From an uncultured Spirochaetaceae bacterium (GTDB lineage: Bacteria > Spirochaetota > Spirochaetia > DTKZ01), in contig CAZGUL010000002.1 of the NCBI GenBank assembly GCA_964529055.1, positions 282 to 26,113 of the forward strand: a stretch of 25,832 nt of DNA, given 5' to 3'. The notes under the pieces are model-generated. The model was not told the origin of the DNA. It saw nothing but the letters and a program-made list of their open reading frames with translations, and did no database searches. How positions within the stretch are numbered: position 1 is the first letter of the stretch; each line of letters starts with the position of its first letter. Below are positions 1 through 25,832 of this stretch, one piece after another. The position numbers and the translations under genes were made by a program.

Positions 1-615
1 GAATGCCTCAAGGAGGCCGACACGATCGCCTGCGAGGATACCCGGCACAGCCTGAAGCTGCTGAACCACTACGGCATCAGGAAGCCCCTGGTCAGCTGCC
101 ACGGCCACAACGAGGAAAAAAGCGCAGGCAGGATCGCCGCCCTCCTGACGGAGGGCAAAAACGTGGCCTATGTCAGCGACGCGGGCACCCCAGCCCTGAG
201 CGATCCCGGCTCCCGGCTCGTAAGGACGATGAAAGACCGCGGTTTCGACGTCGTTCCGCTGCCGGGGCCCTCCGCCTTCGCCGCCCTGCTCAGCGCCGCC
301 GGAATATTCGACAAGACCGTCACCTTCGAGGGCTTTCTTAGCCCCAAGGGAGGCCGGCGCCGGAGCCGCCTGCGGGAGCTTCTGGACCGGGAGGAGGCTT
401 TCGTGCTGTACGAATCGGTACACCGCATCGTCAAGCTTCTGGACGATATCGCCGATGCTGATCCCGGGAGGCATATCGTCGTGGGAAGGGAAATGACGAA
501 GGAATTCGAGGAATTCCTCGAGGGAACGGCATCGGATGTAAGAAAACGTCTGGAGGAAAAGGACGCGGTGAAAGGCGAATTTTCAGTCCTTGTCGCGGGC
601 AAGAAAAAGAGTTAA
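1..615 (+). CDS. rsmI: 16S rRNA (cytidine1402-2'-O)-methyltransferase RsmI, 5'-truncated by the window edge
   Basis: Frame 1 is open from base 1: ECLKEADTIACEDTRHSLKLL...VAYVSDAGTPALSDPG...PGPSA...FEGFL...YESVHR...RE(M)TK.FEE...KGEF, the typical RsmI motifs. Stop TAA at 613-615. Confidence 0.95.
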   Translation, partial: ECLKEADTIACEDTRHSLKLLNHYGIRKPLVSCHGHNEEKSAGRIAALLTEGKNVAYVSDAGTPALSDPGSRLVRTMKDRGFDVVPLPGPSAFAALLSAAGIFDKTVTFEGFLSPKGGRRRSRLRELLDREEAFVLYESVHRIVKLLDDIADADPGRHIVVGREMTKEFEEFLEGTASDVRKRLEEKDAVKGEFSVLVAGKKKS

Positions 616-639
616 AATTAGAGCGTTACGTGCCGATAT
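613..639 (+). promoter_or_regulatory. sigma28 (FliA) promoter for flgM
   Basis: TAAA (613-616) - 15 nt - GCCGATAT (632-639) matches the established sigma28 consensus TAAA-N15-GCCGATAA, 30 nt upstream of the flgM ATG. Confidence 0.85.
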
Positions 640-669
640 TGAAGGTAGTTTGAAAGGAAGGGCTCCGGA

Positions 670-954
670 ATGACGATCGAAAGACTTGGACCGTTTGATC
701 CCATCTCAAAATACAACAAGGCCGAAAAAGCGTCCAAACCCGCGCACGTCCATGGCAAGGACTCGATCGACGTGTCGGAAGAGGCTAAATCCAAGGCCGA
801 GCTCTTCAAAATCATGGAAAAAGTGCGGATGAGTCCGGACATCCGGGAAGACAGGGTCGCGGAGGTAAAGAAAAAGCTCGAAGACCCGAATTACATCGAC
901 GACAGAATCAAAGGAATCGTTGCGGATCGCATCATCGATATGTTTGGCCTGTAA
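670..954 (+). CDS. flgM: Flagellar anti-sigma28 factor FlgM
   Basis: 94 aa with D.I.VS.EAK and R.DRVAEVKKKL..PNYI-type motifs of the FlgM family; sigma28 promoter directly upstream. Confidence 0.85.
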   Translation: MTIERLGPFDPISKYNKAEKASKPAHVHGKDSIDVSEEAKSKAELFKIMEKVRMSPDIREDRVAEVKKKLEDPNYIDDRIKGIVADRIIDMFGL

Positions 955-981
955 GGGTTCCTGTCAATCCATCTGCGGTTG

Positions 982-1015
982 AAAAGGCGGAGATATCGAT
1001 CTCTGCCTTTTTTTT
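982..1015 (+). terminator. Intrinsic terminator after flgM
   Basis: AAAAGGCGGAGAT-ATCG-ATCTCTGCCTTTT stem (one G-U pair) followed by a run of T. Confidence 0.8.
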
Positions 1016-1036
1016 GATACGGAGCGCGCGAAGTTT

Positions 1037-2158
1037 ATGGCGGAATTATCCTTACAGCTGCCGGGCAAGGTTTTTTTCGGCAGCGACGTTCTCAACCTTG
1101 CCGGAACCCTGACGGCGGCGTACGGGACCCGCGCAATCCTCATCTCCGAGTACCTTCTCCACGAAGGCAGGCACATCGAAAAGGTGCAGGATATTCTCCG
1201 CAAGCGCGGCATCGAATGCATCGTGGTGGACGATATGGGGTCCCAGGGGCTCCGCAGGGACGCCGCCGAAGTCGTCGATTACGCGAAGGCTTCGCGGATC
1301 CAGGTCGTGATCGGCCTGGGGGGAATGAAGATCCTTTCCCAGGCGCGCAGGATCGCCTGTCTTTCGGCCGCGGGAGACGGCGCCGACCCGCATGCCCGGC
1401 CCCTGCCGTACATTGAAATCCCCACGGTGTTCCGGAATCCCCTTCTGATGTCCGACGCATATCTCGAAACGGACCCCGCGAGCAGGAGGCCCCGGATCGT
1501 CCGGGCGCCGGAGGGCCTCGTCCGGGTCGCCCTTGTCGATCCCAGTCTCACCGTCACCCTTTCCCCGAAGTACGCGGGGGCCCTCTTCCTTGATTCGGTG
1601 CTGGGCGCGCTGGAAGGCTACATCTCGGGAGGGGCGAATTTTCTGTCCGACGCCCTGTTTCTCGCGGCGCTGAAGCTCCTGGGGGAAGGCATCGACGACG
1701 CGGTTCGGGGAGTCAAGGACCTCCGTCCCCGGGTGAAGGCGTCCCAGGCGGGGGTCCTCTCCGCGATGGGGCTCGCGACATGCTCCTCAGGAGCCGGTTC
1801 GGCCCTTTCCTACGCCATCAACGCCCTTTTCGGGACACCCAAATCCTGGGTCGGCGCCGTGCTCCTTCCCCACATCATGGACCTGCACCTCGGTTCCCGG
1901 GCGGACAAGCTCGCGGAAACCGCGAAGGCCCTGGGAGAGGACATTTTCGGCCTCGGCACGGCAGACGCCGCGGCGTGCGCGCCGGTGCGGACGAGACGGG
2001 TCATCGCCCAGCTCGGCCTTCCCGGCCGGCTCCGGGACTTCGACCTGAAGCTCAGCGAACTCGTGGACGCCGCCGAGGCCGCCTCCGGCTTTGACCCGAA
2101 AAACGGCCTTCCCATGACGGTGGACGCCCTCTACGACCTGCTGAAACGGGCGTACTGA
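1037..2158 (+). CDS. Iron-containing alcohol dehydrogenase-fold protein with degenerate metal and NAD sites
   Basis: P.KVFFG, VIGLGG, IPT, DPSLT..L, D...ALEGY and LLPHIM landmarks of the Fe-ADH family; the catalytic His residues are not conserved (see findings). Confidence 0.85.
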   Translation: MAELSLQLPGKVFFGSDVLNLAGTLTAAYGTRAILISEYLLHEGRHIEKVQDILRKRGIECIVVDDMGSQGLRRDAAEVVDYAKASRIQVVIGLGGMKILSQARRIACLSAAGDGADPHARPLPYIEIPTVFRNPLLMSDAYLETDPASRRPRIVRAPEGLVRVALVDPSLTVTLSPKYAGALFLDSVLGALEGYISGGANFLSDALFLAALKLLGEGIDDAVRGVKDLRPRVKASQAGVLSAMGLATCSSGAGSALSYAINALFGTPKSWVGAVLLPHIMDLHLGSRADKLAETAKALGEDIFGLGTADAAACAPVRTRRVIAQLGLPGRLRDFDLKLSELVDAAEAASGFDPKNGLPMTVDALYDLLKRAY

Positions 2159-2165
2159 TTTTTCC

Positions 2166-2972
2166 ATGATCTCCCTGCGGAAATTCCTGTCCCTATCCCC
2201 CTCCACGCGGCTCCGCAAGACGGTCCGTCTCATCCACCGGTGGGAAGGCCTCCTGTCCGACGCGGGCCCGCCCCCGGAGGAGGACATCCGGGTCATGACC
2301 GGATATCTCGCGGCCATCCCGCCGGAAGAGCTTCCCTCCGGGGCGGAGGACTGCCGGGGGCGTCTCCTCCGGCTGCTTTCGCGTCCGGAAGACGCGGACC
2401 GCGAGGACATCAGGTGGGAACTCAATTCCCTGCGTCACCTTCTTTCCCCGGCCCTGGGCATGGAAACCGCCGACTGGGACTTGCATCCCCCGGCGGACGG
2501 GGCGGCGGTGCCCCGGAAAATCCTGCCCTGCCGGGTTTACGCGGACTGTATCCGGTCACCCTTCAATCTGGGCTCCCTTTTCCGCACCGCCGAATGTTTC
2601 GGAGTCGAGGAAATTCTGCTGGCACCCGGAGGCGCCTCGCCGGAGCACAGGCGGACGCGGAGGAGCGCCATGGGCAGCGTGGACATGGTGCCCCACCGGT
2701 ACGCGGAACCGGAGGAGCTGGAAGGCTTCGAGGGGGTTTTCGCGCTGGAAACGGGCGGAACTCCCCTGGAGGATTTCGTTTTTCCCGTCCGGGGCGTCTG
2801 CATCGTCGGTTCCGAGGAGCTGGGGGTGCGGGGCGGTTTGCGGGGGCTGGCGGCCGGGAGGGCCGGCATCGTCAGCCTGCCTCTCCGGGGGGCGAAAGGC
2901 TCCCTGAACGTGTCGGTGGCTTTCGGTATTCTGATGCACGCTTGGAGCCGGGCCCTTACGCGGGGTTCGTGA
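2166..2972 (+). CDS. TrmH/SpoU-family RNA methyltransferase with N-terminal extension
   Basis: SPFNLGSLFRTAECFG, IVGSEELG and GSLNVSVAFGILMH are the SPOUT motifs 1-3. Confidence 0.9.
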   Translation: MISLRKFLSLSPSTRLRKTVRLIHRWEGLLSDAGPPPEEDIRVMTGYLAAIPPEELPSGAEDCRGRLLRLLSRPEDADREDIRWELNSLRHLLSPALGMETADWDLHPPADGAAVPRKILPCRVYADCIRSPFNLGSLFRTAECFGVEEILLAPGGASPEHRRTRRSAMGSVDMVPHRYAEPEELEGFEGVFALETGGTPLEDFVFPVRGVCIVGSEELGVRGGLRGLAAGRAGIVSLPLRGAKGSLNVSVAFGILMHAWSRALTRGS

Positions 2973-3375
2973 CGACCTCGTAGGTTAATTCGGCGGTTTT
3001 CTTCAGCATCGCCGCGACGCCGCAGTATTTGTCCAGGGACAGGTTCACAGCCTTTTCGATCTTCGCCGTGTCCAGGGCCGTGCCGGTGAACGCGTAGGTT
3101 ATTTTTATCTTCGTGTAAACCTTCGGGTGCTCCTGGGACGTATCGCCCTCCACGTCCACGGAAAATGAATCGAAGGGCATCTGCATCTTCTTCAGGATGG
3201 CCACCACGTCCATGCCGCTGCAGCCGGCCAGGGCGGACAGTACCAGGGGCTTCGGCGGGGGTCCGTAGTTCCTGCCCCCGAATTCGGGATCTGCGTCGAA
3301 CCTGAAGGCATGGCCGCCGACTTCGACGTCGAAAGCCATGCCGTCCTTCAATACGATGCGGGTGTGACCTGCCAT
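2956..3375 (-). CDS. OsmC/Ohr-family protein (YhfA-like)
   Basis: GP.PK.LVLSALAGCSGMDV and S.DKYCGV..ML, with the two family Cys residues. Confidence 0.9.
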   Translation of the reverse strand: MAGHTRIVLKDGMAFDVEVGGHAFRFDADPEFGGRNYGPPPKPLVLSALAGCSGMDVVAILKKMQMPFDSFSVDVEGDTSQEHPKVYTKIKITYAFTGTALDTAKIEKAVNLSLDKYCGVAAMLKKTAELTYEVVTNPA

Positions 3376-3384
3376 GGGGATCTC

Positions 3385-3612
3385 CTATTTCAGGGCTTTT
3401 TCGATTTCCGGCTGGTTGAAGCCGACGATGATTTTTCCATGGACGTCGATGACCGGAACGCCCATCTGGCCGGATTTCCGGACCATTTCCTCGGCCCTGC
3501 GCATGTCCTGGGCCACGTTGTATTCGGTGAAAGGAACATGCTTCTGCTGGAAATATTCCTTCGCTTTTTTGCAGTAAACACACGACGGCGTGGAATACAA
3601 GGTAACGGCCAT
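3385..3612 (-). CDS. Glutaredoxin-like protein (YruB/NrdH-redoxin type)
   Basis: 75 aa; YSTPSCVYC (CxxC) and GQMGVPVI (cis-Pro loop), IIVGF; AAGGAGG RBS at 3617-3623. Confidence 0.92.
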   Translation of the reverse strand: MAVTLYSTPSCVYCKKAKEYFQQKHVPFTEYNVAQDMRRAEEMVRKSGQMGVPVIDVHGKIIVGFNQPEIEKALK

Positions 3613-3640
3613 ATATCCTCCTTGAGATTAGTGTATATGA

Positions 3641-3669
3641 AATATAATATATATAGAGAAGTGCGTCAA
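3641..3669 (-). promoter_or_regulatory. sigma70-type promoter for glutaredoxin-osmC
   Basis: TTGACG (3669-3664) - 17 nt - TATATT (3646-3641) in an AT-rich intergenic stretch. Confidence 0.7.
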
Positions 3670-5147
3670 GTCTCCTGCTCGAAGGCCTTCGAAAGTCGCT
3701 CGATGATCGCGGTGACCTGCTCCTCGGTCTGCAGGCGGAAATCCGAAAGAATGGACTTGTCGATCTGGTCGAAGGTGACGATCCTGTCGCCGTAATTCGC
3801 GAAAAAGTTGGCAAGGTAAACGGTGTGGACGACGCTCCGGCTTGTCAGGGGCGACGCCTGGGGGTCGTGGTGGAATTTGATGGAATGCACCAGGGGCTCG
3901 GGGAAATTCCATTTTTCCGCAATCATGCCGCCGATCTGGGAGTGGTTGAGCCCGCCGGTCATGTCCTCGAAGAGCTGTCCCGGAATGTTTTTCTCCCTGC
4001 AGAAACGGGTTATCTTTTCGATCAGCTGGGGATGCACGGACGAGAAGATGATTTTTCCCATGTCGTGCAGGATTCCGCCGGCGTAGACGTCGTCCAGAAC
4101 GGCCTTGTTGCGCAGGAAATGTTTCGCCAGCGTATAGGCGTAAAAGGCAGTCCTGTAGGAGTGCTTCCACAGCTCCTTGCGCTTCGCGTCGTCCCGACCG
4201 CCGAGGATCTTCTGGGTTCCGTAGGAGTAGAGCAGGTTCTTCAGCCCCCGGGTCCCCACCATTTTGACGGCCTCCACGATGTTGTCCACCTTCTTCGGAA
4301 GCATGAACTGGGCGGAGTTGACGAGCTTCAGGAGATCGGCGGTGAGCGCGGGGTCCATCGATATCTGACGGGCCATGTCCTGTATCTCGCTGTCAGGATC
4401 GGAGAGAATCTGCTGCAGGAAAACGATGTTTTCCGGGAAATTCGGCAGGCTGTCGATTTCCTCGACGATCTTCTTGCTGAGGATGTCCAGGGATTCCATC
4501 TTCACCTGCGCCGTGGGAACGGTTATCCGTGCGATCGTCTCGCCGTTCGCGGTGTCGATGTCGAACGCGTCCTCGTCCAGGCCGAGTTTTTTCAGCATCA
4601 GCACGAGGATCACGATGCCCAGCCCGGCGCCTTCCGAATCGTCCAGCACCGTGGAGAGAGCCTCTTCCAGGGAAGCGAAGGCCCGGGAGCGGGCGATCCT
4701 GTCGTACACCCGGATCTGCTCCTTCTGGAGTATCTCCACGTTGTTGCAGACGTAGAGGTTCAGCACCGGTCCCTTGGTCTGAAAAACGACTTTAATGTAC
4801 AGGTTCGCTTCCTTCTGGAGCTTGAGCCAGAATTCGATGTTGTCCAGGGTCTCGGTCTTGAAATTCTCCATGCCGGTCCTGTACTGCTGGTCGTTCGTTA
4901 TATCCAGGTTTTTCTGCTTGAAATAAACGCGCTTCGTGTTGGCCTTTTTCGCGTTGACCGCCAGTTCCCGCAGACAGTAGGCCAGGGGATCCAGCAGCTT
5001 CTCCTGCCCCATCTCCTTGAGAAAAATCCCCAGAACCTGTTCCAGATAGATTTCCGTATCGTGGGGAAGCGTGTAGCTCTTGATCGTCAAAGGGATGGAA
5101 TTTCGCGCCGCGTGAACGACTTTCGCTACATCGACTTCCTGAGGCAT
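3666..5147 (-). CDS. HDOD-domain signalling protein with N-terminal GHKL/HATPase-like domain
   Basis: C-terminal HDOD: LPNFP, DPALTADLLKLVNSA, GILHDMGK, HSQIGGMIAEKWNFP. N-terminal ELAVNAKKA (N-box) and EGAGLG (G-box). Confidence 0.85.
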   Translation of the reverse strand: MPQEVDVAKVVHAARNSIPLTIKSYTLPHDTEIYLEQVLGIFLKEMGQEKLLDPLAYCLRELAVNAKKANTKRVYFKQKNLDITNDQQYRTGMENFKTETLDNIEFWLKLQKEANLYIKVVFQTKGPVLNLYVCNNVEILQKEQIRVYDRIARSRAFASLEEALSTVLDDSEGAGLGIVILVLMLKKLGLDEDAFDIDTANGETIARITVPTAQVKMESLDILSKKIVEEIDSLPNFPENIVFLQQILSDPDSEIQDMARQISMDPALTADLLKLVNSAQFMLPKKVDNIVEAVKMVGTRGLKNLLYSYGTQKILGGRDDAKRKELWKHSYRTAFYAYTLAKHFLRNKAVLDDVYAGGILHDMGKIIFSSVHPQLIEKITRFCREKNIPGQLFEDMTGGLNHSQIGGMIAEKWNFPEPLVHSIKFHHDPQASPLTSRSVVHTVYLANFFANYGDRIVTFDQIDKSILSDFRLQTEEQVTAIIERLSKAFEQET

Positions 5148-5190
5148 AGGCGACCACCCATCATGTACAAAATAGAGCCGTGACGGTAAA

Positions 5191-5218
5191 ATTATATCCG
5201 CTACAGCTTTAAAGTCAA
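5191..5218 (-). promoter_or_regulatory. sigma70-type promoter for the HDOD gene
   Basis: TTGACT (5218-5213) - 16 nt - TATAAT (5196-5191). Confidence 0.7.
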
Positions 5219-5219
5219 G

Positions 5220-7619
5220 CTAATTGCCGCCGAAATCCTTCACCTGCAGGGCCATTTCGCGCAGCCGGCGCTGCACCCGGCCGTTCATGCTGCGGGGCGG
5301 AAAGGCGCCCCGGCTCCCCCGGACGCCGGCGGGGATCCCGGTCAGGATTTCCAGCCCCTCGTCCACCGTCGAAACGGCGTAGAGATGGAAGCTTCCGTTC
5401 CGCACCGCTTCCTGGGTCTCGGCGGACAGGATGAGGTTCGGCAGGTTGAGCCGGGGTATCACGACGCCCTGCGTGCCGGTGAGGCCGGTTTTCCGGCACA
5501 CTTCGAAGAAACCTTCGATCTTTTCCGATACGCCGCCCACCGGCTGGATGTCGCCCATCTGGTTGACCGACCCGGTAACGGCGATGTCCTGCCGCAGCGG
5601 AACGTCGGAAACGGCGGACAGCAGGGCGTAGATCTCCGCGGAGGAGGCGGAATCGCCGTCCACCTCGATGTAGCTCTGCTCCAGGCAGATGGTGGCCCGG
5701 ATCGACAGGGGAAAGTCCCTGGCGTACATGGCCTGGAGGTAGCCTTCGATGATGAGAACGCCCTTGTCGTGGATCTCGCCGGACAGGCCGGACTCGCGCT
5801 CGATGTTGATGACCCCGTCGTGCCCCGGGGCCGTCCGCGCCGTTATGACGAGGGGCCGCCCGAAGGCGTAATAGCCCCGGTCCAGGATTGCCAGGCCGTT
5901 GGTCCTGCCAACCAGGCTCCCTGAAAGGGCCATCAGGATTTCGCCGGACAGGATCTGTTCGTCGATTTTTTCCTCCGGCAGGTTGTGAAGGAATTTTCTT
6001 TCCTCCAGTGCCCTGCGAATCGAATCCCGGCCGACGAGTTTTTTTCCCGAAAGCCGGGCCCAATGGTCCGCCTCGCGGATGAGGTCGGCGATAAGCGAAA
6101 AGCGGGTGGTCAATTTGCTCCGGAACTCGCCGACACGCACACCGTACTCCACCACCGCGGCGATGCCCGACGAATCGAACGCGAGCAGTTTTTCCTCTCC
6201 GGAAATCTTCCGGATGAAGTCGATGTACTCACGGGTGCTTTTCCCGTTCCGGTCCATCACGGAATCGAATTCCGCCGGCACCTTGAAAAGCTTCGGGAAG
6301 TCCTCGTCCGAGTTGTACAGGAAATCGTAGACGTGTTCGCCGCCCATGATGATGACCTTCGTATCGATTTCCACCTGCTCGGGCTTCAGCGCCGGCACCT
6401 GGGCGAAAAAGGGGTTCGGCGGGTTCCGGATTTCCGTCCTGCCGTCTTCCAGGGCCCTCTTAAGGCTGTTCCAGGCGTCCTCCTCGTTCAGGATGTCCTC
6501 GGCCCGGAGGATCAGAAAACCGCCGGACGCCCGGACCAGGGCCCCTGCGCGGATCATCATGAAATTGGTGCGGGTCTCCCCGGCCATGTCGACCGCGCTT
6601 TCCTGACTGCCGAACAGGGCCGCGTAGTCCGGACGGGATTCGAAGATCACCGGGGCGCTCGCCATGTCCGCCGCATCGACGATGACATTGACCCCGTACC
6701 GAATCAGTGCGGGTCCGCCGGACGAGTCCTTCGCGGCCGCCTCGTCGGTGAACAGGAACAGATTGGCCTTGATGTCGGCTTCCGCCCGGAGGAGATAATC
6801 CCCTACCTTTTCCGCGGGGTACTCCCGCTTCAGACGGCCGATCTCGTGCCGGAGGTCCGCCTCGACGGCCTCCACCCGGAGGACCTGCAGTTCCTCCTCC
6901 ATTTTGACCCGCCGCCGGCGGAGTTCCATGAAGAGGGCCTTCAGCTCGTCCATGTGCCGGTAATATTTCTCCCGGGTATCGTTCCAGTATTTTTCGGTGA
7001 TTTCGCCGGACCCGACGCGTTTCTGCAGGTCCTCGAAACTGGTCGCCTCGCCCTTGTACAGCGGAAGAAGATCCGACGCCTGTTCCTCCGCGTCCCCGAT
7101 CTGGACGATCTTGAAGCCCCGGGCGGCGACCGCGCCTTCGAATTCCGCGAGCCGGCGGTTTTCCTCGCTTTCCAGGGCCTTCACGACCCGGTCCCGTTTT
7201 TCCGTAAAGGCGTCGCCCGCGAGTTTCGCCGGGACCAGGATTTTCAGGTTCTCCACCAGCCGGTGCATGTCCTTTTTGAAGCTGCGCCCCCCGCCGGCCG
7301 CGAAATACAGGACCCGGGGGTTTTCGGGTCTTTCGAAGTTGTAGACAAAAGCGATGTCCCGGCACCGGGATGTGTCGGACCGGTGTTTTTCCAGAATTTC
7401 CAGGATCGTGGTGCGCTTGCCCGTGCCGGGAAGCCCCGTTACGATGAGGTTGTAGCCTTTCGCGCGGATCGACATTCCCATCGTCAGGGCGCGGACGGCC
7501 CGCTCCTGTCCGATTATCAGGCTTTCGCCTGAACTTCCCGTGTCCAGGGCGGCGATTTCCTCTTCTGAAATCCCGAACAGGATGTCTTCGATGCGCAATT
7601 CCCGGGAGTTTTTTCTCAT
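5220..7619 (-). CDS. Lon-family (LonC/AAA_32-type) protease, about 799 aa
   Basis: Start reassigned to the ATG at 7619 (MRKNSREL). IIGQERA, Walker A GLPGTGK, Lon_C domain with VDGDSASSAE (Ser) and VGGVSEKIEGF (Lys) dyad. Confidence 0.9.
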   Translation of the reverse strand: MRKNSRELRIEDILFGISEEEIAALDTGSSGESLIIGQERAVRALTMGMSIRAKGYNLIVTGLPGTGKRTTILEILEKHRSDTSRCRDIAFVYNFERPENPRVLYFAAGGGRSFKKDMHRLVENLKILVPAKLAGDAFTEKRDRVVKALESEENRRLAEFEGAVAARGFKIVQIGDAEEQASDLLPLYKGEATSFEDLQKRVGSGEITEKYWNDTREKYYRHMDELKALFMELRRRRVKMEEELQVLRVEAVEADLRHEIGRLKREYPAEKVGDYLLRAEADIKANLFLFTDEAAAKDSSGGPALIRYGVNVIVDAADMASAPVIFESRPDYAALFGSQESAVDMAGETRTNFMMIRAGALVRASGGFLILRAEDILNEEDAWNSLKRALEDGRTEIRNPPNPFFAQVPALKPEQVEIDTKVIIMGGEHVYDFLYNSDEDFPKLFKVPAEFDSVMDRNGKSTREYIDFIRKISGEEKLLAFDSSGIAAVVEYGVRVGEFRSKLTTRFSLIADLIREADHWARLSGKKLVGRDSIRRALEERKFLHNLPEEKIDEQILSGEILMALSGSLVGRTNGLAILDRGYYAFGRPLVITARTAPGHDGVINIERESGLSGEIHDKGVLIIEGYLQAMYARDFPLSIRATICLEQSYIEVDGDSASSAEIYALLSAVSDVPLRQDIAVTGSVNQMGDIQPVGGVSEKIEGFFEVCRKTGLTGTQGVVIPRLNLPNLILSAETQEAVRNGSFHLYAVSTVDEGLEILTGIPAGVRGSRGAFPPRSMNGRVQRRLREMALQVKDFGGN

Positions 7620-7628
7620 GATTACCCC

Positions 7629-7657
7629 ATAATAGGAGCGCCCGCGGGAAGTGTCAA
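7629..7657 (-). promoter_or_regulatory. sigma70-type promoter for the Lon-like gene
   Basis: TTGACA (7657-7652) - 17 nt - TATTAT (7634-7629); ATG follows 9 nt later. Confidence 0.75.
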
Positions 7658-7680
7658 GGAAACCCCGGGCAGCCGGCCCC

Positions 7681-7709
7681 TTGCCCCCCCCGGGACGCAG
7701 CCGTATAAT
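7681..7709 (+). promoter_or_regulatory. sigma70-type promoter for nif3-lspA operon (likely leaderless)
   Basis: TTGCCC (7681-7686) - 17 nt - TATAAT (7704-7709); ATG follows 6 nt later. Confidence 0.75.
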
Positions 7710-7715
7710 GGAGCC

Positions 7716-8477
7716 ATGCTGCTGCGCGAACTGGACCGTTATTTCCGCTCTCTCCTTCGCATCGACGATATGGTGAAGATCGACGCGTCCCTGAACGGCA
7801 TTCAGGCCGGCCGCCCCGAGCAGAAGATCGGCCGGATCGCATTCGCCGTGGACGCCTGCATGGACTGCTTCCGCCTCGCGACCGCCTGGGGGGCGGAGCT
7901 CCTTTTCGTCCATCACGGTCTCTTCTGGGGGAAGGACCTGCGGGTCACCGGTTCCCACAGGGCCAGGCTGAAACACCTTCTGGATAACGACCTCGCCCTC
8001 TACGCGGCGCATCTTCCGCTGGACATGCATCCGGAGATCGGCAACAACGCGGGGATCGCCTGCGCCCTGGGCCTTGTGGAAACCGTCCCTTTCGGGACCT
8101 ACAAGGGCGTCGACATCGGCATCAAGGGCAGGTTCCCCCGGCCCGTGCGGCTTGCCGAGGTGGAGACCCTCCTGTTCGGCGGCGCGCCGGACGGGTCCCC
8201 CGGCCTGGCCTTCGGAAAGGAATTCGTGGAAACCGCGGGAATAGTTTCCGGCGGCGCGCCGTACGAGGCGTTTCAGGCCGCCGAGCAGGGCCTGGACCTG
8301 TACATCACCGGAGAGGGTTCCCATGCGGTGTACCATTTCGCCCAGGAGGAGGGGCTCAACGTGATTTTCGGCGGCCATTACCGGACCGAGACCTGGGGGG
8401 TGCGGCTCCTCGCGGAAAGGACGGCCCGCGAGACGGGCCTGGAAACCCGGTTCATCGACGTTCCCACGGGGCTGTGA
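7716..8477 (+). CDS. Nif3-like dinuclear metal-centre protein (YbgI family)
   Basis: NGIQ, AFAVDA, LFVHHGLFW, YAAHLPLDMHPEIGNN, YITGE and GGHYRTE motifs. Confidence 0.93.
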   Translation: MLLRELDRYFRSLLRIDDMVKIDASLNGIQAGRPEQKIGRIAFAVDACMDCFRLATAWGAELLFVHHGLFWGKDLRVTGSHRARLKHLLDNDLALYAAHLPLDMHPEIGNNAGIACALGLVETVPFGTYKGVDIGIKGRFPRPVRLAEVETLLFGGAPDGSPGLAFGKEFVETAGIVSGGAPYEAFQAAEQGLDLYITGEGSHAVYHFAQEEGLNVIFGGHYRTETWGVRLLAERTARETGLETRFIDVPTGL

Positions 8478-8479
8478 GA

Positions 8480-9019
8480 ATGGAAAAAATCGCACCTTCC
8501 GGGCTGCCCGCACCGGCGCGGGACAAAATTCTCCCCTTTTGTTTAACCGCGGGCATCGTCGCCGCGGACCAGATCACCAAGTGGCTCGTGGTGGGCAACA
8601 TTCCCCGGAGGACCGTGGGAGCCGCGTTTTTCGGCGATTTTCTGCGGATCATTCACGCCCGCAATCCCGGCATCGCCTTCAGCCTCGGCAGGGACCTTCC
8701 GGACGCGGTGCGGGGCATATTATTCACCGTTCTCCCCATCGTCATTCTGGCCGCCCTGGCGGTGTATTATTTCCGCTCCGACGAATTCACCCGGCTCCAG
8801 CGCTGGGCCGTGGCGGGCATCATCGGCGGAGGGGTCGGCAACCTGATCGACCGGGTCTTCCGCCCCGAGGGGGTCGTGGACTTCATCGACGTCAGATTTT
8901 TCGGCCTTTTCGGCCTGGACAGGTGGCCGACCTTCAACGTGGCGGACTCGTCGGTGGTGGTCTGCGGCGCGCTTCTGGCCGCGTCGATTCTCGCGCACAG
9001 GAAGGACGCCCATGAATAA
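8480..9019 (+). CDS. lspA: Lipoprotein signal peptidase II
   Basis: DQITK, N.GIAFS, GGVGNLIDR, VVDFI and WPTFNVADS motifs. ATG at 8480; an alternative GTG lies at 8474. Confidence 0.95.
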   Translation: MEKIAPSGLPAPARDKILPFCLTAGIVAADQITKWLVVGNIPRRTVGAAFFGDFLRIIHARNPGIAFSLGRDLPDAVRGILFTVLPIVILAALAVYYFRSDEFTRLQRWAVAGIIGGGVGNLIDRVFRPEGVVDFIDVRFFGLFGLDRWPTFNVADSSVVVCGALLAASILAHRKDAHE

Positions 9020-9287
9020 AAAGGTCAACACCCTCCTCTTCGTTTTCGGCGCGACCTTCCTCAACGTGGTGCTGATGATCGGCATGTTCCTCGCGGCTTT
9101 CATCGCCTACGGGATATTCGCGGCACCCCGGCTCCCTCCGGGGGCGCATACCATCGTCGTGATCGTCCTCTTCGTCCTGTCCATCGTCGGGACGTACCTC
9201 ATCTATCACAAGCTCGTGGCGTTCATGTCTAAGAAGGTTGAATTCGAAAAGTATTTCGATCCGATTTTCAGGCCCAGAAAAAAATAA
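9012..9287 (+). CDS. Small two-TM membrane protein coupled to lspA, function unknown
   Basis: 91 aa with two hydrophobic segments and a basic C-terminus; start overlaps the lspA stop; host-like codon usage. Confidence 0.8.
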   Translation: MNKKVNTLLFVFGATFLNVVLMIGMFLAAFIAYGIFAAPRLPPGAHTIVVIVLFVLSIVGTYLIYHKLVAFMSKKVEFEKYFDPIFRPRKK

Positions 9288-9313
9288 ACCCCGGGGCCGG
9301 AAGCCGTCGGGGA
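9276..9313 (-). terminator. Possible intrinsic terminator for the minus-strand tRNA/hypothetical unit
   Basis: Minus strand reads CCCCGACGGC-TTCCG-GCCCCGGGG then TTTATTTTTTT; the stem is imperfect. Confidence 0.45.
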
Positions 9314-10981
9314 TCAGTAGCCGTCGGACATGGCCCGGTTCTGGTCCTTCTTGCAGAGCTCCGCGTACACGAAGCCCCGGGTCTTCAGCTTGTCCCTGAC
9401 TTCCTGCGGGAAGGGAAGGTACCGCCAGAAGATTCCCCGGACTTCCCGGTCGAGCTTCTGGGTGCCTTCGCTTTCCTTGGATATCCACAGGATGTAATCC
9501 TGGATGAAGGACTCCCGGACGTCTCCCTTCATCTTCCGTTCGGAGAACCACTGGTAGTACCAGCCCGTGAGGCCTTCCTCCATCCAGTAGTGCTGGGCCT
9601 TTTCCTTGGCGACCTGCCAGCGCATGTCCGCCAGGGCCGCGATGACCGCGGTCTTGAGTTCCTTCGGATACAGGGGGATCGCGACCCGTCCCCGTCCCGT
9701 CGCACGGTTGAACCGCTCGAAGGGTTCCCAGCAGATACCGGTGTCCCCGTAGCACGGGATCACCACGATGTTCGGCACGATGCGGTTCGTCTGCTGTTTG
9801 AAGGTGCGCAGGAAAAGCCCCGGGTCCAGATACTCCACGTCGGCCAGGATGTTGACCAGGTTTTCCCGGGTGCCTATGTCTAGGATGTTGCTGCGGATGT
9901 ACTGCTTCAGCAGAATGGGAAAATGGTTTCCCTGCCGGCCCACGCACATCTTGGCCATCTGCCGGACGGTGTTGAGCTCGTCCAGAATCGTCTTGTTGTC
10001 CACCGCGGCGCTGACCCCGAGTTCCTGTTCCTTTCGCCGCAGCTCTTCCATCTGCTCCCGGATGCCGTCGAGCTCGGAAAAATAGCGCAACTGGTCCCGG
10101 TTGACGGTTCCAAGACGCCGGAGGATGTCGCCGATATCGTTAAAGGCGCCCCGCTGTATCTCCGAGTACGGAAGCTTCAGCCCCGGAAGGTCGGGCCGGG
10201 TCTCGTGCTCGGAGATCTGCCGGACCCGCTCCTGGAGGCGGGCCTCCAGATCGTCCATCTCGTTCATCCTGTTCCGGATGAGCCCGAGCTGGGCCTCGTA
10301 CTTTCCCCGGGTCCGCTCCACGATGGCGTTCATCTTCTGCTTGTCGTCCCGCCGGGCCTGCTTCGTCTCGTCCTGGACGGAGGCGCTCACCTGCCCCCGT
10401 GCCACCGCCGTGAGCCACTCGTCCACGTAGTAAATCGGCTCGCCGCAGCGGTTGTCCCAGATGATTTTGGCGAGCATGTCCCTCTGCTCCGCCGAAATGA
10501 CCGTGGGCAGCAGGACCGAGTACCGCATGAAGAGCTTCTTGGGCATCGGCATGTCCCGGGTGATCTTGACGGCCAGGCGACCGAGGAGCTCCCAGTAGAC
10601 GGGAATGAGCCGGCCGCGGAACACCGAACGCTCCTGGGGGTCCTGGACTGTCATGAAGGAGCTGAAGTAACTGTGCAGTTTTTTGGATACGTCGCCCTCG
10701 CCGGAGAGGACGGTCTTGTAGAATTCCTTGTCCTGGAACAGGGGTTTGGACGGTTCTTCTATTTTTTCCGGCCGACGGAAGGCCCGCACGGCGGTATCGG
10801 CGCCTTCCAAGGGTTCCAGAAGTTCCGCGTCATCGGCGCCGCCTTCCTCGAACAGCTCGGCGAATTCAGGTTCTCCGTCCCGGTCCGCCGGCTCGGGGGC
10901 CTCTATCCCCATCAGGCCGGCGATTTCCGGATCAATCTCGCCTCTGAATCTGCTGTCCGAAGAAGACTGATCTTTGTTCAT
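9314..10981 (-). CDS. Hypothetical protein, about 555 aa, acidic N-terminus and central coiled coil
   Basis: Long ORF with strong GC3 bias. The ORF-track start (11035) lies inside the tRNA; the first plausible ATG is 10981 (MNKDQSS). Confidence 0.8.
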   Translation of the reverse strand: MNKDQSSSDSRFRGEIDPEIAGLMGIEAPEPADRDGEPEFAELFEEGGADDAELLEPLEGADTAVRAFRRPEKIEEPSKPLFQDKEFYKTVLSGEGDVSKKLHSYFSSFMTVQDPQERSVFRGRLIPVYWELLGRLAVKITRDMPMPKKLFMRYSVLLPTVISAEQRDMLAKIIWDNRCGEPIYYVDEWLTAVARGQVSASVQDETKQARRDDKQKMNAIVERTRGKYEAQLGLIRNRMNEMDDLEARLQERVRQISEHETRPDLPGLKLPYSEIQRGAFNDIGDILRRLGTVNRDQLRYFSELDGIREQMEELRRKEQELGVSAAVDNKTILDELNTVRQMAKMCVGRQGNHFPILLKQYIRSNILDIGTRENLVNILADVEYLDPGLFLRTFKQQTNRIVPNIVVIPCYGDTGICWEPFERFNRATGRGRVAIPLYPKELKTAVIAALADMRWQVAKEKAQHYWMEEGLTGWYYQWFSERKMKGDVRESFIQDYILWISKESEGTQKLDREVRGIFWRYLPFPQEVRDKLKTRGFVYAELCKKDQNRAMSDGY

Positions 10982-10993
10982 GCATGCTTCGTA

Positions 10994-11067
10994 TGGAGGT
11001 GACGGGAATCGAACCCGTGACCCCTTGAATGCCATTCAAGTACTCTAGCCAGCTGAGCTACACCCCC
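10994..11067 (-). tRNA. tRNA-Ala(GGC), CCA not encoded
   Basis: GGGGGTG-TA-GCTC-AGCTGGCTA-GAGT-A-CTTGA-ATGGCAT-TCAAG-GGGTC-ACGGG-TTCGATT-CCCGT-CACCTCC-A; G3:U70 Ala identity pair and the A32-U38 pair typical of tRNA-Ala(GGC). Confidence 0.97.
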
Positions 11068-11080
11068 GAAGTTATGGGCC

Positions 11081-11109
11081 ATGATAATCGGAAGAGTTCC
11101 GGCTGTCAA
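11081..11109 (-). promoter_or_regulatory. sigma70 promoter for tRNA-Ala
   Basis: TTGACA (11109-11104) - 17 nt - TATCAT (11086-11081), followed by a GC-rich GGCCC discriminator-like element. Confidence 0.8.
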
Positions 11110-11124
11110 GGCCCCGCATCGTCA

Positions 11125-12621
11125 TTAATAGTGATGTCCGAGCCCTATGAAGGCCTCCCATCTCCTCCAGCGCTTGCCGTCGTCGTCACGCCGGGGGGCA
11201 AGACCGGTGATCTGGTGGTCGTCCAGCACCGCTTCCAGGTCGAAGCCCAGAGAAGCCCGCAGGTACAGGCTCCGGGCGAACTTCGGGAAAACCACGACCT
11301 GAAGGCCGCCGCCGTAGTACATCTCGTCGAGTTTGAAGGACTCGTCCTCCCGTTTGACCAGCGCGAAGTCGAGGAAGGGGCCGGCCTGCACCTCGAAGTA
11401 GGGGGCGAGGAACCACATCCACATTTTCACGGCGATGTCGGTGTTCAGGAAAAGTCCCGCGTCGCCCTGCAGGCGGTCGTCCAGGATGCCCCGGATGGGC
11501 TCGCCAACGTCGTCGCCGTCCTCCAGGCCCCGCTCCTTGTCGAACTGGAAAAAGCCGCTGAACCGTCCGGAAATGCCGATCCACGAAAAGGCCTTGTGGC
11601 CCACAGCCTTCCAGTCCAGGGAGTTTTTCCACCGGGCTTCCCCGGGGTTGTAGATGACCGTATTGCCGAAGGAGAGTTCCGCCCCGTCGCGGAAATTGCC
11701 GTACCAGTCCACCCTCTCGACGAAGACCGCGTGGGTAAAACCGGGCTCCGCCCCCCTGCGTTCCTCGCTGAGCTCCTTGTCGAACCGGTACTTGACCTGG
11801 GCGAATACGTCCGGGCCGTACTGCAGGGCGCCAAGGCGGCCCAGGGTCCAGGGAAGGTCGAAGTCCGTCCCGAAGGCAACCTTGCTCTGGTGATACCGCC
11901 TGTCCCCGTAGTAATCGTCGTCGTCGTACACGTAGGCCTGCGACAATTCCAGGGTCCAGTCCTGCCTGTCCACCGGGAAATCCACGGCCATGGACGCGGT
12001 GATGTCGAATTTATAGTCGTCGTCGTCGGCGTTGTACGTCAGGCCCTGGGTCAGGCCGAACCGCCAGTCCTTGTCCACCAGCCGGAACGGCACGATGAAG
12101 GACAGCTCGTTGCCGAACTCGTTGTCGCCCGTGTCGGTGAAGGTGTAGTCCAGGTTCAGCTTCAGGGTTTCCATGGAGCCAAGGAAGTTGAAGTCCCGGG
12201 CGCGGATGCTGAGGAGAAGTCCCGAGTTCGAGTCGTATTTGAAATAGGGCAAAACAATGACGTTCCAGGTGTCCACCGTCGTCACGACAACGTGAACGGC
12301 CGTCATTCCGTCGGGCCGGGCGCTGGTCGTATAGGAAACCTTGCCTTCCGACAGGACCCGCTGGTTCATGACGACCTGTTCCCGGTCCTTCAGGTACGCC
12401 TCGACCTCCCCGATGGTGACGAAGGTGCGTCCTTCCTCGATCTCGATCTTTTTTTCAAGGGCCCGCTCCCAGGTCCGTCCCGTGATCTGGAACGTTATAT
12501 CCTGGATGACGAACTTTTTTTCGTCTTTTACGGCGGGTCCGCCCTGGGCCGCGGCAATTCCCGCCGCGAACAGAAACGCGACACACGCCACAGCAACTTT
12601 TTTCCCTGGTCGCATTCGCAA
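11125..12621 (-). CDS. Omp85/BamA-TamA-like outer-membrane beta-barrel protein with one POTRA-like domain
   Basis: Signal peptide (KKVAVACVAFLFAAGIAAA-Q); about 85-aa POTRA-like segment ending VVTTVDTW; NFLG; alternating beta strands; IRG motif; FLDF; C-terminal FIGLGHHY. Start is TTG at 12621 or ATG at 12615. Confidence 0.7.
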   Translation of the reverse strand: MRMRPGKKVAVACVAFLFAAGIAAAQGGPAVKDEKKFVIQDITFQITGRTWERALEKKIEIEEGRTFVTIGEVEAYLKDREQVVMNQRVLSEGKVSYTTSARPDGMTAVHVVVTTVDTWNVIVLPYFKYDSNSGLLLSIRARDFNFLGSMETLKLNLDYTFTDTGDNEFGNELSFIVPFRLVDKDWRFGLTQGLTYNADDDDYKFDITASMAVDFPVDRQDWTLELSQAYVYDDDDYYGDRRYHQSKVAFGTDFDLPWTLGRLGALQYGPDVFAQVKYRFDKELSEERRGAEPGFTHAVFVERVDWYGNFRDGAELSFGNTVIYNPGEARWKNSLDWKAVGHKAFSWIGISGRFSGFFQFDKERGLEDGDDVGEPIRGILDDRLQGDAGLFLNTDIAVKMWMWFLAPYFEVQAGPFLDFALVKREDESFKLDEMYYGGGLQVVVFPKFARSLYLRASLGFDLEAVLDDHQITGLAPRRDDDGKRWRRWEAFIGLGHHY

Positions 12622-12680
12622 ATCAGTCTCCCTCGGTTTCCATTACTTTTGTATGTATGGAGGTTTTTGAGCTTTCGTCA

Positions 12681-12709
12681 AGCATACCATTTTCCGATTC
12701 ATCGGACAA
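12681..12709 (-). promoter_or_regulatory. Candidate sigma70 promoter for the Omp85-like gene
   Basis: TTGTCC (12709-12704) - 17 nt - TATGCT (12686-12681), with extended -10 TG. Confidence 0.5.
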
Positions 12710-12754
12710 TATGTCAAGTAGAATTTTACCGGCGTTTCCTCTATAAATGGACCC

Positions 12755-14029
12755 ATGAACGCACACCCCCCGCGGGATGAAGCCCGCGCCCTGGTCAGCC
12801 TGGGCATTACCGCCGCCCTGCACGGCACGATCCACACCCTGAGCCTGTTCCTGAGCCCGCTGAACGCGGAAATCGCGGGATATTTCGGTCTCTCGAGCAT
12901 CGCGACGGTGACGGCCTTCAAATCGGTCTACCTCTTCGTCTACGCGGCCAGCAACCTGCTCTTCGGCGCCCTGACCAACAGGATCCCCGCCAGGGAGGTC
13001 CTGGGAGCCGGGATGATCGTGAACGCCCTGGCGGTGCTCCTGTTCCGGTTCGTGCCGCCGTCGGGGGTCCCGCTGATGTTCGTGCTGTGGATCGTCGGGG
13101 CGATCGGGGGCGGGGTCTACCACCCCGTGGCAAACGCCTTCATCACACGGCTTTTTCCCCGCCGCAAGGGCTGGGCCCTGGGTGTCACCGGCATGGGGGC
13201 CGGCATCGGCTACGCGTTCGGACCCTTCCTGACCGGGTTTCTGTCCGGCGTCCTCGGCCTCTCCTGGAGGGACGTGTCGCTGGTTTTCGGCGGGATGGGG
13301 CTCGCCGTCGGCGCTGCCGCCTTTTTCCTGATCCATGACGCGCCTCCGTCCCCCGTCAAGGCCCCGGTGGAGGCGCCTCCGTCCCCGCCGGCGCCCCCCC
13401 GGGCCGGCGGGCTTTTCGGCCTGCCGCTCCGGCTGTGGATTTTTCTCGTCTTCGTCATCCTCATCACCGGCACGCGGGAAATCGGCATGTGGACGATTCT
13501 GGACATTTCCGACTTTTTCCTGATAACGGCCTTTCCCGGCGGGCCGGGAACCGCGTGGTTTCTGTTCATAATGTACCTGCCCGCCGTTTTCGTGCAGCCC
13601 GTGGCGGGGTCGTTGTCGGACAGACTCGGCAGGAAGAGGCTCGTCACGGCGGCTTTCCTGCTGTACGGCACCGCCGTGGCGTCGCTGGCGGTCTGTCCCG
13701 GAAACCTGCTTTTCCTCCCCTACATGCTGATGGGAGCGGCGTCCAGCGCGTCCATACCGGTCATGGAAGCCCTTGTCGCGGACTTCACGAACCCCCGGAC
13801 CCGGGGGATAATCTTCGGCGTGTTCGTCACCGCCATCATGGGTATCGGCGCCTTGGGGCCCCTCGCGAGCGGCTTGTACCTGGACGCCATGGGACGCACC
13901 CTCGGGGCGTTCCGCAGCTGGATGCTGATCTCGGGAGGGCTCATCGCCTCAGGCGGCATCGCGATGACCGCCTCGGGCGGGCTAATCGCCCGCCTTGGCC
14001 TGAAAGCGGAAAAGGAGCACCCGGTCTAA
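12755..14029 (+). CDS. Major facilitator superfamily transporter
   Basis: 424 aa with about 12 hydrophobic segments; [10 protein letters not shown] and [10 protein letters not shown] motif-A repeats; Pro-rich central loop. Confidence 0.92.
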
Positions 14030-14640
14030 ACCGCCAGCGCCTCCCGGTAGCGCCTTTCGACCTCCGGCCAGTTCACCACGTTGAAGAAGGCCGCCACATA
14101 GTCGGCCCGGCGGTTCTGGTACAGGAGGTAGTACGCGTGCTCCCAGACGTCCATGCCGAGGATCGGGATGTCGCCGTCCGTGACGGGACTGTCCTGGTTC
14201 GCCGTGGACAGAACGGCGAGGCTCTTGTCCTTTTTGACCACAAGCCAGGCCCAGCCGCTGCCGAAGCGGGTCATCGCGGCGGAGGACAGTTTCTCCCTGA
14301 ACGCCGCAAAGCTGCCGAATCCCGCCTTTATCCCCTCGGCCAGCCGTCCTCCCGGCTCGCCGCCGCCCGAGGGACTCAGGATGGTCCAGAACAGGGAATG
14401 GTTCGCGTGGCCGCAGCAGTTGTTGCGGACCGCGGTCCTGAACGATTACGGAAGGGACGAAAGACCGGCGAGAAGTTTTTCCAGGGGCCAGGCGGAATAT
14501 TCGGTGCCCTCGACGGCCTTGTTCAGGTTGGCCACATACGCTCCGTGGTGTTTTTCGTGATGAATGGTCATGGTGCGTTCGTCGATGTGGGGCTCCAGGG
14601 CTGCGTACGGATACGGAAGGGGGGGTAAACTGAAAGACAT
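14026..14640 (-). pseudogene. sodA: Mn/Fe superoxide dismutase (Mn-type signature) interrupted by in-frame TAA at 14446-14448; true pseudogene or sequence error
   Basis: [45 protein letters not shown] and DVWEHAYY are all in one frame; the only break is TAA at codon 65. Confidence 0.9.
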
Positions 14641-14684
14641 GTTCGTCTCCTTGAAGCTCGGGATGGGCTTTCTCAGGAAAGCTA

Positions 14685-14707
14685 TTTATTACTAAATTAG
14701 TCATAAA
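14685..14707. promoter_or_regulatory. AT-rich 11-1-11 inverted repeat overlapping the sodA -10 (candidate operator)
   Basis: TTTATTACTAA-A-TTAGTCATAAA with one mismatch. The sodA promoter TTGCCG (14722-14717) - 17 nt - TAATTT (14699-14694) has its -10 at the palindrome centre. Confidence 0.6.
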
Positions 14708-14742
14708 ATAACCCGGCGGCAAGTTTCCCGTCGAAAAAACGC

Positions 14743-14772
14743 TCGACAGATCCCGGCCCGTCCGGTTACACT
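14743..14772 (+). promoter_or_regulatory. Candidate sigma70 promoter for the ACT-domain gene (likely leaderless)
   Basis: TCGACA (14743-14748) - 18 nt - TACACT (14767-14772); ATG 6 nt later; no SD. Confidence 0.55.
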
Positions 14773-14778
14773 GCCGTC

Positions 14779-15330
14779 ATGACGCAGGAAAAAGTTTTCG
14801 CGGTTTTCACCGCCCTGGGGACCGACCGCATCGGCATAGCGGACGACATCGCGAAGGCGGTCTCGGATCTGGGTCTCAACATCGAGGAAAGCAAAATGTC
14901 CGTGCTGGGCGGGGAGTTCGCCGTCATCATGCTGGTTTCCGGCGGGCGCAAGGGCATGGTCGCGCTGTCCGACGACCTGGAGAAACTCGGCGTGTCCTTC
15001 GGTCTCCGTCTGTCCCTGCGGCCGACCCGGGGGCCCGAGGAGGCGGGCGCCGGGATCCCCTACCTCCTGGAAACGGTTTCCCAGGACACCCCGGGCATCG
15101 TCCATTCCGTCACGGCGGTGCTGCGGAAAAACGCTGTCAACATCGAGGACCTGGAAACCGAAACGGTTCCGGCCCCGCTCACCGGGGCGCCGCTGTTCCG
15201 GATGAAGGCCCGGATCGTGCTCCCGCCGAAGCTGTCCGCGGCCCGGCTCCGCCGGGAGCTTGCGGACCTGGGGGAAAGACAGGACCTGAACATCGAGGTG
15301 AAGCCGCTTTTCCCGGCCGCGTCGGAGTAG
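14779..15330 (+). CDS. GcvR-like tandem ACT-domain protein
   Basis: GTDRIGIA...NIEESKMSVLGGEFAVIMLV and QDTPGIVHSVT..L....VNIEDLET...AP.TG.PLF: two ACT domains. Confidence 0.88.
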   Translation: MTQEKVFAVFTALGTDRIGIADDIAKAVSDLGLNIEESKMSVLGGEFAVIMLVSGGRKGMVALSDDLEKLGVSFGLRLSLRPTRGPEEAGAGIPYLLETVSQDTPGIVHSVTAVLRKNAVNIEDLETETVPAPLTGAPLFRMKARIVLPPKLSAARLRRELADLGERQDLNIEVKPLFPAASE

Positions 15331-15334
15331 GTTC

Positions 15335-16015
15335 CTATCCGGCCTGGCGGAGGATCTTTTTCGGAAGCCCGGCGAACACGGCGATATCCTCATCCGAACC
15401 GACGACGAGGACCACATCGCCTTCGGTAAACGTGTAATCCGGCGCGAAGAAAAAATAATCGCCCTCCTCGCCGTTCTTTATCGCCACCACATTTATCCCC
15501 GCCGACTGTCTGAGCCGGAGCTCCACCAGGGGTTTTCCGTAGAACCTGGGAGGAACCCGGACTTCCGCCATGCCTATGCCGCTGCCGACCCGCAGAAACT
15601 GCTGCAGACGTGACGAAAACAGCCGCGGAAGTATGGCCCGCACGGCATCCCGCGGGGGGTAGACGATTTCATCGGCGCCGATGATGCGCAGGATGCCGCC
15701 CTGTCTTTCACTTTGAGCCCGCGCGATGATTTTCCCGGCCTTGATGGAATGCAGATGATGGGTCACCAGAATCGCCGCTTCCAGATGTTCTCCCAGGTCC
15801 ACGATCGCGTAATCGAGATGATGATGTATCATCTTCTCGAGCAGGGCTTCGTTGTTCACGTCCATCACATACGCTTCGGCCACGCGGTCCTTGTACGTGT
15901 CGATCACTTCCTCCTGCCGGTCGATGATGATGAGTTCCACATCGAGCTCCAGAAGCTCGTCGAGCATTCTGCGTCCGAAGGATCCCAACCCGATCAGTGC
16001 TATACGCCGTTTCAT
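15335..16015 (-). CDS. ktrA: Ktr/Trk K+ uptake regulatory subunit (RCK_N + RCK_C)
   Basis: IGLGSFG Rossmann motif, IIARA, IGADEIVYP, and a C-terminal INVVAIK...GD..LVVG RCK_C domain. Confidence 0.88.
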   Translation of the reverse strand: MKRRIALIGLGSFGRRMLDELLELDVELIIIDRQEEVIDTYKDRVAEAYVMDVNNEALLEKMIHHHLDYAIVDLGEHLEAAILVTHHLHSIKAGKIIARAQSERQGGILRIIGADEIVYPPRDAVRAILPRLFSSRLQQFLRVGSGIGMAEVRVPPRFYGKPLVELRLRQSAGINVVAIKNGEEGDYFFFAPDYTFTEGDVVLVVGSDEDIAVFAGLPKKILRQAG

Positions 16016-16025
16016 GAAAAACCTC

Positions 16026-17360
16026 TCACGCGATCAGTACGGTGCCTTCCGGGTAGACCGAGACTTCGCGGCAACTTCGCGCGATCGGCAGGGACATCGC
16101 GATTAGTCCGACCCTTCCGGCAAACATGGTCAGGATGAGAACGACTTTGCCGGCTCCCGACAGGTGCGATGTCGCACCCAGCGAAAGACCCACCGTCCCG
16201 AAAGCGGAGACCGTCTCGAAAAGAAGATCGAGAAAGGACGGAGCTCCCGCGGATCGGGAGAGCGTTTCCGTTACGGAAAGCGCGAAAGCGGACATACCGA
16301 CAAGGGTCACCGCTTTCAAAACGAGAAGCCCCGCCGAAGTCGTCGTCTTCTTCGTAAGACGGCGGCCGTCGACGACTATGTCGCCGTACTCGTCCCCATG
16401 GCGGAACAGATACATAAGCACGATAAAGAACGCCGTGACCTTCACTCCGCCCGCGATGGAGACGGGCGCTCCGCCCACGAACATAAGGAACATGGCAAGA
16501 ACCTTCGACGGCAGGGTCATCGCTCCCTGGTCCAGCACGTTGAAACCGGCCGTCCTCGGCGTGACGGACTGAAACAGCGCATTCACCAGGCGATCTTTTC
16601 CGGACAGCGGAGCGAGCAGGTTTTCCGCCTCGAACAGATAGAACATCGCGCAGCCGCCCGCCAGAAGCAGAAAAGTCATCGTTACAACGATCTTTGTATG
16701 ATAGGTGATCCGATATCTGCGCCTCCATACACCGATCGCCAGTTCCTGTATGACCACGAAGCTCAGGCCCCCGGACACGATGAGCCCCATCACGATAAGA
16801 AGAAGAAAAGAGTTCCCCGCGAAACCGGCGAGGCTGTCGCTGAAGGTCGAAAACCCGGCGTTGCAGAAGGCCGAAACTGAATGGAAAACAGCGGTGAAAA
16901 GCGAGGCGGGAGTCCCGGCCGCGGAAAAACGGAAATACAGAAACAGGGCTCCGGCGGTCTCGATGCATATCGTAAACAGCAGGATGTTTCGTATTATACG
17001 GGCGGGATTCTGCTCGACGGTCCCCATGTAGTACGCCCGGATCATTCTCGACTTGTTGAGCGAGATGCGAAGCCCGGGAATGATGAGGTAAATTGTGGTG
17101 AAGGTGATCACGCCCAATCCGCCGAACTGGATCAGGAAAAGGATCACAGTCTGCCCGAACCTGCTGTACGAGGCCGTATCCACCGTGATGAGCCCTGTCA
17201 CGCAGACCGCCGAGGTCGCGGTGAACAGAGCGTCGAGCCGCGAAAGCCTTCCCTGACCATTCCATGCCGAAGGAAGGGACAGCAGGATCGCTCCGACAAG
17301 AATTATCAGAATAAAATAGCCGAAGAGAACGAACTTGTCGGAGGAAACGATCCTTCTCAT
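16026..17360 (-). CDS. ktrB: Ktr/Trk K+ uptake membrane subunit
   Basis: Four pore motifs: TATSAVCVTGL, SAFCNAGFS, TPRTAGF and SAFGTVGLS; gate GG.K and MFAGRVG. Confidence 0.92.
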   Translation of the reverse strand: MRRIVSSDKFVLFGYFILIILVGAILLSLPSAWNGQGRLSRLDALFTATSAVCVTGLITVDTASYSRFGQTVILFLIQFGGLGVITFTTIYLIIPGLRISLNKSRMIRAYYMGTVEQNPARIIRNILLFTICIETAGALFLYFRFSAAGTPASLFTAVFHSVSAFCNAGFSTFSDSLAGFAGNSFLLLIVMGLIVSGGLSFVVIQELAIGVWRRRYRITYHTKIVVTMTFLLLAGGCAMFYLFEAENLLAPLSGKDRLVNALFQSVTPRTAGFNVLDQGAMTLPSKVLAMFLMFVGGAPVSIAGGVKVTAFFIVLMYLFRHGDEYGDIVVDGRRLTKKTTTSAGLLVLKAVTLVGMSAFALSVTETLSRSAGAPSFLDLLFETVSAFGTVGLSLGATSHLSGAGKVVLILTMFAGRVGLIAMSLPIARSCREVSVYPEGTVLIA

Positions 17361-18031
17361 ATTTTAAGCCTGTATCCGACGCCCGGTTCGGTTATCAGCA
17401 CCGCGGGACGGGAGGGTTCCGTTTCAATTTTCTTCCTAAGGCCGTTGATGTAGACCCTGAGATTGTTCGCGTCCTGTCCCTCGTGCCTTCCCCAGACCTC
17501 GGAGATGAGCTGGTCGTGGGTGACGATCTTTCCTGGATGTTGAACAAGAAAGCGCAGAATGGAGTACTCCGTCGGCGTGATCTTGACGCTTTCATCGCCG
17601 CACGCGACTGTCCTGTTCACCAGGTCGACGGACAGCCGCCCGACACGCACCTCCGTCCCGACATCCGGAGGGAAACGACGCCTCAGCGCGACCCGGATCC
17701 GCGCGACAAGCTCAGCGGTGTTGAACGGCTTGACCAGATAGTCGTCGGCGCCGGAATTCAGAAGCTGGACGATATCGGCTTCCCCGTTCCGCACGGAAAG
17801 AACGATGACAGGCACCTGCGATCCGGCCCTGAGGGCTTTCAGGACTTCCAGGCCCTCCATATCGGGAAGACCAAGGTCAAGCAGGACGATGTCGGGCTTG
17901 ATTCCCGCGAACCGCTGAATTCCGTCGCCGCCCCGGCCTTCCTCGCGCACGCTGAAACCCTGCTTTTCCAGACTTATCCGCAGAAGACGCCTGATATGCT
18001 TATCGTCCTCGATTACCAGCACTTCCGTCAT
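17357..18031 (-). CDS. kdpE: OmpR-family response regulator KdpE
   Basis: Start at 18031 (MTEVLVIEDD; ATGA overlap with kdpD). LLDLGLPD, GADDYLVKPF, LRVYINGLRKKIE..PSRP..LITEPGVGYRL. Confidence 0.88.
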   Translation of the reverse strand: MTEVLVIEDDKHIRRLLRISLEKQGFSVREEGRGGDGIQRFAGIKPDIVLLDLGLPDMEGLEVLKALRAGSQVPVIVLSVRNGEADIVQLLNSGADDYLVKPFNTAELVARIRVALRRRFPPDVGTEVRVGRLSVDLVNRTVACGDESVKITPTEYSILRFLVQHPGKIVTHDQLISEVWGRHEGQDANNLRVYINGLRKKIETEPSRPAVLITEPGVGYRLKI

Positions 18032-19968
18032 ATTTCCTCGCTTTCGACGGGCCGAACGCAGCCGGGAACCGACACCTCGATGCACAGTCCTCCGCCCGGT
18101 CGGGGCGATGCCAGAATCGTACCCCCGTGGGCTTCGATGATCCCCCTGCAGATCGACAAGCCAAGTCCGAAACCGGCTTCCGACTCCGTATTCGCTCCGC
18201 GATAAAACTTCTCGAAAATGAACGGCATCTGGTCCAGCGGGACTCCGGGTCCCGAATCGCAGACCCGGAGCCGGAGACCGCCCCCCTGCACCATCCCCAT
18301 CAGCCAGATCTGCGTTCCCGCAGGCGTATGACGCACGACGTTCTGCAGCAGATTGGTCAGGACCTGCACGAACAGCACGAAATCCACTTCGAGCTGACAG
18401 GACCCGCTCTGGACCGACACCTCGACCGTATACCCCTGCAGGTCCCGCGAAAGAGAATCAAGTACTACGCCGATGACGTCTTCGATCAATACCGGTTCCT
18501 TCCGGAGCTTCAGGTTCTTCGATTCCAGGCGGCTCATGGAAAGGAGGTTCTCGACGATGGAATTCAGTTTTTCGGATGCCTGCAGGACTTCGTCGAGAAG
18601 GTCCGCCCTTGCCTGGGGATCTTCCGCCGTCGACGGCTCCATCATGGCGGTCACGGCGCCTTTTATCGTCGTGAGGGGAGTCCTGAGTTCGTGGGACACG
18701 AGATTCAGAAGAATCTTTCCGAGCCGCTCCGATTCCGCCGTCACCAGGCTTTTCTGCTTCGCCTGCGTCAGCTGCTCACGCTCGAGGGCCTGAGAAAGGC
18801 TCTGCAGCACCGTAAGGAGAAGATCTTCCTGCTCCGCACTCCAGAGCTTGTCGTACGAAAGCCGGATACCGAAAACCCCCACGACCGAATCCGGCGTCGC
18901 CAGGGGAATGTAGTGGAACATCGCGGTTTCGAAATTCTGGGCATAGCGGCCGCATATCCTGTTGTTCTGGAAACACCATTCCGCGGTTTTTCTTTCTTCG
19001 CCGGGAAGCTTGAACTCCCGGATGCTGTAGACTCTATCCGCGAGACATTGACGTTCGTCTCCGGATATCATGATGCATTGCCCGCCGAGCTGATGCTCGA
19101 TGCCGGTCAGGCTGGAAATGATCAGGTCCTCGGTCGTTTTCTTTTCTGAAAGCCCTTCCACGAAATTGTAGAGAAAGGACATCCGTTCTTCCCGCATTTC
19201 CAGCATATCCGCGTTTGTCCGGACACGGGTGGCCAGGAACCCCGTTGTCAGCGCGGTCACGAAGAACATCAGGAACATCAGCATGTCCTCCGCCGATCCG
19301 ATCGTGAAAGTGTTGAGGGGGGGAATAAAGAAGAAGTTCCAGCTCACGGCCGCAAGGACTGCGGCGAGCAGCACCGTCGTCCGCTTCAGGAAAAAAGCGA
19401 GCGCGGTGATGACCAGAAGGTATACGATTGAAATACCGTGATAGCCGAAGACCGGGCGTATCATCATGGTGAATATCGTTACCGCGGATACGATGCCCAA
19501 TCCCGCGAGGGGTTGGAGAAATGGGGCGTTTTTCCAGATGAACCGGAATTGCCGATCCTTTTTTTTCGCCTCGAAATCCTTCTCCTGTAGGACAAGAACG
19601 TCAATGGGACCGCTCCGGCGGAGTATCTGGCGGGAGAGGTACGATCGGGAGCGGAAACGCAAGGCGCCGTGCGGGCCGGATTTTCCGATGATTATCTGCG
19701 TGGCGCCCTTCATGCGGGCATACCCGACGATGGCCGCCGCGACATCATCCGATGTCAGCGCTCCTATTTCCGCACCAAGGCGCCGCGCAAGATCAAGGTT
19801 CTTCCGGAGCACGTCCCGCCCCTCGGAACGCGACTCCCCCGGTACATCGACGTGCAGGACGGTCCACCGGGCATTGAGGGGACCAACAAGTTCATGGGTC
19901 CACCGGATCAGGTATTCCGAATGAGGACTTGAGCTGATGGCAACCAGAAAATGCTTTTTCTCCGCCAT
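18028..19968 (-). CDS. kdpD: KdpD-like sensor histidine kinase lacking the N-terminal KdpD domain (USP - 4TM DUF4118 - GAF - HisKA - HATPase)
   Basis: USP (LVAISSSP...QIIIGKS), WNFFFIPP..TF TM motif, VSHELRTPLT, NLLQNVVRH, DSGPG, FEKFYR and GLGLSIC. Confidence 0.88.
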   Translation of the reverse strand: MAEKKHFLVAISSSPHSEYLIRWTHELVGPLNARWTVLHVDVPGESRSEGRDVLRKNLDLARRLGAEIGALTSDDVAAAIVGYARMKGATQIIIGKSGPHGALRFRSRSYLSRQILRRSGPIDVLVLQEKDFEAKKKDRQFRFIWKNAPFLQPLAGLGIVSAVTIFTMMIRPVFGYHGISIVYLLVITALAFFLKRTTVLLAAVLAAVSWNFFFIPPLNTFTIGSAEDMLMFLMFFVTALTTGFLATRVRTNADMLEMREERMSFLYNFVEGLSEKKTTEDLIISSLTGIEHQLGGQCIMISGDERQCLADRVYSIREFKLPGEERKTAEWCFQNNRICGRYAQNFETAMFHYIPLATPDSVVGVFGIRLSYDKLWSAEQEDLLLTVLQSLSQALEREQLTQAKQKSLVTAESERLGKILLNLVSHELRTPLTTIKGAVTAMMEPSTAEDPQARADLLDEVLQASEKLNSIVENLLSMSRLESKNLKLRKEPVLIEDVIGVVLDSLSRDLQGYTVEVSVQSGSCQLEVDFVLFVQVLTNLLQNVVRHTPAGTQIWLMGMVQGGGLRLRVCDSGPGVPLDQMPFIFEKFYRGANTESEAGFGLGLSICRGIIEAHGGTILASPRPGGGLCIEVSVPGCVRPVESEEI

Positions 19969-19974
19969 AAGACA

Positions 19975-20003
19975 ATAGTAAACCTCCGGTTCCGCAGAGT
20001 AAA
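19975..20003 (-). promoter_or_regulatory. Candidate sigma70 promoter of kdpD-kdpE-ktrB-ktrA (likely leaderless)
   Basis: TTTACT (20003-19998) - 17 nt - TACTAT (19980-19975); ATG 6 nt later. Confidence 0.6.
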
Positions 20004-20014
20004 TTCGGAGGATA

Positions 20015-20052
20015 TTAAAATTGCGGGAAATCCCGTTAAAAAGGCATTAAAA
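20015..20052 (-). repeat. Helically phased TTTTAA direct repeats (candidate KdpE sites)
   Basis: TTAAAA on the + strand at 20015, 20036 and 20047 (spacings 21 and 11), with a degenerate TTTCCC copy at 20025-20030. Confidence 0.55.
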
Positions 20053-20066
20053 TTTTCCGCCGGCTC

Positions 20067-21356
20067 CTACTCCAGGGCCTTGAACAGGATGGCCGACAGG
20101 AAGCCGAAAAGGGTTGCGAGCCCCGTCACGGAACCGCCCTTGCTGTACGCCTCCGGCAGCATCGTTTCGGCGATCATCGTCAGCATCGCTCCCGCCGCCG
20201 TCCCCTCAAGCAGCGTGAAAAGGAAGGGCGGCATTCCTTCGAAGAACAGATTGCCCGCCAGTGAACCGACCCCGGTCATCACCATCAGCGACGTCCACAT
20301 GATCAGGATCCGGGAATACGAGTAGTTGTTCTTCCGCATCGACGCGGAGCTGGAAAGCGCCTCGGGAAAATTCGACAGGAAAAGCCCCGCGAGCAGGGAA
20401 AGGCTTATCCGGGAATGCACCATGCTGGATCCGATGACCAGGGACTCGGGGATGCCGTCCAGGAGCATTCCCAGCCAGATGGCCAGGGGGGCGTGGGAAT
20501 GGGCGGAGGCGGCCTCGCGGATTTCCACGGCAGTCGGGGCGCAATGCTCCTCGCCCAGGTGGCCGGCGGCCTTCCGCATCCAGCGTTCGGCTTCCTCTTC
20601 CGGAATGACCTTTCGCTCCTTCAGGGCCGCGATGCGCTCCTCCGCGACGCGGCGGAAGATCCTCATCAGGGTCGGGGACGTGGCGACCAGCCGGTCGAAG
20701 GAATCCTTGAAGACGATCCAGAGCCGGACGTCCCCGGCCGCGACCGCCGAGGCCGAACGGGGTTCGCCGGTTATCAGGGCCATTTCCCCGAAGACATCCC
20801 CGGGACCCAGCGTCGCGAGCTTCTCCCCCCGCCGGAAGTCCACGATGTCCACGGAGCCCTCCTCCACGATGAAGAGGCTGTCCCCCGGCTCGCCCTGGCG
20901 GATGATGGTGGAGCCTTTTTTGCAGACCCGGCCGGCGATGGAAGGGACCAGGGCGGCGATTTCCTCCGGCGGGAGCCCGTTGAAGAGCGGTATGCCCCCG
21001 AGCCTGCGGAAAAGGACCTTGAGTTTCCGGGCTTTCAGCTTGCGCATGTATCTCTGGGTCGTGGCGGCCTTGCGTAGGAAGGCGCCTTTTCCGTTCAGGA
21101 CCTGGTTGAGCCCCTCGAACAGGAATCCCCCGAAGGCTGCGCCGATCACCAGCGGAAGAAAATGCCTGTGGCGGACGGCTTCGGCGACCAGATCGACCGT
21201 GAGGGCGGACAGAAGTGCCCCGGCCCCGAAAGCGGTCAGGGCCGCCAGGACCCTGTCCCGGGGAGACCGGAACCGCGCCGCGGCCGCCCCCAATGGCAGC
21301 GACACCGCGCTTATGAGGCCCACGAGAAAAGCGCCCAGGAGAGGATTTTCCGGCAT
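20067..21356 (-). CDS. ZIP-family metal transporter with a cyclic-nucleotide-binding domain inserted in the TM3-TM4 loop
   Basis: ZIP motifs FGAGALL (TM2), LDGIPE (TM4), SNFPE (TM5) and AAGAMLTMIAETMLPEA (TM7). cNMP domain IIRQGEPGDSLFIVEEG.V...GDVFGEMALITGEPRSASAVA. AAGGAGG RBS. Confidence 0.88.
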   Translation of the reverse strand: MPENPLLGAFLVGLISAVSLPLGAAAARFRSPRDRVLAALTAFGAGALLSALTVDLVAEAVRHRHFLPLVIGAAFGGFLFEGLNQVLNGKGAFLRKAATTQRYMRKLKARKLKVLFRRLGGIPLFNGLPPEEIAALVPSIAGRVCKKGSTIIRQGEPGDSLFIVEEGSVDIVDFRRGEKLATLGPGDVFGEMALITGEPRSASAVAAGDVRLWIVFKDSFDRLVATSPTLMRIFRRVAEERIAALKERKVIPEEEAERWMRKAAGHLGEEHCAPTAVEIREAASAHSHAPLAIWLGMLLDGIPESLVIGSSMVHSRISLSLLAGLFLSNFPEALSSSASMRKNNYSYSRILIMWTSLMVMTGVGSLAGNLFFEGMPPFLFTLLEGTAAGAMLTMIAETMLPEAYSKGGSVTGLATLFGFLSAILFKALE

Positions 21357-21380
21357 GGATCTCCTCCTTCCCGGGCATCG

Positions 21381-21389
21381 ATTATAGCA
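21381..21389 (-). promoter_or_regulatory. Extended -10 promoter (TGcTATAAT) for the ZIP-cNMP gene
   Basis: Minus strand reads TGCTATAAT, 24 nt upstream of the ATG; no clear -35. Confidence 0.6.
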
Positions 21390-21401
21390 TGATTTCGTGT
21401 T

Positions 21402-21623
21402 CTATGCGGATTTTCTCGCCGCCGCCGCGTGGTTCGGGATCTCCCGCAGATAATCCGTCCGCAGCAGGGTTTCGAAAAGGCGGCGCGGCATGCTTTCGAT
21501 CTTCTCGACTTCATGGCCGTCCCGGAAAACGACGATCGCCACCTCCAGGACGTCCCCGCTTTCCGCCAGGATGTTCAGGAATGACTCCGAACCGGGATGC
21601 GATTTCACCTTGTACTGAAACAT
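21402..21623 (-). CDS. Small hypothetical protein, 73 aa (MFQYKVKSHPGSESFLNIL...)
   Basis: Forms the 3' part of track ORF 21402..21992. ATG at 21623 has a GGAGGG RBS, and the ORF fills an otherwise empty gap with normal protein composition. Confidence 0.7.
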   Translation of the reverse strand: MFQYKVKSHPGSESFLNILAESGDVLEVAIVVFRDGHEVEKIESMPRRLFETLLRTDYLREIPNHAAAARKSA

Positions 21624-21744
21624 GGTTCCCTCCCCGAAAGGTTTCTGCCTTGTTTTTCGGCGGAATTCCCTCGCGGCCTGAGAGGTATCCGGTCCGCCGC
21701 GGCGGCTTTCCTTTCCGGCCCCCGGTGAGTATTTTAGACGTACC

Positions 21745-22911
21745 ATGCGCATCGACGTTGCCCGCGCGATCGGGGAAATACCGAGAAACGACTGGAACTC
21801 CCTCGTGGCGGACGGCGATCTGCCGTTCCTGGAATGGGATTGGCTCGCGGCGCTGGAGGAGTCGGGCAGCGCCGCCCCGGAAACGGGCTGGCTGCCGCTG
21901 CACATCACCGTGCGGGAGGGAAAGAAACTCCTGGCCGCCGCGCCGCTGTACCTGAAGACCCACAGCATGGGGGAGTTCGTCTTCGACCACATGTGGGCCC
22001 AGGCCGCGGCGACCCTGAAGAGGCCGTACTACCCGAAGCTCGTCGGCGTGGTTCCCGCGACGCCGGCCGCGGGCTACCGTTTTCTGCACCTGCCGGGGGA
22101 GGACAGGGAGGCGCTGGACCGGCTCCTGTTCGACGCCGCGGAAGACATCTGCAGGACGAACAGGATCGCCGGCCTGCACATCCTGTTCGCCGACCCGTCC
22201 TGGGCGGAGGCGGCGGCCCGGCGGGGATACCACCGCTGGACCCACCATCATTATCTTTGGGAAAATCCCGGGTTTGCCGGCTTCGGGGACTACATCGCCG
22301 CGTTTTCGAAGAACCAGCGGAAGAACATCCGGAAGGAAGCCGGCCGGGCCGACGGGCAGGGCATAGGCATCCGGATCGTCGAAGGCAGGGACGCCCCGGA
22401 GGATTACTTCCGCCGGATGTTCGAGCTGTACACGATAACCAACGACAAGTTCGTTCCCTGGGACGCCCGGTTCGTCAACGAGGACTTTTTCCTGCGCCTG
22501 GGACGGTCCTTCCGGGACAGGCTCGCCTTCGTGGAGGCCCGCCGGCCCGACGGCGGCCTTATCGCCCTGGCGATGCTGGTCCGCAAAGGCGGCCGGCTCT
22601 GGGGCCGCTACTGGGGAGCCTACGAGGAGGTCCGGGACCTGCATTTCGGCGCCTGCTACTACGCCCCCATCTCCTGGGCCATTTCCGAGGGCATCCGGAC
22701 CTTCGATCCCGGGGCGGGCTCCCCCCACAAGGTCCGCAGGGGATTCCGGGCCGTGGAGGATTACAGCTTCCACAAGCTTTTCGACCCCGCGCTGGAACGC
22801 CTCTTCGCCGACAACATCGACGAGGTCAACCGGTACGAGCGGGAAATCATCGACGAGCTCAACGCGGACCTTCCGCTGAGGGGGAATCCGCCCTCCGCAG
22901 GACCACCATGA
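21745..22911 (+). CDS. GNAT-fold protein of the DUF482/FemAB-like family
   Basis: PFLEW.WL.ALE.SG, APLYLK.HS.GEFVFDH.WA, YYPKL, RKNIRKE, LWGRYWG, LHF..CYY, FD.GAG..HK..RGF. Confidence 0.9.
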   Translation: MRIDVARAIGEIPRNDWNSLVADGDLPFLEWDWLAALEESGSAAPETGWLPLHITVREGKKLLAAAPLYLKTHSMGEFVFDHMWAQAAATLKRPYYPKLVGVVPATPAAGYRFLHLPGEDREALDRLLFDAAEDICRTNRIAGLHILFADPSWAEAAARRGYHRWTHHHYLWENPGFAGFGDYIAAFSKNQRKNIRKEAGRADGQGIGIRIVEGRDAPEDYFRRMFELYTITNDKFVPWDARFVNEDFFLRLGRSFRDRLAFVEARRPDGGLIALAMLVRKGGRLWGRYWGAYEEVRDLHFGACYYAPISWAISEGIRTFDPGAGSPHKVRRGFRAVEDYSFHKLFDPALERLFADNIDEVNRYEREIIDELNADLPLRGNPPSAGPP

Positions 22912-23908
22912 CGGGCAGGTGGTCCGAGAAGACCGGATCCGGCGAGCCGTCCGCCGCCGCGAGGAAATCCGGACCCCCCGCGAGGAAGCGCGAGAAAACG
23001 AGTCCTTCCCCGTCGAAAAGGCCGGACGCGAGAAGCGCGTGGTCGATGGTTTCCCACCGTTCCCCGTACAGGTAGGAACCCGGCAGGGGCGGGTCGTCGA
23101 GCCACGGGGAATACAGGACGATTTTTCCATCCGCCGGCGGCTCCGGGGGCCGGGAGCCCGTCACGAGAAAACCCTCCGGCGGATGGGCTGTCCCGACCGG
23201 CATCAGGGCCGTCGGGTAGCGGCCGCCGATTCTTTCATATTCGTCGGCGTTTTCATTGAGGTCGCCCAGCACGACGATGTCCGCGGCCGGGTTTTCCGCG
23301 AGAATCTCCCCGATTCTCCTGCGGACGGCTGATGCCGCGAGGATGCGGCTCTCCTCCGTCCTTTCGGCCCCCTCGGTCTTCGATTTGAAGTGGCAGACGA
23401 ACACGGTGAGGTCCGCCCCTCCCGCGTCCAGCAGGACTTCCAGCACGGGCCTCTGGGGATACCCGGCCCCGGCCGGAAGGTGGCACCGGGCGTCCCGCAC
23501 CGGGATGCGCGACAGCACCCCGACACGGACCGGGGCCCCGTCCGCGGGGGGAGCCAGGATGTACGGGTAACGACAGTTCCGGAGCGGACCGCCGCGGAGG
23601 TCTTCCAGGACGCGCAGGTTTTCGATTTCCATGAGGGCCGCGAAATCAGGCCCGCCGGGAGCCGATTCCCGGACGGCCCTGCCGACGGCGGCGAGCCTGC
23701 GCGCGTAATCGGCCGGAGTCCACTTCCCTCCCCCGGGATCGTACTCCGGATACTCGGTGCCGTCGTCCGCGGCGTCGAAGAGATTGTGGACGTTGTAGGA
23801 AAGAAGGACGAATTCACCCCCCGGCTCCGCCGGGCCGGGGCCCAGCGAGCAGCCGCCGCAGGAAGAAAGGACCAGCGCCGCGGCGCAGTACAGGAATACG
23901 CGTTTCAT
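22859..23908 (-). CDS. Endonuclease/exonuclease/phosphatase-family lipoprotein (putative extracellular nuclease)
   Basis: Lipobox-like LSSC after a short hydrophobic signal; SYNVHNL, EIEN, HFKSK, LGDLN, IDH and SDHLPV catalytic motifs. Confidence 0.88.
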   Translation of the reverse strand: MKRVFLYCAAALVLSSCGGCSLGPGPAEPGGEFVLLSYNVHNLFDAADDGTEYPEYDPGGGKWTPADYARRLAAVGRAVRESAPGGPDFAALMEIENLRVLEDLRGGPLRNCRYPYILAPPADGAPVRVGVLSRIPVRDARCHLPAGAGYPQRPVLEVLLDAGGADLTVFVCHFKSKTEGAERTEESRILAASAVRRRIGEILAENPAADIVVLGDLNENADEYERIGGRYPTALMPVGTAHPPEGFLVTGSRPPEPPADGKIVLYSPWLDDPPLPGSYLYGERWETIDHALLASGLFDGEGLVFSRFLAGGPDFLAAADGSPDPVFSDHLPVMVVLRRADSPSAEGPR

Positions 23909-23948
23909 GACGGACCGCCTCCGGCATCGGCCGGATGGTTCGGTCGCG

Positions 23949-24899
23949 TTACCGGCGATGCTCCCGGATATAAGACTGGACGATTTTCCTTTCCGCTTCG
24001 GTATCCAGGGACGCGGGAACGAATTTTTCGCCCGTCACCGCCTCGAAGGCCTCGATGTAGCGCCGGGAAACTTCGGTGCGGACCGAATCCGGGATTTCCG
24101 GGGCCTCTCCGTCGCCCCTGAAGCCCCTCTCGAGGAGCCAGCTCCGGAAGAACTCCTTGTCCAGCTGGCGCTGTTCGCCGCCGGAGCGGAAGATATCTTC
24201 GTAGGTTTCCGCGTACCAGTACCGGGAGGAGTCGGGGGTGTGGATTTCGTCCACCAGTATGAGCTCTCCGCCGGGCAGGACTCCGAATTCGTATTTTGTG
24301 TCCACCAGCAGAAGACCCCTGGCCCGGGCCATGTCGGTGCCCCGCCGGAAGAGGGCCAGCGCCGCGGAGCGGATTTTTTCCCACAGCTCCGCCGGAACGA
24401 TTCCGCGCCGGACGATTTCCGCTTCGGAAATGGGTTCGTCGTGCCTGCCCGCGTCCTCCTTCGTGGAGGGGGTCAGGAGCGGAGTGGCGAAGACCTGGTT
24501 CTTCCGCATTCCCGGAGGCAGCGCGATCCCGGAAACCGGACGGCCCGCCTCGTAGTCCCGCCACGCCGAGCCGGTCAGGTAGCCGCGGACCACGACCTCA
24601 ACCGGAACGACCCCGGCCTTGCGAACCGCGGTTGTCCGGGCCGTGAGGGTTTCCAGGACATGGTTGGGTATGACGTCCGCCGTAGCTTCGAACCAGCCCG
24701 CGCTGACCCGGGAGAGGACCTCGCCTTTAAAGGGTATGGTCGAAAGCACCCGGTCGAAGGCGCTGATCCGGTCGGAAACGGTGATGAGGAGCCGGTCGCC
24801 CAGGTCCATGACGTCCCGCACCTTGCCGGTGTAGAGGGGCACTCCCGCGGGGAGATCGGCGGCGGTGAAGCCGGAAAAGCATTTTTCGTTCATGGTCAT
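23949..24899 (-). CDS. purC: Phosphoribosylaminoimidazole-succinocarboxamide synthase
   Basis: GKVRDV, SDRISAFD, PVEVVVRGYLTGS, LVDTKYEFG, DEIHTPDSSRYW and DKEFFR. Confidence 0.96.
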   Translation of the reverse strand: MTMNEKCFSGFTAADLPAGVPLYTGKVRDVMDLGDRLLITVSDRISAFDRVLSTIPFKGEVLSRVSAGWFEATADVIPNHVLETLTARTTAVRKAGVVPVEVVVRGYLTGSAWRDYEAGRPVSGIALPPGMRKNQVFATPLLTPSTKEDAGRHDEPISEAEIVRRGIVPAELWEKIRSAALALFRRGTDMARARGLLLVDTKYEFGVLPGGELILVDEIHTPDSSRYWYAETYEDIFRSGGEQRQLDKEFFRSWLLERGFRGDGEAPEIPDSVRTEVSRRYIEAFEAVTGEKFVPASLDTEAERKIVQSYIREHRR

Positions 24900-25501
24900 A
24901 CGGGGAGCTCCGCCCGGCCGGTGACGATCCGCGACACGAGGCCGTACTTGACGGCCTCCTCGGCGTTCATCCAGAAATCCCGGTCCGTGTCCTTCTCCAC
25001 CTGGGACAGGGACACCCCCGTCTCGTCGGCTATGAATCTGTTGATCTTCGCCCGCACCTTTTCGAGCTCCCGGGAATGGATCTCGATGTCCGTCGCGACG
25101 CCCCGCATCCCGCTCAGGGGCTGGTGGATGAGGTAGTGGGAATTCGGAAGACCGAAACGCCTCTCCTTCGGGGAGCCCAGGAGAATCAGGGCGCCGGCGG
25201 ATGCCACCAGGCCCATGCCGATGGTGTAGACGTCGGGCTTCACGAAGCGCATCATGTCGATGATCGCGTATCCCGCGTCCACGTCCCCTCCGGGGGAGTC
25301 GATGAAAATCTTGACGGGTCCGTCACCGTCGGCCTCCAGCAGCAGAAGACCCCGTATGGTTTTTTCCGCCAGGGTTTTGTCGATCTCGCCGGAAAGGAGC
25401 AGGGTGCGGGTCTTCAGGAGTTTCTGAAATACCATGTCCGACTCAGGCGGGCGGTTTTCCTTCCCGGTATTTTCATCGTCGTCGTTATCGTAACGGAACA
25501 T
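24896..25501 (-). CDS. clpP: ATP-dependent Clp protease proteolytic subunit
   Basis: IDSPGG, GLVASAG (Ser), LIHQP (His), DRDFWM.AEEA..YGLV (Asp); AAGGAG RBS. Confidence 0.96.
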   Translation of the reverse strand: MFRYDNDDDENTGKENRPPESDMVFQKLLKTRTLLLSGEIDKTLAEKTIRGLLLLEADGDGPVKIFIDSPGGDVDAGYAIIDMMRFVKPDVYTIGMGLVASAGALILLGSPKERRFGLPNSHYLIHQPLSGMRGVATDIEIHSRELEKVRAKINRFIADETGVSLSQVEKDTDRDFWMNAEEAVKYGLVSRIVTGRAELPV

Positions 25502-25547
25502 CGGATTCTCCTTGTCGTGGCTATTTTCATGGGACGAATACCCCTGT

Positions 25548-25576
25548 AATATACCAAGAGAAGAAGCGAGGGTAAA
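25548..25576 (-). promoter_or_regulatory. Candidate sigma70 promoter for clpP-purC, overlapping a possible divergent era promoter
   Basis: Minus strand: TTTACC (25576-25571) - 17 nt - TATATT (25553-25548) with TG extension. Plus strand: TTTTCA (25524-25529) - 17 nt - TAATAT (25547-25552). Confidence 0.5.
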
Positions 25577-25578
25577 GA

Positions 25579-25832
25579 ATGAAAAGCGCCACCGCCGCGA
25601 TCGTCGGCCGCCCCAGCGCGGGCAAGTCGACCCTGATCAACCTGATCGCGGGAAACAAGGTCTCCATTACCGCCTCCGTGCCGCAGACGACCCGGAACAG
25701 GATCCGCGGCATCCTCACCGAGGAGAGGGGGCAGATCGTCTTCATCGACACGCCGGGGTATCATCTGTCGGACCGGAAATTCAACCTGCGCCTCCGGGAC
25801 GTCGCGGCGGGGGCCCTGGACGAGGTGGACAT
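25579..25832 (+). CDS. era: GTPase Era, 3'-truncated by the window edge (absent from the ORF track)
   Basis: [21 protein letters not shown]...[19 protein letters not shown]....[11 protein letters not shown]: G1, G2 and G3 motifs of Era. Confidence 0.95.

Follow-up and report, generated by a model that had tools for sequence, protein, structure and literature searches.

What does a spirochaete gain from a protein that has the fold of an iron-dependent alcohol dehydrogenase (Fe-ADH), carries neither the metal site nor the cofactor loops of that family, and is encoded directly behind flgM? The question is raised by a stretch of 25,832 nucleotides from an uncultured Spirochaetaceae bacterium, analysed here at its full length and referred to as the window, in which the following features lie one after another:

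1 to 615, forward strand: rsmI-type methyltransferase gene, its 5′ end cut by the window, which heads a conserved rsmI, flgM, ADH-like order (PF00590, 95 bits)
613 to 639, forward strand: sigma-28-like promoter sequence TAAA-N15-GCCGATAT, whose TAA is the rsmI stop codon
670 to 954, forward strand: flgM, coding for the anti-sigma-28 factor, the conserved upstream neighbour (PF04316, 34.3 bits)
981 to 1015, forward strand: hairpin plus U8, a candidate intrinsic terminator or attenuator (dG -19.4 kcal/mol)
1037 to 2158, forward strand: degenerate Fe-ADH-fold gene, hereafter the ADH-like gene, of 373 aa with no internal stops
2166 to 2972, forward strand: SpoU/TrmH-type methylase gene, 7 bp downstream of the ADH-like stop (PF00588, 77 bits)

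The original prediction, which placed a full-length and intact protein of the Fe-ADH fold between flgM and a TrmH-type gene, holds on both counts. Both Pfam halves of the family exceed their gathering cut-offs on the window protein (PF00465 with 64.2 bits versus 31.3, PF25137 with 72.7 bits versus 27) and, together with the two-domain fold, assign it to the Fe-ADH family. An AF2 model that took 63 homologues as input reached a pLDDT of 90.5 and a pTM of 0.90, and Foldseek matched this model to 8zrl, 3bfj and 1rrm with a TM of 0.89. The model superposes over its full length on methanol dehydrogenase, DhaT and FucO (TM 0.85-0.90), and 3w5s, 3jzd and 3iv7 are also among its structural matches. 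The same two-domain fold is found in the canonical type III Fe-ADHs (FucO, DhaT, Bacillus methanolicus Mdh and Zymomonas ADH2; cd08551), with which the window protein has 21-24% identity and the motifs G95-G96, D168-P169, E193 and LLPH in common. Unlike these enzymes, it lacks the three His, the substrate His, GGGS, D101 and the TGSE loop. None of the NCBIfam equivalogs scores more than 97 bits on the protein, against cut-offs of 423-951, the best being lactaldehyde reductase with 97 bits against 523.

It has been established that the metal site of the Fe-ADHs consists of an Asp/His/His/His set, residues 242, 246, 330 and 357 in ADHFE1 (PMC5125639), as the original prediction had also taken it to be. 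The corresponding positions were mapped by HMMER alignments to the solved Fe-ADHs 8zrl, 3bfj and FucO 7qls, and by family alignments. By this comparison D-A-L-T-H has become D186-S-V-L-G190, G-L-V-H-A-M-A-H has become G252-A-G-S255-A-L-S-Y259, and P-H-G has become P268-K269-S270, with Lys at the position of the PHG His. Where a functional Fe-ADH has its four ligands, the window protein therefore presents D186, G190, S255 and K269; the Asp is the sole ligand kept, and no substitute His, Cys or Asp was found at the ligand positions in the HMMER or family alignments. The cofactor side is altered as well, as GGGS..D..K reads G95-G96-M97-K98..S101..R104, with I, V or M at position 97 across the clade described below, and the TTAGTGSE loop reads T130-V-F-R133-N-P-L-L137. 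The position of the substrate-contacting His (FucO His267) is taken by Y259. In 25 intact Fe-ADH representatives H/H/H, GGGS, D101, G133, G135 and E137 are present in 100% at the compared positions, an invariance that argues against alignment noise as the source of the substitutions. All of the predicted changes, including the loss of the three His ligands and the conversion of GGGS to GGMK, are thus borne out by the structure-based and family alignments.

These changes bear directly on catalysis. With a loop Gly exchanged for Arg, and the Gly-Ser of GGGS for a bulky residue followed by Lys or Arg, NAD(P) should no longer fit in its normal pose, and we consider it likely, judging from the sequence, that the window protein is not a dehydrogenase. 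The earlier claim that it cannot work as a normal alcohol dehydrogenase, which stands as a conclusion by comparison, is strengthened in that the His triad and both cofactor loops, GGGS and TGSE, are missing from the whole clade, and in that the source genome keeps five canonical Fe-ADH paralogues, with GGGS in 5/5 and His at every ligand position in 4/5. A survey of 2016 stated that the GGGS pyrophosphate-binding loop is common to all FeADH subfamilies (PMC5125639); the clade is an exception to this universality.

The window protein is one member of a clade of about 100 clusters at 50% identity, all without the His triad, and it is this dead-enzyme clade of a well-known fold that is new here. 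An exhaustive profile search over 1.84 billion representatives returned 94 full-length 50%-identity representatives, each with 0/3 His, and intact GGGS/His-His-His proteins first appeared in the clade profile search at about 252 bits. A word-indexed search gave about 64 full-coverage clusters at 90% identity, followed by a sharp drop to intact Fe-ADHs at no more than 26% identity. On a FastTree tree of 153 sequences, unrooted and with SH-like support only, one state change splits the degenerate from the intact proteins. Within Spirochaetota, 84 of 301 genomes contain a match above 263 bits, a level that no intact protein attains, and the weaker best matches from 12 further families (Leptospira- and Brachyspira-type genomes included) are all degenerate; the 287 of 301 genomes that match the clade profile take in some canonical-only genomes and are no count of the clade. 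The His triad is absent in 44/44 distinct orthologue ORFs, two of which retain one His. In family f21 (L036, L038) the first ligand is still a His (GIEVMAHACEAY), and PSTHGICH takes the place of the TGSE loop; this cleft, as read from sequence, may be intermediate or independently remodelled.

All named clade members, including the most divergent ones, are spirochaetes. Exact-sequence look-ups identified orthologues in T. denticola, T. socranskii, L. interrogans, L. biflexa and B. murdochii, every one of them labelled 'iron-containing alcohol dehydrogenase' in the databases, and the hundreds of entries that give this name to the ADH-like protein are almost certainly misannotated. The phylum scan found no counterpart in Borrelia-sized and T. 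pallidum-sized genomes, whereas L. interrogans and T. denticola have one. TDE_1915 of PMC12724145 is a different Fe-ADH. Literature searches on FlgM, spirochaetes and ADH, on Fe-ADH pseudoenzymes and on locus tags returned nothing on this protein, no Fe-ADH pseudoenzyme adjoining flgM, and no published link between the ADH-like protein and FlgM.

A gene that has lost its catalytic residues while intact paralogues persist in the same genome might be a decaying copy on its way to becoming a pseudogene. This explanation has next to no probability, and it is effectively refuted by the conservation data: the gene is full-length and intact in every genome examined, its product has a confident fold prediction, a single branch sets the degenerate proteins off from the intact Fe-ADHs, and Leptospiraceae, Brachyspira and Treponemataceae all have orthologues. 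Moreover, dN/dS for close orthologue pairs (dS 0.5-1.1; distant, saturated pairs were left out) was 0.023, 0.053, 0.15 and 0.15, which indicates purifying selection and answers the check that the original prediction had proposed. With catalytic residues lost, purifying selection and phylum-wide orthologues, the ADH-like clade fits the operational definition of a pseudoenzyme as far as sequences can tell. Two loci of family f4 (L024, L043) have an ADH-like open frame that continues for 289 nt on the upstream side, running over flgM in a different frame (521 aa), which is probably a chance open frame and not a fusion.

The cleft itself has been remodelled but stays conserved. Conservation across the clade is higher in what used to be the active-site segments than in randomly placed blocks (0.531 versus 0.393, sd 0.045), a value reached in 0.06% of 5000 random placements. 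The chemistry of these segments is reversed: Ser98 has become Lys or Arg in 64% of the members, Gly133 Lys or Arg in 77% (Arg in 76%), and the last ligand His (position 269) Lys or Arg in 72%, while the invariant acidic residues Asp101 and Glu137 have been lost, together with G135. On the other hand, Asp186 is kept in 61% and is Glu in a further 21%, Glu193 is kept in 93%, and position 38, an acidic residue contacting the adenine ribose, is E or D in 92%. The new residues are not uniform: Leptospira has the cleft segments AYGSFES, PTKPLLGN and NLDIFQ, Brachyspira has PTILGSLS and AVNKSM, the PKSW and RNP replacements are not kept phylum-wide, and conservation reaches 85% or more at no positions other than structural Gly, Pro and Asp. 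Due to this drift of the replacement residues, a single ligand common to all orthologues is doubtful. We infer that the cleft forms a pocket for an anion or an adenine nucleotide, the latter plausible because of the retention of an acidic residue at the ribose-binding position of E38, or else that it is held shut by salt bridges, with Lys and Arg in the place of the metal (K269 and R133 with D186 and E193).

We regard a metal-free enzyme on the model of the maleylacetate reductases as the main rival. According to this explanation, the protein would still be an enzyme with metal-independent chemistry, with K269, R133 and Y259 newly recruited for catalysis or for the binding of an anionic substrate. 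The maleylacetate reductases (cd08177; GraC 3w5s, PcpE) have the same fold and, as in the clade, a positively charged cleft; they are active without metal (PMC5125639) and use a positively charged channel in which His and Lys residues are essential (PMC5125639; PMC5741723). In the clade, likewise, no region is more conserved than the cleft, which has become richer in basic residues; a Tyr equivalent to His267 is found in the active human ADHFE1 too (PMC5125639), and in family f33 (L045) an aldehyde dehydrogenase gene lies directly upstream of the ADH-like gene. However, the clade reverses the maleylacetate reductase pattern. In those enzymes the Asp ligand is replaced by Asn or Arg while the His (LHHKLCHTLGG) and GGGS are kept and NADH is used, whereas the clade mostly keeps the Asp and has lost the His and the cofactor loops, with GGGS, D101, G133, G135 and E137 all gone. 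Furthermore, the candidate catalytic residues are not kept in Leptospira, Brachyspira and other orthologues, and family f33 apart there is no recurrent metabolic partner gene, the recurrent neighbours being regulatory or flagellar. For these reasons we consider the enzyme explanation unlikely. The narrower identification of the window protein as a maleylacetate reductase was rejected, as D186 is kept and the signature region reads GAGSALSYAIN.

A regulatory role has a precedent within the family. ErcA of Pseudomonas aeruginosa, covered by NF041833 ('alcohol dehydrogenase-like regulatory protein'), is an Fe-ADH-family member with a regulatory, non-metabolic role; Hempel et al. reportedly concluded in 2013 that this role is regulatory rather than metabolic. 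ErcA takes part in the regulation of ethanol oxidation in proteobacteria and is not encoded next to flgM, and the window protein, with 81.5 bits against the NF041833 cut-off of 550, is not an ErcA. It is the nearest functional precedent and no relative at family level. The suggestion of the original prediction that the fold has been repurposed as a ligand sensor or scaffold fits the remodelled, conserved cleft and the sigma-switch and flagellar neighbourhoods; on the other hand, the maleylacetate reductases are enzymes of this fold that work without a metal.

The most informative clue to the role of the ADH-like protein is the position of flgM, which the original prediction had mentioned as incidental. 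When the coordinates of the two genes, taken genome by genome from two scans of the phylum, are compared, flgM is found no more than 2 kb from the ADH-like gene in 49 of 78 genomes and in 18 of 27 families, counts that overstate the number of independent events since related genomes are not independent. The spirochaete FlgM/sigma-28 module, represented in T. denticola by TDE0201/TDE2683, is thus the genomic partner of the ADH-like gene in most lineages, and rsmI is syntenic in most loci. Three gene orders recur:

Context A: rsmI, flgM and the ADH-like gene, with or without spoU behind it; most families
Context B: genes for DUF4921, a permease, the ADH-like protein, GAF-GAF-SpoIIE and Cu-oxidase_4, in that order; families f24, f37, f50, f54 and f55
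Context C: flhA, flhB, fliR and fliQ on the other strand, 83 bp, then the ADH-like gene and spoU; the T. denticola-type genus

Both Leptospiraceae loci that were retrieved have the rsmI, flgM, ADH-like order, and the published annotation of L. biflexa agrees, with FlgM as LEPBI_I1327 (ABZ97437) and the ADH-like protein as LEPBI_I1326 (ABZ97436). In 10 loci flgM and the ADH-like gene are 4-22 bp apart; elsewhere the distance is 40-190 bp. In context B, 10-115 bp separate the ADH-like and phosphatase genes. The five-gene order of this context was seen at L046, L050, L065, L066, L069, L071 and L072; its permease is of the AEC type (PF03547) and its Cu-oxidase_4 protein is PgeF/YfiH-like. As a separate observation, a gene coding for GHKL-like and HDOD regions (window positions 3666 to 5147, reverse strand) is a conserved convergent neighbour of the rsmI, flgM, ADH-like, spoU block, found in class-level families at L042, L052, L053, L031, L026, L033, L023 and L037 (phmmer E 1e-173 to 1e-22), and adds another gene of anti-sigma-like or signalling type to the flgM block.

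The distribution of the two proteins across genomes adds to gene order. Flagellin is present in 299 of 301 Spirochaetota genomes, including families f5, f26 and f42, which have neither FlgM nor the ADH-like protein. Family f5 consists of six genomes of 1.0-1.8 Mb and, to our knowledge, Borrelia is without sigma-28 and FlgM, which fits the pattern of this family. At least two genomes (G145 and G102) depart from this co-absence, with a good or weak FlgM match and no ADH-like protein. In T. denticola flgM and the ADH-like gene are not adjacent, and some lineages have unrelated neighbours, namely GH31, TPR and 7TMR-HD genes. At L049 (family f56), a divergent bactofilin gene is found, with an AraC-type regulator gene downstream of the ADH-like gene.

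Besides the window, a sigma-28-type site (TAAA-N14-16-GCCGATAA-like) stands just 5′ of flgM in 12 further distinct loci (L056, L057, L010, L020, L021, L025, L026, L031, L037, L047, L052 and L053), the whole set including a Leptospira locus and family f3, and about 16 of the 22 sense-strand sigma-28-like matches in 334 kb cluster directly upstream of flgM. FlgM has recently been shown to function in T. denticola (PMC9481697, PMC12655853), whereas a review of 2025 regards the Leptospira FlgM as unproven; Pfam FlgM matches on ORFs of 107-108 aa support, jointly with the sigma-28-type sites, a real FlgM in Leptospira. An own sigma-28 site was sought in the lineages where the ADH-like gene has left flgM and was absent except at L049, where a sigma-28-like site is found 71 nt upstream of the ADH-like gene.

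Between flgM and the ADH-like gene of the window, a gap of 82 bp contains the hairpin at 981-1015, which has a z of -4.5 and is equalled in folding by 0/200 shuffles; a consensus terminator scan did not call it. A hairpin plus T-run recurs in most loci whose gap is 40-190 bp (L010-L038, L051, L052), and the structure after flgM may be a conserved attenuator setting the ratio of flgM to downstream transcript. In the window, transcripts that run past the flgM terminator would be the main source of expression for the ADH-like gene and for the SpoU methylase gene, which is probably co-translated with it.

Given such tight coupling, the ADH-like protein might serve the SpoU/TrmH RNA methyltransferase encoded behind it, or RsmI, as a non-catalytic partner, in the way that dead enzymes support other RNA methyltransferases. 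Only 7 bp lie between the stop and start codons in the window, in L039, L023 and L026 the two genes are separated by 2 bp or overlap, and the pair of ADH-like and SpoU genes persists in T. denticola-type genomes despite separation from flgM. The SpoU/TrmH domain starts near residue 123, and the N-terminal 120 aa or so are without a Pfam match, leaving a region that might serve such a partnership. Nevertheless, SpoU adjacency is confined to the class-level families f1, f2, f4 and f8 and is missing from all other orders retrieved, whereas the ADH-like protein is phylum-wide, and we hold a methyltransferase partnership to be quite improbable.

Several of the observations above also weaken a regulatory reading: the strong terminator-like hairpin behind flgM in the window, the lack of an own sigma-28 site after separation from flgM (L049 apart), the FlgM matches of G145 and G102, the unrelated neighbours of several lineages, and the conserved order with rsmI, which could be partly historical. 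They might instead point to a protein that is conserved for a structural or housekeeping purpose, without catalysis and without a flagellar link, and whose position behind flgM would be inherited gene order. The frequency of the hairpin between the two genes, the missing promoters, the GH31, TPR and 7TMR-HD neighbours and the presence of rsmI, itself a housekeeping gene, in the same block are all in line with this explanation. However, the flgM order persists from Treponemataceae to Leptospiraceae, while the tightly coupled SpoU gene is kept within one class only, and the gaps of 4-22 bp to flgM in 10 loci likewise speak against mere inheritance. Moreover, the two other independent neighbourhoods again consist of flagellar or sigma-switch genes, and the ADH-like protein and FlgM are co-absent in three families. 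A housekeeping role without any tie to the flagellum is therefore, in our estimation, also unlikely.

Weighing these points, it is conceivable, with a chance approaching even, that the window protein has a binding or regulatory role outside redox chemistry, connected with the FlgM/sigma-28 circuit. A role in that circuit, or in sigma-factor switching more broadly, is tentatively proposed on the basis of gene order and co-absence. The gene would be the catalytically dead descendant of an iron-dependent alcohol dehydrogenase that has kept the two-domain fold, can no longer hold metal or NAD(P) in the normal way, and would act by binding rather than by redox chemistry, with a cleft that would either take up an anionic ligand, such as an adenine nucleotide, or be shut internally. 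From gene order, the protein would act in the circuit controlling sigma-28 through FlgM, as a sensor or adaptor modulating FlgM or FliA; where the gene of a GAF-PP2C phosphatase adjoins, the phosphatase could be the target instead. The most specific version, a nucleotide- or metabolite-sensing adaptor that would bind FlgM or FliA, or the GAF-PP2C phosphatase in some lineages, as a spirochaete-specific and hitherto overlooked part of the FlgM/sigma-28 checkpoint, is rather speculative.

Motility is central to the biology and virulence of spirochaetes, and how these bacteria control sigma-28 is only beginning to become clear. This makes the ADH-like protein, which is conserved, unstudied and, in most of the phylum, encoded immediately behind flgM, a concrete candidate for the regulator that is missing. 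Should the proposed role be true, the expression of late flagellar genes in Leptospira, Treponema and Brachyspira would be tied to metabolic state through this protein.

Follow-up and report, generated by a model that had tools for sequence, protein, structure and literature searches.

In an uncultured member of the Spirochaetaceae, a KdpDE two-component system that appears to be co-transcribed with KtrAB most likely activates transcription of the KtrAB channel; a known K+ sensor has probably been rewired to another transporter. KdpDE is the textbook two-component system for a single operon, kdpFABC, and Ktr is usually regarded as constitutive and nucleotide-gated. The original prediction, that a shortened KdpD together with KdpE controls ktrBA transcription, is supported at the sequence level by conserved gene linkage, a KdpE-type box and overlapping reading frames. 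The analysis covered a stretch of 25,832 nt, hereafter the window, from a spirochaete of sludge or anaerobic-digester habitats.

Gene order and encoded proteins

Four genes follow one another on the minus strand. The first, a short kdpD (18028..19968), encodes a 646-aa sensor histidine kinase recognised by Pfam and NCBIfam; kdpE (17357..18031, with its ATG at 18031) encodes an OmpR-family response regulator of 224 aa; ktrB (16026..17360) the 444-aa membrane subunit of Ktr K+ uptake, and ktrA (15335..16015) the single-RCK gating subunit of 226 aa. Direct reading of the junctions revealed 4-nt ATGA overlaps between kdpD and kdpE (GAGGAAATATGA) and between kdpE and ktrB (AAAATATGAG), and a 10-nt gap with a GAGG ribosome-binding site inside it between ktrB and ktrA (TGA-GAGGTTTTTC-ATG), which bears out the tight operon proposed for these genes. 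As the genes overlap, there is no space for an internal promoter, and a generic promoter/terminator scan gave nothing informative within the operon. The gene upstream of kdpD is a cNMP-ZIP gene; its stop codon lies 98 nt from the kdpD ATG, and no terminator was predicted between the two by the same scan.

KdpD had been described as starting directly at the USP domain and lacking the N-terminal KdpD domain, and this is what we found. Pfam identified Usp (residues 5-126, E 5.5e-7), DUF4118 (155-257, E 2.3e-19), HisKA (421-483) and HATPase_c (532-635) domains, and no match to PF02702, the N-terminal KdpD domain. The alignment with the NCBIfam KdpD model (NF007793) covers profile positions 252-886 of 895, hence about 250 canonical N-terminal residues are missing; a hidden N-terminal exon has no space in the 98 nt that follow the preceding gene, and the start is identical in a homologue of 71% identity. 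KdpD is the best NCBIfam match of the product (314.6 bits, the next family scoring 146 bits), but this lies below the curated equivalog cutoff of 1123 bits, so the protein belongs to the KdpD kinase family without qualifying as an E. coli KdpD equivalog. All catalytic boxes are there (H426, N543, D571-G575, F585-F588 and G599-G604), and the best solved relative of the C-terminal part is E. coli KdpD (6lgq, E 4.6e-41).

The AF2 model (pLDDT 80) comprises an alpha/beta USP fold at 6-127, transmembrane (TM) helices at 151-250, a GAF-like region at 279-375, DHp at 378-482 and CA at 491-640. The putative GAF-like region, an alpha/beta domain between TM and DHp in the model, has no Pfam GAF match in the window KdpD; homologues carry GAF_3 matches, weak or faint. 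Foldseek with the whole model retrieved generic histidine-kinase cores only. By its sequence and model, the protein is a sensor kinase made up of USP, four TM helices, a putative GAF-like domain, DHp and CA parts, and devoid of the serine-kinase domain. It is not a 'minimal' KdpD, as had been suggested: USP, TM, putative GAF-like and DHp/CA parts are all kept, and shorter KdpDs starting at the TM region exist. The USP domain contains S12-x-S14 and, 20 residues on, W35-T-V-L-H39, which matches the S. aureus SXS-X20-FTAXY motif only in part, the second element being WTVLH; c-di-AMP binding is for this reason not claimed.

The response regulator consists of Response_reg and Trans_reg_C domains (Pfam), and its best NCBIfam match is KdpE, with 217.6 bits, under the equivalog cutoff of 325 bits. 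The phosphoacceptor D52 and K101 are both present, and R192, R199 and T214 are the equivalents of the DNA-contacting R193, R200 and T215 of E. coli KdpE (PMC3264566). Ktr-linked and canonical KdpEs have the recognition helix and the DNA-contacting residues in common. KtrB (Pfam TrkH) aligns over residues 11-442 to the solved KtrB of 8k1s/4j7c and 7zp9 (E 7e-67) and contains all four pore-loop glycine motifs: VTGL (54-57), NAGFS (167-171), TAGFN (270-274) and TVGLS (389-393). KtrA (TrkA_N and TrkA_C) matches the solved structures of KtrC (6i8v, E 2.7e-29) and KtrA (4j7c/4j90, E of about 5e-20 to 9e-20), with the nucleotide-binding motif GLGSFG at residues 9-14. By these structural matches the pair is of Ktr type, and K+ transport is predicted. 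Named spirochaete homologues of KtrB occur in Marispirochaeta, Salinispira and Treponema sp.; the window is assigned to the spirochaetes on the basis of named homologues of KdpD as well as of KtrB.

Ktr linkage and kdpFABC among relatives

How often the operon occurs was addressed by a survey, in which it proved recurrent. Genes for ktrB/ktrA lie beside kdpDE in 10 of the 11 short-KdpD lineages examined, in three gene orders. The identical four-gene order is found in L093, L094, L095, L022, L101 and L104, and also in L096, where trkH is broken; L003 has kdpD-kdpE-trkH and a second unit composed of a response regulator gene, trkH and trkA, and in L001/L002 trkH-trkA is convergent. No Ktr was found within 3.5 kb downstream of the short KdpD of L099. 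Identity of KdpD across the Ktr-linked relatives is 39-71%. By contrast, KtrB was near full-length KdpD at 2 of the 53 loci among the matches listed, a difference with Fisher p = 4.6e-9 when kinship is ignored; this background set consists of the genome-contig matches listed, mostly distant full-length KdpDs, among which a single short Ktr-linked locus (L022) appeared. A scan of metagenome contigs with the KdpD protein yielded no loci of use, its matches being limited to distant kinases.

The 637-675-aa architecture with the same start recurs across independent assemblies, in 26 protein clusters, and in the neighbour-joining tree 23 of the 26 short KdpDs belong to two clades that contain short forms alone and lie at one end. 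Among full-length spirochaete KdpDs whose flanks were long enough to read, the closest, L097, belongs to a canonical kdpABC-kdpDE operon; the contig of L098 is too short to reveal upstream genes. In the Firmicute locus L016 Ktr is linked to a full-length KdpD, so Ktr linkage does not depend on losing this domain at the N-terminus. Judging from the sequences compared, the arrangement is a conserved design and not a one-off. KimA-linked KdpDE loci occur in other phyla.

The reported lack of kdpA, kdpB and kdpC in the window held up: Pfam and tblastn detected neither KdpA, KdpB or KdpC nor a separate coding sequence for the KdpD N-terminal domain in any frame. Likewise, tblastn found no kdpA/B/C, KimA or KdpD N-terminal domain in 166 kb, i.e., the window plus 10 related loci, a set that includes stretches out of 82-kb and 270-kb contigs. 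The wording 'instead of KdpFABC' stands for the locus and not beyond it, the claim reaching as far as the 26-kb contig. The KdpD N-terminal domain is a serine kinase of KdpB, which phosphorylates KdpB-S162 and shuts off KdpFABC (PMC11018627), and loss of this KdpB-directed domain in the clade would be expected if the module serves no pump. We found no account in the literature of KdpDE-Ktr or KdpDE-KimA linkage, or of KdpDE without kdpFABC.

A putative KdpE box and the proposed mechanism

Upstream of kdpD we identified a putative KdpE-binding box (20003..20050, minus strand) of four TTAAT-like half-sites at offsets 0/11/32/43: TTAAT (20050-20046), TTAAC (20039-20035), TTAAT (20018-20014) and CGAAT (20007-20003). 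They form two pairs, TTAAT-N6-TTAAC and TTAAT-N6-CGAAT, with an AT-rich 6+5 bp direct-repeat geometry that agrees with the E. coli KdpE site, which comprises two AT-rich 6-bp direct repeats with 5 bp between them and an invariant TT (PMC3264566). Against a TTAAT x4 model the box scores 17/20 and is the sole site of at least 15/20 on both strands of the 25.8 kb, a score of 17 never being reached in 200 block shuffles; the model was partly defined on the sequences it scores, the sole independent instances being those at canonical kdpF promoters. The 0/11/32/43 geometry recurs at such canonical spirochaete promoters (L004, L010 and L097). All but one of the 10 Ktr-linked lineages keep the box upstream of kdpD, namely the window and eight others (L093, L094, L095, L096, L022, L003, L101 and L104), and the 11-bp phased repeats persist at constant spacing though the upstream genes differ between the loci. 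In L001/L002, with a GC content of 65% and convergent genes, nothing convincing was found even with relaxed scoring.

The box abuts a weak -35. The predicted activator-dependent promoter (19975..20003, minus strand) is composed of a -35-like TTTACT (20003-19998), a 17-nt spacer and a -10-like TACTAT (19980-19975); the generic sigma-70 scan missed it because its -35 is weak. Only 6 nt separate the end of the -10 from the kdpD ATG, implying that the mRNA would be leaderless or nearly so. In seven related loci the start codon is preceded, at a distance of 6-9 nt, by a TATTGT, TATTAT or TATTCT hexamer. No riboswitch such as ydaO was detected, Rfam yielding only tRNA-Ala over the window.

In four sludge metatranscriptome runs, 55-67% of the operon's words were recovered as short contigs. 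Their depth is flat, at 2-5, over the operon and its neighbours alike and is uninformative on transcription start, co-transcription of the four genes and induction. An apparent 'joint' at 17753/17882 within kdpE was rejected as a rearrangement, as the contigs continue into unlike sequence; they look like response-regulator genes of other organisms that match a conserved stretch.

We propose the following course of events. By analogy with E. coli, the membrane and cytoplasmic C-terminal parts of the short KdpD would sense K+ scarcity, and the USP domain may modulate this. Autophosphorylation at H426 and transfer of the phosphate to D52 of KdpE are expected from the residues in place, and two KdpE~P dimers would then occupy the four half-sites at 20050-20003. 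KdpE~P would recruit RNA polymerase to the promoter whose -10 stands 6 nt ahead of the kdpD ATG, so that kdpD-kdpE-ktrB-ktrA would be transcribed as a leaderless mRNA. The outcome would be positive autoregulation along with induction of Ktr, while the gating of KtrB by KtrA at the protein level would persist.

With the E. coli KdpDE-kdpFABC system this module shares the kinase core (USP, 4-TM DUF4118, DHp/CA and a putative GAF-like part), an OmpR-family regulator with D52 and the equivalents of R193/R200/T215, 6-bp AT-rich repeats with a 5-bp spacer upstream of a weak -35, and apparent co-transcription of sensor and transporter. It differs in the missing N-terminal domain of about 250 aa with Walker A/B and KdpB serine kinase function, in ktrB-ktrA taking the place of kdpFABC, in the sensor coming first and the transporter after, in two tandem repeat pairs (four half-sites) where E. 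coli has one, and in the probably leaderless mRNA. N-terminally truncated E. coli KdpD in the kdpFABC constructs of Puppe et al. 1996 reportedly remains a K+-responsive kinase, and such working laboratory truncations make a natural short form plausible; unlike those constructs, the present form represents a natural conserved clade and would act on ktrBA. As in B. subtilis ktrAB, control of KtrAB at the level of transcription would here be superimposed on protein gating by KtrA. In B. subtilis this control is exerted by the ydaO c-di-AMP riboswitch, whereas here tRNA is the only Rfam family; the predicted 5' end is too short for a leader, so that a two-component activator would exert the control. 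In S. aureus KdpD the USP domain binds c-di-AMP and likewise has S-x-S and, 20 residues on, an aromatic-T-x-x-aromatic strand, but with FTAXY in place of WTVLH and a critical Tyr where His is found here; this KdpD is full-length and controls kdpFABC.

Silberberg et al. 2024 restricted their survey to genomes in which a Kdp pump is annotated, found the N-terminal ASK domain retained in nearly all KdpD versions, and mentioned no Ktr-linked KdpD (PMC11018627). In favour of the main reading, 55 of the 57 Spirochaetota in that survey have a full-length KdpD. The window protein resembles the shuffled KdpDs of that study, among them TM/GAF/DHpCA kinases and a single Usp, TM, GAF, DHpCA case, and departs from its KdpDs in that ASK is lost with no copy nearby and in that the partner is Ktr (PMC11018627).

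Alternative readings and significance

A serious, if unlikely, alternative is that kdpFABC lies elsewhere in the genome, with or without a full-length KdpDE of its own, and that KdpE serves both operons or the systems cross-talk, Ktr being an added target. Canonical spirochaete kdpF promoters bear essentially the same box, and the KdpE recognition helix, the alpha1 partner-specificity region and the KdpD DHp sequence RTPLTTIKG have hardly diverged in the short systems from the canonical ones, with no hint of insulation. Moreover, in the pump survey extra KdpD variants were skipped where a full-length copy was also present, so co-occurrence of short and full-length forms could be hidden there (PMC11018627). 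Against a shared regulon stand the absence of any kdp gene in the 166 kb around 11 loci, the loss in the clade of precisely the domain that acts on KdpB, and the survey itself, where Usp-TM-GAF-DHpCA was the sole KdpD in one of 5,495 pump-bearing species (PMC11018627). The opposite extreme, full repurposing, in which the clade would be without KdpFABC, would have shed the serine-kinase domain and would rely on the leaderless, autoregulated kdpDE-ktrBA operon, driven by KdpE~P, as its only K+-inducible uptake, is tentative, and we give it somewhat less than an even chance.

Rather improbable is the same wiring with another signal, mainly not K+ but osmolarity, ionic strength or c-di-AMP at the USP domain. 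That domain is kept, its motif is partly S. aureus-like, and all 57 Spirochaetota of the pump survey encode a diadenylate cyclase (PMC11018627); yet the Tyr essential in S. aureus (Y271) is His here, the motif mixes in features of the E. coli type (W-x-A-V-Y), and conservation is good (profile 252-886) across the TM and C-terminal parts, through which E. coli KdpD senses K+. We assign very little probability to mere co-location, with a constitutive or read-through operon and the box as an UP element or a site for another regulator. The lack of a predicted terminator after the cNMP-ZIP gene would accommodate it, as would one contig from an RNA run that covers 20002-20456, but the phased 11-bp repeats keep their spacing whatever gene lies upstream, and the same box is carried by canonical kdpF promoters, for which activation by KdpE is to be expected. 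That kdpD is a truncated pseudogene, a misassembly or a miscall is next to negligible: at least one gene on the same contig, that for SOD, does have an in-frame stop, but the kdpD frame is intact with every catalytic motif kept, its 637-675-aa form recurs in 26 clusters, and the preceding gene ends merely 98 nt away.

Activation of KtrAB by KdpDE remains our preferred reading, and the transcriptional joining of the two would make the K+-sensing part a cassette portable among transporter classes. If full repurposing is true, the KimA-linked KdpDE loci of other phyla would add to the examples of such portability. The 2024 finding that phosphorylating KdpB is the purpose of the KdpD N-terminal domain would also be tested independently, by evolution in this clade, the domain being gone when there is no linkage to a pump. 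For annotation, the label 'KdpD/KdpE' is no proof of a Kdp pump in a genome. Finally, this compact set of sensor, promoter and transporter with a defined operator may allow the signal sensed by the C-terminal part of KdpD to be studied without feedback from the pump.

Operon structure and encoded proteins

On the minus strand of the window, open reading frames and domain matches delimit kdpD (kinase, 646 aa; 19968..18028), kdpE (response regulator, 224 aa; 18031..17357), ktrB (TrkH/KtrB-family membrane protein, 444 aa; 17360..16026) and ktrA (RCK protein, 226 aa; 16015..15335), the former two assigned with Pfam and NCBIfam and the latter two with Pfam. An ATGA overlap is present at both the kdpD/kdpE and kdpE/ktrB junctions, as read from the sequence, and ktrB and ktrA are separated by 10 nt with GAGG inside the gap; the kdpD ATG lies 98 nt from the end of the upstream gene. 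This order and all three junctions agree in every detail with the original prediction. The absence of kdpA, kdpB and kdpC from the window, also predicted, was confirmed by searching the remaining large ORFs with Pfam and by tblastn with spirochaete KdpA, KdpB and KdpC, neither of which found kdp pump genes.

The kinase starts, as had been proposed, at the USP domain. It comprises Usp (residues 5-126), DUF4118 (155-257), HisKA and HATPase_c, PF02702 is absent, and the alignment with its best NCBIfam match, the KdpD equivalog model, spans positions 252-886 of 895; a KdpD N-domain query had no match in any frame of the window. The catalytic boxes are complete (H426, N543, G1 DSGPG 571-575, F box 585-588, G2 599-604), and the closest solved structure to the C-terminal part is the E. 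coli KdpD core (6lgq, E 4.6e-41). An AlphaFold2 model built from 24 short homologs (mean pLDDT 80) resolves a USP-type alpha/beta domain (6-127), a helical membrane domain (151-250), a GAF-like alpha/beta domain (279-375), DHp (378-482) and CA (491-640). The regulator consists of Response_reg and Trans_reg_C, with KdpE as top NCBIfam match, and has D52, K101, R192, R199 and T214, the last three being counterparts of R193, R200 and T215, which E. coli KdpE requires to bind DNA (PMC3264566). On sequence grounds, we file both as members of the KdpD and KdpE families and not as equivalogs, because the N-terminal domain and pump linkage are absent and the scores are far under the NCBIfam cutoffs (314.6 versus 1123 bits for KdpD, 217.6 versus 325 bits for KdpE).

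The membrane protein has a TrkH Pfam domain, aligns end-to-end with solved KtrB (E 7e-67) and keeps all four pore-loop glycine motifs. Its partner, with TrkA_N and TrkA_C domains and GLGSFG at residues 9-14, is a single-RCK relative of KtrA/KtrC (E 2.7e-29), and the transporter is predicted to be Ktr-type, not Trk-type.

Several other features of the window were recorded. Directly 5' of kdpD, a ZIP-family metal transporter gene (20067-21356, minus strand) encodes a protein in which an inserted cyclic-nucleotide-binding domain (residues 144-226) separates the membrane helices at the N terminus from the C-terminal half of ZIP type; the gene's adjacency to the operon is not kept in related loci. 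A Fe/Mn superoxide dismutase gene (14026-14640, minus) has an in-frame TAA at codon 65 (14448-14446) and reads NNCCGH; superoxide dismutases have NNGGGH. In two public runs, positions 14415 and 14418 are C where the contig has A, which restores Gly-Gly, so the contig may contain G>T errors or represent a damaged allele. The ends of two long ORFs without Pfam match, 9314-11035 (minus) and 11029-12780 (plus), overlap a tRNA-Ala(GGC) gene (10994-11067, minus); at least the termini of these mechanical calls are wrong. Further genes encode a 1097-aa Lon-like protease with LonB-type AAA, LonC helical and Lon_C domains (5220-8513, minus) and a 493-aa HDOD/HD-domain protein (3666-5147, minus).

Linkage of short KdpD with Ktr

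The window covers nearly all of a 26,113-nt metagenomic contig. Named relatives of the KdpD and KtrB proteins belong to Spirochaetia, Spirochaetales, Treponema, Marispirochaeta and Salinispira, and near-identical sequence occurs in runs from sludge, wastewater, anaerobic digesters, landfill and sediment. Complete KdpDs of 637-675 aa that lack PF02702 numbered 26 in the protein search, which also found full-length spirochaete KdpDs of ~890 aa. A neighbour-joining tree of the shared KdpD region places 23 of these 26 at one of its ends, in two clades made up of short forms alone.

The gene order of the window recurs in six loci (L093, L094, L095, L101, L104 and L022, the last from a Treponema sp. 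MAG). L093, whose KdpD is 71% identical to that of the window, also has the same ACT-domain gene 3' of the operon, and L095 was taken from a 270-kb contig. L096, from a long-read assembly, has the window's order with a frameshifted trkH; in L003, kdpD-kdpE-trkH lies ahead of a second unit of response regulator, trkH and trkA, and in L001 and L002 convergent trkH-trkA genes lie immediately 3' of kdpDE. The response regulator of the second L003 unit (14055-16975) is diverged, with 38% identity to KdpE. The original prediction had called for a survey of operon frequency; this found Ktr linkage in 10 of the 11 short-KdpD lineages examined, the window included. Because this linkage extends across at least three gene orders, it reads as a classical signature of functional coupling between kdpDE and Ktr.

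Full-length KdpDs have other neighbours. The nearest such spirochaete gene with enough flanking DNA (L097) lies in kdpA-kdpB-kdpC-x-kdpD-kdpE; the contig of another locus, L098, is too short to show the genes 5' of kdpD. Among the matches listed from a GTDB genome scan were 53 full-length KdpD loci, of which 38 had kdpABC, 7 a KimA-like transporter and 2 KtrB within 6 kb. Ktr adjacency in 10/11 short versus 2/53 full-length forms among these matches gives p = 4.6e-9 by Fisher's exact test, shared ancestry being ignored. No kdpA, kdpB, kdpC, KimA or KdpD N-domain genes were found in the 166 kb that the window makes up together with ten related loci. Domain loss at the N terminus correlates with Ktr linkage, but the association is not obligatory, because one 6.7-kb contig (L099) encodes a short KdpD and KdpE with no Ktr within 3.5 kb downstream, and L016, from a Peptococcaceae bacterium BICA1-8 MAG, has a full-length KdpD-KdpE with a ktrB-ktrA pair on either side (7103-15608). 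In L099 (1173-6473), an 862-aa spermine-synthase-domain protein is encoded 3' of KdpD-KdpE, and three small ORFs without family match lie 5'.

Putative KdpE operator and promoter

Alignment of the regions 5' of kdpD revealed a conserved box, absent from the original prediction, in which a TTAAT-like half-site occurs four times, at offsets 0, 11, 32 and 43; we scored it out of 20 against four perfect TTAAT copies. In the window the half-sites, on the minus strand, are TTAAT (20050-20046), TTAAC (20039-20035), TTAAT (20018-20014) and CGAAT (20007-20003). This box scores 17/20; no other site reaches 15/20 on either strand of the 25.8 kb, and none of 200 composition-preserving block shuffles of the window reached 17. 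The Ktr-linked loci score 20/20 (L095, L104), 19/20 (L094, L022), 18/20 (L096), 17/20 (L093, L101) and 16/20 (L003, 5' of kdpD), and in each the box is the sole site of at least 16, except for the second L003 unit, which has its own TTAAT box (17/20). No box was found in L001 or L002. The geometry recurs at canonical spirochaete kdpF promoters, which had been left out when the box was defined: L004 scores 17/20, L010 15/20 and L097, with a TTAGC variant, 11/20. The local sequence CTTAACGGGAT is common to L010 and L096, and the window has TTAACGGGAT.

The 11-bp phasing is the same as in the E. coli KdpE site, where AT-rich 6-bp direct repeats are spaced by 5 bp (PMC3264566), and the KdpE recognition helix is nearly identical between Ktr-linked and canonical systems (NNLRVYINGLRKKIE versus NYLRVYITGLRKKIE), as is the alpha1 helix. 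Because of this phasing, the kdpF-promoter geometry and the two helices, the box is read as a putative spirochaete KdpE operator, placed here 5' of kdpD-kdpE-ktrB-ktrA. Its proximal half-site overlaps a weak minus-strand -35 element, TTTACT (20003-19998), followed after 17 nt by a -10-like TACTAT (19980-19975) that stops 6 nt short of the kdpD ATG. Seven related loci have a TATTGT, TATTAT or TATTCT hexamer ending 6-9 nt 5' of the start codon, and none of the seven has a properly placed Shine-Dalgarno sequence. The weak -35, the closeness of the -10 to the ATG and this lack of a placed Shine-Dalgarno sequence suggest that the promoter depends on an activator and that the mRNA is leaderless or near-leaderless. 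Within the operon, a generic sigma-70 scan found no minus-strand promoter, and genes joined by ATGA overlaps have no intergenic DNA that could house one. In four sludge metatranscriptome runs the locus is represented only by short contigs, with a flat depth of 2-5 over the operon and its neighbours.

Relation to known systems and proposed function

The system would resemble KdpDE-kdpFABC in its sensor core, regulator and operator logic, and in the predicted co-transcription of sensor and transporter genes. Unlike canonical KdpD, the window kinase has neither the N-terminal domain nor linkage to the pump. In B. subtilis, the ydaO riboswitch is an established case of Ktr being controlled at the level of transcription (PMC11018627); no riboswitch was found in the window. 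Our full-text literature search, which covered few subscription journals, found no report of Ktr under two-component control and no described operon of KdpDE with Ktr, TrkH or KimA or without kdpFABC, which is absence of evidence only. As far as we can tell, this is a real, conserved and previously undescribed variant of a well-known system.

Other rearrangements of KdpD-KdpE were observed. In other phyla the pair lies beside a 618-649-aa AA_permease_2 protein resembling the K+ transporter KimA, not kdpABC (L036 12765-14621, Sporomusa acidovorans DSM 3132; L012, L038, L049, L064, L051, L075), with full-length and TM-start KdpDs alike, which suggests that KdpDE has been re-paired with several transporter classes. 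KdpDs of ~500-530 aa beginning with the membrane domain, without USP or N-domain, adjoin kdpABC in L052, L060, L067, L070, L077 and L079, with a separate KdpD N-domain gene nearby in L060, L077 and L079. The latter combination is the split architecture of Silberberg et al. (2024, PMC11018627), distinct from the USP-start form of the window.

A less probable alternative is that the genome also has kdpFABC elsewhere and that Ktr is one of two KdpE targets. It draws support from the operator and partner-specificity regions, which have barely diverged from the canonical system, so that short and canonical systems, if present in one genome, would probably cross-talk. The survey of 5,495 pump-bearing species by Silberberg et al. 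is compatible with such co-occurrence, as additional KdpD variants were disregarded in species with a full-length copy (PMC11018627). In that survey nearly every KdpD version retains the N-terminal domain, full-length KdpD is found in 55 of the 57 Spirochaetota, and Usp-TM-GAF-DHpCA is the sole KdpD form in one species (PMC11018627).

For control of Ktr by this kdpDE module, the reading we prefer, we infer the following course. KdpD-short would sense K+ scarcity through its TM and C-terminal parts, which do so in E. coli, and phosphorylate KdpE; two KdpE~P dimers on the box would then activate the operon. Sensor, regulator and Ktr channel would rise together in positive autoregulation, with KtrB presumably gated by KtrA and nucleotides, as Ktr channels are elsewhere. 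In the USP domain, S12-x-S14 is followed 20 residues on by W35-T-V-L-H39, a hybrid between the c-di-AMP motif of S. aureus (SXS-X20-FTAXY) and the type found in E. coli (WXAVY). All 57 Spirochaetota surveyed encode a diadenylate cyclase (PMC11018627); c-di-AMP binding is not claimed, because the critical Tyr of the S. aureus motif is His in the window. Residues 1-230 of KdpD are a serine kinase that phosphorylates KdpB-S162 and shuts the pump (Silberberg et al., PMC11018627). Since exactly this KdpB-phosphorylating domain has been lost and the operon is joined to Ktr, the clade is consistent with a module that has ceased to communicate with a pump.

Follow-up and report, generated by a model that had tools for sequence, protein, structure and literature searches.

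A bacterial ZIP-family protein with a cyclic-nucleotide-binding domain in its TM3-TM4 loop: a candidate second-messenger-gated metal transporter

A gene on the minus strand of the window, as we call the whole 25,832-nucleotide stretch of DNA analysed here, encodes a divergent ZIP-family membrane protein whose loop between transmembrane helices 3 and 4 (TM3 and TM4) is occupied by a folded cyclic-nucleotide-binding (CNB) domain. The reading that we favor, with a probability of roughly 0.6, is that the product, referred to below as the ZIP-CNB protein, is an inner-membrane, elevator-type transporter of divalent cations with the ZIP fold, in which a functional cAMP- or cGMP-binding domain replaces the His-rich TM3-TM4 loop. 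The CNB domain in this loop probably allows a second messenger to switch metal uptake on or off. The layout runs from ZIP TM1-3 through the CNB domain to ZIP TM4-8:

20067..21356, minus strand: complete coding sequence of the ZIP-CNB fusion, 429 amino acids plus stop codon, from the list of open reading frames
21087..21356, minus strand: ZIP TM1-TM3, amino acids 1-90 (AF2 helices 5-29, 34-62 and 66-89; weak TIGR00820 match; family conservation)
20997..21086, minus strand: motif G-x-F-L-R-K..T-T, shared across the clade, where TM3 ends on the cytoplasmic side, together with a basic helix, amino acids 91-120
20616..20996, minus strand: cyclic-nucleotide-binding domain of the CAP/PKA type, amino acids 121-247, a beta-roll with B and C helices (PF00027)
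20493..20615, minus strand: connector from the CNB C-helix to TM4, amino acids 248-288, two short helices (AF2 253-266 and 276-284)
20070..20492, minus strand: ZIP TM4-TM8 including the transport site, amino acids 289-429 (Pfam Zip, hhalign, Foldseek)

The AF2 model of the protein begins with three TM helices, continues through a helical linker into a CNB domain with a beta-roll and ends with five further TM helices, and its secondary structure reproduces the 3+5 arrangement of eight TM helices with a long TM3-TM4 loop that is found in the ZIP family. The model and the Pfam domains agree with the initial annotation of this DNA, which had placed three TM helices before and five after a CNB insert, and its coordinates for the domain (about 21005-20625) are right and correspond to amino acids 118-244. 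The motifs that it quoted are all present, namely the basic linker FLRKAATTQRYMRKLKARKLK (amino acids 93-113), the cassette core FGEMALITGEPRSAS (amino acids 189-203), LDGIPES and SNFPEA. In the N-terminal part the match to TIGR00820 zip is weak (amino acids 12-107), and D55 on TM2 is nearly invariant in the ZIP-CNB family. At the end of TM3, residues G91, F93, L94, R95 and K96 are invariant in the family, and the motif they form is also present in clade members that lack a CNB domain; the model helix that follows (97-120) is basic and opens the CNB module as its N-terminal helix. In the connector on the other side of the domain W259 is invariant and H286 nearly so. The 'His remnant' of the initial annotation is not conserved across the family, as only H286 is kept in at least 90% of members, and it was discarded as vestigial evidence. 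The basic start of the TM3-TM4 loop (positive-inside rule) and the cytoplasmic ligand of the CNB domain indicate that the loop is likely cytoplasmic. The model has a pTM of 0.56 and pLDDT values below 50 at exactly the two CNB-TM connectors (amino acids 91-102 and 268-288), and the placement of the CNB domain relative to the TM domains is of low confidence.

Hundreds of homologs align along the full length of the protein at 53-77% identity, and dN/dS against the closest homolog falls between 0.13 and 0.23 for all modules, so that the open reading frame is far from one arising by chance. The dN/dS of the whole coding sequence is 0.18 against L001, and every module of the protein is under purifying selection. 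GC content at the three codon positions (0.64/0.47/0.84) is like that of the window's other real genes.

The identity of the insert as a CNB domain is documented by both sequence and fold. Pfam cNMP_binding (PF00027) matches amino acids 144-226 with 88 bits (E=3.9e-25; cutoff 27.5), and the matched region adopts the beta-roll fold. Among PDB sequences this part of the protein matches PKG, PKA-R and MloK1 with E-values between 1e-36 and 1e-22, and Foldseek comparison of the domain gives TM-scores of 0.82-0.86 with the MloK1 CNBD, at 40-42% identity, and of 0.77-0.86 with PKA-type CNB domains. The MloK1 CNBD structures, which are the nearest, carry bound cAMP or cGMP. The phosphate-binding cassette (PBC) was located by conservation, by a census of cassettes and by alignment to those of PKG and PKA:

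20739..20792, minus strand: phosphate-binding cassette FGEMALITGEPRSASAVA, amino acids 189-206

Within it, FGEMALITGEPRSA supplies the Gly-Glu and Arg-[Ser/Thr/Ala]-Ala elements of a CNB cassette. Of the cassette residues, G190 and R200 do not vary across 74 family members, and at least 90% of these members have E191. The pattern GE..R[ST]A occurs in 97 of the 146 proteins with one CNB domain, almost all of which have the PBC Arg; the claim of an intact cassette with canonical cNMP-binding residues is thus confirmed. Specificity for cAMP as opposed to cGMP is not readable from RSA alone.

CNB folds of the CRP/FNR type can take ligands other than cNMPs. There is a small chance that the insert is likewise no sensor of cAMP or cGMP and responds instead to another small ligand or to a metal, or serves as a dimerisation or structural module, in which case something else than a cyclic nucleotide would regulate this ZIP. 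A sister class within the clade, with two CNB domains per protein, systematically lacks the Glu and Arg of the PBC, the Arg being replaced by His in both domains, and a CNB fold in the TM3-TM4 slot can therefore be re-purposed; moreover, no cyclase gene consistently adjoins the ZIP-CNB gene. However, the one-CNB class, of which the ZIP-CNB protein is a member, retains the full cNMP signature (G190, R200, E191 and R[ST]A), the closest structural relative of the protein's insert is the cAMP/cGMP-binding domain of MloK1 at the identity given above, and conservation of the cassette across phyla is hard to account for without phosphate-ribose binding.

The membrane part belongs genuinely to the ZIPs, though as a divergent member. 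Pfam Zip (PF02535) matches amino acids 262-420 with 36.1 bits, marginally above the cutoff of 35.1. When ten clade relatives, eight of them without a CNB domain, were scanned with the same model, nine reached or passed the cutoff, with 35.5-75 bits, and P0209 had 26; several relatives match over the full-length profile. A deep profile of the clade aligns by hhalign with ZupT and BbZIP motif on motif (95%, E=3.6e-8). A shallow, loop-deleted profile compared with ZupT alone gave a probability of 12.6% and paired TM7 with ZupT TM2 because of the internal repeat, and a loop-deleted, TM-only profile found no match among PDB sequences at E<=10. A Foldseek search of the PDB with the full-length model returned CNB-domain matches only among the top 50, and so TM4-8 was modelled alone. 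The top three matches of this half of the protein are all BbZIP (8czj_B, 8czj_A and 5tsb; probability 0.99-1.0), with TM-scores of 0.63-0.64, rmsd of 4.1-4.8 A and weak E-values (0.1-0.3), and the next match has a probability of 0.13. The TM4-8 half accordingly has a BbZIP-like fold. The ZupT/GufA equivalog NF003243 (cutoff 252 bits) gives no match for the ZIP-CNB protein and just 18-35 bits for CNB-less clade relatives, and NCBIfam holds no dedicated model for the ZIP-CNB architecture.

BbZIP of Bordetella bronchiseptica (5TSA/5TSB/8CZJ) and the GufA-type ZupT of E. coli share with the ZIP-CNB protein the eight-TM, 3+5 fold, x-x-x-P-E motifs on TM4 and TM5 that can be aligned with its own, and a cytoplasmic TM3-TM4 loop that is variable and regulatory, although sequence similarity is remote. 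Their loop is a short His-rich segment, whereas that of the ZIP-CNB protein is a folded CNB domain of 130 amino acids. The acidic TM6 residue E240 of BbZIP has no counterpart, and the transport site differs in that neither motif His is kept and a Gly takes the place of the M2 Asn. The motifs concerned, the first two defined by hhalign columns, the BbZIP ligand list and conservation and the third by conservation and a clade census, are:

20442..20462, minus strand: TM4 motif LDGIPES, amino acids 299-305
20358..20375, minus strand: TM5 motif SNFPEA, amino acids 328-333
20148..20171, minus strand: TM7 motif AETMLPEA, amino acids 396-403, a clade signature

In the alignment, HNFPEG and HNIPEG of ZupT stand opposite LDGIPES and SNFPEA in exact register, column by column. 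With the metal-ligand residues of BbZIP taken from PMC9278863, the hhalign columns equate D300 with H177, G301 with N178 and E304 with E181 on TM4, and S328 with Q207 (His in ZupT), N329 with D208 and E332 with E211 on TM5. The conserved transport site comprises D300 and E304 on TM4 and S328, N329 and E332 on TM5; L299, D300, P303 and E304 are invariant in the ZIP-CNB family, as are T398, M399, P401, E402 and A403 in TM7. The canonical binuclear M1/M2 motifs (H-N-x-P-E-G on TM4 and H/Q-N/D-x-P-E-G on TM5) are absent from the protein, with H replaced by D300, N by G301 and H/Q by S328, but their P-E core is kept. The initial annotation had set a His-free site, LDGIPE/SNFPE, opposite HNxPEG; the alignment is exact, but the trait belongs to the wider ZIP clade, CNB-less members included, and not to the fusion.

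By these substitutions the metal site is a variant, and M2 is probably absent. Since the site has no His but many carboxylate, amide and hydroxyl groups, and Gly stands in for the M2 Asn, a single-metal site for a harder cation is suggested. The residues suggest a preference for a cation harder than Zn2+, such as Mn2+ or Fe2+ and possibly Mg2+ or Ca2+. For Mn or Fe the suggestion comes by analogy from one precedent, that of ZIP8, in which the addition of His residues produces a shift from Cd/Fe/Mn towards Zn (PMC10372143).

Replacement of both HNxPEG His residues (D300, S328) and of the M2 Asn, a set of hard oxygen ligands (Asp, Glu, Glu, Asn, Ser) and the failure of the NCBIfam ZupT model to match would also fit a membrane domain that is not a transition-metal transporter and that provides instead a pathway for Mg2+ or Ca2+, or a cNMP-gated, channel-like one, as an analogue of CNG channels on a ZIP scaffold. 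We regard this as improbable, because CNB-less clade members with the same site motifs have the His-rich loops (10-15% His) typical of transition-metal ZIPs and because both motifs keep their P-E core and TM7 its PEA motif. MloK1, SthK and the CNG-HCN channels resemble the ZIP-CNB protein in concept, since in these a cNMP directly controls a membrane ion pathway, as is predicted here. Of their CNB domains that of MloK1 is the nearest, and it has the same PBC (GEMAL..GEPRSA). The ZIP-CNB protein differs in having no 6-TM pore domain of the voltage-gated type, and whereas the CNB domain of the channels is C-terminal and acts via a C-linker on a tetrameric pore, that of the ZIP-CNB protein is internal and lies between two elevator domains. 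The architecture of a cNMP-gated channel (tetrameric 6-TM pore, P-loop, C-terminal C-linker with CNBD) is not that of the ZIP-CNB protein, the matches of its membrane part being to ZIP only and its CNB domain internal, and the protein may work like a CNG channel and yet not be a member of that family.

For a divalent-cation transporter controlled by a cyclic nucleotide, the position of the insert suggests how control would most likely be exerted. In ZIP transporters TM2, 3, 7 and 8 form a static scaffold and TM1, 4, 5 and 6 a mobile transport domain, and the cytoplasmic half of TM4 moves far in the elevator motion (PMC9278863). The N-terminal helix of the CNB domain would be joined to scaffold TM3 via the invariant GxFLRK motif, and its C-helix, or 'lid', would lead through the two short helices of the connector into transport-domain TM4. 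Binding of a cNMP would shift the lid, in the canonical manner, against the beta-roll and the N-helix and, since the ends of the domain are fixed to TM3 and TM4, would thereby alter the way in which scaffold and transport domain are tied to each other, so that the elevator stroke is permitted or blocked. Metal flux would then track the intracellular cNMP level, in place of or in addition to the metal occupancy of a His-rich loop. SLC9C1, the sperm Na+/H+ exchanger, is an elevator-type secondary transporter under the control of a CNB domain in its own polypeptide, as proposed for the ZIP-CNB protein, from which it differs in being eukaryotic, in having a C-terminal CNBD that acts jointly with a voltage-sensor domain, and in its NhaA-type fold and its substrate. 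Eukaryotic ZIPs of the LIV-1/ZIP4 type use the same TM3-TM4 loop as a cytoplasmic regulatory or sensing element, but theirs is disordered and metal-binding, whereas the loop of the ZIP-CNB protein is a folded, predicted receptor for a second messenger.

Direct reading of the sequence upstream of the gene reveals two likely expression signals:

21361..21372, minus strand: strong ribosome-binding site GGGAAGGAGGAG
21381..21389, minus strand: TGcTATAAT, a promoter-like extended -10 element located 25 nt 5' of the ATG, tentative

The second assignment is tentative because a consensus scan requiring both hexamers gave no full sigma-70 site upstream of the gene. The ZIP-CNB gene is a stand-alone gene, provided with a promoter-like element and a ribosome-binding site of its own. 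Downstream of it, on the same strand and in the same order, follows a potassium cluster (KdpD-like kinase, OmpR-type regulator, TrkH and TrkA), and the gap of 98 nt to the kinase gene contains just a weak hairpin. Neighbourhoods were compared at 6 loci by look-up and at the best 80 loci by genome scan with all-vs-all clustering of open reading frames. No neighbour of the ZIP-CNB gene is conserved in these 86 loci, where the sole recurrent cluster consists of generic ABC ATPases; KdpD-like, TrkH and TrkA genes adjoin it in 0 of 86, and weak, partial matches to generic histidine-kinase or response-regulator genes occur in 4. The adjacency of the KdpD-like/Trk cluster is therefore coincidental, and despite the shared strand and the short gap we reject as very unlikely the proposal that the gene works with this cluster in K+ homeostasis, through K+ sensing or uptake, given the lack of any conserved neighbour family and the gene's own -10 element and ribosome-binding site. 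No cyclase or metalloregulator was consistently linked to the gene in the loci examined, and Rfam models run over the window and 6 loci identified a tRNA only and no metal riboswitch; context thus lends no independent support to a particular ligand or substrate.

To our knowledge, bacterial metal uptake is understood almost wholly as a matter of transcriptional control (Zur, Fur, MntR, riboswitches), and few bacterial cNMP effectors are known besides the CRP-family regulators and a few channels. If the proposed mechanism is correct, cAMP or cGMP acting directly on a metal importer would represent a new post-translational layer of control, and the ZIP-CNB proteins a new class of bacterial cNMP effector. 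A folded, ligand-operated domain between the scaffold and transport domains would also be a natural experiment on the ZIP elevator model, and could yield a ligand-switchable ZIP for structural work in which states with and without cNMP are trapped.

The architecture is present in 515 species-representative genomes from many phyla, with about 55% identity across phyla, and the best 80 loci are all from MAGs. Database names of these proteins are generic, and the label 'CRP-like cAMP-binding protein' describes them wrongly; their annotation would gain from a correction, as the family is abundant at 515 species-level genomes, highly conserved and misnamed. A full-text literature search, with most subscription journals outside its coverage, identified no paper on the fusion, in agreement with the initial annotation, whose author knew of no characterised ZIP with such an architecture. 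As to novelty, the architecture is uncharacterised but hardly undiscovered, being common in databases. In the clade as a whole one, two or three CNB domains, or none, are plugged into the TM3-TM4 loop. In CNB-less members with short loops these contain 7-15% His, which argues that the loop is a regulatory slot.

A broader interpretation, which we put forward tentatively, is that these proteins belong to a large, unnoticed bacterial ZIP clade, spread over many environmental phyla, in which the TM3-TM4 link is a socket for sensor modules. The one-CNB proteins could then be the first second-messenger-gated elevator metal transporters, coupling cAMP or cGMP to uptake of hard cations (Mn2+/Fe2+, even Ca2+/Mg2+). 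The same tentative interpretation would count among the modules His-rich loops, a single canonical CNB domain, or tandem CNB domains whose clamp Arg has become His and which would probably sense something else. In a rough NJ tree, drawn without support values, the two-CNB class is nearly monophyletic and the CNB-less members are scattered.

The minus-strand ORF at 20067..21356 in the ORF listing of the window encodes 429 aa, and its codon-position GC of 0.64/0.47/0.84 is like that of the other real genes of the window (~62% GC). Its AlphaFold2 model, for which 74 homologs served as input (pLDDT 77.8), runs from three TM helices through a basic helix and a beta-roll domain with flanking helices to five TM helices. 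ORF, Pfam matches and model together bear out the layout of 3 TM + CNB (cyclic-nucleotide-binding) domain + 5 TM claimed in the initial annotation, and each of the motifs quoted there was found where it had been placed.

Features of the ZIP-CNB gene and protein
21381-21389, minus strand: TGcTATAAT upstream of the ORF, -10-like, a tentative reading of the sequence
21361-21372, minus strand: strong RBS GGGAAGGAGGAG upstream of the ORF
aa 12-107: TIGR00820 zip, weak NCBIfam match
aa 144-226: cNMP_binding, Pfam, E=3.9e-25, 88 bits
aa 262-420: Zip, Pfam, 36.1 bits vs cutoff 35.1

HMM, profile and fold comparisons all place the protein in the ZIP superfamily. A TM-only profile found no match among PDB sequences, which places the membrane part remote from solved ZIPs. 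Its assignment as a ZIP follows from the concurrence of the above-cutoff Pfam match, the 26-75 bits that CNB-less relatives score against the full Pfam Zip profile, hhalign of a clade profile of TM4-8 with ZupT+BbZIP (95% probability, E=3.6e-8, 111 columns), and structural matches of a TM4-8-only model, for which the three best PDB entries are BbZIP (8czj, 5tsb; probability 0.99-1.0, TM-score 0.63-0.64) and the next-ranked has probability 0.13. The protein lacks the His/Asn site motif of ZIPs and is not ZupT-type. The hhalign columns set LDGIPES opposite LHNFPEG in TM4 and LSNFPEA opposite LHNIPEG in TM5, upholding the earlier reading of LDGIPE/SNFPE in place of HNxPEG. The metal ligands of BbZIP are H177, E181, Q207 and E211 (PMC9278863); relative to these and the aligned columns, His is replaced by D300, the M2 Asn by G301 and Gln/His by S328, with E304, N329 and E332 retained. 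These replacements point to a His-free variant site in which the second metal position is probably lost. A non-Zn preference is plausible by the precedent of ZIP8, whose selectivity moves from Cd/Fe/Mn towards Zn when His residues are added (PMC10372143).

The inserted domain is a PF00027 domain on every criterion of sequence and structure. PKG, PKA-R and MloK1 CNB domains are its PDB sequence matches (E from 1e-36 to 1e-22), and its phosphate-binding cassette (PBC) pairs with theirs residue for residue. The best Foldseek matches are cAMP/cGMP-bound MloK1 CNBD structures (40-42% identity, TM-score 0.82-0.86). The cassette contains RSA, as presumably does that of MloK1.

We consider the protein to be a cNMP-regulated ZIP-fold cation transporter, with a probability of roughly 0.6. 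ZIPs are two-domain elevator transporters in which TM2, 3, 7 and 8 form a static dimerising scaffold and TM1, 4, 5 and 6 the mobile transport domain bearing the metal site, and the cytoplasmic half of TM4 rearranges most between metal-bound and metal-free states (PMC9278863). Since TM3 lies in the scaffold and TM4 in the transport domain, the TM3-TM4 loop is a covalent bridge between the two. In the proposed arrangement the CNB N-helix would be anchored to TM3 via the invariant GxFLRK, and the C-helix would lead through two short helices into TM4, such that canonical lid movement on cNMP binding would change how TM3 is tethered to TM4, and the elevator stroke would thereby be permitted or prevented. 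This coupling geometry is tentative because the connectors between the CNB and TM parts are the lowest-confidence regions of the model (pLDDT below 50). The protein may act like cyclic-nucleotide-gated channels or SLC9C1, yet it lies outside both of those families.

The architecture is real, widespread and uncharacterised. A word-indexed search gave 2,537 matches; the best 120 are all full-length proteins of ~430 aa (one CNB domain) or ~610 aa (two), with 42-77% BLASTP identity to the query over the full length in the shorter class and 72-90% coverage in the longer. Where sources name them, they are 'cyclic nucleotide-binding domain-containing protein' or 'CRP-like cAMP-binding protein', and once 'ZupT'. 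Among 185,579 species-representative genomes scanned, 515 are carriers; the best 80 of these are all MAGs, with Spirochaetota closest (65%) and Bacteroidota, Latescibacterota, Rokubacteria, Nitrospirae, Elusimicrobia, Omnitrophota, Gammaproteobacteria (Pseudohongiella, SAR86, Oceanococcus) and others also present. The label 'archaeon' is attached to one of the carrier MAGs (L086). Full-text literature, with most subscription journals outside coverage, gave no description of the fusion, in agreement with the initial annotation, which knew of no characterised ZIP of this kind. Against a 77%-identical homolog, dN/dS is 0.13-0.23 per module.

Positions (near-)invariant in an alignment of 74 one-CNB members
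Linker after TM3: G91, F93, L94, R95, K96
PBC: G190, E191, R200
Post-CNB and pre-TM4: W259, H286
TM4: L299, D300, P303, E304
TM5: N329, P331, E332
TM7: T398, M399, P401, E402, A403

Conservation of G190, E191 and R200, aligned to PKG/PKA-R/MloK1, agrees with the intact PBC described earlier. That interpretation is supported in part: it stands as to a ZIP with a CNB insert, His-free motifs and an intact cassette; its 'His remnant' after the CNB domain does not, as all of its His residues apart from H286 vary among homologs.

An exhaustive phmmer search with TM4-8 only against 1.84 billion cluster representatives gave 1,987 matches at E<=1e-3. The best 150 comprise 44 N-CNB-C, 35 N-CNB-CNB-C, one with three CNB matches and 15 N-C without a CNB domain, the remainder being mostly fragments. 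The motifs [LI]D[GAS]xPES, [SA]NxPE[AS] and ..PEA are common to all architectures, CNB-less members included, so the His-free site is a trait of the clade as a whole and does not follow from the CNB fusion. The clade may reach beyond bacteria. GG[FY]LRK after TM3 and AIWLG before TM4 are found in CNB-less members too. Short-loop CNB-less members carry classical His-rich loops (His 15% in P0170, 13% in P0209, 11% in P0212, 10% in P0248), which speaks for a clade that handles transition metals, with the CNB domain sitting in the slot normally held by a metal-sensing loop. In some CNB-less members, such as P0257 and P0219, the loops are long, low-complexity, Lys/Glu/Ser-rich and of eukaryotic appearance.

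In the one-CNB class GE..R[ST]A is kept in 97/146 proteins, and Arg in almost all. Both domains of the two-CNB class have conserved non-canonical cassettes, FGRMAFFxGxPHAT and FGxxSFLTGxxHTV, with Glu lost and His in place of Arg; these tandem domains probably do not bind cNMP, and the conserved His hints at metal or another ligand. Two-CNB proteins, all outside the window, include P0107, P0113, P0114 and others (loci L007:8001-9827, L050:6001-7892). In a rough NJ tree the two-CNB class is nearly monophyletic and forms a single block, with the CNB-less forms scattered.

A divergently oriented FemAB-like gene lies upstream of the ZIP-CNB gene, and the following genes lie downstream.

18028-19968, minus strand: KdpD-like kinase (Usp, DUF4118, HisKA, HATPase) without the N-terminal KdpD domain
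17357-18085, minus strand: OmpR-type regulator
16026-17360, minus strand: TrkH
15335-16015, minus strand: TrkA

The kinase and regulator genes lie directly upstream of trkH and trkA (15335-19968), an arrangement resembling a two-component system of Kdp type with Trk, not KdpFABC, as its partner. Across six looked-up and 80 scanned homolog loci, there is no conserved neighbour family except generic ABC ATPases, and KdpD-like, TrkH or TrkA genes adjoin the homolog at none; four loci have weak, partial matches to generic kinase/response-regulator genes. An Rfam scan found no riboswitch in the window and 6 homolog loci. The ZIP-CNB gene behaves as if it stood alone, and context therefore backs neither substrate nor ligand. 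A 7TMR-DISM class III cyclase (Guanylate_cyc; L003:2771-4555, minus strand) lies ~3.4 kb upstream of one homolog, and stand-alone CNB proteins lie <5 kb from those in L005 and L007, a suggestive, non-conserved association.

Directly upstream of the ZIP-CNB gene is a 73-aa ORF (MFQYKVKSHPGSE...; 21402-21623, minus strand) with its own RBS, GGGGAGGG, and coding-type codon GC (0.62/0.36/0.77); its enclosing ORF has no Pfam match, and tblastn found no relatives beside ZIP-CNB homologs. Elsewhere in the window are the following genes.

3666-5147, minus strand: HDOD/HD-domain signalling protein, 493 aa
5220-8513, minus strand: LonC/LonB-like AAA protease, 1097 aa (AAA_32, LonC_helical, Lon_C)
9314-11035, minus strand: 573-aa ORF, coding-type composition, no Pfam match
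10994-11067, minus strand: tRNA gene
11125-12621, minus strand: 498-aa ORF, coding-type composition, no Pfam match

Because the tRNA gene overlaps the annotated start of the 9314-11035 ORF, the true start of that ORF lies further downstream.
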